NCBI RefSeq assembly: GCF_018977255.1
Contig: NW_024704742.1
Coordinates: forward strand, 123,878,001-123,942,000
From: Callorhinchus milii
Taxonomy: Eukaryota
DNA: 64,000 bases
Reading direction: 5' to 3'
Shown here: positions 1-64,000 of the stretch, in pieces
Layout of the letters: each line of letters opens with the position of its first letter
Position numbering within the stretch: position 1 is the stretch's first letter
Position numbers and translations under genes: made by a program
Notes under the pieces: model-generated
Database searches by the model: none
Told to the model about the DNA's origin: nothing
Seen by the model: the letters and a program-made list of their open reading frames with translations, nothing else

Positions 1-909
1 ATCTATGGCAATCTTACAACCTGGAAGTTAGCCAGGTGGCTGTGCTTTCAGCCACTGCACCCCAAAACTCTGGAACACCCTTCCTGTATTCCTCCGTCTT
101 GCCCTTCGTTTCTCATCTTCAGGTCACTCGTGAAGACATTCCTATTCGACCGTGCTCCCTCCCCCTCCTCCCGGCTTGGTGTCATGTTCTGCCATGGTCA
201 AAAGCTCTGGGACACTACTCTGCGTGAGGGGCGCTATATAACTCCAATTTGTTGTTGTTGTAGCCAATTTTGTAGTCGAAAAGGTCGCAGAAAAATCCAG
301 AAAAAATAAACGTCAACTATCTATAGAAATTTTTATAAAATAAAATTGATAAACAGCAACCTTATTATAATTTATAAAACTTATTATAAAACTGTATTAT
401 AATTTAGTAAATATCATTAAGCAGGTTAAAGATAGAATTTCTTTCCCCTGGGCTCTGTCATACATAGTTAAAAATTTAGCATTTATTATTAAAGATCCCA
501 TTATCTCCTGTATTGAAACTATTCTTATTTTAGTGAATGGCACTGATTAGACACTGACATAAAAAATGGCAAATTTGAAGAGTTACCTCAGTGGAATATG
601 TTGCCCCACTGAACAATGTTTAAATATAGTGTAGATTTGCTCCCCTCTCCCCCACACCCCTCACTCCCCAACCACCCCCTACTCAACCCCCTACTCCCAC
701 CCCCACTCCTGGTCCCCCCACCCCAACCCCAGTGCTCAGATACCAATTTGATGAATATTCAGGAAAAGACAAGGAAGTGAAGACAAATAGGTAGTGGTTA
801 CAATGTGAATGAGTTTTCACGCACTATTGTTGGGTTCACAACAACAAAGCAAAGATGCCTTCTTTGAGGCATCACAAAGAAGTTAAGCATACTACAAGAT
901 ATGTATGTT

Positions 910-1510
910 CCTGGCTCAGTAGGTAGCACTCTAAATTCTGAGTCAGAAGGTTGTGGTTCAAGCCCCAGATAAGGACCTGGAACTCATTTAGTCTAAGACA
1001 GGGTTGTCCAACTGGCGGCCTGCGGACCCCATCATCCCACCCCTTCCTCTATTTCACCTGCTCCCTCCATAACCCGTAAATATTATGTTATGTTTCTGTA
1101 AGGGAAATACAAAAATATTGCTTATGCGATGACCCAAGATTGTTTCTCAAATAGGGCATCTGATCCTCAGCAGACATAAGGTTGGTCTAAGATGATACTC
1201 CAATGTCGTGCTGGGGCGTGCTGCATTGTTGGAGGTGCTCTCTTTTGAATGAGATGTTAAACCGAGGTCTTGTCTTACTGCTCCTGGCACTATTCGAAAA
1301 GAGAAGGGTGTTTTAACTGGTGTACTGGCCAACAACGCTCAAATAAAATTGGTCATTCACTTCATGGCTCTTTGTGGAACCTTGCTGTGTGCAAATTGGC
1401 TGCCCATTTGTCCACAAACTACAGTCATTTGACTTTACAGTATATCCTGTGAAGCCCTTTGGGACGGCCTCCTAACATGAAAGGTACTGTACAAAATTCA
1501 AGGATATTTT
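910..1510 (+). mobile_element. Older DeuSINE/SacSINE1-like element with an internal insertion
   Basis: Head TGGCTCAGTAGGTAGCACTCT...GAGTCAGAAGGTTGTGGTTCAAGCCCC, body GAGATGTTAAACCGAGG, Deu-like core; related copies at about 46970-47335, 51250-51500, 56500-56650. Confidence 0.7.
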
Positions 1511-3059
1511 AATATTTTCTTTCTGAGTGACTTTTATACCCATGAAAGTGAGGAATATCAAAGCACTGGACTCATTTAACAGATTGATGCCGCAATCTGA
1601 AGACGATAAGGCTGATGTTCTGAAAGGACAAAAAGAAATTGTTTGAAAGGTTTTCTTCATACCTCTATTTCTACTCTTGGGATTTTTATCTTCCTATTTT
1701 GAGCTGGATTAAAGTTCAGATTCCTGAAGTAAAACTTAATTCATGCTTTATTAATAATTTAATTTGATATAAAGCCTTATCAAGTTGTTGAGACATCTGT
1801 CCAGCATCTTGGGACGTCCTCTCGATGTGAAAGACACTTAACAAATGTAATCTTGTTGTTGTTGTTGAGACATCTGTGTATTTTGTGGATGAAACGCGGT
1901 AGCCAGATGTGCACAGCAATATCCCACAAACAGTCATGGAGTGAGTGACCGATTTTATTTTGGGGGATTGTTGGCTAGGATACTGGGAGAAATTCCCTTC
2001 ACCTTTTTGAATAGTGCCATGGGAACTTTAGGCAGACAGGCAGACAGGAACTCGGTTTAATGTCTCATCAGAAGGATTGCACCTCCAGTATGATTCCAAG
2101 TCCTGTTATAGTCATGATAATGGCATAAATATTATATCATATCATACCTAAACTCACATTGAAATAATTCATTCTCCCTGATCTGAGCATGAACCATTTT
2201 CTGAATATAATAGCAAAATGAGCTACAATGGTTTAAAATGGATAACACAGTATCTACTATTTTTTAAGGTAATTAAAACAAATGTTGGTTCTGTCCCACT
2301 GAACAATGTTTAAATACTGTATAGATTTCTGCTGCTCCCTGCTGGCCAGTTGCCTGTTTCACGAGTATTAAAGACATTCAGAAGTGTGATGGAGCTCGAT
2401 ACCTGCTAAACAAGTGCTTCATAGCATTTACTGCAAAGTGCAGTGACTGCATATTTGTAGGCAAACCCAGCAGCCAATTTGCTGCTTAACTGAACTGCTG
2501 TATCCCACATACAGCCATGAAGTTCATGACCAATTTCATTTGGAGGATTGTTGGTCAGGACATTTCCTCTTTTTGAATAGTCGCATGGGACCTTTAATGT
2601 CCACCACCTGAACAACCACCTCGTCCAAAGGGTGGCACCTCTGACATTGCAGTTCTCCCCAAATTTCTATCCGAGTGTCAGCCTGAACTGGGATTGAGCC
2701 AATAGTCTCTGCATGGGGCTTGAATTCACAACCGTATGATTAAGAGACGAGAGCGCTACTAAGTGAGACAGGTTGCATACATCAATCAGCCCTCCTCCCT
2801 TTTGCCCGTCCTGAGACTGGCCACTCCTCTGGTTTGATCCAAATATTGTATTGCAAGTATAAGGCAATGTAAAATATAATATTTTCCTGAGCAGGTAAGC
2901 AGGAAGCGTTCCTCCAGGAAGTGAGTGCGCAATCAATTCCAACAATCTATGGGATGTCCATGTGTAGGTGGGATGCATGGAATTCTCAGCTTGGTTTGGA
3001 TACTCTTAAGCACGGGATGGGTTTCCGCATGTATCAGATACCTGGCTGACCCCCCAAAA

Positions 3060-3950
3060 AACGTTGTGAATAGAACAGTTCCGTCAACAGTTAATGGTGT
3101 CAGTTACAGAGTGCTGTCTATACCTGTTCCACAGCTATACCACTATACCTGTGTGAACCGAATTACAAAAGCAATCGTTGCCATTGTTACTGGAAGTTTG
3201 CAGTTGGAGTTTGGCGGCTTGTAGCATATTGGTTAGGACACTCGCTTGGCAATGAGAGGGGCTTGAGTTCAATTCGAGTTCTGAGTTCAAGTTTTGCAAG
3301 GAAAAATGTTTAGGCATCTTATTCCACCAGCTTCTGTTCACCTAGCGGTAAATAGAAACCCGGTTGGCTTTTCCGGGGGTAATATTTTTGAATCCCTTCA
3401 AAAATAAACAAACAATAATTAAAAATAATAACACAGTCACTCGATCCGCGACTGTCTGCGGGTCACTGCCGTGCGCAATCGGCCGCTGCGTTTCACCCGC
3501 AAAAATATGCAGTCAATTCACTTTACAGTACATCCCGCGAAGCGCTTTGAGACGTTGCGAAGACGTGATAAGGCCCCGTAGCAAATGCGGAAATTATTAC
3601 TATTTTTGTGATGATGATGGTTATGATTATTTGTTTTCAGTGTTGTGCATTGCAAATGATCACCAGCCATCAAAACCCCCTCTCCTTTTGTTCTGCCTTT
3701 GCCGCTGGGCGTGTGTTTGCTGGTGCACGTTGTGGCAGTTGCTGAACTGCTGTGCAATAGCGGGAAGGCTGCAGGATTGGCGCTGGATCTTTGCCTTTTC
3801 AAAGGAAAACCACATTCCCCGTTTTCCCGGTCCAGTGAGTGCACAGACAGCAAACCAACGCGGGGAGTCCTGACGTTTCCAGGTAACCACTGCTCGGCAA
3901 TGCCAGTCCCGCTGCCCGGGGGGCAGTCACTGGAATGCAGCAGAGAAGGC
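3060..3950. promoter_or_regulatory. Candidate RFX/E2F/MYB enhancer interrupted by a SINE
   Basis: X-box-like GTTGCCATTGTTAC 3177-3190 and GTTTCCAGGTAAC 3875-3887; E2F-like TTTGGCGG 3210-3217, GCGGGAA 3760-3766, TTGGCGC 3777-3783. Confidence 0.45.
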
Positions 3951-3984
3951 AACAGCGCAGGAGGAAGGGGTCTGAGACATAGGG

Positions 3985-4592
<608 letters not shown>

Positions 4593-6812
4593 TGGGCACA
4601 AGGAAGAAGAATAGAGTAAAAAATGAGAGTAAGAAAGAAACAGGAAAATAAAAGGATGGCTAATGAACAAGAGCAAACGTTTCCATTCACAGAGCAGCGT
4701 TTCACAGCAATAATAAATTGGGTGGGGGTGAGGGGGTGGGTGGGAATCCTGTTGGTAGCCTTAATTAATGACTTCAATTCTCTGATGGCCCACATCCAGA
4801 CTGTTAGGGTGATGCAACATTTATAAGCTGCTTTTACACGTTATAATAATAATAATAATACTCCTTACATTTGATAGAGCGTCTTATCACGTGCTTGAGA
4901 CGTCTCAAAGAGCTTCACAGAATGTACTGTAAAGTGAATTGACTGTGTACTTTGTGGGCAAAACCCAAGTTTCGTACCTATTGTGTCCGCAGTAACATTC
5001 AGGCGTCAATGAGGAACTGCACCGGTGTTCAGGATTTTGGTCTCAATTCTCCAAAGTAACTGGTTTAAATGATCTCTTGTTCAGGAGGTGATCACAGTAA
5101 AGAAAGTTCATATTACTTATCTTCGCCGTGAAATGCAATTTCTGTCATTGTGAGGAGAATAATAATAATAATAATCATTGCATTTGATATAATGCCTTAT
5201 ACATGGAGTGCTGTAGCTCAGTGGTTAGAGCACTCCCCTCCCCGGCAGGTCAAATCCTTGGGCTGGTTTCCTTACTCCACACGCCTGATAATAATCCCTC
5301 AAGAAAAAAATAATAAATTGGTCACTTCAACCCAAGACTGTTTGTGGGACACTGCTGTGCGCAATTGGCTGTCGTGTTTCGCCCACAAATATACAGTCAA
5401 TTCACTTTACAGTGTATTGTGTGAGACGCTTTGAGATGTCTAGAAGACGTGGAAAACGCTATATCAAATGTAAGGATTATTTATTTACTATTATCACGTC
5501 TTCGATGTGTCTTGGAGCGCTTCACAGAATATACCGTAAAATGAATTGACTGTGTATTTTGAGGGCAAAACACGGCAGCCAATTGCACACAGCAGTGTCC
5601 CACAAACAGTTGTGGATCGAGAATCACTTCAGCTCAAAATCAATTGCTAAAGGATTGTCATTCCTCTTAGATTAAGTATTGTTTATAGTCATTTCCAGAA
5701 ATAAACATGTTCTAGCAATTTATTTTGAACCTGAACGTTCCATTTCATTGTTACTGTATTCAATATAAAACGAGCAGATCAGCACACTGAAAGTTTTGCA
5801 TTGCAATTGTTACACAGGGAGTGTACAACATCCATGCCAACCTTGGGACTGAAGGAGAATCAATAGTTTGTGGTAAAGGTCATCACAACAGTCAGTTTGA
5901 CTATAGGTTAAATGCAGTATGACATGATGCCAACGTTAAAAAATTCAGTTGGTTTGCTTTATAGAAGCGTAATCCAAATTAATTGCATCACCTTGAAAGT
6001 CACTGCCGTTACAAATCTCACGTCTGCTCCTGACATTGAGAGGTGAGGCAAGGAAAGAGAAAGGGTCATTGTAAATCCCGTCAAAACCAGAGCAGAGCTT
6101 AAGGTCATGTGCCATGGGCAGGTTCCAGCATCAATTTGCTACCTTGTCCGGAATACCCCTCTGGAATTCCAACCCCAGTCACTCTGCCTCGCCCCCTCCT
6201 TAGCCTCCTTCAAGTCCCGCCTCAAGACCCTCCTCTTCGACCATGCCGTCGGCGACACCCCTGCCCCTCCCCCCCACCGACCCCAGCTCGAGTCTGAAAT
6301 GCTGTACTCTGTCCAGTGCTTTGGGACATCTTCCTGATGTGAAAGGCGCCATACTCTTGTTGTTGTTGTTGTTGTCATTCGTTAATGCCTCCAGTGCTCC
6401 CTCCACTCAATAGGCTGTGGCCTGCTCCACTTCCAACTCCCTGCTTGTCGGCCTTCCCAACTCTTCCTTTCACAAGCCGCAGATCATCCAGAACTCTTCA
6501 GCTTGTGTCCTTTCCCACACCAGGCTCCGTGACCCCATCACACCCACCCTTGCCCGGCTCCACCTGCTCCTAATCCCTCAGAGGCTCGAGTTCCAAATCC
6601 TCTTCCTCACCCTCAAGGCCCTCCATGGCCTTGCCCCCTCCTGCCTCTCCAACCTGCTAACCCTTTATCATAACAAGACATTTTAAAAGCATGTACTGTT
6701 GCAAATGACATATTAATATAGCCATTAATTTTATTTTAATATATTTAAAAGTACTCACAAAGTAAATATTTGCTAACAATATGCACCGTCAATTCACTTT
6801 ACAGTATACTGT

Positions 6813-7136
6813 GGAGTCCTGTAGCTCAGTGCTTAGAGCACTCGCTTTGCAAGCGAGAGACCTGAGTTCAATTCCAGGCAGGAAGAAACCTTGGGCAAGT
6901 TTCCTTACTCCACACAGAGCCTAATATTAATCCCTCCAAAACAAAAAACAATAATAAATCAGTCATTTTCAATCTACGACTGTTTGTGGGACATTGCTGT
7001 GCGCAATTGGCTGCCGCGTTCGCCCACAAATATACAGTCAATTCACTTTACAGTGTGTTCTGTGAAGCGCTTTGGGACATCCTCCCGACGTGAAAAGCGC
7101 TATATCAAATGCAAGGATTATTATTATTATTATTAT
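6813..7136 (+). mobile_element. Young full-length tRNA-Ala-derived SINE inserted in an older SINE
   Basis: GGAGTCCTGTAGCTCAG head with A/B boxes and TGC anticodon arm; Deu-like core TGCTGTGCGCAATTGGCTGCC; (ATT)n tail; nearly identical to copies at 40.9 and 54.2 kb. Confidence 0.93.
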
Positions 7137-10100
7137 ATCCTGCGAAGCACTTTGAGATGTCTCAACAACTTGAAAGGAGCTGTATCAAATGCAAGGATTA
7201 TTATTATGATCAAAGTCGATAAAAAACTGATTTACCAAAAACACAAGAACACCAGCTCCAGTTCCCCAATTGTTTTCCCCAATTAGATAATCATTTTCAG
7301 CTCGTCGATTCCAATGACTTACAAGCATGTGCATGCAAACCTGACTCAGGCCTGGTCTGACTGTTTTACCACTGTTTTACAAATGATGTTATCATATTAG
7401 TTTTAGGTAATCTCATAATGCAATCCTGTAGCTCAGTGAGAGACCTGGCTTTGATTCCCAGCAGCGAGAAGTGTTGGGCAAGTTTCCTCACTCCACACAC
7501 CTCCGTTTACTAGCAGTAAGTAGGAACCCGGTTGTTAGTTGATTTGCAGATCGCTGTTTATGGGGCTAATAGTTCCATAAAGAAAAATTGGTCACTTCAA
7601 TCCAGATTGTTTGTGGGACACTGCTGTGCGCAATTGGCTGCCGTGTTTCACCCACAAAATATACAGTCAATTCACTTTACAGTATATTCTGTGAAGCGCT
7701 TTTAGACATCTTGAAGACATGATAAGGCGCTTTATCAAATGCAAGGATAATTATTATTATTAATAATAAGCATGACTAATTTTTCAAAGTGATATCTCCT
7801 CAGATTTCACGGCCCTAAGCCATGGCTTAGTTTTTTTATTGATTAATATGGGCCTGCATTCAGTTCAACTAAAATAAATTAGTATTGCGGCTGTACATAT
7901 CTAGCTCACAATAATGTGCTGTCTACTGTATGGGATGCAGACCAATATATTGTATTTATAAAGAAAAAACATGATCAAAATGTTTCTGTGGTGTATTCTC
8001 TTCTTTCTGAGCTAGGTCAGACATGTGTAGCTATCTGCAGGGCACAAACAAGTGTGTTCTTTTCTGGAGTAATAGATATAGAACACGTCTTAAGAATATT
8101 TTAAAATGGTGTGGGAATTTTATTTTAGAAGCCAAGTTGAAACAATAGTGACCATTTTGTACTTGTACTTGTAGCTCCTTTTGCGTAAAATAATTTCTCA
8201 ATGTATTCTACAAAACAGAGTTGAAATTTGGGCAAGGTGGCAAATGCGGGTTGGGGTGAGAGAGAGAGAGTAGGAACAAAAGACTGAACAAAAACAACAA
8301 CTTGCATTTATATAGAGCTCTTCACAAGGGGCAGCGTCTCGAAGAAGTAGACAAAGAAGTAGGTTTTTAGAAGGGTTTTGAAAGCAGCAAGGGAGGGCAG
8401 TGAAGCAGCAAATTGGGGGAATTTCAGAAAACGGGGGCATAGTAACTGAAAGCTCCAGCAACCATGTGGAGCAGAAGCGTGGGGAATGTACAGCAGACTT
8501 GAGTTGGGAAGCAGAGGCAGTGGGCTGGAGAGTGGAGCTGGAAGTAAGTTACAAAGTTAGGGGTCTAGTGGAACTGGGCCCGTTTTCATTGTAACAGGGA
8601 AGGTTGAGGGAGACTTCATTGAGATCCCCTAAGTTATAAGGGGTTTTGATGGAATAGATAGGGAGGAATGATTTCCATTAGTTGGTAAGATAATAATAAT
8701 CCTTGCATCTGTTTCTGTGGTGTATTCTCCTCTTTCTGAGCTAGGTCAGGTGTGTGTAGCCATCTGCTACACACTCTAGGATAATGGAAATAGATCACAT
8801 CTTTAAGTGTATTTTAAAATGTTTGAGAATTTTATTTCAAAGGACAAATTGACAATACTGTATGTTGAAACAATAGATTGTCGAAACATCTCAAAGCACT
8901 TCACAGAATTTTACTGTAAAATGTAGTGACTGTATTTTATTGATGAAGACAGTGGTCAATTTGCATATTCATAAACAGCCATGAAGTGAATAAACAATTT
9001 TATCTGGGAAATTGTTGGCCAGGACATCGGAAGAAACTCTCTTCTCTTTTCAAAGAATTCCTAGAGTCTTTAACGTCTGCCTGAAAAGGTGGACGGGACT
9101 TCAGATTAACGTCTCATCTGAAAGCTGGCACTTCTGACAATGTGAAAACGTCATTTGCCTGCTTGTAAATATACAGTGTCAGTTTATCCTGGCATTTTCA
9201 TGTTATAAAATCTAAATGGCAGTGGTATACTTTAATTTAATCCATGATACTTCTTTTTAGAACAGCCTTGCAATTTGTTACCCAATATCATTTTAAACAT
9301 AAGCAAGATTCTCACAACTAACCCAATTTTAATAGTGTCTTTTTATCAATGAACATAGAATAGCCACAGCTGTTTGTGACTAATATTTTTATTACTGAAT
9401 GTTAACTTGACTTGTTCAATTAAATTCAATCTTACATTCCAGTTTTGTATTTGACTGACAAAATCTGATTTATACTATTGTGCTCAAAAGGCTTTAGTAT
9501 TGTAGTTAAGAGTGAAACATCTGTCTGGAAGACAGAGGACATAGTTAATTGCCATGTGAATTAGACAGTGTAATTGCTGAGTGAGAGGGCAGCACTGGAT
9601 ATGACACCATATGGTAGTGGCATCTGGTTTCTGCATAAACCCTGCTGTGCCAAACAAGGACAGGCTTTATGAATCATTCTTAACTAGCTTTTCTAACATT
9701 TGTATAGTTTTATTTTTATTTTTCAACAGTTTCTAAGGGAATAACAACAGAAGTCATAACATAACATGTAGTAGCAGGAGTAGGCCAGTTTAAGTCCCTA
9801 CAGGCTAAGGTTCACTCACATTGATGACAGGCAATTAAGGGAAGGTGTATGTGTGTAATGGTTCTTTGGAAAATATCTATAATTTTAAACTATGTTACAA
9901 TAACCAATTTGAATTGGATAAAGCTAGGTCATCATACCTTGTGTGGTAAATGCATATCTATATATATATATACTGTATGAAGTTTTAAACACCCGATCAA
10001 TTGAAATCCTAAAAGGGGAATAGTTTTTATTCTAATCCCATTCATAATGAGCATCTGACACTGTGATTCCATTAGCTCCACATAATAAAAAATACAATGC

Positions 10101-12379
10101 ATTTGATGTAGCACCTGATTTTATCAAAGCAATTCACAAAGTTTCTGTAACATGTAGATATTGTGTATTTGGAGGCAAATGCAACACAGCAATGTCTACA
10201 ACAAATCAATGATGCAAATGGCCAATTATATTTTTTAAATAGTCCTATCTGGAGGATGGTAGGTCAGAACACTGTAAGAAACAAAGCTTCAACTGACGAC
10301 ACCCATCCACAATCTTCTGGCCCAGAGGCCAGAGTGCTATCAACTGAGCCAATCTGGAACATACAACAAAGCTGGAGAACTGGTGTTAGCCAGGCGCAAT
10401 GTATTGTCTTGAAATATAAAACAGCTAAGAACAGCTGTAACATGCTCCCTTGTCAAGTCATTGAAGCATTGAAACTAATCACAGATGGTTTCAAATCATT
10501 TATATTACAAATGTTGCCAACACGTTATAAAACATGACTAAAAACATATAGGATGAAGATCAGTCCAAGTGTACCTTATTGTCCTGGTGTCAAATTCCAT
10601 TTCAGTGTTTGAGATATCTAGGGTGATTTAGTTAGTTCGTTAACAGTTAATAATTAGTTCAATCTCAGGTGATGTTGGGGCAGGAATTGGGAGTCAAACA
10701 ACAGTGCCGCTAAGTGAGCACAGGGCAGGGCTATGTGGAATGTGAACTTGTAGCCGTTATATTTAACTGTCGTAGGAGAAAAGCTTTGACATTTGATGGC
10801 AAATTGCCATTATTGTTCAGTCTGCAAACGTTCAGTATCTGCGTCCGTTGCTTTTCTTTCACTGTTTATACATTCCTGGAAAGACGCGTTTGTCCTCTTT
10901 GCAATTACATTGAGCAACCGCAGTACCTGCAGCACCAGAACTGGCCCTAGATTGACAATGAATCATTGTGTGTTTGCCACGTCCTAAACAAAAGTAAATT
11001 TACCTGAAACAAACTTTATTTATTCGCCGTTAAGGTGAATTAGCTTGTTTCTAGGGGGTTAGTGGCGTGTGACTTGCAGTCAACGCATTGGACCAAGTCA
11101 CCGTCGGTTATTTTATCAGCAAAACGCCCAGACATACCGCTTTTATACCGATAGGTACCTGGGCGTTTTGCTGATTCGCTGATGCTGCTCTTTTCAGTGA
11201 GATCCAAAGAGTGCACTGACATTCTTCAGCTGTTGTACTGTAGTTTATTTTATGTTGCTCACATTAATTAATTTGTGGCAAAATAATGTTAGTTGTTATA
11301 CGAATACAGTATCAATAATAAGTAAATAGAAGCCAAGTACTTATATAATGAAAATCACCATTTACGATTGATGTAGCGCCTTTCATGTCATTCAAGCAAC
11401 TCAAGCTGCTTCACAAGGTTCAGCTGCAGTGACTGTCTAGTTTATAGGCAAAAAATGTCCCACTGTCAAGAAGTGAATGATCAATTTTATCTGTAGATTT
11501 AACATCTCATCTGATGGATTGCACCTTTGACAATGTAGCGCGCCCCCAGCATTGTATTGAAATGTCAGCAGAAAGCCATGAACTCAGAATTCTAAGGTGG
11601 GGCTTGAACCCACAACTTTCTGACTACTTATTGAATCAGGCTGACATTCAAATCGACGCAGATGCAATGTATTAAGGTATATGCATTTCATAATCATTAG
11701 AAACCTACAGGTCCATCTTAAGACATACCTCTATCCATGTCTTCAGTCATCTTTCCCTCCCCACACCCTTTGGCTCCTAGCCCCAGCTCAAGTGGCAAGT
11801 CAGTACTTGGAGTATGCGGACCCCCAGCTTTGAGGATTGACACTTGTGGTGGGTTGGCTTCTCGAGAGGGCTTGGGTAAAATGGGGCAAAAGTTAAGGGT
11901 GTCGCAAATTCATCAGGATGCTGATTCGGTATGAAACCTCCGCATGTTAAATACTTTGTCGGCACTTAATAATAATAATACTACTTATCCTTGCATTTGA
12001 TATAGCACCTTAGCACATCATTGAGATGTCTCAAAGCGCTTCACAGGATATTCTGTAAAGTGAATCGATTGTGTATTTTGTGGGCGGAACGCAGCAGCCA
12101 GTTTGGAGCGCAGCAGTGTCCCACAAACAGCCATGGAGTGAGCGACCAATTTTATTGGGGGAATTGTTGGTTCTGTTGAATAGAACTTCTGAACCAGGCT
12201 GCATGGGTGGTAAGTATGGGAGCCAATCATGGGGGGTGGGGGTCCGGGTGCGCTGGGGAACCATTCACAGGGGCTTGTTGTTGTTGTTGTTTCCCAAGTC
12301 ACTAGCAAGTCACTCTGGAGGCAGCGCAGCTCTAAGGAGATCCTTCTTACCTCCCACTAAGGGCGATAGTCACTAATTT

Positions 12380-12830
12380 GGTTCACCTTCGCTTTCTAAC
12401 TACCGCGGCACCTTGGAAGATCTCTCCGGCGCGAAAGGCGCTCTGCAAAGTGTAATTTTGTACTGCAATTTTGTGTTGCATTGTACCTGCCAGTACCCAA
12501 GCAATGAAATCGAAAAGGCAGCAACCAACGTTGCAATCATTTGCAGAATACGTGGCAACTGAATCAATCAAATCGCATTTATGTTCCTCCAAAAAAGAAC
12601 GACAACCCCCCCCCCCCCAAAAAAAAAAAAAACCCCCACGTCTGGCCATCCTGATGTGGTCGGTTAGATTCGGTGCTGTTGTCAAGCCGTTGCCGGGCAG
12701 TTGAGGAGCATCTTGTGCGTTGCTGCAGTCGGTTGATGCTCTGATCCTTCTCTGTGTGATGTTGATCTCTGGTGAGTTATTAAGAGATCTGGCGCCGCTT
12801 GGCACTTGGTTTCGCGCCCACCCTCATCCA
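12380..12830. promoter_or_regulatory. Candidate upstream E2F/MYB enhancer
   Basis: CpG-rich non-repeat DNA; GGCGCGAAA 12428-12436 and TTTCGCGCC 12810-12818; MYB-type CCGTTG 12687 and CAGTTG 12698. Confidence 0.5.
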
Positions 12831-13202
12831 CTCCCCACCCCCCATTGAATGCAATCACACATCAATCCACAACCATTAGAAAAACCTGCCCTCCCCCCCC
12901 CAAAAAAAACTGTGCAGTTTGCACATTGTGCAATTCAAGCCCAACGACCTGGAAATCACCTGGAACTTAATGCAACACAGTTCCATAAACATTTCGTGCG
13001 TTATTTGCCCATCACTGCCGCGCACTTTAACTCTTGATGATCATTCTTCCTCACTTTATTTTCGTCAACAAAAAAAGGCACCGTTTGCTTCGGTAACGTC
13101 TGCAACGTAAAAACATTGTTTGAGAACGATTTTTTTTTTTCTGTCCTTAGGTTAAGTTGGTTTTCCCCCCCAAAAAATATAAACTGACATTTTTAGTTTC
13201 AC

Positions 13203-13242
<40 letters not shown>

Positions 13243-13688
13243 ATGAACACCTGGTAAAAGGTGCACCTTTTCTTCAACACAATCGATACAATTTTTCACA
13301 ATGTAATGGATGAACGTTGCATGATATAAATTTCATTTTGCAAACAACAGCATTCACCAGTTATTTCCCTCCGCTGTATTATTACTTTTCTTTCCAGTTC
13401 GTTGCATTCAACTGAACTTCGAGGGTTTGCAAAATGACTGATGTCTTTCGAGAAGAAAGTACATCCATATGTATTGCCATTTTCCCACCTCCCCACTGAA
13501 ATGATAAGCATTAGGATGAGAGCCGACTATTACTACCACTAACAGCAATAACAGTAACAATAATAATAATAACAACGACTATAATGAATAATGATTCGCT
13601 TCCTGTGGGGGTTGCATTAAAATTGACGAGAGAGCGTGAGATCAGCTTCGTTACTTTATGGAACTTCAGTCGCTTTACTGAACGCGCA

Positions 13689-13877
13689 TTTATTTAGTTA
13701 TTTAGTTATTTAGTTATTTATTTGTCCATTTATTTATTTACTTATTTATTTACTTATTTAATTATTTACTTATTTACTTATTTATTTATTTATTTATTTA
13801 TTCATTTATTTACTTATTCATTCATTCATTCATTCATTCATTCACGTATTCACTTATTTATTCACTTATTTATTCAC

Positions 13878-13912
<35 letters not shown>

Positions 13913-13998
13913 TTCACTTATTCACTTATTTATTTATTCACGTATTTATTCATTTATTTATGTATTTATGTATTTATTTATTTATTTGCTTATTTATG
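13689..13998. repeat. (TTTA)n/(TTCA)n tetranucleotide array
   Basis: Directly visible. Confidence 0.97.
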
Positions 13999-14109
13999 TA
14001 TCAGACGCAGTTGCTGGAGCTTCATCTGCAGTGTTGAGTTGTGCACTTGTGTTCGCTTTGTAATCATCTGCGCTTCTTTGTGCTCCGCACTGACCGCCTG
14101 TGTGTGTGT

Positions 14110-14345
14110 GGCTCAGATCCCCGCCGGCCCTGTGTGGCCCCCGGGCCGCCCCGGGCCGGGCTGTCAGCTGCTGGACCTCAGGGGGTGGGGGGAATCCCTG
14201 TCACTGACGTCACCCCCCCGCCCCCCAGGTGTTTCCCCATCTCCAGCCTATCAGAGCACAGCTCAGGTGTTTCCCGCTCGCCTGGCCGCTCATCCGCTGT
14301 ATAAAAGGGGCCACGGGCTGCAGGAGCAGGGACTCAGCCAGAGCA
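14110..14345 (+). promoter_or_regulatory. Putative CDC20B/miR-449 core promoter
   Basis: GC/CpG-rich; kB-like GGGGAATCCC 14189-14198; CRE TGACGTCA 14205-14212; E2F TTTCCCGC 14270-14277; TATAAAA 14300-14306. Confidence 0.65.
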
Positions 14346-14406
14346 AAGCTCTCACTCACAGCGCTGCTCTACACCACCACCACCCTCCCCTCCCTCTGCA
14401 CCGGGC

Positions 14407-15667
14407 AGAGAGAGAGAGAGAGAGATCCCAGAGAGAGAGAGAGAGAGATCCCAGAGAGAGAGAGAGAGAGATCCCAGAGAGAGAGAGAGAGAGATCCCAG
14501 AGAGAGAGAGAGAGATCCCAGAGAGAGAGAGAGATCCCAGAGAGAGAGAGAGATCCCAGAGAGAGAGAGAGATCCCAGAGAGAGAGAGAGATCCCAGAGG
14601 GAGAGAGATCCCAGAGAGAGAGAGAGATCCCAGAGAGAGAGAGAGAGATCCCAGAGAGAGAGAGAGATCCCAGAGAGAGAGAGAGAGATCCCAGAGAGAG
14701 AGAGAGATCCCAGAGAGAAAGATCCCAGAGAGAGAGAGATCCTAGAGAGAAAGATCCCAGAGAGAGAGAGAGAGAGAGAGATCCCAGAGAGAGAGAAAGA
14801 GAGATCCCAGAGAGAGAGATCCCAGAGAGAGAGAGAGATCCCAGAGAGAGAGAGAGATCCCAGAGAGAGAGAGAGATCCCAGAGAGAGAGAGAGATCCCA
14901 GAGAGAGAGAGAGATCCCAGAGAGAGAGAGAGAGATCACAGAGAGAGAGAGATCCCAGAGAGAGAGAGAGATCCCAGAGGGAGAGAGATCCCAGAGAGAG
15001 AGAGAGAGAGATCCCAGAGAGAGAGACAGATCCCAGAGAGAGAGAGAGATCCCAGAGAGAGAGATCCCAGAGAGAGAGAGAGAGATCCCAGAGAGAAAGA
15101 TCCCAGAGAGAGAGAGAGAGATCCCAGAGAGAGAGATCCCAGAGAGAGAGAGATCCCAGAGAGAGAGAGAGAGATCCCAGAGAGAGAGAGAGAGATCCCA
15201 GAGAGAGAGAGAGATCCCAGAGAGAGAGAGAGATCCCAGAGGGAGAGAGATCCCAGAGAGAGAGAGATCCCAGAGAGAGAGAGAGATCCCAGAGAGAGAG
15301 AGAGATCCCAGAGAGAGAGAGAGATCCCAGAGAGAGAGAGATCCCAGAGAGAGAGATCCCAGAGAGAGAGAGAGATCCCAGAGAGAGAGAGAGATCCCAG
15401 AGAGAGAGAGAGATCCCAGAGAGAGAGATCCCAGAGAGAGAGAGAGAGATCCCAGAGAGAAAGATCCCAGAGAGAGAGAGAGATCCCAGAGAGAGAGAGA
15501 GATCCCAGAGAGAGAGAGATCCCAGAGAGAGATCCCAGAGAGAGAGAGAGAGATCCCAGAGAGAAAGATTCCAGAGAGAGAGATCCCAGAGAGAGAGAAA
15601 GAGAGATCCCAGAGAGAGAGAGAGAGAGAGAGATAGATCCCAGAGAGAGAGAGAGATCCCAGAGAGA
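14407..15667. repeat. (GA)n tracts punctuated by GATCCCA, about 1.26 kb compound satellite
   Basis: Directly visible. Confidence 0.98.
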
Positions 15668-15764
15668 AGCAGATCCTTTCCCATCAATTGCAAGAGTAGC
15701 GTTTCTCTTAATCCGTTTTTAATGCAAAAGATCAACACGAGTTGAGCTTTTTTTTTGTAGGAGT

Positions 15765-15827
15765 ATGGAGTGGGACCTGGGAAGAAAAACTTTTTCTAAA
15801 GTCCAGACAGGGGAGGAGATGCAGTGG
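15765..15827 (+). CDS. CDC20B: CDC20B coding exon 1 (MEWDLGRKTFSKVQTGEEMQW)
   Basis: ATG at 15765; peptide aligns with the recalled human N-terminus MEWKLERTAPRRVRTEEEMLW; GTAAGT donor at 15828, phase 0. Confidence 0.92.
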
Positions 15828-16291
15828 GTAAGTTTTATCTGGCTTTAATGTTACTGTATAACACAGTATATTATTGTAGGCTGATGTACAGTAATACTGG
15901 TTACTGAATATACAGGAATCTACAAGAAAATTAAGGAGCTCAGGTCAGTGTTAGAAAAAAAAGGATTAACACAACAGGCTTTAAAATCTATAATATAGGA
16001 AATAACAGCCCAGTTATGATGAAGTAAGTTATCATCCATCAAAATGGAATGGTACTATGGTAAGCTCTCATTGCACATTCATTTGCAGGATTAAAAAAGT
16101 ATTAGAAAGGAATTTACAGTAGTTCAGTGGTTTGTGACTGAAAATATCCCCAATTTAAAAGTGTAGGAAAAGATTTGGGTTTACCGAATGGATTTATTTT
16201 TCCATAAAGAAATAATTTAATTTAATTGCGTGTTTGTGAGGACACAAATAAACAATAATTAGTGTAAGTTATTGCCATTTTTATTTCGTAG

Positions 16292-16363
16292 GAGAAAATA
16301 ATGAAGAAGCTTGCCAATGAAACACCGTGGAATTCACAGCAGTATTCCCATCGACTATTCAAG
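16292..16363 (+). CDS. CDC20B: CDC20B coding exon 2 (EKIMKKLANETPWNSQQYSHRLFK)
   Basis: ttttatttcgtag acceptor, AAG|gtatgg donor, phase 0/0; resembles human ESIMRVLSKDL. Confidence 0.88.
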
Positions 16364-16783
16364 GTATGGTTACACGAATAAAAAATGTAAAAATAACCAG
16401 CACATGTCTTATTTATATATTCACAACTAAGCTTTACAATAAAAGCTTAACTGGGTGATTGCTATTTTCCATAATGGAGAAAAAGTTTAACATTTCGAAA
16501 AAGATTTGATAATTATCATCTGGATGTCCTACTGAGGTGAAAGGTGCTGTACAAGTGTTGTTTGGTGTTGTAACAAATGCGTTGGTAATATTTTTGCTGT
16601 TTGCATTTTTCATTTGAATCAAATTTGTAATTGGACAATCATTTCCTCTTTAATGTGCACATAACCAAATATATGCTAATTTTATCTAAACGTGGAGAAT
16701 AATCTGCACCTAACAAAAGATTAATAACTTGTAATCTTTCTGACAGGATAGAATGTATCGCAGAATTTATAATGGTCTAATCT

Positions 16784-16961
16784 TGCAGTATTTTGTAACA
16801 GAATTCCTTAGTAAGGAATCAAATGGAGACTCCTTTGGTAACTGAAAGTACATCATACCATTTAACAGGAACTTCACCTCAGTGCAATCTATTTCTGGAG
16901 TGGAATCTCAGAGGTGGACAGGAATTCTTCTAACTAAGGAATTCTAGTATGAAATACTGCA
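16784..16961. mobile_element. Probable MITE relic with about 29-bp terminal inverted repeats
   Basis: TGCAGTATTTTGTAACAGAATTCCTTAGT versus reverse complement of ACTAAGGAATTCTAGTATGAAATACTGCA, 25/29 identical. Confidence 0.55.
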
Positions 16962-17218
16962 TATATGATCCTAATGGCACTGAGATTGCTGCCTTGTAAT
17001 TTCTCCTTGTTTTTCACAATGTTCTACTTATTTCAAACCATGTAGTATTTATATTCATTAGTTTAGAGTTCAAAACATCACATTTGTGGAATGAATTTAT
17101 TTGTAAGTTTGAGTGTGCCAAAAATATACTGTTGTGAAGTGCAGTCTGGAGTTCAAGCTTAAAGCAGAAACATCACTATTACATTGAGTTCAAAGAAAAG
17201 AGAAGGAAGCATGTAGGG

Positions 17219-17296
17219 ATGTGGTGGTTAGGCAGTGTACTGCTAGCTGGCTGTTGTGTCTGACAGGTTAGCAGCTGCTAGCTACACTCCACACTG
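17219..17296 (+). ncRNA. MIR449: miR-449 hairpin 1 (miR-449c-like); 5p about 17229-17254 UAGGCAGUGUACUGCUAGCUGGCUGU
   Basis: GGCAGUG seed; close to human miR-449c UAGGCAGUGUAUUGCUAGCGGCUGU; complementary 3' arm gcagctgctagctacact at 17271; in CDC20B intron 2. Confidence 0.92.
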
Positions 17297-18132
17297 CTGC
17301 ATCTGAGAGCACTTCATCATCAGAGTCTTCACTGACTGCTGGAGCTTTATCTTCCAATACAATTCAATATATTAAAATTCTGAGACTTTCGGAACTATTT
17401 TGCTATGATTCAATGAAAAGATTTTCTTTAAATATCTTTTTGCCCATCGATCCTGCACTGGCTCTCAGTACAAGTTGTTCATTCAATCCCACTGCCCCGC
17501 CCAATCCCCATACCTCTTTAATTCTTTTAATGTGAAAGGCGCTTTACAAATGTAATTTGTTGTTGTTCTTTAGTCACTCACTCCTCTACCAGTGGAAATA
17601 ACTTCTCCCCATGTACCCTGTCAAAATCCTTTATAATTTTGTATTCTATCAGGTTCCTTCTTAACTTTGAAAACAGACCCAACTTCTCCAGTCTCTCCTC
17701 ATAACTGTTAACTCAATATCATTCATCCTGTATTATGAGCTGTTTGTTCCATGGACTAATACCCACCAATAACTGCATTGAGACTGTTCAACCTTATTGA
17801 TTTGTGCTGCTTTTATATCACAGTTCAGCTGTCATCCTGGCTTTAAATTGGGTGCTGAATTATAATAATAATCCTTGTATTTGATATAGTGCCTTATCAT
17901 GTCTTCGAGATGTTTCAAAGCATTTAACAGAATATACTGTAAAGTGTTGTGACTGTGTATTTTGTGGGCGAAATGCAGCAGTTTGTTACTTATTAAGGAA
18001 CAGATGACTATGAGTGAACAAACACAGGTCAGTTAAAAATGAGTAAAGTACTCTGTGTCAGTGACTTTTAGCTAAAGATTTCACTCATTCCTTTAATCTT
18101 ACAATAAGGCAGAACGTTCACAATGAAGTGCC

Positions 18133-18212
18133 AGAGTCTGGAAGGCAGTGTACAGTTAGCTGGCTGCTTGGTGTTTGGACAGCAGCCGCTACGTATTCCG
18201 CCACTTGCCTCG
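18133..18212 (+). ncRNA. MIR449: miR-449 hairpin 2 (miR-449b-like); 5p 18143-18164 AGGCAGUGUACAGUUAGCUGGC
   Basis: Two changes from human miR-449b-5p; 3' arm cagccgctacgtattccgccact resembles miR-449b-3p. Confidence 0.92.
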
Positions 18213-18268
18213 TGGTCTGTCACGTCAGATGATCCTGGTCGAGGATAGAGACTCGCGGGCAACGCTTT

Positions 18269-18352
18269 GTGCTTGGTGGGAAGGCAGTGTAACGTTAGCT
18301 GGTTGTGGTTGTATATGTTACCAGTTAACTTGCTGCTGCCCTCTTACCACAC
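18269..18352 (+). ncRNA. MIR449: miR-449 hairpin 3 (miR-449a-like); 5p 18282-18303 AGGCAGUGUAACGUUAGCUGGU
   Basis: Long stem with accagttaacttgctgctgccctcttacc; 139 nt after hairpin 2, similar to the tight b/a pair in mammals. Confidence 0.93.
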
Positions 18353-18719
18353 ATGGACATTCAGCCGTCATTCTCCAGAGACATCCTGATTTGAATGTTG
18401 AATGAGAGTTCTGCATTTTTAAATTTCAATCACTGGTCAGTATTTTCTTCAGTTTTAAAAAATAGAAAGGCCACCACAGTATATTAGTAAGAATGCTCAA
18501 ACAATAAGAAACACTAGTTTTTACAACAGTTCAAGGCAACTTTTTATATTATAAAAACTTTATTCACCATTTTCTGTATAAAGTCCTTGTGCCTTAAGCT
18601 CTACCTGTGACTGGCACTGAAGTGTATTCAGCTAAAGAGTAAATCCTATTAGGATTTGATACAATAACACTTCTGTAGGGGGCCTTATTGAGAATGGTGA
18701 ATGCAGGGTGATTGGGAGT

Positions 18720-18800
18720 GTGTGGGTTGATTAGGCAGTGTAATGTTAGCTGGCTGCAATGTAGGAATCAGCAGCTACAAGCACTACCACATTAGCTCAT
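18720..18800 (+). ncRNA. MIR449: miR-449 hairpin 4 (extra paralogue); 5p 18733-18754 AGGCAGUGUAAUGUUAGCUGGC
   Basis: Intact seed and mature-like sequence; partially complementary 3' arm cagcagctacaagcactacc. Confidence 0.85.
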
Positions 18801-21800
18801 GATTTCACAACAACATAAAGAAATAAATTATTTTATAGTCTTACCATATCAAAACTTCTCAAGGTGCCTTGATGGAATTACTATACTAATGATGCTTGCG
18901 TTTGATACCGCCCCTTTTACATTGGGATGATATATTCAAATGCTCCATGGGATTTATACTAATGAATGAATAATGACTGTGCATTTTGTAGGCAAAATGT
19001 GGCAGCCGATTTGCATCTAGCAGCCTTCTCCAAAAAGCCATGACGTGAATGACTGATTTTATCTGAGGGTACAACTCCTTTCTGTTTCTCATGACATGCA
19101 AGTCTTAATCAATCCACATTGACAGGCAAGGCCTTGGGTTTTGTGTCTTATTCGAAAGTCGCCACGTCCATCATTGCAGCGCACTCCCATAGCAGAAAGC
19201 GATCAACGTATTTAAGAGGAAACTTAATTCATATATGAGAGGAAGGGTTCAGAGGCTTATGGGTGAGAGGATTAGGAGAGGAGTTTCACGTTGAGTATAA
19301 ACATTGGCATAGACTATTTGAGCCAAATGGCTTGTTTCTGTGCTGTAAAGTTCTATGTAAGGAATTATGTGACATTGAGTATTGGTCCAAATTCTATTGA
19401 TGAGCCAGAGAGGCTGATCAATTATCAACAGTGCTCTCCCTCACTCAGGTATCAGCATGGAGTCCACCACAAGTTATTAAATCAGCTCTACTTTCTTTCT
19501 CAGGCTTGCCTCACAGCCAGTTAGACTTTAATTAGACTTTCAGAGAGTCCCTGCTTATAACCATCCCCACCAAGAAGGATAGACATTTTTAAAAATAAAA
19601 TATTTGACTCCTTAATGAAATGTCTGCTAACAGGTGGTTATGCTCATAAAGAAACCAACAGTAGTATCTACAGAAAATACTTACATTCCATTAGAACTAT
19701 TTATCTTAAACAGCAGTGTGTGTCGTCCTGTGACCAATTTTTGAACCCTCTCACAGAGGTTGGAATACATAATCCATGGAATTATGGAATACTATCATTA
19801 CTTTGAAGCTATTTCAAAGAGTGATCTGAAAGCAAAGTATTGAGTTAAAATGGCATTCCTTTCTGATGTTCCCTTTGAAACATTTTACTTTGGAGCCACT
19901 TCAGCTCAAAAAACACCCCTGCTTACACCTCCCCCCCCCAGCCCTCCCCCAGGAGAATAGTATAGCTCTTCAAAAAATTTGGAAATTGCAACAAGAAGAA
20001 CATTATCTTGCTGAAGATCATTATCATATGTACTATCGCTGTGGGTGGTGGAATGATGCACTTTGTGAAAATGACAAGGTTAAAGAGGATGAATTGCTAA
20101 ATATAGGCACAGACTTTAGATTTCATACCAACCACAGACTCAAATTATCTGCAAGAACACATCAAGCCTTCTACCCCAACCCCTCGCATTTTGCTTGAAA
20201 ATTCCCACTGAGTTACATTCATGGGTCTGAGCCATTACAGGACTCAGGGTGCCTCACCCCTTGTTTTGAAAGATGTAATTTGGAGGGTTTTAAAACATTG
20301 TGGGAGGCCCTGAGGTAAATGGACTGTACGCAAAAGTATAATTTCTTTTGCAATCGGTGGTCTCTACTGCAGCAATTCTGACTGCCCTGAATTAGAGTGA
20401 AGCCCTGGGGAAGAAATCTCAACACTTACACTACAGTCTTAACATTTCAGACTGTGCAAAATTTGGCAAATTCTTAACAGACTATGCAAAATTGAGCAAG
20501 TTCTCAAAACGGATTTCAAAGACCTGATGTAGTTTTTAAGAATTTATCAATTCTACAGGCCTTAAAATGCATTAAAGTAACGTCATCACAGGCCCGGGTG
20601 TAATTTCCTCCCTTGTGATATAAGGTTTATGACATTTGTTTGTACTGCAACAATTATTATGAAGTGTAATGCATTGCATCTCAACTGTGTGGAACACTTT
20701 CCCTCAATCCCTCTGCCTTGGCCCCTCCCTTCATCCCCAATTTCAAATCCTGCCTGAAGACCTTCCTTTTTGATCGTGCTTACGGTCACCTACCCCCTCA
20801 CCCTCCCCCTGGCTCAGTGTCAGACTCCGCCACTGTCAAGTGCTCTGAGACACTACCCTCCGTGAAAGGCACTATATAAATCCAAGTTGTTGTTGTTATT
20901 TACAACAACAACAACAACAAGATTCCATTTATAAAGCGCCTTTCACATCAGGAGGACGTCCCAAGGCGCTTATTTAAAATAATAGATAGAGGCTACATTA
21001 TTTATAGTTCAGAGGATACATTGCTCGGGATCTTAGGTGTGAGAACATGATCTGAACATTTTAAAATTGTGCAGAATTTTGGAAAATTCTTAAATCCAAT
21101 CCTAAAGCAGCAGTTTATCTGCAATTCTTAAAAATTACAATGGAATTTAATAATTTTCAAAAAACATGCATGATTTTAAAACAATCTTGAAGCTATAAGC
21201 ATGGCGATTTTGGGGCCTCTATGTGCTATAAAATCTGGTTCTATTGCAAACACAACTTCTATTTATTCAATAATTAGATTTAGGAATCCCCTTGTGTTGG
21301 GACAATTTTGACTTGTGTGGAGGGATTATAAACACAAGTAAAGATTAACTGGGCCAAATGGCCCGTTTCTATGCCTTACAATCAATCAAACATTGAAAAG
21401 ACTCCTCAGTCTTGAAATGTCTCTAGAGGGGACTTAATGGAGATGTATAAGATTTTGAATGGGATTGAGAAAGTTTTTGATAATAATTCTTGCATTTGAT
21501 ATAGTGCTTTATCACATCATTGATGTCTCAAAGCGCTTCACAGGATATACTGTAAAATGGATTGACTGTATTTTGTGAGCAAAATGGGTTTGAAGAAATA
21601 CTTTTGATGCATTAAGACCGCAGAACATGAAGCCAGTGTTAGGGTTGCAAAGGGCAATTTCACAGACAACAGGAAATATTTATTTAGCAAGAAGGCAATT
21701 GACAACTGTCATATATGCTAATACTGTAACAGGATGCTGGACTTATTTAAACAGCTTTGATGCTCTGATGTTGCTATGATACTTGGAATTGCACAGCCAC

Positions 21801-23745
21801 TTTATTCTTACAACCACAGGCAAGGGATCCTGAAGGCATTTGGGACTACAACAGTGTCACTTGAACAGTTTATCAGTTCAGTGAACAGTTCAGTCACTTG
21901 AACTCTGGGAATGCTCAGCCTTTTAACACGCTCTTAGCCAACTGTTGTTTGATTTAATATACAGCACGTTTACTCTATAGTTGTCACTTAATGACAATGT
22001 TGGTTCACTATTTGTAACCTGTAGGAGCAACACAGTATAAAAGGGAAGTGATACAGGAGGTGTAGTAAACAGTCTTCAAAGTGATTTAGTGTCAGCCGAT
22101 CCGAAGTGTTTTGCAAATTGGTATATTAACTATTCTCCATCTAATGAACAACGCTTGTCTGAAGCTGAATATTTTCTATAGGAGCACTTGCAAAGCATAA
22201 GGAGCCTCTCACTATTTGGAGTATTCTGACATTTCACTGTGTTGCATGTTTTTTTTAAAAAAACACTGACCACTTACAGCAAATAGAATACTAATTTCAT
22301 CGGTAATAAATAACAGTATATTAGTATGAATGAATCAGATGATGAAAATATAAACATGAAGACATAGGTATGGATAAAGTGAGGTGATGGGATTGAAGTG
22401 AAATCCTTGTTCTGTGAGCTGATGCAGGCTTGATAGGCTGAATGGCCTCTTCTGTGCTCTAGAATTCTATTTCTACATGGTTTAGCAGGTTAATGGAGTA
22501 GTGATTAACACAGGTTAATGTAGTGGTATTAAAGTGAACCCAAACCTGGGATCAGTAAATTGCTGAAACACAGACTTGATTCTTACACAAGCAATACTCA
22601 TCTAATTCAGATTCAGGGACTACCATTGAGTAAGATGGCTAGTTATTAAAGGGACATCATCCGATGAAATTCCTTGTGTGTTGATTTACTAGGACCTACT
22701 TAAACAGAAATACCCAATAAAACATTTGGCAATGTAATGTTGTCACTATTACTTGTGCTTCTGAAAAGTTTTCCCAATGGTTTCCAGAATTCGTCTTTTT
22801 GGAGTACCCTATTTCCAGATCTGATCTGCTGCTAAATTACACAGATACTCCTTCAAATAAATAGCATATAATTAAATTGTATGAAATACAGGTACAGATC
22901 ATTTTCAATTACGCCTGATGTATCTCACTGTAAATACACTGGATATCAAAAATTATTTCTGATGTTAAAGAGTTTTAAGGTGGATGCATAGTAAAAATAT
23001 ATAATCCTTGCATTTAATATAGTGCCTTATCACATCATTGAGACGTCTCAAAGCTCTTCACAGAATATATTGTGAAGTGGTTCGACTGTATTTTGTGGAA
23101 AAAATGTGGCAGCCAATTGGGCACAGCAGTATCCCACAGATAAGATGTGGATTGAGTGACTCAAATTTTCTTTTTGAGGGATTATTACTCTCAGAAAGCG
23201 ATCTGCCAATTGACTGACAACCGAGTTCCTACTTACTGCTAGGTAAATAGAGGCGTGTGGCATAAGGAATCTTGCCTAAGGTTTTGCCCCCACCCCAGAA
23301 AATGAACCTGGGTTCTCTCGCTGTGAGGTGAGCGCGCTAACCAATACACTACAGGACTCCTCAGGCGAGTACTACCTCATTTTACACTGGTATGCATCTT
23401 ACACTGACCAGAACTTTTGTGGTTTGTGATCATATGTGCAGTGCCCTCATATGCCCTCCCTTTCCCCCTGGCTCAGGATCAGACTTGGCCACTGTGACGC
23501 ACTCCGGGACACTAACCCTGCATGAAGGACGCTATATAAGTGCAAGTTGTTGTTAACTTGGGACTAGTATAAAATGCTGGCCTCTGTCTCTAAAATTAGA
23601 CAGTTTTAGATGGAAATATTCAAAGATGGATCCATCTCTTTGGATGTTTCAGATCTATTGGAAGTTCAATGGCAAGTTAAGCTGTAACATGAAGTATGAA
23701 CATTATGGTTGATGACTGGAGGCTGTCAGTCACTGCTGTTGTGTT

Positions 23746-23909
23746 TCAGAGTTCTTCTCTCTTTTTCAATATGATCTTTGCCACTAAAGCTGACACTTCT
23801 TGCTTGATTGCTGCCAGGGGCTCTTCAGTTTTCCAAACTTTTATCACCTGGCCTTCCGGGTTAACCAAATACTTCCAAAAATTCCATCGGGGTTCTTTGT
23901 TTGTAGAGT
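23746..23909 (-). CDS. GPX8: GPX8 exon 3 ([22 protein letters not shown]...KKREEL*)
   Basis: WNFWKYL motif; KDEL-like REEL C-terminus; three exons total 630 nt = 209 aa + stop. Confidence 0.97.
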
Positions 23910-24265
23910 CTAAAATTGAACAGAAAACAATTGAATAAATGTACCTGCTAGTGCTGTAACTTAAAATAAGGTAGTTCTAGCATTTTGTTGCAGTGATAAT
24001 TTTTTATGTTTACAATTTCATCTGTCAGAGTTTATACAACATGTTTGAAAAACACTAACTTTTTTTTAATATACCTTCCTCTGGCAAATCAGACAAGTTA
24101 AGTAAAGCAGAAGAAATGCACCAAACCATTTCAGTAACTTGTTGAGATGCAATGATCCCAATATGTAGCAATTCATAACAGGATTTGTAAATATAAATTT
24201 TTCTGTGAACCTCTGTCTCTCACACTGACCATTATAATGCCACTTGGACATTAATCATAACTTCC

Positions 24266-24910
24266 GTCAACAACAACAAAATTACATTTATATAGCACCT
24301 TTCACATTGGGAGCACATCCCGAGGCGCTGGACAGTCAGAGTTTTAGACCCAAGCTGGGAGTTGGGATTGGGGAGGGTGGGGAGCACCCTCTTGAGATGG
24401 GCCTTGAAAAAGGCAAGGTGGGGGTGAGGAGGAGGGACTGCGGGATGGAGTTCCAGAGGGTGGGGACAGATTGGCAGATGGTCCGCCTGCTAATGGTGGG
24501 GCAGGTGAGGTGGGGGACGTGAAGCAGGCTGGAGCCCGCTGAGTGGAGGGAGTGGGCAGGATGGTAGAGGTTTCGGAGGTTGGAGAGGTAGGGGGGAGCA
24601 AGTATGGAAGGCTTTGAAGGACCAGGATCTTGAACTGTATCCTCTGCGTGATGGGAAGCCAGTGGAATCGGGTGAGGATGTGGCTGATAGGTTCACAGAG
24701 CCTGGTGTGGGAGAGGACACGGGCTGCAGCATTCTGGATGATCTGTAGCCTATGGAGGGACAGGTTGGGGAGGCCGACAAGTAAGGAGTTTGTATAGTCA
24801 AGACTCGATGTAATGAAAGCGTGTATGAGTATTTCAGTTTTCTGAGGTGTGAGACCGTGGTGGAGCCGGGGTGATGTTGCAGAGAGGGGGAAGGCAGAGC
24901 AGGTCATGAC
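24266..24910 (-). mobile_element. L2-type LINE 3' fragment in GPX8 intron 2
   Basis: LIHAFITSSLDYTNSLL...IQNAAARVL...FHWLP; (CAA)n tail on +. Confidence 0.88.
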
Positions 24911-26959
24911 ATGGTTGAATCAGATTAGAGCCAATAGTGGCTCCTAGCACATGGAAGTCAGTGACCAAATAAAGCCAATCATAGTGCGATAAATCATGGT
25001 ACATAGGTATTTGGTTCCGTGAACATCAAAGATTGCTTTTATAAATGGGATGGTGCAGGCTGTTTCCGATAATTAGTGTATTTTTTAAACATCAACTTCA
25101 TCCTAGGTGCTGGGAAACACACTTGTGCAGCATTTGTGTTGGACCTGAAGTGTTACTCAGCTGTGTATTATTTTCTTGCTTGGAAGTAATGTAATTTACT
25201 TAAATCCTTGGTTAAGCCATATTTGGAATACTGTGTCCATTTCTAATTGTTGGTCTGCAGGAATGATATTCTAGCATTGGAGATAGTAAAGCATAGAGTT
25301 ACCAACAACAACAAATTACCTTTGTGTATCGCTTTTCACGTCAGGAGGACGTCCAAAGGCGTTGGAATTATAATCCTTGCATTTGATATACAATATAAAA
25401 TTACATTTGCGTAGCACCGTTCACATCAGAAGGATGTCTCAAGGCGCTGGACAGTCAGGGATTTGGATCTGAGCGGGTGTGGGAGGGGGTAAGGGAGGGT
25501 GGAGGGCAGGGAGGGTAGGAGGGTGGGCGAAGGCATCATCAAAGAGGAAGGTCTTGAGACGTGCTTTGAAGGGAGCAAGGCAAAGGGAATGTGGGATGGA
25601 GTTCCAAAGATTGGGGGTGGAGAAGCTGAAGGCCCGACTGCTGATGGTGTGATAAGTGCCTTATCATGTCTTCGAGATGTCTCAAAATGCTTCACAGAAT
25701 ATACTGTAAAGTGAATTGACTGTATATTTTGTGGGCAAAACGTGGTAGCAAAATGTGCACAGCAGTGTCCCCCAACAGTCGTGGATTGAGTGAGCAAAAT
25801 ATTATTTTTTTCTTAAAAAGTGATTTTTACCCCCAGAAAAGCGATCCGCCAATCTACTAACAACCGGGTTCCTACTTACTGCTAGGTAAACAGAGGCGTG
25901 TGGAGTAAGGAAAATTGCCCAACGTTTCAACTTGTCTAGGAATCAAACCCAGTCCACTTGTTTGCGAGGCGAGTGCTTTAACCACTGAGTTACTAGGAAT
26001 TTTCCAGGGATGAGTGGATACCCCTATCAAGAACGATTGAGACAGTTTGGAGTTTAGAAATGAGATGAGACAAATAAGAGGGGATTCAAATTATAGGATT
26101 CAATAAGGTGGACATTAATACGCTAGGAGGAACTTTGTTATGCAGAGAATGATGAACCCACTGCCAGAAGATGAGATTGAAGCAGAAAGCATCAATGTAT
26201 TTATGAGGAAACCTGATGCAAACTTGAAGGAGAAGGGAATATTCTATAAATAAAAGTTAACCCCATACCAAATGCTGCATCCCCATCAATCCAGTCCTTA
26301 CCATGTCCCACTGGCCCCCTATCGAGAATGGATCAATTTTAAAAAGCTTTGCACTTACTTACAAATCAATTAATGTCCTGATATCTTCCTACCTTTCTGG
26401 CCTGCTTACAGCCTCTCACACTCTAGTACTTCTCCCCCACCTCCCCTACCCCCACTCACCCCCTGGTCAGCTGGCTCCAGCCTTTTACACGTCCCTCAGG
26501 CCCTTCGTTGCCAGTGGCTGTGGTTTCAGGCGCTACACTGGAACCTCAGGAACTCTCTGCCTCAATCCCTTGCACGTCTTCAGATCGCATCTGAAGACCT
26601 TCCTCTTTGACTGTGCCTCCCCTCTCTCCCCGGCTCGGCATCACAGAGCTCCACCACTTTTGAGCGCTATGAGACGCTGAAGGGTGCTATGTAAATGCAA
26701 GTTGTTGTTACTGTTAAATGAATATTTTGGTCACTCAATCCACGACAGTTTGTGGGTTACTGCTGTGCGCAATGGAGGCTGCGTTTCGCCCACAAAATAT
26801 ACTGTTGATTCACTTTCCAGTATATTCTGTGAAGCGCTTTGAGATGTCTCGAAGACGTGATTAGGCGCTATATCAAATGCAAGGATTATTATTATTAACG
26901 TTATAAATTACAAACAATAATAAGGCAACATGAAACGATTAGAGAGAGCAGCATCTCAC

Positions 26960-27221
26960 CTACGAGGAATCTGAAGGCTGGGTGGGCTTCACTGCCTAAC
27001 ACTTTGATTTTACTGAAGATGGGGAAGGTGACTCCGTAGTTGGCTTTGGCGAAGCTCTCGATGTCGTAGTTACTGCCGGGCTCCGAGTCTCCAAACTGGT
27101 TGCAGGGGAAAGCCAAGACATTGAAATGCATGGGTCCCAGCTCCTTCTGCAACTGCTGTAGGCTGCGGTATGAGAGCTCTGTGTGCTCACACTGACTCGC
27201 CACGTTTACAACCAGAGACGC
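26960..27221 (-). CDS. GPX8: GPX8 exon 2 ([11 protein letters not shown]...[11 protein letters not shown]...AFRFLV)
   Basis: GPx signature with Cys (not Sec) active site; canonical splice sites; 262 nt. Confidence 0.97.
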
Positions 27222-27712
27222 CTGCAGGAGGGCAACACAAGAAGCACTCACACAGCATCCAAGGCAACCCCTACTGATAGCCATGTCAACACTGTGACTC
27301 CTGTATCTCTCTCTCTCTCTCTCTCACTCACTCTCTGTTAATGCAGCTGTTAAAAGTTTGATGCATTTCGCTTTCAGTTTTTTTCTCTCCAAGAAATAGC
27401 AATCAATTCAATTTCCCTTTAAACTTTGGATCCTGCAAATAGTAACCTGACCAGACATGCAAACGAGAGGAAGGGTATTCCATCGAGTGACTACATTTGC
27501 TTTGCACGTATTTGTTTCCCCCACTTGCAAAATTGCAGACAAAAGCTTACACGTTCGCGATTTTAAAAACTAGCGACGTTTTACGATTTTAAAAACGAAC
27601 TGCTTCCACATGTCGGGTGGAGGGGGGGGGTGAAGATTAGTAGGAAAGCAACGTCTATTGGAGGAGGAAAAAAACATTGCAAAACAACTTCCAAGGAAAT
27701 GATGCAACTTAC

Positions 27713-27916
27713 TTTTCCTCTGTATTTTTCCAGGGAAACTGTCTTCCCTTTGGAGTTTTGCACCTCGAAAGAATAGAAGCTTTGTTTTCTGTGGCTGAAC
27801 AGTTTCAGCTGCAGTAAACACAGCAAGGAGGTGCACACCAGCATGCAAGTGAACACCACAAAGATTCTGGCTTTGGGCGCTGAGCACTTGAGCAGAACAG
27901 CAGACACCGACTCCAT
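27713..27916 (-). CDS. GPX8: GPX8 exon 1 (MESVSAVLLKCSAPKARIFVVF...SLEKYRGK), type II transmembrane anchor
   Basis: Aligns with human [23 protein letters not shown]...SLEKYKGK; 204 nt; GTAAGT donor. Confidence 0.96.
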
Positions 27917-28117
27917 TATGCTTGGGATAGAGAGAAAGGCGGAGACAGACAAACCCCTGGGGGATGGGGCGAGGGGGAGGGAGAACATACCACAGAGTTT
28001 GGTCACCACACATCCTAAAAAAAAATCCCTGTTATCATCCAGCACCACAGATTCATCGAAACGGGTTGTTTTTTTCCCCCCAGTTATTGAATTCATTTTC
28101 TCCCGAGTGCTACACGG

Positions 28118-28511
28118 ATTTCTGTAGCGTAGTGGTTAGCGCGCTCACCTCGCCAGCCACAGGACCCGGGTTCGATTTCCGGGCGGGTAAAACCTTCAAC
28201 GAGTTTTCTTACTTCACACGCCTCTGTTCACCTAGGAGTAAGCAGGAACCCAGTTGTTGGTGGGTTGGCGGATCGCTTTCAGGGGGTAATAATCCCTTGA
28301 AAGAATTTGGTCACTCAATCCATGACTATGGGACACCGCTGTGCGCAATTGGCTGCCGCGTTTTGCCCACAAAATACACAAAAACAACAACAAATGACAT
28401 TTGTATAACTTCTTTCGCATCAGGAGGATGTCCCAGTCAATATACTTTACAGTACTGTGAAGTGCTTTGAGAGGTGATAAAGCGCTATATCAAATGCAAG
28501 TATTATTATTA
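28118..28511 (+). mobile_element. tRNA-derived SINE (longer subfamily) about 200 bp upstream of the GPX8 ATG
   Basis: tRNA-like head, Deu-like core, tail; related copies at about 3220-3600, 5204-5490, 7420-7765, 23000-23361, 25650-25998, 46460-46809, 53280-53605. Confidence 0.85.
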
Positions 28512-30662
28512 AACTTTTTTTCCCCTATATTATTTGATTAATTTTCTCCCCAACTGGCATATTGCCTTCTTCACTTGTGGTCCCAGCCTCCTTGTGCTGT
28601 GGTGCATTTCCAGGGGGCGCTGGTTGCCCTCCCGTATCCTGCCCAAGATGCCATTCTTCATATGTGAGCCCTGGCAGTGAGTGCGTCCAAGCCACTGCAG
28701 AGAGGGTGCCACAGCTGAGCTGTACCTCTCTCTGCCCACCCAGGTGCCATCCAATGCACTTCCAGTAAAGAGTACTGAAGAGGGATAAGCAGCAGGAACC
28801 GGTAAGCCTTCCCCGTCCTAACTGTAGGAAAGCCAAGAGCCAATTTAACCTTCTCATTGCAGCCTAAGAAAAAATTGCAGCTTCATATTGGACCTCTGTA
28901 TTATCAGGGCTGCCTCTAAACACCACTTTCAAGCAGATCGCTAATGGGGGAGCTTCTAAACAACGACAACAAATTACATTTTTATAATGTCTTTCACATT
29001 GGGAGAATGCCCTGAGGCAGCAAGGCGCTAAAACATATTTCCAGATTTTATCTCATCTATATTTTATATAATTCATGTACTTAGCACTGAACAGACATAA
29101 CATCCCATAACAGCTCATTGCTATACTTTTTGTTAAAGGAATAAGACTTAAAATGTAGAAACAATTTTTTAATTGTTGTTGTTTAATTCGTGAATTTCAA
29201 TTTTTTTTGTTGCCTTCCTTTGGATGAGTTGTTGAACCGAAGACCCATTTGTCTCTTTTTTCAGTAGATGTTAAAAATTCTAGGATGCTATTTGAAAAGA
29301 GGAAGGAGTTTCTCTAACTATCCTGGGAGAAATCTCCAGATTAGTTCATCAATCACGTTCACAGCCTCTTCGACCATGCTTACTGCCACCTCCCCCCACC
29401 ACCCCACCACCGGCTCGGAGTCAGGCTCCGCTACTGTTTAGCGCTCTGAGACGTGGAGGGCGGTTTACAGCGAGTTGTTGTTGTATGGGTGTTTGTCATT
29501 TTGCATCTGCAATGTCCCACAGTCATTTTTGCCAACAAAACCAGTAACTACATTTGACACTACTGTAGAGCTCTTTGAGAGGTTTCAACAACAACAACAA
29601 CAAGATTACATTTGTATAGCACCTTTCATGTCAGGAGGATGGCCCAAGGCGCTGGACAGAGTACAGCATTTCAGACTCGAGCTGGGGTTGGGGGAGTAAG
29701 GGAGGGGAGGGGAAGGGGGAATGGCATCATGCTAATATTACCCTCCTCTGCCACTACCTCTCCTTGGGCCAACGGAACTCTAATCTACACGTTCACCATA
29801 TCCAGGCTAGATTACCCTAACTCTCGGGTCACCAGACTACCTGGCTTTTGCCTTCACAAGCGACAGACTATCCAGAACTCTGCAGCTCTTGTCCTTTCCT
29901 GCGCTAGGCTCCACGAGCCTATCACCCCTATCCTTCCCTGACTCTCCCTGCTCCCCCAGCAGATCGAGTTCAATATCCTTATCCAACCTTTAAATCCACT
30001 GTGAATCACAACATAAATTGTTGGAAGTGCTGTTCTTCGGGTGAGATGTTCACCAAAGTCCCATATACTGTTCAGGTAGATGTTAAAGCTCCCATGACCC
30101 TATTTGAAAAAGGAAGGGAGTTTCTTCCAATATCGTGGCCGACCGTCCCCCAAGTAAAATTGGTCATTCACTGCATGGCAGTTTGTAAAACTGGTCATCC
30201 GTGCAATTTGGGTGCAAATTGACTGCTGAGTTCACCTACAAAATACAGTCATCGACTTTACAGTAAACGTTCTGTTAAGTTCTTTGATACAAACTTTCGA
30301 CATAAAAAGCACTATAGAAATTGTAAAGATTATTATGGAAAAGTACTATTCACAAGATCAGAAGAAAGATTCAGGTGAAGAAAGCCCTTTGGCCCATTTG
30401 ATCTTATCATCCAGAATTCCCATCACAGCATCAAACAGCTTTTTTAAAGGAGTCCAATGACACAACCACCCTTAGTGGTAAGATCTGACTTTTCCTGAAG
30501 ATGTAGTTCTGGGCCAGTGATGACCTGGCCAGCCTTGCAGATCATTCCCATTAGCTGAATGCTTTGTGCAAAGTTATACTGTTATATTCCTCCCTCTTTA
30601 CCAGAATTACCAACATGTCCTCCTGACGTTATCTCTCTCTCTCTCTCTATACTTGTTTGTAG

Positions 30663-31727
30663 GTGACAGAAAAAAAGAAACATCTAATGTCTCATTTTAA
30701 AACTAACACAGCTGGAAACAGGGTGAAGTGGGAGCTGCCAAGCCCAGTTGCCTGTAGCAGCCCAGTGATTGCACAGTGGCAGCACTTACACAGGAGAGAA
30801 GTGAGAAGTGGGGCTGTTGGCCAAACTTCAGTAGTGGCAATAGTTGAGTCAGGACCACGGTCGAGGGTTGGCAGTGGAGCAGCGACAGTAACAGAGACAG
30901 GGGTTAGGGCTGGAGCAGGTACAGTAACCGAGACAGGGGTTAGGGCTGGAGCAGGGACAGTAACCGAGACGGGGGTTAGGGCTGGAGCAGGGACAGTAAC
31001 CGAGACGGGGGTTAGGGCTGGAGCAGGGACAGTAACAGGGACAGGGGTTAGGGCTGGAGCAGGGACAGTAACAGGGACAGGGGTTAGGGCTGGAGCAGGG
31101 ACAGTAACCGAGACGGGGGTTAGGGCTGGAGCAGGGACAGTAACAGGGACAGGGGTTAGGGCTGGAGCAGGGACAGTAACAGGGACAGGGGTTAGGGCTG
31201 GAGCAGGGACAGTAACAGGGACAGGGGTTAGGGCTGGAGCAGGGACAGAGGTGGGGCTTGGAATAGGGACATGGGTTAAAGATAAAGCAGTGACACAACC
31301 TTGGGCTGGAGCACAGACAGTAGCAGGAACTGAGAATACAGTGACAGAAATAGGGGCAGCAACAGCAACAAATTACATTTGTATAGCGCCTTTCACATCA
31401 GGAGCATGTCCCAAGGCGCTGACAGTAAGGACTGGGACTTTAACAGGTGCCGGGATAGTGACTGGAACTGGGGCAATGACAGGAGCCGAGGCTGGGACTG
31501 AGACACGGTTGGAAACTGAGACTGGTACAGGGGAAGTAATAGGAGGTGGACCTGAGACTGTAATAGTGACTGTAATAGAGCCAGGAACTGGGTTGTAACG
31601 GTGAGGGGGGCAGAGGCAAAAACAGGAATAGGGGCTCTGGGCACATATGGACGCTACACGCACAGAAATACAGCCTGTCAGGCAGCATGTCCAGCACATC
31701 ATGAACCAACATTACAGACTCCAGCAG
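30663..31727 (+). CDS. CDC20B: CDC20B coding exon 3, expanded; contains a 1-nt frame break near 31590
   Basis: tttgtag acceptor; SHFKTN...SPVACSSPVIAQWQ matches human SDFKSN...VPVASSPITTRWQ; 3' end EPTLQTPA-G matches human EQLKTPSK-G; strong CAG|gtatga donor at 31728 whose phase 1 (in the downstream frame) fits exon 4. Confidence 0.7.
30885..31244 (+). repeat. Coding minisatellite, 10 x 36 bp, encoding TVT(E/G)TGVRAGAG
   Basis: Unit acagtaac(c/a)g(a/g)gac(a/g)ggggttagggctggagcaggg in frame with CDC20B exon 3. Confidence 0.97.
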
Positions 31728-32658
31728 GTATGAGAGCTCTGTTGTGTCATAATAAACTGAGGTGTTCAGTATTAATATTTTACACAAACTTAATATTATA
31801 CTGTATAGCCAAAAGAAAAGGAAACCAGACAAATAATGACGAGAGGTACCCATTAAATGCTGTCGGAATAAACTTTTTTTTACACAAAAAATCACAGGAA
31901 ATGGCCAGCACGGTGAGAAAATGTCAAAAATACAAACACCAAAAGATACCCCTTTCCCCAGAATCTATTTGATGTAATGCTCTTTTTTTTTCTTGTGCTT
32001 ATCGCAATTCTACATATTATTATATAAACGATAACACACTCTGAAGTTAAAGACAGGTTCTTAATACATTCAGAATTAAGCAATTCCAAAGAAAATGTAC
32101 CTTCAGGGAAACATTTAGGTTTAAAAGCAGCCACTAGGTGGTGCAATAACACAACATACACTATGTAGGCATTTGCTGCTGTTGTTCAGTGGTCAATAAT
32201 TGATTGCCACTTAATAAGGCATTTTTATAGATCCTTAACACCACAACTCAAAGTGCTTCTCAGGTGATTATTGTCAAGTGCAGTTTTTATTCTCTAGCGT
32301 CAGCACAGTCTCATAAACATCCATAGGGTAAATTTGGTCAGCTATTAATTCTTCAGCATAGATGTCATTGGAAATCATTTTTGGAACAGCGTAAAGACGA
32401 GCCATTATGCCTTTTTAATCTATAAAAATGCTTTAAGCAAGAACACAATATTTGTAGCATGCGTGTATTGTATTAAAGTCATTATAAATGTGTTTTTCAG
32501 TTCAATGTATCACATAGCATCAAAGGTGAAAAAATATATACAGGAAGCCCTTAGGAGTTCCGATCTATAAGTTATTTTATTGACTTAAAACAGACATCAA
32601 ACATCATTCTCATCTTGTTTCTGTTTGTCTATTCACACATTAATGATTTTGCTTTCAG

Positions 32659-32807
32659 TTATGACCAGAATCGCAGAGACTAATGAGGAGACAAAAACTC
32701 CAACAAGCATTACTCATGACTACATCTCGGATCATAAGCTCGTAAACCTACAAATCGCCAACCATCATTCACACCATCACCAGAAGGTCAACGGTGTCAT
32801 AAGACAA
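32659..32807 (+). CDS. CDC20B: CDC20B coding exon 4 (V)MTRIAETNEE...QKVNGVIRQ; donor could alternatively follow 32786
   Basis: ttttgctttcag acceptor, phase 1; RIAETN resembles human GISETSN; two in-frame phase-0 donors (AAG|gtcaac, CAA|gtaggc). Confidence 0.65.
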
Positions 32808-33746
32808 GTAGGCGAACAGAGAGTATCTTACAAAATAATGGTACAAAACTTATATTTTATGTTGTCAGTGAATGTTTGCTACCTATGGCCTACATCAGCT
32901 GTTTTTTAAAAAAAAAAGGAGAATATTTTATAAAATTAATAACATTTGTTAAAATTAATCATATCATATTTTTCACTTCATCTCTGCCTCTCCATGCTTT
33001 GACTCTGTTTCATTACTGAAGATACCCTATAAAATGTGCTAGGATTTTAAACTTAAAAACAGAAGGGTACCGAGTGCTTCTGGTAACCTCCCTCTCCCCG
33101 GCTCGGAGTCAGGTTCTGACACCGTTAAACGTCCTGAGCCTCTGACCGGGTGACGGGTGCTATATAAATGCAAGTTGTTGTTGTCGTCTCATGAATGATT
33201 TTCCTAAGAAAATTTTGTCAACCAGATAGCCATAAAATAAAATTTGCTGTTTGCTGGATCTGCTCTCTGAACTATAGACATTAAACAGGCAAATTAGTAG
33301 GAAGCTTATGTAGGTTCACAAGATGCTAAATTGGAGTGAGAAGATCAACCCAGAGCGCTGTTCATCAATAATAATAATGTATAATAATAATCAATGGCTG
33401 AAGTGGATTATTCAGGAGGGTGGTTGTGGCTTAGATACTGAACCCGTTTAAGAAGTAATTAGATGGTGTAATGGGAAATCAATAGGGTTGGTATTCCCGA
33501 AAAATTAGATCAAATGGGTCGATGAGCCCAAGTGCCTTCTTTATCCGATTACCCCTGGTAACTTGGAATAAACAACAACAACAAAATTACATTTGTATAG
33601 CGCACTTCACGTCAGGAGGATGTCCCAAGGTGTTGGACAATTAGTGAATCAGTTAATAACACACAAATGTTGTAAAACAGCCTATTGGAATTTGAATTAT
33701 TTTATTGAAACCAGTGTCCATTCTAACATTTATATATTTTTGACAG

Positions 33747-33840
33747 AAACGTCCGAGGGAGGCTTCTAGCCTAAATCGTTCTGAAATAAACAAGTACCAA
33801 GATGTGAACATTTCTGGAAAATGCAGTGAAACATTTAAAG
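33747..33840 (+). CDS. CDC20B: CDC20B coding exon 5 (KRPREASSLNRSEINKYQDVNISGKCSETFK-G)
   Basis: tttttgacag acceptor, AAAG|gtacag donor; 94 nt, phase 0 to 1, links exon 4 to exon 6; SETFKG resembles human SECVWKG. Confidence 0.7.
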
Positions 33841-36466
33841 GTACAGTGTTAAGCTCTCTGGGACGCTACCCTGCAAGTTATATAAATACAAGTTTTTGTT
33901 GTTGTTGACATTATTTAGTTGCTTGCTCCTGCTTTGTTGAATTTATAGGTAAGGATTGATTCTTTTAATGATATAACATACATAACTGGGATCAAACTAT
34001 CCCTACTGGTACAGTAGGTGCCTATGGCAGGATTAGTGGACTGTATCCTAGGATATTTAACAACAAATTGCATTTATATAGCACCTTTTACATTGAGAGG
34101 ACGTCCCAAGGTGCTGGACAATGAGGTTTACATCCGAGCTGTGGGTCAGGATCAGAAAGGGGTGGAGGGCAAGGAAGTAACTTATAATTTATCAATAATT
34201 TAGAAAAATTAAGACGCACTAACAAACATTATGAGAGAGTCAGTTGCTACTGGTGAGGTTTCACCAGACTAGAAACAAGCAGATGGGATTCTTAGGTTCA
34301 AAAAAGGTCACACAACTATACCTGGCAACTACAGACCCATTTCCCAGACCATAGTAATTGGAAAAATTATAGAGTTAATACAATACAAAATTACATTTGA
34401 ATAGTTCCGTTCATGCCAGGAGGACGTCCCAAGGCACGAATCATCAGAAAGAAAATGGAAATGCATAAAATAACTTTCCAGCCAGCTTGGATTCAGAAGG
34501 GATAGATTTTGCTGACCATGCACTACCACCACCACAACAACAACTTGCATTTATTTCGCAGATCAGATAAAGCAGGCTCTTTGGCTGTGGAAGCTAAGCT
34601 TTGTATATAGAAAGCAAGAATGGGAGGCACAAATACTTCATGGATGGGTTAGAACTTGCCAGCAGTGAAACTGAAAGACATCTAGGAATGTGAGTTGACT
34701 CATCAGTCAAAACAGTGTGAGGCAGGAATTAATAAGGCAAACAGAATGCTGGGCTAGATTGCCAAATCAGCTTAGATCCTCAGAAGTCAAGCTATATATA
34801 GTACTCTGGTCAGTCCACACCTAGAGTTCTGCATGCGGTTACAGTCACTGCAGCATAAGAGACTACCTAGACCTTACAGGCTGCATGTAGGACTCAAACA
34901 AGATTCATTAAACAACTTGATGCTGTGATGGGAGGAAGGAAGACTGGGATCTCTGGAAAGATGAGATCAAATGCGCTGAAGGGCCTTGTTATCTGAAGCT
35001 CTGTTGTGATTGGCCTGTCTGCTCTGTGACTCATGGTGCGATGATAAGAAGTAGAAGTAACTGTAAAAGTTACCCAGATATGATATAACCTTCATACCTG
35101 ATGTTTGCTGACCGCTGAACCATGGTTATAGTTTCCATTTAAACCCAAGCTGAGTAGGTCTAGAGTGTGATTTGTGTGTGTCCTGTGGTGCTATTGATGA
35201 TCTAGACACGCAAAGTACATCTACTGCCTGATGCACTGCTGACCACAGAGATGCAAACCTCACAGTCTCTCTCAATTCCTCTCCTGCCGCCACATTAAAC
35301 AATACACTAAAACATCTTAGGGCTACTTTATTTGCAAAACTGTGAACGATATAAAAGCAGCACGTTTTAGCAATAATAACACGATAACATTTTCATTGCT
35401 GTATTTTTGAAAGTCTGTGTTTAGTTTAGTAAACTGTTTTGAAGAGATAACTGCTGTTTATAACCTTTCATCAGAAACCCAAATGTTTTTCTCTATTGGA
35501 TGCAGATTGACCTGGGCAGCAGTCCTGTTTATATTTTAGATTTCCAGTATGCAACGTTTTTCTTTCTATTAGATCACCAGAGATTAAGTAGATCATAGCC
35601 CATAACTAGCAGAATTAGATCTACAGCACCGAGGCAAGTCATTCTGCTCATTTAGTTTATTACGGTATTTATTATTCCACTTGAACCTCCACATATCCTA
35701 ATCTCTCCTCCCGAGCCTCCCTGCTCCACTTGCCTTTCTGCACCCACCCCCTATTACTCCATCCTGGAGCCCCTCTGTCTTGCTCCTCTCTTGCCTCCTC
35801 CAAGGCCCATCTCAAGACCTTGCTCTTCAATCGTGCCTTTGGTCATCTTCCCACCACCAAACCCCTTGCCCTCCACCCCTCTTGACTCCAGCCTCCAGCT
35901 CAGGTCCAAACCCTTGACTGTGCAGAGCACCTTGGGACATCCTCCTGATTTGAAAGGTGCTATATAAATGCAAGTTGTTGTTGTTTACCTTTCTAATTCT
36001 TCTCCCTTGTGTAGTAAAGATAGATGTTTGCCAAGCCTTCACAGGGATGTGAGCATAGAAAATGGACGAACTAAATCATCTTGATAAACAGGTGCATATA
36101 CAAAGTTGCCTTGAGAAAAGGATGCCAACTGAGATTACTGAAATACAAACAAATGTTTTTGCTCTTTCCCCTTCTCCCAAATAATTGAGGAGGAGTCTTT
36201 CAAAGGGTAAAATGATGTGCTGACAGGGTCCTGCTCAGAGGCATATCTTTCACAGCAACTAACTTAAAATTAATTATTAGTGAAATGATACCGTTCATCT
36301 ACTTTTCAAATGACTTTGAAAAACAGAAATTTGTGATGGATTTCACTTCAAAGAATTTTGAAAATAAGAAATGCCACATGAAGGTGAGGTTCGAAAAATC
36401 TCGCTGCCCTGCACCTATCCATTAATTATTGATCAACACAACAAAACAATCTGCGGTTTGTTTCAG

Positions 36467-36589
36467 GGCACAAGAGCAATCTGGGTGATCTTTCTCTTCA
36501 CAATTCAATTGATAACAAGGCAGACAAACGACACGTACCTTCAGTCCCAATGAAAATCTTGGATGCTCCAGGTCTGAAGGATGATTACT
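36467..36589 (+). CDS. CDC20B: CDC20B coding exon 6 (...KRHVPSVPMKILDAPGLKDDY)
   Basis: tttcag acceptor, T|gtaagt donor; ILDAPxLxDDYY is the start of the Cdc20/Fizzy WD40 domain. Confidence 0.93.
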
Positions 36590-37285
36590 GTAAGTATTGC
36601 TATCCATTACTATCCCCACCAAAATTCCTCTAGTTTACATTTTAGACTTTGAACATAATCATCAAGAAATTTTTTAAAAAAAATTCTTCCCTACTTATCC
36701 AAAAGTACTAACTTGGGCTGGGATGCAATTCTAATGGCTTCAGTTCTCCCCATTACCGCATCCAAGTGTCAACTCTTTATATGTGACCCTAAAATGTAAG
36801 GTCTTTATACACTTGTCCCAATTATAAACCATGGATTGCTTTTATTGCAATCCGTTTATGATGGACCCCAGTGAGTGCCAGCATGCTATTTAGCTATAGG
36901 CCATCAAGGGTGAGCCTGATCTTGTGCCTAACCATTGTATATAGATTTTAAAGCAATGGGAGCAAGAATTCTTATTGCTTCTTCATCTCCGGAGTTAGAA
37001 TTGTGATACCAGCTGCAATGTTACTACTCCTGTTCCAGCTGAAATTGTCTAACCTAAGATTATACCTTTCTTGTCTATGTGGATCAGTTGTGTTAACAAC
37101 TATGCCAATTTGAAAATTGATTTTGATGAATTAACTCTTGTTGATCTTCACAAATAAAAATTCATCCTCAGATAAATCAGTAATTGACATGATCAGGATT
37201 TGCTGAGAAAAACTTCTAAGTAACATCCTATGAAATCAAGATGACCAACTCATCTTTTGATACCATTATTCATTGTATTTTCTAG

Positions 37286-37473
37286 ATCTCAATTTGATTG
37301 ACTGGAACACCACAAATCTTATAGCCATTGCTCTTTCCAATGTTGTGTATGTTTGGCTCCCAGAGTCTGAAGCATTTGAGGCCATAAAAGTGGAATCTGA
37401 CTATGTCTCATCAGTAGCCTGGATTAAAGATAGAAACAACCTTGCACTTGGAACTAGTGCTGGTGACGTGCAG
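37286..37473 (+). CDS. CDC20B: CDC20B coding exon 7 (YLNLIDWNTTNLIAIAL...LGTSAGDVQ)
   Basis: WD40 Cdc20-family sequence; tctag acceptor, CAG|gtaaca donor. Confidence 0.96.
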
Positions 37474-37997
37474 GTAACAGAATGGTGGTCAGTGTATTCT
37501 CACTTCAATTTGGTTGACTGGAAAGATTTCAGATAATAATTTCTGAATGTCAAACCACATAAGCACTTGCAATGAATTGTAAGTACGTAAAATTAGATAG
37601 AACAATACCTTGTGGGTGTTTTTACACCACATGAGCCTCCACCTCTCCTAATCGCCTTTCCCATATCTCTCAATTCTGTTCTCCTTCAACCATGCAGTAA
37701 ATAAAAGTAAGTAAATAAGCAAGTAAAGAAAGGGAATAATTTATCCACTAGCCTATTAATAAAAATAATAATAATCCTTGCATTTGATATAGTGCATCAT
37801 CATGTCTTCGAGACATCTCAAAGCGCTTCACAAAATATACTGTAAATAATTGTGGGTGAAACGCGCAGCCAATTGTGCATAGCAGTGTTCCACAAACAGT
37901 CCACAATCCACAAGTAGTGGATTAAGTGACCAAATTATTATTATTATTTTTTGAAAGGGATTATTACTCCAGGAAAAATGATCCGCCAATCGACTAA

Positions 37998-39107
37998 GCC
38001 ATACTCTGGCTCTCGTCAACATCGAAAATCTCATGGCTCTCACCTCCTCCACCTACTCGACCTCCCCCTAAAACTCTCCGAACCCGTACGCAACCTAGGT
38101 GTCAGGTTCGACCCCCAATTATTCTTCCTTCCCCGCATCCGGTCCCTCACCAGCACCGCCTCCTACCACCTCTGACGCATCGCCTGTCTCCGCCAATACC
38201 TCTAGCCAAAAGCCGCTGAAACCCTGGTCCGTGCCTTTGTCACCTCTCGGCTGGACTACTCCAATGCCTTCCTCACCGGTCTCCCATCCACTACCATCCA
38301 TAAAATCCAAATCATTAAAAACTCTGCCGCCCACATTCTCACCCACACCAAACTCCGCTCCCCGATCACCCCAGTCCTTGCCAGACTGCACTGGCTGCCT
38401 GTCCCAGAGCGGATGGATTTCAAGATCCTCACCCTTGTATTTAAGTCCCTGCACTCCTCTGCGCCCCCCTACCTCTCTGCCCTCCTCTCTCCTCAAAACA
38501 GTACCCGTTGCCTCCGTTCCTCTGGGTCTGGCCTCCTCCTCGTCCCTGGAGTCCTCCGCTCCACCCTCGGCGGCTGTGCCTTCAGCCACTATAATAATAA
38601 TAATAATCCTTGCATTTGATATTGCGCTTTCCACGTCGGGAGGACGTCCCAAAGCGCTTCACAGAACACACTGTAAAGTGAATTGACTGTATATTTGTGG
38701 GCGAATGCACAGCAATGTCCCACAAACAGTCGTAGTTTGGAAATGACCAATTTATTATTCTTTTTGGTTTTGGAGGGATTATTATTAGGCTCTATGTGGA
38801 GTAAGGAAACTTGCCCAAGGTTTCGCCCTGCCTGGAATTGAACTCAGCTTGCAAAGCGAGTGCTCTAACCACTGAGCTACAGGACTCCACTATGCCCCGA
38901 GGCTGGGGAAACTGTCTTCCTCACTCCCTTCGTTTCGCTTCCTCCCTTCCCATTTTAAGGTCTCTGCTGAAGACCTTTCTTTTTGACTATGCCTTTGGTC
39001 ACATTCCTCTCCCTCCCCCTGGCTCGGCCCCGGGATCCGTTACTGTAAAGCGCTCTGAGATGCCGTCCGGCGTGGAGGGCGCTATATTAATCCAAGTTGT
39101 TGTTGTT
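37998..39107 (+). mobile_element. 5'-truncated L2-type LINE (ORF2 C-terminus plus (GTT)n tail)
   Basis: VRNLGVRFD and LHWLP-type ORF2 remnants with stops; GACTAA flanking duplication. Confidence 0.88.
38593..38888 (-). mobile_element. Young SINE nested in an L2 fragment
   Basis: Same family; CCACTAT duplication at 38586 and 38887. Confidence 0.9.
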
Positions 39108-39732
39108 GACTAAAAAACAGGTTCCTACTTACCGCTAGGTCAACAGAGGCGTGTGGAGTAAGGAAACTTGCCCAACGTTTCGCCTTGCTGGGAATCGCAC
39201 CCAAGTCTCTTGCTTGAGAGGCGAGTGCTCTAACCACATGACTTCAATGCAGGCTCTTAGCTCCCCAAATATTATGCATAATAATTGAATAACACTAAAT
39301 TATTTAAATTATTAAAATAATACCAGTGCCCTCTTTTCCCAGATCAGCCCCAGCTCGCCAGCCTGTAATTGTCAAACATTTTGAAATGTATTCCCGTCGT
39401 GAAAGTCTCTTCTATAAATGTAAATTGTATTATATTATCTCTGAAGAGATCTATCACAAAAGACATGAAGAAAAGCTTGAAAAATTAAGATTTATTTTCA
39501 CTAGAGCTAAGATGTTTAAGTTTAAGGGATGACCTGAAAGAAGTATTCAAGATTATGATTAGGATAAATAATAAATTATTCCACCGGGCTGTGTACCAGT
39601 AACAAGGGCACAAAACGTAAGATAATCACAGAAAAGGGATGTTGAAATAAATCTTGACACAGAGGAAACATTCTGTACCTTGAATGGAAAAGGTGACTTT
39701 GCCACAACTGAAAATAATTGTTTTTCTCTTAG

Positions 39733-39827
39733 TTGTGGGATGTTGAGACTAAGAAAAGGATACGAAACATGCAGGGTCATAGTTCAATGGTTGGATCACT
39801 GAGCTGGAATGATTACATTCTTAGCAG
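39733..39827 (+). CDS. CDC20B: CDC20B coding exon 8 ([31 protein letters not shown])
   Basis: Matches human [26 protein letters not shown]; canonical splice sites, phase 0 to 2. Confidence 0.96.
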
Positions 39828-40561
39828 GTATGGCCATTTGCCAAAGCACTTTAACATCACAGTGAATCTGCAGCAACATGCTGATAAATTGCAGTGTGAT
39901 ATGAAAATAAAAAATATTATAATCATATTAAGCACAGTGATAGTCAGACAATGCCAGAAATATGAAGCATTGTGGTATTTTTGAACCAAGCCAAAATTTG
40001 CAGCTTTATAGTGGACATGATCTGTGTTATCATCACATCGTCTTTATTTGAAACAAAAAGCTAACACCTATCTAATCTTCGAAATGCAGCGAGTTTCCTA
40101 TTCTTACTGATACCATCAATTTTGCTCAAGCAAATGACATATTTGTACTTCAATATGTATGCTGCAAAATGCAGTGACATGAAAAGTAACATGCACAATT
40201 TTGTGCTGGAGACTATGTCAAGTCAACATTTGCCTGGAGCCTTTGAATCCTAGTGGTATCTGGCCCATGATTTTTTGTGTGAGTATACATGTGTGTCAGA
40301 CCAGTTGGAACAGAAGGCAAGTAGGAAACTGCTTTGGAGCTTTTCTAAAAGGAGGCTGCAGATTTCACTGTGATCTAATGTTACAAAAATCAATTTGCAA
40401 ACATTTTATTTTACAGATTGATACCTGGGGCATCATATGATTTCAAAAGTGAATTTTTTCTATGGATATAGTCTTATGCGATGTCATGCCCCGATTTAGA
40501 ATCTTAGCATGTCAGGATCTTATTTCTTTCTTTATTTATTAATCTGCTTTATGTTCTTCAG

Positions 40562-40793
40562 TGGTTCAAAATTTGGCTCCATTCACCACCATGATGTACG
40601 GATAGCACAGCACCATGTTGGAACACTCTGTGGGCACACCTCTCAAGTCTGTAGTCTGAAATGGTCACCGAATGGCAGGTTCCTTGCAAGTGGAGGCAAT
40701 GATGGGTTGCTGAACATCTGGCCCAATGCTCCAGGAGCTGGTGTTAGGACTGTACCACACAGGACCATTGACAATCGCCAGTCAGCAGTGAAG
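40562..40793 (+). CDS. CDC20B: CDC20B coding exon 9 ([23 protein letters not shown]...QSAVK)
   Basis: [14 protein letters not shown] and IWPNAPGA are CDC20B-type; canonical splice sites, phase 2 to 0. Confidence 0.96.
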
Positions 40794-40854
40794 GTGATAG
40801 ACAAATTTCATATTTCTACTGTCGCATGTTTTAAGGAAGTATTTTGTGGTAAGT

Positions 40855-41173
40855 AATAATAATAATAATAATCCTTGCATTTGATATAGCGCTTTTCATA
40901 TCGGGAGGACGTCCCAAAGCGCTTCACAGAACACACTGTAAAGTGAATTGACTGTATATTTGTGGGCGAACGCGGCAGCCAATTGCGCACAACAATGTCC
41001 CACAAACAGTCGTAGATTGAAAATGACCAATATATTATTGTTTTTGGTTTTGGAGGGACTATTATTAGGCGTGTGGAGTAAGGAAACTTGCCCAAGGTTT
41101 CGCCCTGCCTGGGATTGAACTCAGGTCTCTCGCTTGCAAAGCGAGTGCTCTAACCACTGAGCTACAGGACTCC
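40855..41173 (-). mobile_element. Young full-length tRNA-derived SINE in CDC20B intron 9
   Basis: Reverse complement of the 54173 copy. Confidence 0.93.
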
Positions 41174-41296
41174 ACAAGTTATACTCAACATTTTGCTTTT
41201 AATTCTTTTAAAAGTTGATGAAAAGCCCAATAAGTGTGATGAAGAAAACAAAGTGAATATTGTCATTTAACAGTGTTTCAATTTCCATTTCAATAG

Positions 41297-41422
41297 GCCA
41301 TAAACTGGTGCCCCTGGCAGCCAGGAATTCTAGCTGTCGGGGGAGGAATGAAAGATGGACATTTACGGATTTGGGACACAAAGACAGGGAGCTGTGTGAA
41401 TGATGTAGACACAAAGTCACAA
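41297..41422 (+). CDS. CDC20B: CDC20B coding exon 10 (AINWCPWQPGILAVGGGMKDGHLRIWD...DTKSQ)
   Basis: GGGMKDG is the CDC20B form (CDC20 has GGGTSDR); AG/GT boundaries, 126 nt. Confidence 0.96.
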
Positions 41423-41459
41423 GTAAGATGTTCTTCAAGCTCTTTGAGGCATCCTCCTG

Positions 41460-41710
41460 ACATGAAAGTGAAATTAGGAGGCAGTTTTTCACCCAAAGGA
41501 TATTGGGAATCTGGAACTCTCACCGTCAAAATGTTATGGATGCTGGATTCATTCACAATTTCAAGACTGAGGTGGATAGATATTTGTTAGGTCAGGGTAT
41601 CAAGGGATATAGGGCAAGGATGGGTAATTGCAGTTGAGGTACAGATCAGCCATGATCTTATAGAATGGCAGAACAGACTTGATGGGCTAAATGGCCTACT
41701 TTCTATGTTT
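41460..41710 (+). mobile_element. CR1-type LINE 3' end
   Basis: TTCAAGACTGAGGTGGATAGAT...GATCAGCCATGATCTT...GGGCTAAATGGCCTACT, typical of shark CR1 tails; a further degraded CR1 piece at about 34210-34990. Confidence 0.7.
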
Positions 41711-43556
41711 CTAAGGTGCTATATAAATGTAAACTACATTGTAATATGACCTTGAAATTAATAGGCAGAGAAAAACAAATATGAAATAAGAAAGTGCTAG
41801 AGAAGCACAAATTTGACAGTAGATTCTGACAATACATTTATACTGTTGTACAATGAATCGTTTTGCCAGTTCTGGATCAGGCAAGACCAAACACTGAGTT
41901 AGATATCTCATTGTCTCTGCTCACAGGAGAACTAATTTGATGGTGAAGAGTCCGACCGAGCAGATCCCAATAGTGTTCCATGCTTGAACGCATGTCTTGA
42001 TGTCATCCTGCAAGTAGCATAATGACATCAAGTCATTTGCTCGCCTACAGGGGCTTTTTGGAAGCTCAATGGCAGCAAAATCACAATGAAAGCTGGGAGA
42101 AAGTTGTCTGATGTTTAGAAGCATGTCCCAGCTTTCACTGCCATTGTTTTGTTCCAGCGGATATAATCCATCCAAAAACTGACTGTTTATATGTAGATGT
42201 CTTAATGTCTTTGCAGTACTTAAGCAATCAATTCAAGTCAGTTAGTACATTTTGAACACCATTTGACACAGATGGTCTTGAAGGGTCTGCAAAAATGCCA
42301 GCTCCGGTTTATGAGCCTGCTTTCACGACTCCAGAGACCCTGAGAATTTGAATATAAAAGCTGTGTGAGAGGATCAGCATTAGGCAACCAACAAAGCTGC
42401 TATAATAATCCTTGTATTTGATGTAGTGCCTTTCACATCAGGAGGAGGTCTCATACAATGACTGTAAAGTATAGTACTGTAAATAATTTAGTCACTTCAA
42501 TCCAGATTGTTTGTGGGACACTGCTGTGCGCAATTGGCTGCTGTGTTTCACCCACAAATATACAGTCAATTTATTTTACAGTATATTCTGTGAAGCGCTT
42601 TGAGACGTCTAGAAGATGTGAAAAGTGCTATATCAAATGCAACGATTATTTGTCATAGTGTTTGTGTATTTCGTCAAAAATGGCAGCCAGCTTGCTCATA
42701 GCAATGTCTCACAAGCAAACAACTTAACAGCAACAACAACAAATTACATTTGTTTAGCGCCTCTCACATTGGGAGGATGTCCCAAGGTGTCGGACAGTCG
42801 AGTATCCACTCCCTAGCTGGTGGTTGGGATCAGAAGGGGTGGAGGGCAGGGAGGATCGGGGTAGGAAGGTGACCGAAGACTCAGTTGAAGAGGAGGGTCT
42901 CGAGACGGGCCTTGAGACGGGCCTTGAAACAGGCAAAGATGGGGGCAAGGCGAAGGGACTGTGGGATGGAATTCCAAGGCATAGAGGTAGAAAAGCTGAT
43001 GGTGGGGGATATTGGAGCAGGTCAGAGCCCGCTGGGCGGAAGGAGTGGACAGCTTGGTATAGAGTTAGCAGGTCACAGAGTTAGAGAGGAGCTAGGGCGT
43101 GGAAGGCTTTGAAAGCAAGAGCAAGGGTTTTGAACTTTATCTGCAGATAACAGCAAACTACCCAGTGACTTCCTGTAAAGATGGTTAAATACACAAGTAT
43201 GTGTGTAACTCTGTGGGGTGATGAAGTTGACCATATGTGTGAGAAACCGTACTGAAATTTCCCTCTGTACAATTTGTTCTACTGCTGTGTGTGTGTAGAT
43301 ATATATACATAAGTTGGTATGTCTAAAACCACTTAAAAGCTGAACCAAACTTATTTATTTATAGAGAGTTCTGGTTCCACTTTTTTAGTTCAGCTGTACC
43401 ACAACAAAAATAAATGCCTTTGATACTGTAATACATTGTCACCAGACATGATCAAAGAAAACCTTCACAGTGACAAGGCAGTTTTTCAGCTTTTAAGAAT
43501 AGTTTTTGAAAGAAAACCCTGCATGATACTGACAGTAATTCTCTTGTACTTTGTAG

Positions 43557-43674
43557 ATTTGTTCACTGATCTGGTTACCAAAGTATAAGGAGTTAGTTAC
43601 TGGCCACGGATTTCCCAGTAACCAAGTTTCTGTCTGGACTTATCCATCCCTTAGCAAGTCAACTGAGCTCAAAG
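43557..43674 (+). CDS. CDC20B: CDC20B coding exon 11 (ICSLIWLPKYKELVTGHGFPSNQVSVWTYPSLSKSTELK-G)
   Basis: Matches human ICSLIWLPKTKEIATGQG; ttgtag acceptor, AAAG|gtactg donor. Confidence 0.95.
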
Positions 43675-46600
43675 GTACTGTTTGGATCCTCTCTTTGACT
43701 GTAAGAAGATGTGAACACATTAAGGAATATGGTTCTTCCCAGACAGATTTTTTAAAATGTTTTTTTCAGCAAAATGCAAGAGAAGAATTTTTTTTGACAA
43801 AAGTCTTTTTTACTACATTACAAATTATGTTTCCTTTACCCTGCACCATAAATAAGCGTTGAGGCAATGTGTATAGTGTTGGAGAAGCTGGTATCAGAAG
43901 CAGTTTAATTTGGATTTCTTCGATATAAGTGCAGCGGGTAGAAAATTAATTTGTGCATATGCCTCTGTGATACTCTAAAACTCGCATCCAGGAGTTGATC
44001 ATGCCACCATCTATTTAATAATGTTATAAAAACAAACACCTAATTTCGGAGTTTTGTGCACATGCACCTCTGAAACCTTGTGTTAATTTGTAACAGCCCC
44101 CAATGCTTGGTGTATTGGTCGTGCTTCCTGCTCCACATTGGTCTACTGCTGGAAGTGCATTCGCTTTTGCTTGCAGCAGCACGAATAAAAAAAGTGTTAA
44201 TGTTAAAATGCTGCTGATTTGTACAAGACTGTATGTGACAACGAACGGCATTGATAGTTGACGAGAAAGCAGAGCAATAGCAGGTTGGAGGTTAATGAAG
44301 ATCTGCAAATGTATGAGCGGTGACAGAAAGCGAGAAGGTTGCCCACCATGTAGATGTGTGGTACAGTGGCCTGCAAGTCCTTTGTACGTTTGACGCAGAC
44401 AGCAGACTACCGATGGTACAATTGAGCCACATTTTTCATTTTGTTTGTTACTTCACATTCGTGTGAGCTGAAGAAGATCAATGCTGAGGAACGCCTTGGG
44501 ACGTCCTCCTGACGTGAAAGGCGCTTTATAAATGGAATCTTGTTGTTGTTGTTGTTGAACGGAATACTGGGGTATTATAATTATCATCACTAATATGGTT
44601 AAGCCTGTATCTTTGTGAAGCAGCACTGAATGATACACTCTGCACTTACAAACAGTGTTCTGCCTTCAACATAAGGTGGTTCTCAATTTTGTTTAGCCAA
44701 TGACTATTTGTTTTTTAGGGATTATTATCCCCGGAAAAGCGATCCGTCAATCAACGACAACAGGGTTCCTATTTATTGCTACGTAAACAGTGGCGTGTGG
44801 AATGAGGAAACTTGCCCAACATTTCGCCCAAACTCCAATATAAACAAGGTCCAAATGTTCAAAATCCAATCCTCATCCTTACGAGGCTCCACACTCTCAT
44901 CACCCCAGTGCCTGCCAGGTCCCCTTGCTCCCTGTTGCAGAATGAAATTTCAAGATCTTCACTCTCACTTTGAAATTTCTTCCCATTTGGCACCTTCCTA
45001 TCTCTCTGATTTGCTCACACACCACTCCACTACCTGCTGGCTTCTCTCAGCTGGCACTGGTCCCCTCCGCTCCTTACTTGATGGCCATGCTTTCAATCAC
45101 TGTGCCCCAAATCTCTGGAACTCTTTCCCTCAAACCCTCCGTCTTGTCCCCTCTTTGCCCATCTTCAAATCACACCTGAAGACTTTCCTTTTTGACTGTG
45201 CCTTCAGTCACCTTCCCATCCCTTTCTAACTCGGTGTCAAGCCATTCTTAAATGCTCCAAGGCACTATCTGTTTGAAGGATCCTTTATAGTGCAAGTTGT
45301 TGTTGTTATGCCCTAAGTTATGGTACTCCCTGTCTCTAGAGGGCTTATTCACTAGTCTGAATTTGCTGCAATTGAAGCTGATTAATAAATTTGTATTCAT
45401 TGTGAATAAACTCACAAATGTCTTATCATGGCCTGAAATTTGCCATTAGCTGCATTTGAATTTGAAGAAGAGCAAAGTTTTGATCCAAGGGCTTGGATAA
45501 GTATCATTTATTTTGATACAGATCAGTTCTATTAAAAGAAAGAACATTTGGAGGTTTTAACGATCTAACATTGCTCATTGTGATAACATTGTGGGTTTTC
45601 ACAGTTGCTTTGGTCTGTTGGTTGCAATTGCATCCATAAGGTGCTGCTAAACCAATGTAGCAATTTAATAACCTCAGATATCTCCAGAGTCTAGATAGTA
45701 TTTGAGAAAATAACACTCAAAGAGTAAGTAAAGTCACAAGATCACACAAAAGATTAGATTGAAAAAGATCTTTATCAAATGTAAGAATTATTATTATATC
45801 CATCCAAAATACCCACTATACCATTCTATTCTTTTTAAATGAGTCCAGCGTCCTAGCCGCTAGTGACCTGGTAACCTGCTCCAGTGGTTAATTACCCTCT
45901 GGGTAAAGAAACATTGTCTGGTGTCCATCCTAAATTGCCCTTTGCAATACTAAACCTGTGGCTTCTTGTTCTGCTGCCTCTGGGTTTATTTTCTCAACAA
46001 CAACTTGCATATATATAGCACCCTTCACGCCAGATGGCGTCTCAGAGAGCTCAGAGTGCTTCTCAATTTCTTTTAAAATCTTACAACTCTGTCTTAGGTC
46101 CCATCTGAGACATCTCTGTTCAAGACTGAAGAACCCGAGCTTGTCGAATCACTGCTCATAACTTATCCACTAACACTGGGAATTGTCCTTGTTGTTTTCC
46201 GCTGCGCTGCCTCTCGGGTCCAGGTAGCCCCTTTATCTCACAATGTCTAGATCTCTACACAGTACTCCAATTCATTTCATGTAATTTTTAATTTTATGGT
46301 CAGTTAAATTCACAGCGCTTTTCTGGGTTACTTTCCTAACAGATGTTGGGAAACTTCATGATATTCATCCAATCCACCATTATCATTACTCAACCTTAGC
46401 CTGCTTTCCTCCACACAATTTCTATTGCAGGATGAGAGGTCAGGTTACCAAGTCATTTATAATAGTAATAATCCTTGCATTTGATATAGTGTCTTATCAC
46501 GTCTGCGAGACATCTCAAAGTGCTTCACAGAATATACTGTAAAGTGAATTGACTGTATATTTTATGAGTGAATTGCAGCACCAATTGCACATAGCAGTGT

Positions 46601-47809
46601 CCCCACAAGCAGTCGTGGATTGAGTGAGCAAATTATTATCATTATTTTTTATTGTTGGAGGGATTATTATTCCCAGAAAAGCTTACTACTGGGTAAACAT
46701 AGGCTTGTGGAGTAAAGAAACTTGTCTAAGGTTTCGCCCTGCCCAGCAATCGAACCCAGGTCCTCTCGCTCTCGAGGCGAGTGCTTTAACCACTACGCTA
46801 CAGGACTCCAAGAGACACAGTTTTTCTTGTCCTGGCATAATCACTCTTGGCACTTTGGTGCAAAGTCTTATGCAGGCCTACTGGTGTGACTCAGCCTATC
46901 TCACTTCAGCCTGGCAAGAGTTTCCTTCTCAGCTCACACAGTCACTGATGCTAATATGAAACAGGTGTCAGCATGACTCAGTGAGTAGCACACTTGCCTC
47001 TGACTCAGTAAGCCCCACGTCAGTCTAAGGTGACTATGCACAGTGCTGGGGGAGTGCTACAGTGTTAAAGGTGTCATTTTCAGATTAAATGTTAAACCCT
47101 GGTCCCATCGACCAATTCAAGTGAACATTAAACATTCTATGGTTTTATTTTTAAAAAAGTGAATTTCTCCTCGTGTCCTGGCCAACATTATCCCAGATAC
47201 AATTGGTCACTCACTTCCTGGCTGTGCACAAATCGGTGGCTGACTTTACCTACAAAATACACAGTCATTATACTTTACAGTAGATTCTGTGAAGGGCTGT
47301 GAGGGAAAGACGCTATATCAAATGCAAGGATTATTTTTTCATCTGCATTTTGTCTATCACAGTCTCTGACCTTCAACTGCAATTTCTCCCTTCAAACACA
47401 CCAGTAACAGCAAAGAGGTATGAGAAGTGGAAAAAGCTGTGGTGAGATACTGCACTGCCTGCGCAGTTAGAAGTTGTGAGTCAATTGGTCCCTTAACAGT
47501 CACAGTTATACAAAAACTCATTTACATCTGCATCACAGGTTGATTTTTTTTGTTTGTTATGAATAAATGATTAAATCTTAAATAAAAGAAATTGTTTAAT
47601 TGTGGTGAATGAACTTTAATGGCCACTTATTCTTTGAACAATTCTGCACAGTAACAAGTCGATACAGTACGATTTCACTTCATGATTTAAGCTGATGCGT
47701 AAAATTAACTTACAGACAGAAAGTGCTATTCAAGGTATCAGTGCATGATATTCTCTGTTCACATTCTGAATGAAACTGGGCCTCAGGTAGAATCTCTGAC
47801 CATTTGCAG

Positions 47810-47961
47810 GTCACACAGGGAGGGTGCTGCACCTGGCTCACAGTCCTGATGGTCGTACATTGGTTTCATTGGCTGCTGATGAAACAGTCTGTTTCTGGAG
47901 TTGTGATGCTGCGGATGAACAGAAAACCAAGGGCTCTGCTTTGACAACACATACCCTGTGA
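47810..47961 (+). CDS. CDC20B: CDC20B last coding exon (GHTGRVLHLAHSPDGRTLVSLAADETVCFWSC...TTHTL*)
   Basis: tttgcag acceptor, phase 1; final WD repeat; TGA at 47959-47961. Confidence 0.95.
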
Positions 47962-48117
47962 TAAACCCAGCGGCTATTAAGGTAAATTATCTGAAAAGAG
48001 GTTACAATGCCAATGGTTGAAAGCCAAGAGTTCATCTGGGCAGAAGGAAATGTTAGTTGGCCACCTAGCTCCAATCTTGTTAGAATAATCTTTTCAGATT
48101 AATCATCACCTTTCTAC

Positions 48118-49130
48118 TACAACAACAACTTGCACTTATATATGGCTCTGCGCTGGGTGGTGGATTGGGGAGTGAGGAGGTTGGAGAGGTAGGTGCCAGG
48201 GAGTGAATGGATTTGAACACGAGTGTGAGGATATTGAAGTTGATTGTTCGGTGATGGGGAGCCAGTGGAGCCTGACCAGAACTAGTGAGATGTGGGTACG
48301 GAGTTTGGTCCGGGTCAGTATGTAGGCAGCAGAGTTCTGATTGAGCTGGGTCTTGTGAATGGTGGAGCTGGGGAGATCAGCGAGGAGTGCGTTGGAGTAA
48401 TCCAGGTGGGAGGTGACAAATGCACGCACGAGGGTTTCGGCTACATTTGGGGTAAGGTACGATTGGAGGCGGGCAATGTAGCGGAGGTGGAAGAGGGCGG
48501 TCCTGGTCAACGACCGGATGTGGGGGAGGAAGGACAGCTGGGCGTCGAACCGGACACCTAGGTTGTGCACTGGTGCAGTGAGTGTGAGGGAGAGCCCAGG
48601 GAGGTTGAGGAGGTTAGATCCGCAGGAGTGAAGACATTGATGGGAGCCACAGTATGGCTTCTGCCTTGTCCACATTCAGCTGCAGGAAGTTGGCACTCAT
48701 CCGGGCCCTGATGTCTACCAGGCAAGCTGATAGAACATCGGTGGACCTGGAGTTGGTACTGGAGGAGGCAAAGTAGATTTGTGTGTCATCCGCATACATG
48801 TTGAAGTTTATCCCATGTCTGCGGATGACATTGCCCAGAGGGAGCATATAGATAAGGAAAAGAAGAGGCCCAAGGATGGAGCCCTGGTGTACCCCGCAGG
48901 TGACCAGGCAGGGGTGGGAGGAGAAACCATTTGCTGTGATAAAATGGAGGTGGTTGGTTAAGTAGGACTCGAACCATGCGAGTGCGGTCCCATTAAAGTA
49001 GATGAGGGAGCTGATGGAGGAGGATGGTGTAGTCGACTGTGTCAAATGCGGCAGAGAGATCCAGGAGGATGAGGAGGCAGAGGGAGCCCTGGTTATAGAT
49101 AGAGAGGACGTTGTTTGTGACTTTGACAAT
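48118..49130 (-). mobile_element. L2-type LINE reverse transcriptase remnant just downstream of the CDC20B stop
   Basis: GVHQGSILGPLLFLIYMLPLG and YADDTQIY RT motifs, frameshifted. Confidence 0.92.
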
Positions 49131-52100
49131 ACTGTATCAAAACATTTTAGTATACATTAGTCAACAAAAGTTTTATATTTTATTAACACTAGTTTATTGC
49201 AGTCACGACTCTATTTATATTGAAGAAGACGTTAAACTGAGGCTCATTCTGACTTTTCATTAGGTGACTTTAAAAATTCTATTATTTGAAAAAAGAAGGG
49301 ATTTTCTCCTGGTGTCCTGCCTAGTCAACAATCCTTCAGATAAATTGGTCATTTACTTCATGGCTGTTTATGGGATCTCACTCTGTGCAAATTGCTACTC
49401 ATCGCCTACTAAAACAAATCAATAAACTTGACAGCAGTTACTTCTGAAGCGCTTTGAGATGTAATGAAGTGATTGTTCACTATAAAAACACAAAATCTTT
49501 CTATTTAGTACTCTTTCAAACAGTAAAACATTATTTAAATGACCATTGTACAGATCAAGTAAATAGAGTTACTTTATTATGGTTGCATTACATTCAATAA
49601 TGGGAGACGTCTATAATTATAATTTTACAGGAGTGTAGAGCATGCAGATATAATAATAAAAATAATTATTATGTGGTTGCAGTTCAGTTCATTCTGTAAA
49701 GAGTTTCCAAATGGTTTTAAGTGATGGGTCAGCCAGACCAATAACTCTGCTATGTTAGATTGGCTATAACTTTTCTTAGTATATTTGAACTTCCCAAACT
49801 TTGTGCGACTTTATCCTGTCAAGCCATTTCTGACTTGTCTTATTTGCAGTCCTCGTTGCACCAAAGATTATAGGAATTATGCTCGTCTTGTACTGCCACA
49901 TGCATCATTTTACAGATCAACATACTTCCTGTAATTCCTTATTTCCTCTCTAGTTCCTTATTTCGTACGTCATAGTCCTTTAGAATGGCCACATTAATGA
50001 TATTGCAGGTACAAGTTATTTTTTCTATGATGATATCTGATGTATTACAGATTATTATTTTATCTGTATGCAGATTCAGGACACCTGGAAGAACTTGATT
50101 CTATTTTTGAAACGTGCCATGGAATCTTTTAATGCCCACCTGAACACACAGATGGGTCCTCCGTTTAACGTCTCATCTGAAAGACAGCACCTCCAACAAT
50201 GTGGGCTAAAAACACAAAATCTTTCTATTTAGTACTCTTTCAAACAGTAAAACATTATTTAGATGACCATTGTACAGATCAGGTAAATAGCACTGCATTG
50301 GCATGTCAGTCAAGACTGTGAGCCCACAACCTTCTGACTTAGAGGCGAGTATAACCAAGTGAGCTAGGCTTACACCCTGTACTGCACTGGCATCTTTTAT
50401 GTAAATGGAAAAATGATTAATTGTTACTTTTTACAAGTACTTTGGAAGAGATAGGAATATAGTGAATGCATGTATTACTATTTGTATTTCTGACAAAAAT
50501 GAAGCTTGGATCCATCCATATGCTTTAATTAGAATGATTCATTGAACAATTATTATTAATAATGTAATGATCATATAGTTCAGGTTTACAAAAGAGTAGT
50601 GCACAATATGTAAGTTAAATCATTATTTCTGAAGTCGCTTCTGAAATCATCACCGTATTATGCAGAAAAAGTATGCATATGATTTTAATCGAAACCAGAT
50701 GTGAAACTTTCAATTATTTCTGAAGATTAGAATGCGTGAATCATTTTGCTAATATTTGTTATCAGCTTCAGGAAGCAAAATGAGTGACATCTGACTCGGT
50801 TAAAATGATTGTTAAACCTTTGCTCTGCAGACTGCAGTTTCATCAGCTCAACTAGGAGAAAAGTTCTGACCACCTCACACTGAAATGTTCAGGCTGCAAT
50901 CTGCAAAATGTATTGTGCTCTGAGATGCTACCTCATGTGAAGAGTGCTATAAAAATACCAGTTGTTATTGTTGCTCTGCATTAAAAGTCTTGTTAAAAAG
51001 GCAGCCCAAATGTTGATGTATAATGCTGTAGTGTTGTGTTAGTTAGTTGTGTTAAATAAATAATTTAAAAAACTGTTATCTAGAAGAGTTTGAATTGTGA
51101 CTTAGCTGCTTTGCAGCAGAGACAAATAATAATCCTTGGATTTGATATAGTGCCTTTCTACTAATACAACAACTTGAATCCAGGGCCCTTCACATGAAAT
51201 GAAAATGAAGACTATTGTTGAACCTTCAAGCAAAAGGTGAAGGTTGTGGATTAAACCCCATATTGAGAATTTGAGCTGATAGTGCTGGGGGAGCACAGCA
51301 TTGTCATAAGTCACACCCTTCAGAAGAGCCGTTAAGCCGAGATGTTATCTGCCGGTTCAAGTGAATGTTAAAGATCCCATGGCACTGTTCCAAAGGGGAG
51401 TTTTGCCTGGTGTGCTGGCCAACCAACCCACCCAGATGAAGAAATTAGTCATTCACTTCATGGTTGTTAATGTGACGTTGGCTGCTGGGTTTTCCTGCAA
51501 ATACAAAAACAATAAAATTGCAACAAAATTACATTTGTACAGTGCCTTTCACATTGGGAGGACATCCCAAAGTGCTGAAATACAGTCATGATATTCTAGA
51601 GTAAAAGTCTGCGAAAATAAAATGCAAGGGTTATTATTATGAAGAATTTCGCAAAGTAAAATTGGACAATATTTTACCCAAAATTATCTAAGATTAATTA
51701 TCCTGATGTAAATCCTGCAAGCCCAAACCTTAATCAATAGGATGATCCAAGCTGGTCAAGCAGCAGGAAGCTTGCCAGACTGTACCAGACTTTGCTCTCA
51801 ATGCCAAGTTATGAATTTTTTTAGCTGATTAAAATACAGCAGTACCATCCTAATCCTGTGTCACCAAGTCTTGGCTCTCAACCTGCACCTAATACTTTCC
51901 TTATACTAATAATTAGGTAAAACAGGTGCATCCCTCCAGGGAAACAGTGCACATTCCATTCCAGGGAAATTTCCACATGTAGGTGACAATACGATACAAT
52001 TTGCATTTATATAATGCCTTTCACATCAAGAGAACATCTGAAAGCTCTTCACACAGTTGACTGGGCACCTGAGTGGGGTGGGGGGTTCGATGGCTGAAAG

Positions 52101-52619
52101 TGCGATCGAAGAAATAGATCTGAAAGTGGGTTTTAAAAGTGGGGAAGGAGGGGGCAAAGTAGAGGGTTTCCAGGAAGGAGTTCTAGAGAATGGGGAAAAA
52201 TGGCTGAAAGCTGAAACTTTAAATTGTAAGATCAAATGGTCTTTGAAACTGAGTCTAGATAAAATGTTGGGCCTGGTATCCAGCAATATTTTTCCAGGAA
52301 GTATAATTTTGTAACTTGTCATATATCCTTAAGAGGATTGTTTTTAACAGTGACTGAGGTCATCAGCAATAATGAAACCCATCAAACCACAAGCGCAATA
52401 GCACAGTAAGTGTGAAAACATGTAATTTCAACAACCCCAACCCCAATGTAACTGACACATTGGAGTTCTGTAGCTTAGGTGGAGACCTGTGGCTCAGTGG
52501 TTAGAGCACTCGCTTCGCAAGCGAGATTGCTGGGTTTGCTTCCTGGCAGTGCGAAACATTAGGCAAGTTTCCTTACTCCATATGCCTCTGTTTACCTAGC
52601 AATAAGTAGGAACCCGGTT

Positions 52620-53278
52620 GTGTCCACTTTGTCGCCACTGACGGCTTCTCCTCCAGCCCCCGCACCATCATGTGTGGTATCACTCAGGGCTTTGTCCTTG
52701 GCCCTCTCCTTTTCAATATCTATATACTCCCTCTTGGTGACATCATCGGCAGACATGGGGTCAACTTCCACATGTATGTGGATGAAACAAAACTGTACCT
52801 CTCTGCCTTCACCCTCAATTCTAGGACCACTGCTGTCCTGACAGACTGCCTGTCGGACATCAAGTCCTGGATGAGAGCTAACTTCCTGTAGTTGAATGTC
52901 AACAAGATCGAGGCTCTCCTGCTTGGCTCCCATCAGCACCTCCATACCTCAGGCGCTGACGGCATTGCCCTCCATGCATTCACTCTACATCTCACGGAGC
53001 CAATACGGAACCTTGGTGTCCTGTTTGACTCTCAACTGTACTTTATATCCTGCATCTGTGCCATGACCTGCTCCACGTTTCCCCACCTCCGCAACATCGT
53101 CTGGCTCCGCCACTGTCTCACCGCAGGCCGCCGAGACCCTCTTTCATGCATTCATAACATCCAGGCTTGACTACCCAAACTCCCTGCTTGTCGGCCTCCC
53201 CAGCGGCTCCCTCCGTAGGCTGCAAATCATCCAGAACTCTGCAGCCTGTGTGCTCTCCCGCACCAGGCTCCGTGACCA
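52620..53278 (+). mobile_element. L2-type LINE RT remnant between SINE pieces
   Basis: QGFVLGPLLFNIY, YVDETKLY, NLGVLFDS motifs. Confidence 0.88.
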
Positions 53279-54172
53279 TATTATGATAATCCTTGCATTT
53301 GATATAGCGCCTTATCACATCTTCTAGACGTCTCAAAGCACTTCACAGAATATAATGTAAAGTGAATTGACTGTATGTTTTGTGAGCGAAACACAGCAGC
53401 CAATTGCACACAGCAGTGTCCCACAAACAGTCGTGGATTGAGTGACTAATTTTTTTAAGGAATTATTATCCCCAGAAAAGTGATCCACCAATTGACTAAC
53501 AACCAAATTGCTACTTACTACTATGTAAACAGAGTCGTGTGGAGTAAAGCAGCTTGTCCAACCTTTTACCCTGCCGGGAATCAAACCCAGGTCTCTTGCT
53601 TGCGAGTCAATTCACTTTACAGTATATTCTATGAAGAGCTTTGAGACGTCTCAAACATGTGATAACGCGCTATATCAAATGCAAGGATTATTATTATTGC
53701 ACATTCCTTTCGTTTTGTTACTGTTTTCTTGACTTATTATTCAAGTCTCCCTCCTACATGATATTCTCCCTGAAATATTAAATTGCAATCTCCCTTCCTA
53801 GGAGCAGTGCAATACTCACATATCATTTGCTTAAGGGATCAAGCAATAAAATGAAAATGTTTTCATGATGACTGTGAGGCTCATCTAATAGATGAAACAT
53901 GATTCATATGTTTGGTTTTTAATCTTGCTGCTTTATACCAAGGACATGCCTTGTGTAGTTGCTAAGGTTAGTTTGACAGTTATACAGTCATAATGGTAAG
54001 GCTTTGACATTTAGGTTAGTGTTCATGTGGTTGAAAGATTAAATTATTGTGAACTTCTTTTAACCCGCAAAGTGTTCAGAAATTCCACAGAATGATATCG
54101 ATTTTCTAAATTATGGGTGAATATTACACCAAGGCTTGAGTTCATGGTCTAGTCTTACACTCCATGCAGTGT

Positions 54173-54473
54173 GGAGTCCTGTAGCTCAGTGGTTAGAGCA
54201 CTCGCTTTGCAAGCGAGAGACCTGAGTTCAATCCCAGGCAGAGCGAAACCTTGGGCAAGTTTTCTTACTCCACACGCCTAATAATAATCCCTCCAAAACC
54301 AAAAACAATAATAAATTGGTCATTTTCAATCTACGACTGTTTGTGGGACATTGCTGTGCGCAATTGGCTGCCGCGTTCGCCCACAAATATACAGTCAATT
54401 CACTTTACAGTGTATTCTGTGAAGCGCTTTGGGACGTCCTCCCGACGTGAAAAGCGCTATATCGAATGTAAGG

Positions 54474-54513
<40 letters not shown>
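54173..54513 (+). mobile_element. Young full-length tRNA-derived SINE
   Basis: Same family; long (ATT)n tail; imperfect flanking duplication ATGCAGTGT/ATGCTGTGT. Confidence 0.93.
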
Positions 54514-54516
<3 letters not shown>

Positions 54517-57343
54517 CTGTGTTGTTGGACGTCTTGTGCTGAAATGTTAAACGAGATCTCGTTTGTTAGTTCTGCTGGTTACGGTGGTCTTATGACTGCC
54601 AGGGCCCATTTAGAAGAAAAGCAGTTCACTCATTGTTCCAGCCAATATTCCTATCTCATCCAATTCTCCAAATCCCATTAAGGGTAATCATTTATCTCAT
54701 TGCTGCTTGTTGGGCATTGAATGGCATCTTTTAGTTAGAAGGTTTATGAAGGTGTCATCTTGGCTCAATTGAGAAATGTTACATCTGTAATTCTCTTGTC
54801 ATGTTCCTGAAATAAACCAAGGTAAATTTTGCAGTGGCAGTCAGTGAAAACCCAGACAATTTTTTATCTTTACACCTCACAAAACCACATATTCTCATGT
54901 CAGTCACAGCTGAAATTGACCAAAATATGGAACTTCACTGGCTTTAAGAAATATACAGGAAGCTGTCAATTTGCAATCATGCAACTCTTCTGTACAAGCA
55001 GCAACTATAGGTAAGTTGTGGCTTGTGCTTTTAGTCACACTGCATATCAGATAAAGAAGATTGAGAGCAAGAGGGGCCATTAATCAGACACATCAAAGGG
55101 CTGGAGGGCTCTCCCTGAACACTTCCTGCAATTCAGTATGTTTACAGATAGAATATTCATTTGATCACAACAGTTGAATGTCTATGTATTGTTTTAAATA
55201 AGTCCTCATTTGATCTCATCAGTGGACCATTGTTAAATAACTGAGCCCACCAGCACTTTGCTCAATTGAGGGATTGATGATCCACTGAGTTTTCACTTTA
55301 ATGTCGAAAGTATAATGATTTAAAATTTAACATGGCACACACTTGTGAAATTTTCTTTAGTTTATTAACAATTCACATTCACGTATGCCTTTCATGTTGG
55401 GAGGACATTTGAAAGCACTTCATACGACTGACAAGGAGCCTGAGATAGGGCAGGGAGGAGCTGAGAAGTGGTGGAGGAAATATGGCCAAAAGCAAAGCTA
55501 AAGAGGTGGAATTTGAAGGCGGAGAGGGTGGGATCAAAGCAAATGGACTCTGGGATGATGGTCTAGAGAGGGGGCAGAATGGCTAACAGCTCGCCAACTG
55601 ATGGTAAGGCAGATGACATGAAGCAGGTCAGTGTTTGCTGAACAAACATTACTATTAAAAACAAATATATTCAGAACTTTGAAGCTTGTGTACTCTCCCG
55701 TACCAAGCTCTATGAACCGATCATTCTTGACCCACTCCACTAGATCTCCATCCCACAGAAGATCGATTTAGAATCCTCAGACTCACTTTTAAAGCCTTCC
55801 ATGGTCGTGCTCCCCCCTACATCTGTGGTCACCATACCAATCTCTCCACTCCCCCTGCTCAGCTGTCACTGGCCTTCTCCATGTCCGTTGCTCTGTCCTC
55901 CGCACCATTGGCGGTCAGGACTTCAGGTTTTCTGCCACCACCCTCTGGACTGGAATCGCTTCGCCTCGCCACCCCTTCCTTGCCTCCTTCCAGGCCTGTC
56001 TTAAGACTTTTCTCTTTGACTGTGGTTTCAGCCACACTCCCATCCCTCTTGATTCTAACCCTCAGCTTGGGCACAAACCCTTAACTGTACATTGCCTTGA
56101 GACATCCTTCTGATGTGAAAGGGGCTATATAATTTTTTTTTGTTTGTTGTTTGTTTGTTGGGCAGAGGGAGAGTTTAGGTAAGTAGGATCACAGGAGGTC
56201 ACAGAGGTCTGGTGGGGTGAGGCCATAGAGGCATTTGAAAGTGAGGACAACAATCCTGAATTCATCTGTTTAAGAACTGAAAAAAGGAGGCCACCAAATT
56301 AAAATTGGATTTAAGAATTTTTAAAAATTCTGTGTATTCTTATAGGTTAAAACTAGGTGGAATTCCAGGCCTCAGATCAGTAAAGAATCTATTCAGACTT
56401 AAGCACAACCTCAACTGTTACTAGTGAAATGATTTAAAGTTGGGAAAGCTGAGTTCCACCTGGAAGAATCAGTTGAGTGATTAAAACCTGGCTTCAGCCT
56501 GGCTCAGTTGGTAATATTCTTGTCTCCGAGTCAGTTTCTGTGGGTTCAAGTCCCACATCAGGACTTTGAACTTTAGTTTAGGCTGACATTCAAATGAAGA
56601 TAAGATGTTAAATGGAGGTTCTGTTCTGCCTGTTCAAGTGCATGTTCACAATCTCAATGGAGGACGATATTGTTCCAGGGAAGATTTGGGGCATGTTTTC
56701 TTCTCTCTGATAGGAGATAGTGAAGAGGGGCCAAAGGAAGCCAAAGGAATAACAGAGGGGTGGGGAGGGGCAGAGTTATGTGTATGTCATGAGATACTGT
56801 AATTATCATCAATAATTAACACAAGGCAGAAAATTCTGTCATTGTATGTGCAGTCCTTAACAACAACAGGTTTAGGTCTGGATAATTCCCCACTCCCCAA
56901 GGTCTATAGAATTTTGGCTATCTTCCTTCAGCCCAGCCTTTCTAGAACTAAATCGGCATCATGTTGGTCTGTCATAAACAGTGTTCTGGAGTATTGGGGA
57001 CCTGTCTGACTTAACAAACAGACTCCTGAGACCATCACAGATGATTGACTTGATTTTGATATTCCGTTGACAAACATGTCACCTTGAAGCTAGCTGAGAC
57101 ACAATATGACACTGCTTAACTCTGCCTTCCCCCCCCGGAGGATAATCGGATCAGTGATTGGCTTCCTGACCGAGAATGTCCTTAATTAAATGTGAAACGA
57201 ATATTAAAAGAAAGTTATAAGCTTTTATTTTCATTTTATAATGATTAAGCAGTATACTTGGGATATGGTTGGAAGCGTGCAGTCTGAGCCAAGCTACTTG
57301 GTCAGCAATTTCAGGACAGAGACAGTGGCCCTGTGACAAGCAT

Positions 57344-57529
57344 TCAGTACAATATTTCAGGCTCTGTATTGTAGGTTTCCACACCAGCAACTGTTTTCTT
57401 TATCCACTTAAGGTAGTCCTCTGTTATACGAGTGTAAATGCCAGGTTTTTTCGGATCTGCACATTTAAAACCGAACGACACAATCCCGCTGAACTTTTTC
57501 TTGCATATTAAAGGTCCACCGGAATCTCC
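57344..57529 (-). CDS. GZMA: Granzyme A-like exon 5 ([20 protein letters not shown]...PGIYT...EILY*)
   Basis: Catalytic Ser in GDSGGP; Gly216/Gly226; total CDS 837 nt = 278 aa. A versus K orthology is based on synteny and the FPYPC motif only. Confidence 0.92.
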
Positions 57530-59134
57530 CTGGGAGGAGGAGAGAATAAATAACATCTTACTTCAACAACCCTCGAACTGCGGCAGGTTTGAAACTGTTC
57601 ACACAGAGTTATTATTATTAATATTCTGCAAAGTGAATATTATTTGCATTTTTATTATCAATCAAGATGTGATTACTTCATACTCAATGTATGCATTTGA
57701 GGGTTTTGTTATGTAACCAGACAAGATTTGAAAATTAAAAGGTTATTGGATGATATTATTAATAATTATCAGATGATGACACATTATATATAGATCGAGA
57801 TATGAGATATAATGAAATATGTGTTATTTGGAATGAGATAAATATTTCACAAATGCATCAAAGAGGTTTGTATGAAGAAGGCCCTTTGTTTCAACATTTA
57901 GTCTCAACATTTCAGAATATCCACCCTACATTCATCCTGTCACAGCGTTGAGCACTTTTTTAAAGAAGTCTTGCATTGTGGCCTCATCCACCCTTCTTGG
58001 TAATCTGTTCAGTTATTAATTGCCCTCTGGGTAAATAAGTCTTTCCCGGTGTCTGTCCTGTAATTGTCCTTTGCAACCCCAAACCTATGCCTTCTTGTTC
58101 TGCTGTGATGGTACACCCAATAGATTCTGTATCAAAGGGACCTTTTGGGAAGCTGGTGAATAGGCTAGATAGGCTAATGATCCACTGCTGCTTAAAGCTG
58201 TTGCTATACCACCGTTCTTTTAAGAAGAACTGACTGATTTTTTTTTACTATGCTTACTCAAACAATATAAGAATCATAATTTTTTATACGTTTAAAATCA
58301 CGTGTGACACGATGTGTGACAAGGAAAGAAAAGCACCTTAGTCTTTAACATTTACATGTTTTCCTTTAACATATAATAATAATGTAATGATCCCTTGCCC
58401 AAGATAAACCTGATTTGACAAATCAATACAGTATTTCATTATTCATTTTTTCCAAATTCTGTATTTTTATATTGTGATTCCTCTCTTTTAGCTTACTTTA
58501 TTTCCCTTTCTGTTTAGCTGAGCTGTAACCTGACCATTCATAGGATCCTGACCCAGAATTGCACCAACCTTACCATTCCTCAGATGGGGGTGGGAGATGC
58601 CTCCACAATTGGCTTCCCCACTCCACAGGTCTGAAAACACAAGTTGCGCAAGGAAAGGACAGCCGTAGTGAATTACATAGAGTTTCAGGGAATGTTCAGC
58701 AACGAAACAGGCCATTCAATGCTGGAGAAGTGGGGGAGGAATGGGAGGAGGTATTGCAGGGTATTGAAGAATTAAAGTAGTTTGTGGTTCAGATTCTTTC
58801 CCTCCCATTTAGCATCAATACCAGAAACTTGTTTTCACCTCTCAGGCTATGAGACACGGTCTGACGTGAAGGGCGCTATATAAATGCAAATTGTTGTTGT
58901 TGTTGAATGAACTATTGGGCCTACTTGAGTCCAGTGCCATTATATTGGTGCAAAGTGATTCAGGACTGGGACAAAGATGATATGTTCTACAAAATTATCT
59001 GAATTGCAGGATAGGTGGTCCAAATCAGAAAGTTAGTGCAGTCATTACATATCCTTACATATTATTATTATCATTATTATTATATTATTATTATCCTCTT
59101 ACCTTACTAAAGCCATGCAACATTGTATACTTAC

Positions 59135-59404
59135 CACACATGAATCGCTTTTCCCTTTCTTGTCACCAGCACAGATCATGTTTGTTGTTATTACAGGTTT
59201 CAGGTTGTAATAATCCTTTCGGTTGCACACACTGCGGTCTATTACAGTTATCTTTACTTCCTTAAGGGTGTCAGATGGGTCTTTAGACTGCGCACTTGTT
59301 ATTCCCCATCCTGCCACCGTGCAGGAAGTTCCACTTTTCACATCCTTACCATTAGGAAGCTTGAGCAAAGTTACATACTTGTTCAGCTTTGCTCCCTGTC
59401 CCAG
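59135..59404 (-). CDS. GZMA: Granzyme A-like exon 4 ([11 protein letters not shown]...CTVAGWG...[15 protein letters not shown])
   Basis: S1 Asp189 in SDSC (tryptase specificity); 270 nt, canonical splice sites. Confidence 0.93.
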
Positions 59405-60103
59405 CTGTGATAAAAGGGTAGCAAATTAGTATTTTTTCTGTTCAAATGCATTTCTTGAGATGTACTATTTGTTCCAAAAAGTTACGATGAATTTCGAGTT
59501 GTACTGAGTTAATAGCTGTCCCTATCAATATTACAAATAGGATCACCACACTTTCTGGCAGAGATAGACTTGGTCCGACATTCCAATGCAGTGCTGGGGA
59601 GTGATGCATTGTCGGAGATGTTAAACCAAGGTTTCATCTGCCTGTTCAAAAAGAGACAGGAGATACAATTGGACCATATATTTCTTGGCGTACAGCTTAA
59701 AGTTGAAGTGGGAAGCCATCTCGAATGTGTATTTATGTTTATATTACACAAACTGGAAATGAAGACGATAATAACATATGAGGTTAAAGCAGCATAATAC
59801 GTTTCGCTAGTTAATTAACACAAGGAATGTCGCAAACTTTTCCTCCATAGTTATAAAATACTAGTTTCTTTAACACAAGGAATCCTTGCCCGGTCCATTT
59901 AGTGGAGCGGTGTTTGTTATCTGATCTGGCGCTGCCCTTCCCCACTTCGGTATTGGTGTGTGTAATATGCAATTCCAGAAATGAAACGTGAAAAAACATT
60001 GTTTTCCTGTTTTAACATCTTTTGGAATTTGAAAGGGTATTGTTGCCACTCAAAAAATGTTAAAAGCTACAAATTGATTACAGTAAAATAAATAATTTCA
60101 TAC

Positions 60104-60254
60104 CTTTAGTAGCATGATATCATTTTCTCCAGTTGATTTGTCGAAACACGGATAGGGGAATTTGTCCTGAACTGCAAGTATTTGTTTGGTTGTTTCATTT
60201 ATTTTCAATGAATGTGCTCCAACAACCACCTGGATTTTATTCTTACCAAATTCT
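60104..60254 (-). CDS. GZMA: Granzyme A-like exon 3 (...VVVGAHSL...FPYPCFDKSTGENDIMLLK)
   Basis: Catalytic Asp in NDIMLL; FPYPC matches human GZMA FPYPCYD; phases 2 to 0. Confidence 0.92.
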
Positions 60255-60369
60255 CTAAGTTGGAAACAAACAAGAAAAATACACATATTGTACTTTAGTT
60301 TATTAAGGAGATGATCTCTGTGTGCAGAATGACAAACAAGCCAATGCTTTATTTATAAATCTAACTTAC

Positions 60370-60532
60370 AGATTGCAGTGTGCTGCCGTCAGGACCCAGT
60401 TGCGATCGATCAAAGTTCCTCCACATTGATGGGCATAAGCTTTTTTCCGATTGTTGAAAATCTGAATGGATGCCATGTAACATCTTGAATGAGGTTTAAC
60501 ATCATTGCCACCAATTATCTCCACACCGTGAT
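60370..60532 (-). CDS. GZMA: Granzyme A-like exon 2 ([22 protein letters not shown]...WVLTAAHCN)
   Basis: IIGG mature N-terminus, PHSRxYMA granzyme motif, catalytic His in TAAHC. Confidence 0.93.
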
Positions 60533-60611
60533 CTGTAATATGAATGTAGAAGTTATTGAAAGGTCGGTTCACAAGCTCTAAGGGTTTTTGAAAGCAAGAA
60601 ATTAACACTGT

Positions 60612-60920
60612 GGAGTCCTGTAGCTCGGTGGTTAAGCACTCGCCTTGCAAGCAAGAGACCCAGGTTCGATTCCCGGCAGGGCAAAACCTTGGGCAAGTTT
60701 CCTTATTCCACACGCCTGATATTAATCCCACAAGAAAGAAAACAGTAATAAATTGATCACTTCAATGCACAACTGTTTGTGAGACACTGCTGTGTGCAAT
60801 TGGCTGCTCAGTTTCAGCCACAAATGTAGTCAATTCACTTTACAGTATATTTTGTGAAGTGTTTTGAGACGTCTAGAAGGCGTGAAAAATGCTATATCAA
60901 GTGCAAGGATTATTATTATT
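60612..60920 (+). mobile_element. tRNA-derived SINE in granzyme intron 1
   Basis: Same family, more diverged; ACACTGT on both flanks. Confidence 0.88.
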
Positions 60921-63204
60921 ACACACTGTATTTCAGTAGAATAATGCACAGACTAAAGTAGTGGTAGTTATATGCCTATATTTCATATATCTTATTGTTT
61001 TAATGTCTTAATTTTATAAAACATATTATACCAGTAAAATCTACTCAATGCACCAAGGCTCACAGTGGTCAGTGTTCAATTTGCATCAATTACATTTTCA
61101 GATTCAGTTTCAGGTTGTATTGTAATTGTCACAATATCAACATAGCCAGGAAAGTTGGACAAGGATGTGAGTTTGGGTGATAACATTGATCTTATACAAA
61201 ACCAAAGTAACGGGTTTAACAGAAAGGTAGTATGGCTTATGTTTTTCTTGATGGTTTTCTATAAGGGAGATATTTGCTGTCATTTACCATTAGTGGGAAC
61301 AAAATTGGTAATATACTTCCCCAATGACTCAGCCAGTGGCTGCTGCATCTACTATGGACATTTAGCACCAGAGTATGGAAGCTCCCATGATCTAGGTTTG
61401 ATTAAATGAGATCAATCCTGTATTGAAGCAATAGTTAGCGCACTGGTTTTCATGAGCCATCCAGTAGCTCCTCCAACTATTGTAGCCGTTCTTAAATTGT
61501 GAGCCTTAGTAGTGAATTCTGTATTTAGCAAATTATGTGCAGGTTAGCAAGACCCAAGGCTTGGAGAACCCAGACTATGCGATGGGTCCTGCTGGAGTCT
61601 TAAACCACATAGCTTGATATCAATGGCAAGCACTACCACAACGCACACTCTGGGGTCCCCAAGTCTTGACTCTCGCCAACCTGCGCCTAATACTTTCCGG
61701 AATTGAGTAAGCAGGATGCGTCCCTCCAGGGAAAGAGTGCGTGTTCCATTCCAACAATCAATCTCTGGAACTCCATGTGTAAGCTGCATGGAAATTTCAA
61801 TTTGGTTTGGATATTCTTAAACATGGTGATGGGTTTCCGCATGTGTCAGACAGCCAGTTGACCCAAAAATTGTTTTAGCAAGCCGTTTGATCATGAAGGG
61901 GAGGCATGATGGAACTTAGACTGTCCTCTCCAAATGTCCACTTAGAATTTATTTCATGATGAATAATTATAATAATATTTGCATTTAGTATAACGTCTTA
62001 TCACATCAAAATGTCTCTCACTAAAGTGCTTCACAGCAGATACTGTTAAGTGTAGTGACTATGCATTTGCATTTGTACATGGCAACTATTTTGCACACAG
62101 CAACAACAACAACAAAATTACATTTATAGAGCGCCTTTCACATCGGGAGGAAGTCCCAAAGCACTGAACAGTCAGGTGTCGGGGCCCCAGCATGGGGGAG
62201 GGGTGGTGTAGGGTTAAGGGAAATGGTGTGGATGTGGGGGAAAAAAAGGACAGTTCAGGGTCAAACAAGATACCCAGGTTCCTGACTGGCTTAGTGAGGT
62301 TGAGTGTGCAGCTGTGGAGGCTGATGCTGCCAGCGCCTGAGGTGCAGAGGCGCTGATGTGAGCCAATCAGGAGGGAAGGGTAATTGTGTGGGGTGGGGGT
62401 AGGGAGGGGGTGGAGGTTGGGGGCCAGGTGGATCGGGAATAGAAGGCAGTTCAGGAGGTGAGGGGTGCAAGGACATTGAGTGTGGTGGAGAGGGTGCTGT
62501 GGAGAAGAGTGAGTGAAGCGAGTGGGTTGTTGCGAGAAGTGGGCCAGAGAGTGAGGAGTTCAGAGGACTCCAGGGCAGCGGAGAGGGATTGTGGGGAGAT
62601 CTTCTTCCACGGGCAGTAGAAGATGGTGGTAGGTTTGGAGGCAGTGGGGAGAGGGATATGGGAATTGAGAGAGATGAGGTGGTGACAGCAATGTCCCACA
62701 CATAGCCAGGAGGTGAATAACCAATTTGACGAGAGGATTGTTGGCCAGGACACCAGGAGAAACTCTCTTCCCTTTCAAAAAGTGCAATAGGTTCTTTAAC
62801 ATTTACCTGAACAGGCAGATGGGATCTCATGTGATGGATAGCACTGCCCTTAACATTGCACTGGACTGTTAGCCGAGACCACTCACAATCGCAGAGGCAG
62901 GAAATGAACTGGCAACCTTCTGACCCAGAGGCAAGAAAGCTACCAACTAAGCCAAATATTATTTGTAAAGGATAGATTTACTAGGAATTTAGAAAGTAAA
63001 CAGCATTGGTTCATGTTTAGGATATCATAGACTATGATCAATATATAAAAGGATAGATATCAGTACTTTATAACTTTGCACATTGATCATTTTGAACATC
63101 TGATAACAAGGAATTGTAATCCTGAAAAGATAAACCATACCATATAATTCTGATTATAGTTAATAATAAAACTAATAAAAAATTAAAGTTGAATATATAC
63201 TTAC

Positions 63205-63271
63205 AGCCTGGTGTTAGAAAAGAGATAACCATGAGAGAAGCAAACACAATCTGCACCAACATTTTCATCAT
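63205..63271 (-). CDS. GZMA: Granzyme A-like exon 1, signal peptide (MMKMLVQIVFASLMVISFLTPG)
   Basis: Hydrophobic leader; T|gtaagt phase-1 donor compatible with exon 2; three nearby Met codons make the exact start uncertain. Confidence 0.8.
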
Positions 63272-63294
63272 AACTTGCTGTGTGATACACTGGT

Positions 63295-63400
63295 ACATAC
63301 TGGTATTTATAATACTTCAAAGGGATGTGGTTTTCTTGTTCTTATACATGTTCAGCGAGTATTTCTTATTAATCTCTTTCGTCACTGTTTCCGGGAAGCC
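63295..63400 (-). promoter_or_regulatory. Putative granzyme promoter
   Basis: TATAAATA on - at 63311-63304; RUNX TGTGGTT 63326-63332; STAT/GAS TTCCGGGAA 63389-63397. Confidence 0.55.
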
Positions 63401-64000
63401 TCATCAAGTGTGCTAAAACACGTGATATCTTTCAGGATGACAAATCCGTATGACAATCCAGAGTATCTATGTTACTTTATTTTATTATTTTATTTATCTT
63501 ATTAATTAGTTTACTGGAATAGGAAATAGAGAAGGCGATAACGAATAGAATTAGAGTTCTTGGCTTTGTGTTTGGAGGAATAGAACACGAAAGTAAAAAA
63601 GACAGTAATGTTAAATTTATATAAAATGTTATTAAGTCTACATTTGGGGGACTATTTCTTTCCCCCATTCAGTGATATAAATGGCAATCTATGTAGTTTT
63701 CGATGCCCCAACAATAATACTTATTGTTTATCTACCAGAAAGTAAGGACCCGATTGGCGGATCGCTTTACGGGAGTAATGATCCCTTAAAAAAATATATT
63801 TAGTTACTCAAAGCACGACGTTTGTGGAAGAGTGCTGTGTGCAATTGATTGTTGCAATTCGCCAACATAGTACAGTCAATTCACTTCACAGTATATTCTG
63901 TGAAGCGCTTTTGTCATCTCAATCGTATGATAAAGCGTACTATCAAATGCCTGGATTATTATTATTATTATTATTATTATTACTGAGGACAATTCTGGTT

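What the first reader, a model, noticed from the sequence alone, without database searches (positions are those of the whole stretch)
31358..31430. Antisense retroposon 3' tail embedded in frame in the CDC20B coding exon
aacagcaacaaattacatttgtatagcgcctttcacatcaggagcatgtcccaaggcgctgacagt is the reverse-oriented L2-type tail seen many times in this window (24266, 29586, 33571, 42730). Here it is translated without a stop as ATATNYICIAPFTSGACPKALTV, and T/G-rich coding continues in the same frame afterwards. It reads gcgctgacagt where other copies read gcgctggacag, a 1-nt loss that may have preserved the frame. This looks like a transposon insertion tolerated inside a coding exon.
Basis: partly seen in the sequence, partly recalled or inferred. 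Interest (0 to 1): 0.7.

Follow-up and report, generated by a model that had tools for sequence, protein, structure and literature searches.

The report
Old retrotransposon tail inside CDC20B exon
A roughly 65-base scrap of a jumping gene sits backwards and in frame inside a long, loosely conserved coding exon of the elephant shark's CDC20B gene and is also present in two related species, so it is most likely an old, harmless passenger and not a new functional part.

Summary
Bases 31357-31421 are the reverse-oriented 3' tail (stem-loop plus short terminal repeats) of an abundant L2-type LINE. They lie between the conserved acceptor (30663) and donor (31728) of exon 3 of Callorhinchus milii CDC20B and read without a stop. 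Contigs of two other species (about 88% identical) carry the tail joined to the same downstream exon sequence, so the insertion is old. Three things lower the surprise: this frame is open in 17 of 21 other copies; exon 3 is a low-complexity linker upstream of the WD40 domain that also took up a 374-base minisatellite; and its 3' part evolves near neutrally (pN/pS about 1). The '1-nt loss' lies at the element's truncated end and may be junction microhomology. Inclusion in mRNA is inferred, not shown. Both public models start at ATG 31476, downstream of the insert, and in-frame cryptic splice sites could remove it. No empty-site orthologue was found. Verdict: real, probably translated, probably neutral.

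The parts
31357..31421 (-). 3' tail of an L2-type LINE, 5'-truncated just beyond the stem-loop, antisense to CDC20B; read on + as about 21 codons (aa ~278-298 of the 825-aa model)
   Evidence: copies; longer copies run from this tail into ORF2 and an RVT_1 domain
31357..31372 (-). terminal short repeats of the element (CAA-type on +), blurred into the host's Ala/Thr codons; left junction not sharp
31385..31420 (-). stem-loop of the tail: 8-bp perfect arms 31385-31392 and 31413-31420
   Evidence: -19.8 kcal/mol, z -1.66, 11 of 200 shuffles as stable
31422..31430 (+). right junction: matches the L2 continuation at 8 of 9 letters one base out of register, and also the host's own motif; either microhomology or a 1-nt deletion
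   Evidence: (table 7)
30663..31727 (+). CDC20B exon 3 (AG acceptor, GT donor at 31728); both ends homologous to shark and ray proteins; low-complexity T/G/A/E/V-rich linker
30875..31248 (+). 36-nt minisatellite, 10.4 copies, open only in the coding frame (0 stops against 10 and 10)
31592..31598 (+). one base missing in the window; frame A ends at TAA 31596-31598; probable assembly slip
   Evidence: P0125 reads through; +1 behind 31592 in X5 and X11; +1 at an unlisted place in the X1 contig 31388-31827
30919..31401 (+). formally possible in-frame cryptic intron (GT 30919, 6 of 9 consensus letters; AG 31400-31401 inside the tail, 11 of 17 pyrimidines) that would remove the minisatellite and two thirds of the tail; use not shown
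31476..31478 (+). ATG at which both public protein models begin, downstream of the insert
15765..15827 (+). CDC20B exon 1 (coding part)
16292..16363 (+). CDC20B exon 2 (72% identical to a ray protein over 25 aa)
17216..17305 (+). mir-449 in intron 2, as known for CDC20B
32659..47961 (+). CDC20B exons 4-12 (32659-32807, 33747-33840, 36467-36589, 37286-37473, 39733-39827, 40562-40793, 41297-41422, 43557-43674, 47810-47961); WD40 domain from aa 510
24268..24919 (-). longer copy of the same element: tail followed by the ORF2 C-terminal region; shows that the tail is a LINE end

Best explanation
An L2-type LINE RNA was reverse-transcribed directly into exon 3 of CDC20B in an ancestor of C. milii and at least two other species. 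Copying stopped just past the 3' stem-loop and the end was joined, probably through short homology with the host's ACAGT motif, leaving about 65 antisense bases. The antisense tail is usually stop-free in this frame, and the net change happened to be (or was soon made) a multiple of three. The exon encodes a low-complexity linker far upstream of the WD40 propeller, so about 21 extra residues were tolerated and fixed. They are spliced in as part of the ordinary exon and translated, with no function of their own. Shown: identity of the repeat, position between homologous splice sites, open frame, presence in three species. Inferred: mRNA inclusion, translation, the joining mechanism, neutrality, and that the window's frameshift is an assembly slip.
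For: Exon ends match shark and ray CDC20B at both sides (the 3' end only weakly, 9-86 of 500 shuffles scoring as well). With one unknown base at 31592, 12 exons with GT-AG introns give an 825-aa frame, 483 of 484 residues identical to P0125. Minisatellite, pre-insert and post-insert segments are each open only in this frame. X5 record 26 (31389-31750) and X11 record 12 (31373-31753) begin inside the tail and cross the right junction with one gap only, the +1 at 31592. No other gap in 339-355 exon bases against about 7 hand-counted events in the neighbouring intron (p 0.05-0.09). The same frame is open in 17 of 21 other copies; about half of the LINE-type copies (9 of 18, judged by eye) end near the stem. 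All ZfL2-1 inserts in DT40 cells had microhomology or extra bases at the 5' junction (PMC4245944). Long internal exons take up indels and tandem repeats in disordered regions (PMC12457776).
Against: Both public models (P0001, P0125) start at ATG 31476, downstream of the insert, and none of the six cluster members covers it. Amino-acid constraint on the 3' part of exon 3 is not detectable: pN/pS about 1.06, third positions 16 of 38 (p 0.16), and a neutral set of 38 changes would leave the frame stop-free 38% of the time. The indel test weakens to p 0.18-0.28 if the gap at 31592 is a real event, and B and C are not independent. One contig each of X5 and X11 shows a 1-base gap at 31347, left of the insert; these may be other copies of the repeat, but this is unresolved. 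As assembled, the window's frame stops at aa 357. In-frame cryptic splice sites exist.
Confidence: 0.66

Rival explanations
1. The tail is mostly spliced out. It supplies a new acceptor (AG 31400-31401, or 31424-31425) that pairs with the donor at 30919 in the second minisatellite unit, making an in-frame intron inside the old exon (intronization, exitron). That would bring exon 3 back to about 190 codons, near the shark length.
For: Both combinations are phase 1 to phase 1 (483 and 507 bases). The donor scores 6 of 9, like three real donors of this gene; the first acceptor has 11 of 17 pyrimidines, inside the real range of 10-13. Only one repeat unit carries the GT. Exon 3 spans 322 residues between two anchor motifs against 135-161 in 10 sharks and rays. 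TE-triggered intronization is known for Alu in a 3' UTR (PMC2394776).
Against: The 36-nt unit is a multiple of three, and all segments inside the proposed intron are open in the coding frame only, which an old intron would not need. An AG lies 15 bases upstream within the acceptor's tract, and the second acceptor has only 8 of 17 pyrimidines. The scores are crude letter counts.
Confidence: 0.14
2. The insert is transcribed but not translated into a full protein: translation begins at ATG 31476 as annotated (insert in the 5' UTR), or the missing base at 31592 is real and the C. milii long form is truncated or decays.
For: Both public models start at 31476. The window itself has the frameshift, and the newer model avoids it with a donor near 31524.
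Against: Exons 1, 2 and the start of exon 3 are conserved with rays and sharks and in frame. 31476 is simply the next in-frame ATG after 30687, as an incomplete model would choose. P0125, X5 and X11 have the extra base, and the X1 contig is one base longer than the window.
Confidence: 0.13
3. The insert-derived peptide has been exapted: a short hydrophobic, two-cysteine island in an otherwise T/G/A/E/V-rich linker acts as a binding or regulatory motif of holocephalan CDC20B.
For: Retained in three species. Composition differs sharply from its flanks (33% F/W/Y/I/C/L against 3% and 11%). X5 has at most 6 unlisted differences over the tail part and two other short stretches together.
Against: No sign of stronger conservation than the flanks; the perfect stem is also common among ordinary copies; sharks and rays do without it (no local match better than shuffles).
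Confidence: 0.07

Closest known systems
L2-clade LINE 3' tail (eel UnaL2, zebrafish ZfL2-1/ZfL2-2; in C. milii L2-2_CM and its partner SINEs SINE2-1_CM, SINE2B-1_CM, SacSINE1-CM)
   Same: About 60 bases made of a stem-loop followed by short terminal repeats (PMC1636434, passages); one UGUAA follows the stem in the element's sense strand; the tail is shared with tRNA-headed SINEs in the window, as described for C. milii (PMC5499810, passages).
   Different: Only the tail is present, antisense and inside a host frame. The exact family (L2-2_CM or another) was not tested: no repeat library here, and the paper's supplement could not be read.
TE-derived coding segments in disordered protein regions (human survey, bioRxiv 10.64898/2026.06.12.731867; MIR exon of IGF-1 and Alu exonization reviewed in PMC7786948)
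   Same: A retroposon fragment read in frame in a low-complexity part of an existing protein.
   Different: Those are mostly new, alternative exons made from intronic copies with their own splice sites. Here the fragment sits in the middle of an ancestral internal exon and needs no new splice site. A survey of fixed indels in internal exons of eight eukaryotes found no TE-derived case (PMC12457776, passage), so this route is uncommon.
CDC20B (vertebrate deuterosome protein, host gene of miR-449; bioRxiv 10.1101/218750)
   Same: C-terminal CDC20/Fizzy WD40 domain (PF24807, E 2.8e-114), mir-449 in intron 2, exon 9 74-79% identical to most shark and ray proteins.
   Different: N-terminal half much longer (825 aa in all against about 519 in human) through the minisatellite, the L2 tail and other linker growth.
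Alu-induced intronization (CWF19L1; PMC2394776)
   Same: A retroposon inserted in an exon can switch on splice sites inside it; formally possible here.
   Different: The known cases lie in 3' UTRs and are backed by ESTs; here it would be a coding exon and no use of the sites is shown.

Membership tests
L2-clade LINE 3' end | stem-loop just upstream of the 3' end | tested here: met
   8-bp perfect arms; the fold shows the stem; energy only modestly better than shuffles (z -1.66)
L2-clade LINE 3' end | short terminal repeats, no poly(A) | tested here: met
   CAA-type repeats at 31357-31372 and in the other copies
L2-clade LINE 3' end | longer copies continue into a reverse-transcriptase ORF2 | tested here: met
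   tail 24268 runs into ORF 24347-24919, 50% identical over 76 aa to 48139-48675, which overlaps an RVT_1 hit at 48617-49156
L2-clade LINE 3' end | RT groups with the L2 clade; match to a named Repbase family | not tested
   no tree built and no repeat library available; 'L2' rests on tail anatomy, PMC5499810 and recalled ORF2 features
L2-clade insertion | short target-site duplication, or microhomology at the junctions | tested here: inconclusive
   no clear duplication; both junctions resemble host motifs; no empty site to compare
TE inserted in a coding exon | lies between ancestral splice sites of one exon | tested here: met
   acceptor 30663 and donor 31728 homologous to shark and ray protein segments; P0125 joins 31727 to exon 4
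TE inserted in a coding exon | open, in frame with upstream and downstream exons | tested here: met
   825-aa frame with one unknown base at 31592; conditional on that base
TE inserted in a coding exon | present in spliced mRNA and protein | not testable with these tools
TE inserted in a coding exon | orthologue with the empty site; net length a multiple of three | tested here: inconclusive
   organisms B and C carry the insert; organism D's contig stops at 31593; shark and ray proteins lack the peptide but are too diverged to fix the junctions
Exapted TE sequence | purifying selection on the TE-derived codons | tested here: inconclusive
   differences inside the tail are hidden under thousands of other copies; the flanking exon shows pN/pS about 1
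Classical exonization | the TE supplies a splice site of a new exon | tested here: not met
   both exon ends are ancestral and lie 690 and 300 bases away; a cryptic acceptor exists but its use is not shown

The most novel reading that the evidence does not exclude
A LINE tail inserted straight into a constitutive coding exon before the living chimaera families split (about 187 million years ago if organisms B and C are non-callorhinchid chimaeras) and its 21-residue peptide, or the acceptor it carries, was then put to use: either as a holocephalan-specific motif in the CDC20B linker or as a splice switch that includes or removes the minisatellite-encoded spacer.
Probability: 0.1. Interest if true: 0.65.

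Novelty: new member of a known kind. Interest (0 to 1): 0.33.

Why it matters
If translated, it is a clean, datable example of an uncommon route by which retroposons add to proteins: direct insertion into an ancestral internal exon, with no new splice site, kept across species about 12% apart. It also shows why L2 tails are well placed to do this (short copies, antisense frame usually open), which can be tested genome-wide in chimaeras. In practice it corrects the C. milii CDC20B model, which lacks exons 1-2 and most of exon 3 and is distorted by a probable 1-base assembly error, and it offers a presence/absence marker for holocephalan phylogeny. It does not point to a new mechanism or function.

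Tried and rejected
This says nothing about expression. Of 24 runs listed, 4 were laid (X1, X5, X11, X14), all contigs, on 31250-32850 only, so the minisatellite and the donor at 30919 were not examined in any run. X5, X11 and X14 gave no cover at 31250-31303, and X14's orthologous contig stops at 31593; these holes are not used as evidence. No whole genome was held. Protein searches for an orthologue with or without the peptide found nothing: residues 196-311 among proteins of 171-545 aa (0 of 643 candidates), residues 1-70 among 546-2000 aa (0 of 23), and 31251-31592 against 1.84 billion representatives (0). Pfam has no family for exon 3. The MAFFT alignment of exon 3 with full shark proteins misplaces the 3' half onto the WD40 domain and was used only for the first ~70 residues. 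Rejected: that the 'lost' base is the one missing from the assembly (adding a base there leads to a stop at 31499-31501; B and C show no gap there). Rejected: the minus-strand P/V/T/A-rich frame 30692-31372 as a gene (mirror of the minisatellite; no start or homologue sought further). Rejected: 'stop-free' as evidence of selection. My first exon table had exon 8 two bases short (false stop at aa 627); corrected. Literature: 'CDC20B'+'shark' gave 4 unrelated papers; 'transposable element'+'coding exon'+'in-frame'+'Callorhinchus' gave 0; the library lacks most subscription papers. Earlier findings of this scan: none near, none by words, none by sequence; the 8 shown of 111 by genome concern other loci. 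No structure was predicted.

Full report
Locus. An exon at 40563-40796 is 100% identical to a Callorhinchus milii protein (P0001), and most shark and ray hits are 74-79% identical. mir-449 lies at 17216. CDC20B is the host gene of miR-449 and has seven C-terminal WD40 repeats (bioRxiv 10.1101/218750; abstract and passages). The gene has 12 coding exons on + from 15765 to 47961, all with GT-AG introns.

Observation. The quoted letters are at 31361-31426 and translate as stated in the frame 30663-31598. 27 other copies lie in the window, the best 84-90% identical. Read on the minus strand, the segment is an 8-bp perfect stem with a loop, then UGUAA and short repeats. That is the anatomy of the ~60-base conserved tail of L2-clade LINEs (PMC1636434 and PMC4176376; passages). 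Longer copies continue into ORF2: the copy at 24268 runs into a frame 50% identical to one that overlaps an RVT_1 hit. tRNA-headed SINEs in the window share the tail, as reported for C. milii SINEs and L2-2_CM (PMC5499810; abstract and passages; supplement not readable). The family name was not tested.

Is it inside a coding exon? The exon starts at 30663 with residues that match the shark and ray proteins closely (KWELPSPVA..). It ends at 31727, where the last residues resemble the shark exon end weakly (9-86 of 500 shuffles as good), and where an older C. milii model (P0125) joins exon 4. Between these ends the minisatellite (36 nt x 10.4), the 110 bases before the insert and the 170 after it are each open only in the coding frame. 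One flaw: the window's frame stops at 31596-31598. P0125 reads through with one more base, contigs of organisms B and C have one more base behind 31592, and a contig from a run of the window's own species (X1) is one base longer over 31388-31827, place not listed. With one unknown base there, the 12 exons give 825 aa, 483 of 484 identical to P0125; the insert is at aa ~278-298 and the WD40 domain starts at aa 510. I read the frameshift as an assembly slip (inference). Against: both public models start at ATG 31476, downstream of the insert, so no annotation covers it. That ATG is the next in-frame one after 30687, which an incomplete model would pick.

Age. Of 24 runs listed four were laid on 31250-32850. 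In X1 (same species label as the best holders) contigs cover both junctions: 31250-31387 with no difference, and 31388-31827. In X5 (organism B) and X11 (organism C) a contig begins inside the tail (31389; 31373) and runs through the right junction to the donor, with 44 and 46 other letters (about 12%) and a single gap, the one at 31592. So the insert, with its single G, is shared, and it stands in the same frame relative to the donor. B, C and D share most differences from the window, which fits other holocephalans (inference; names are coded). C. milii and Chimaera phantasma split about 187 million years ago (PMC12952989, passage); that date applies only if the inference is right. The left junction was not seen in B or C. 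One contig in each shows a 1-base gap at 31347; about ten contigs overlap there in X5, so these may be other copies, and any compensating gap in the tail would be hidden. This is unresolved. No empty site was found.

How surprising is the open frame? Little. 17 of 21 other copies are stop-free in the same frame over the same 63 bases and all 21 in some frame; with flanks included 14 of 28. About half of the LINE-type copies end near the stem (9 of 18 by eye). At 28 copies in 64 kb, 0.3-0.5 insertions are expected in an exon of this size without selection. A short, antisense, stop-free tail therefore needs only a one-in-three chance of the right net length.

The '1-nt loss'. Ten of 27 other window copies have two letters at this place, none one, and the genome-wide continuation has two (table 7). 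But homology ends within nine bases, ACAGT occurs 13 more times in the exon, and several sharks have RTGTLT where the window reads RTGTLT directly after the insert (composition-matched shuffles reach these alignment scores in 3-71 of 500). ZfL2-1 inserts were joined by microhomology or extra bases (PMC4245944; abstract and passages). So the G may never have been there. A later frame-restoring deletion is equally possible; four listed contigs from other loci also align gap-free to 31430, with 11-14 mismatches, which is inconclusive.

Selection. Using the 38 listed differences of X5 (of 44; 33 of 46 for X11), none makes a stop, but pN/pS is about 1.06, third positions are 16 of 38 (p 0.16), and 38 neutral changes would spare the frame 38% of the time. 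The only signal is the lack of gaps: 0 in 339-355 exon bases against about 7 hand-counted intron events, p 0.05-0.09, or 0.18-0.28 if 31592 is real. This is what a linker kept for frame, not for sequence, would show. The exon spans 322 residues between two anchors against 135-161 in 10 elasmobranchs. Long internal exons are known to gain tandem repeats and indels in disordered regions; the same survey found no TE among fixed indels (PMC12457776; abstract and passages).

Rivals. (a) A donor at 30919 and an acceptor inside the tail (31400-31401) would cut an in-frame 483-base intron; the letter counts are like those of real sites, and Alu-driven intronization is known in a 3' UTR (PMC2394776, passages), but the open frame throughout argues against it: 0.14. 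(b) Untranslated or truncated: 0.13. (c) Exapted motif: 0.07. Best reading, translated neutral passenger: 0.66.

Novelty. TE-derived coding segments, enriched in disordered regions, are a known kind (bioRxiv 10.64898/2026.06.12.731867, abstract and outline; PMC7786948, passages). This case was not found in two searches of the held library. It is a new, old and fairly clean member reached by the less common route of direct insertion.

Noticed in passing
window 31592-31598: Probable 1-base assembly slip in CDC20B exon 3; the newer public model (P0001) avoids it with a donor near 31524 and so loses 68 residues that P0125 has. Both models lack exons 1-2 and most of exon 3.
   Followed up: yes
window 30875-31248: Coding minisatellite, 36 nt x 10.4, 95% matches between units, encoding about 125 residues of (T-V-T-E/G-T-G-V-R-A-G-A-G); young and likely length-variable. 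Not examined in other individuals or species.
   Followed up: partly
window 20909, 25303, 28383, 28961, 33573, 34388, 44551, 51520, 1864: Many L2 copies are cut off within a few bases of the 5' arm of the tail stem-loop, which suggests that reverse transcription often ends there. Loose ends also pile up behind 31404 and 31421-31422.
   Followed up: partly
table 5 (X5, X11); window 25303-25460: Many contigs carry the tail twice, head to tail (joints going back 34-61 bases); two adjacent tails lie at 25303 and 25398. Tails may insert next to tails or arise by template slippage.
   Followed up: no
window 26904-27323 and nearby, minus strand: A glutathione-peroxidase-like exon (GPX8 by recalled synteny) lies antisense inside CDC20B intron 2.
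   Followed up: no
window 60369-60761, minus strand: A serine-protease exon (IIGG..CGG..VLTAAHC; granzyme-like by recalled synteny) lies downstream of CDC20B.
   Followed up: no
window 6815, 39180, 41100, 46735, 52483, 54175, 60614: The seven Rfam tRNA hits are, at least for those matched, heads of ~320-base SINEs that end in the L2-like tail, not tRNA genes.
   Followed up: partly
window 17216-17305: Only one mir-449 hairpin reached the Rfam threshold; mammals have a cluster of three. Weaker copies were not sought.
   Followed up: no
P0012: The Narcine model begins with a retrotransposon protease-like segment in place of the CDC20B N-terminus, probably an annotation artefact.
   Followed up: no

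What the first reader, a model, noticed from the sequence alone, without database searches (positions are those of the whole stretch)
36520..47961. This CDC20B appears to retain CDC20-type degron-receptor residues but lacks the APC/C-docking motifs
Seen in sequence: KRHVPSVPMKILDAPGLKDDYY, SGGNDG, SQIC, GRVL and AADET, plus an 18-residue tail ending TTHTL. From recall, CDC20 uses the Asp of LDAP and the Glu of AADET for the D-box Arg, and DYY, the Asn of GGND, Q401 and R445 for the KEN box. Human CDC20B has IHITG, SGCSDG and AADGT and stops at WNCY. No DR[YF]IP C-box and no C-terminal IR are present here. Inference: an evolutionary intermediate that could still bind D-box/KEN proteins without recruiting APC/C, acting as a degron-binding decoy or adaptor in the multiciliation cell-cycle variant.
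Basis: partly seen in the sequence, partly recalled or inferred. Interest (0 to 1): 0.72.

Follow-up and report, generated by a model that had tools for sequence, protein, structure and literature searches.

The report
Shark CDC20B keeps ancestral D-box groove
This is the elephant shark's copy of CDC20B, a known helper of cells that grow many cilia; unlike the bony-vertebrate versions it has kept one of the two 'destroy-me' tag-binding surfaces of its ancestor CDC20, which dates the steps by which the protein changed jobs.

Summary
The motifs are real, and the gene is Callorhinchus milii CDC20B (synteny with miR-449 and GPX8; tree). It has no C-box, KILR motif or IR tail. That is already published for mammalian CDC20B and holds for all 94 CDC20B models examined.

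The degron claim splits in two. The D-box groove (D177, A178, P179, Y207, D464, E465, T466 in human CDC20 numbering) is invariant in 10 of 10 complete chondrichthyan models, whereas D177 is His in 66 of 66 tetrapods. I found this lineage split in none of my searches. The KEN site is not intact: N331G and T377M/V occur in every chondrichthyan.

A fold with a cyclin-B D-box gave weak support (0.47 against 0.02), possibly from memory of solved complexes.

An N-terminal S-S/T-P motif matching the Polo-box docking consensus is present in 88 of 88 CDC20B models that have the region and in 0 of 15 CDC20.

Best reading: a non-APC/C, PLK1-docking WD40 scaffold that keeps an ancestral D-box site in cartilaginous fish. 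A two-degron decoy is unlikely.

The parts
15765..15827 (+). CDC20B coding exon 1 (ATG; MEW... start as in other CDC20B)
   Evidence: GT donor, in frame; matches the N-termini of P0014 and P0015
16292..16363 (+). CDC20B exon 2
   Evidence: AG/GT borders, phase 0; matches Mobula P0014
17216..18803 (+). Three miR-449 hairpins in intron 2 (17216-17305, 18268-18355, 18719-18803): the CDC20B hallmark
   Evidence: Rfam RF00711, E 3e-13 to 1.6e-8; only the first passes the gathering score; intron-2 location stated in PMC6220262
26904..27323 (-). Open frame holding an exon of a nested GPX8-like gene in intron 2 (synteny marker)
   Evidence: Pfam GSHPx E 3e-29; best PDB match GPX8
30663..31727 (+). CDC20B exon 3: conserved SSP motif, then a Gly/Thr/Ala tandem repeat (10 GVRAGAG units). 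One-base frame break near 31592 in this assembly; internal donor at 31524
30744..30779 (+). PVACSSPVIAQW: CDC20B-specific S-S-P, candidate PLK1 Polo-box docking site (inferred)
   Evidence: S-[ST]-P in 88 of 88 CDC20B models with the region, 0 of 15 CDC20; consensus quoted in PMC8719716
32659..32807 (+). CDC20B exon 4
   Evidence: identical to P0001
33747..33840 (+). CDC20B exon 5; carries the position of CDC20's KILR motif, here QDVN (degenerate)
36467..36589 (+). Exon 6: CRY-box remnant (R166 kept), D-box groove K174/L176/D177/A178/P179, D184/Y185
37286..37473 (+). Exon 7: Y186, groove lining V200I and Y207
39733..39827 (+). Exon 8 (WD40; Y279/I280 kept)
40562..40793 (+). Exon 9: GGNDG (N329 kept, N331 changed to G)
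41297..41422 (+). Exon 10: GGGMKDG (T377 changed to M, R380 to G), Q401
43557..43674 (+). Exon 11: GHGFP (F420)
47810..47961 (+). Last coding exon: R445, D464/E465/T466, L467V, 18-residue tail ending TL, stop; no IR
   Evidence: (P0267)

Best explanation
The gene encodes chondrichthyan CDC20B, a CDC20 paralogue that cannot dock on or activate APC/C. It most likely works as mammalian and Xenopus CDC20B do: a WD40 scaffold at deuterosomes that brings in PLK1 for centriole release. Shown here: orthology, an intact seven-bladed CDC20-type propeller, and loss of C-box, KILR and IR. Also shown: a two-step history. On the CDC20B stem the APC/C motifs went, the KEN face was remodelled (N331G, T377M, R380G, S444G) and an N-terminal SSP motif appeared. 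Later, in bony vertebrates, the D-box groove was lost (A178 to I/L/V, P179 to T/S, D177 mostly to H, E465 to G in amniotes). Inferred: PLK1 docks through its Polo-box domain on the phosphorylated SSP motif. Also inferred: in cartilaginous fish the retained groove is a weak secondary site for RxxL-type motifs (about even odds), used to tether partners rather than to destroy or sequester them.
For: Synteny: miR-449 cluster in intron 2, nested GPX8; the MCIDAS-CCNO-CDC20B block is reported in C. milii (PMC8470418, passages). Tree: 33 CDC20B rows are split from 14 CDC20 rows at 100/100; the window protein groups with elasmobranchs at 95/89. C-box and terminal IR/LR/MR: 0 of 94 CDC20B against 14 and 15 of 15 CDC20. 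The same genome has a canonical CDC20 with all three motifs. D177, P179, Y207, D464, E465 and T466 are each 10/10 in chondrichthyans; D177 is 0/66 in tetrapods and 2/10 in ray-finned fish. Among 30 CDC20-invariant sites relaxed in bony vertebrates, chondrichthyans keep 4 of 4 literature D-box contacts and 7 of 26 others (Fisher p=0.012). AlphaFold2 model: pLDDT 89.8; best match human Cdc20 9I68, rmsd 1.4 A. Complex with the C. milii cyclin-B D-box exon: weak support, 0.47 against best control 0.02, runs agreeing in at least 59% of contacts, partner pLDDT at least 44. That mark was reached by 51 of 78 solved and 2 of 108 mismatched pairs, but at 0.60 or under by only 5 of 78 solved pairs and by all 4 mismatches that passed. 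SSP motif: 88 of 88 against 0 of 15. CDC20B binds PLK1 and not APC/C (PMC6220262, passages).
Against: No binding or expression data exist here for any chondrichthyan CDC20B. The groove lining has drifted: R174 to K (9 of 10), V200I, D203S, L467V, and a 3-residue deletion near I216. The D-box co-receptor Apc10 is unavailable off the APC/C (PMC5717348, section 5 part 1). Chondrichthyan CDC20B is closer to CDC20 everywhere (92 of 115 invariant sites kept, against 62-78). 33 of 109 CDC20-variable columns are also invariant in these 10 sequences, so invariance alone is weak. The Fisher test is post hoc, small, and uses neighbouring sites. The complex score may come from memory of solved Cdc20/D-box structures, gave no interface, and had no mammalian CDC20B control. 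The SSP-Polo-box link rests on motif match only. A low-quality second Mustelus copy (P0028), left out of the counts, has E465G.
Confidence: 0.55

Rival explanations
1. Relic or structural retention. The LDAP and AADET residues persist because cartilaginous-fish proteins change slowly and these loops close the propeller (blade 1/7 seam). The groove binds no degron, and the protein is functionally the same as mammalian CDC20B.
For: Higher overall likeness to CDC20 (0.56-0.59 against 0.45-0.51) and 92 of 115 invariant sites kept. Short chondrichthyan branches. Groove lining altered. Seven non-D-box relaxed sites are also kept.
Against: D-box contacts are kept more often than other relaxed sites (4/4 against 7/26, p=0.012; wider groove 5/7 against 6/23, p=0.043). 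Bony vertebrates fold the domain without them, so they are not required for structure. Weak complex pass.
Confidence: 0.3
2. First reader's decoy. CDC20B binds both D-box and KEN proteins (securin, cyclin B, BubR1) and shields them from APC/C-CDC20/FZR1, acting as a dominant-negative timer in multiciliated cells.
For: D-box groove and N329 kept. Transient APC/C inhibition matters in multiciliated cells through Emi2 (PMC10938574, search listing and two passages only). Weak complex pass.
Against: N331 and T377 are changed in 10 of 10 chondrichthyans; KEN contacts show no enrichment (1/3, p=0.76). Vertebrate CDC20B promotes Separase-dependent release, and Separase rescues its loss (PMC6220262), which is the opposite of shielding securin.
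Confidence: 0.1
3. Non-canonical APC/C coactivator. An alternative last exon or cryptic motif restores docking; one UniRef model (P0268) ends in ...IVR.
For: P0268 tail; a GT donor lies within the last codon and an AG at 48222-48223.
Against: That acceptor has 8 of 24 pyrimidines against 12-20 of 24 at the 11 real acceptors. It lies in a reverse-transcriptase-like repeat frame (judged by eye). No elasmobranch model ends in R, and C-box and KILR are still missing.
Confidence: 0.03
4. Decaying pseudogene, given the frame break in exon 3.
For: Long exon 3 hits a stop at residue 357 in this assembly; no RNA evidence was obtained.
Against: An older model (P0271) reads through the break, one base different, and RefSeq P0001 uses an in-frame donor. 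The WD40 region is 75% identical to elasmobranchs. 4 of 4 listed coding differences in public runs are synonymous (19 further differences were not displayed).
Confidence: 0.02

Closest known systems
CDC20B of mammals and Xenopus (Revinski et al. 2018, PMC6220262)
   Same: Orthologue: same locus with miR-449 and GPX8, same N-terminal MEW.. and SSP..W blocks, no C-box/KILR/IR, same N331G, T377M, R380G and S444G changes.
   Different: Keeps D177/A178/P179/E465, N329, R166, F420 and an 18-residue tail; species-specific repeat expansion in exon 3.
CDC20/Fizzy APC/C coactivator (human PDB 9I68, 4GGD; the genome's own copy on G000:C5)
   Same: PF24807 propeller (394 bits), 57-59% identity in the domain, acidic D-box contacts D177/E465, and the Asn-binding part of the KEN site.
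   Different: No C-box, KILR or IR tail; KEN contacts N331 and T377 changed; groove lining drifted.
FZR1/CDH1
   Same: Same fold and degron sites (PDB 4UI9/8TAR 41-42% identity); KEN and D-box contact list taken from its model.
   Different: More distant, and an APC/C activator. Not included in my tree.
Arabidopsis CDC20.3-5 (PMC3110789, passages)
   Same: Diverged CDC20 duplicates; CDC20.3 and CDC20.4 show no or very weak two-hybrid binding to the APC/C subunit CDC27b.
   Different: They keep the C-box and an IR/LR tail and are young retrogenes, so they are not a precedent for a motif-less, long-conserved paralogue.

Membership tests
CDC20B orthologues | miR-449 cluster in intron 2 | tested here: met
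   3 hairpins at 17216-18803
CDC20B orthologues | Groups with named CDC20B, apart from CDC20 | tested here: met
   100/100 branch, 47 rows, midpoint root, no FZR1
CDC20B orthologues | Neighbouring MCIDAS and CCNO | tested here: inconclusive
   Not recognised by eye in ORF lists of the 20 kb upstream; reported for C. milii in PMC8470418
CDC20B orthologues | Deuterosome localisation and PLK1 binding | not testable with these tools
   Known only for mouse, human and Xenopus
APC/C coactivators (CDC20/FZR1) | CDC20/Fizzy WD40 propeller | tested here: met
   PF24807 E 4e-118; model and fold search
APC/C coactivators (CDC20/FZR1) | C-box DR[FY]IPxR | tested here: not met
   Absent in the 757-aa model and in 94 of 94 CDC20B
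APC/C coactivators (CDC20/FZR1) | C-terminal IR tail | tested here: not met
   Ends TL; 0 of 94 end in IR/LR/MR. One doubtful model, not among the 94, ends VR
APC/C coactivators (CDC20/FZR1) | KILR motif | tested here: not met
   QDVN at the aligned place
APC/C coactivators (CDC20/FZR1) | D-box receptor residues | tested here: met
   6 of 7 literature contacts identical, R174 to K (contact list)
APC/C coactivators (CDC20/FZR1) | KEN receptor residues | tested here: not met
   6 of 8 kept; N331G and T377M
APC/C coactivators (CDC20/FZR1) | Actual D-box binding | tested here: inconclusive
   Weak support, 0.47 against 0.02; like complexes are solved

The most novel reading that the evidence does not exclude
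Cartilaginous-fish CDC20B is a working APC/C-independent D-box reader: a PLK1-carrying scaffold that captures D-box proteins (cyclin B, securin or PLK1 itself) at the deuterosome. All CDC20B keep a remodelled top face for an unknown KEN-variant motif and recruit PLK1 through the SSP motif. Sharks would then preserve the missing step between an APC/C activator and the modern centriole-release adaptor.
Probability: 0.25. Interest if true: 0.68.

Novelty: new variant of a known kind. Interest (0 to 1): 0.4.

Why it matters
How CDC20B links PLK1 to Separase without APC/C is left open in the founding paper. The comparison gives three cheap, residue-level tests: the invariant SSP motif as PLK1 dock, the invariant but remodelled top face as an unknown partner site, and the D-box groove as a site kept only in cartilaginous fish. 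It also orders the steps by which a cell-cycle activator was repurposed for multiciliation. The gene itself and its lack of APC/C motifs are known, so the surprise is moderate.

Tried and rejected
1. Idea that the stop TGA is a recent CGA-to-TGA change hiding an LR tail: rejected. Five of 14 elasmobranch models also end in TL and none ends in R; the stop is present in runs X2 and X6.
2. A loose three-frame scan of 12001-37000 hit only a simple AG-rich repeat upstream of the ATG (that call's gene model had two wrong borders and was redone).
3. Internal RxxL pseudo-degron in the N-terminus: none in the window protein, none shared among 7 sequences.
4. Expression: no RNA holder listed. Runs guessed to be RNA gave no listed splice joint. 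No conclusion drawn.
5. Position of the one-base gaps in contigs over exon 3 was not displayed, so the frame break is not settled by reads.
6. Securin family search in the own genome found nothing, and the control rang nowhere. An exact cyclin-B pattern found nothing; one mismatch gave two loci, one confirmed as a B-type cyclin by eye.
7. The primary Cdc20-KEN structure paper and the apcin paper (both recalled) were not held. KEN contacts therefore come from a Cdh1 simulation paper, transferred by alignment.
8. The supplementary figure of PMC6220262 with its CDC20/CDC20B alignment could not be seen (only a peer-review file was held). It may already mark some of these residues.
9. Earlier findings of this scan: none shown.
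10. MCIDAS and CCNO were not recognised in 20 kb upstream.
11. Not tested: cyclostome CDC20B, human CDC20B itself, FZR1 in the tree, dN/dS.
Full report
Identity. The exon at 40563-40793 is 100% identical to P0001, named Callorhinchus milii 'cell division cycle protein 20 homolog, partial'. The window lies on G000:C1. The gene has 12 coding exons from 15765 to 47961 with canonical borders. Intron 2 holds three miR-449 hairpins and a GPX8-like exon on the other strand. The miR-449 host arrangement is the one given for CDC20B in PMC6220262 (passages), and PMC8470418 reports the locus in C. milii (passages). In a 47-row tree of the WD40 region, 33 CDC20B rows are separated from 14 CDC20 rows by a 100/100 branch of length 0.43. 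The window protein joins the elasmobranch sequences (95/89), and bony vertebrates form a 100/99 group (midpoint root, no FZR1). The genome's canonical CDC20, with C-box, KILR and IR, is on C5.

Observation. Every quoted motif is present at the stated place. Numbering against human CDC20 was read from the PDB alignment. The full 757-residue model has no C-box, KILR or IR. The stop is covered by independent contigs, and the four listed coding differences are synonymous (19 more differences were not displayed). Exon 3 has a one-base frame break near 31592 in this assembly. An older model reads through it (P0271) and RefSeq uses an internal donor, so an assembly slip or polymorphism is likely; this is not settled.

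Data set. I hand-picked 94 CDC20B and 15 CDC20 proteins from the hits (1 holocephalan, 14 elasmobranch, 11 ray-finned, 2 lobe-finned fish, 25 amphibian, 20 sauropsid, 21 mammal). Many partial bird models and the low-quality Mustelus duplicate P0028 (which has E465G) were left out. For the counts, eight models with missing or mispredicted exons were dropped (P0003, P0008, P0009, P0011, P0016, P0078, P0128, P0333).

APC/C docking. A C-box or terminal IR/LR/MR is found in 0 of 94 CDC20B, including 47 with a full MEW-type start, against 14 and 15 of 15 CDC20. PMC6220262 already states that CDC20B lacks the canonical APC/C-binding domains and does not co-purify with APC/C. This half of the finding is known; the new point is only that the loss predates the split of cartilaginous and bony fish.

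D-box groove. Contacts were taken from PMC12401543 (passage), PMC3690534 (section 5 part 1) and PMC9926468 (passage). D177, P179, Y207, D464, E465 and T466 are each kept in 10 of 10 chondrichthyans; R174 is mostly K. D177 is kept in 2 of 10 ray-finned fish and 0 of 66 tetrapods (all His). E465 is kept in 1/10, 12/25, 0/20 and 0/21 of ray-finned fish, amphibians, sauropsids and mammals. A178 becomes I, L or V in nearly all bony vertebrates, which I infer narrows the groove. The loss was stepwise: coelacanth keeps D177 and N329, and sturgeon and bowfin keep D177. Against slow evolution as the sole cause: of 30 CDC20-invariant sites relaxed in bony vertebrates, chondrichthyans keep 4 of 4 D-box contacts and 7 of 26 others (p=0.012; wider groove p=0.043). 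For slow evolution: they keep more of everything (92 of 115 against 62-78), 33 of 109 variable columns are also invariant, the test is post hoc, and the lining has drifted (V200I, D203S, L467V, a deletion near I216).

KEN site. N331 is G in every CDC20B, and T377 is never T (mostly M). D184, Y185, Y186, G376, Q401 and R445 are kept in 20-21 of 21 mammals. Only N329 separates chondrichthyans (10/10) from mammals (0/21). The top face is nonetheless nearly invariant across CDC20B (D184 aside, 5/10 in ray-finned fish), with new fixed residues (G331, G380, G444). I infer a remodelled binding site for an unknown motif.

Models. AlphaFold2 gives a confident propeller (pLDDT 89.8, pTM 0.86) closest to human Cdc20 bound to a D-box peptide (9I68, rmsd 1.4 A, 57%). 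Co-folding with the genome's own cyclin-B D-box exon (L007) gave weak support. The score was 0.47 against a best control of 0.02, contacts agreed at least 59%, partner pLDDT was at least 44, and no interface was shown. The mark was reached by 51 of 78 solved and 2 of 108 mismatched pairs, but at 0.60 or under by 5 of 78 solved pairs and all 4 passing mismatches. Like complexes are solved, so this may be memory, and no mammalian control was possible.

An S-[ST]-P motif near the N-terminus (30744-30779 here) is present in 88 of 94 CDC20B; the other six models lack the region. It is absent from 15 of 15 CDC20. It matches the Polo-box consensus S-[pT/pS]-[P/X] quoted in PMC8719716 (passage), and CDC20B binds PLK1. 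'Polo-box' does not occur in the main text of PMC6220262. A search for CDC20B + PLK1 + polo-box gave two papers: the passages of PMC8719716 do not assign the site, and PMC9014216 was seen only as a listing. The docking role is inference.

Mechanism and verdict. Most likely a PLK1-docking, non-APC/C WD40 scaffold for centriole release, with an ancestral D-box groove that may still tether RxxL partners weakly in cartilaginous fish (0.55). A non-binding relic is the main rival (0.3). The two-degron decoy is unlikely (0.1), because the KEN site is altered and CDC20B promotes rather than blocks Separase action. Searches for prior description showed no paper on degron-receptor residues in CDC20B. 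The library lacks most subscription papers, and the key supplementary alignment was not visible. New variant of a known kind; interest 0.4.

Noticed in passing
G000:C930:689-9718 (L003, L006), minus strand: A third CDC20-like gene in this genome with a C-box (DRFIP) and LDAP but GGDD instead of GGND; its 3' end runs off the contig, so the tail is unseen. Possibly an extra coactivator paralogue.
   Followed up: partly
window 30880-31250: Tandem 30-nt coding repeat (10 GVRAGAG units) expands exon 3 relative to the elasmobranch models compared.
   Followed up: partly
window ~31592: One-base frame break in exon 3 relative to older model P0271; run X2 also differs at 31596. Likely an assembly slip or polymorphism.
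   Followed up: partly
window 47953-47958 and elasmobranch models: A C-terminal TL is shared by the chimaera and 5 of 14 elasmobranch models, suggesting an old, possibly constrained tail end that replaced IR.
   Followed up: partly
window 36529-36531: R166 of the CRY box is kept in 10 of 10 chondrichthyan CDC20B and lost in bony vertebrates, in step with the D-box groove.
   Followed up: no
window 18144: A fourth miR-449/34-type seed match between the hairpins that Rfam does not call; possibly a decayed fourth copy.
   Followed up: partly
window 14407-15668: About 1.3 kb AG-rich simple repeat just upstream of the CDC20B ATG.
   Followed up: no
window 60369-60761, minus strand: Trypsin-family exon with an IIGG start, granzyme-like by eye; fits the recalled granzyme neighbours of CDC20B.
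   Followed up: partly
window 6815, 39180, 41100, 46735, 52483, 54175, 60614: tRNA-like Rfam hits inside high-copy interspersed repeats, probably tRNA-derived SINE heads rather than genes.
   Followed up: no
P0012 and P0028 (Mustelus asterias): Two CDC20B-like models on a contig of the same length, one low quality with E465G: possibly a decaying duplicate.
   Followed up: no
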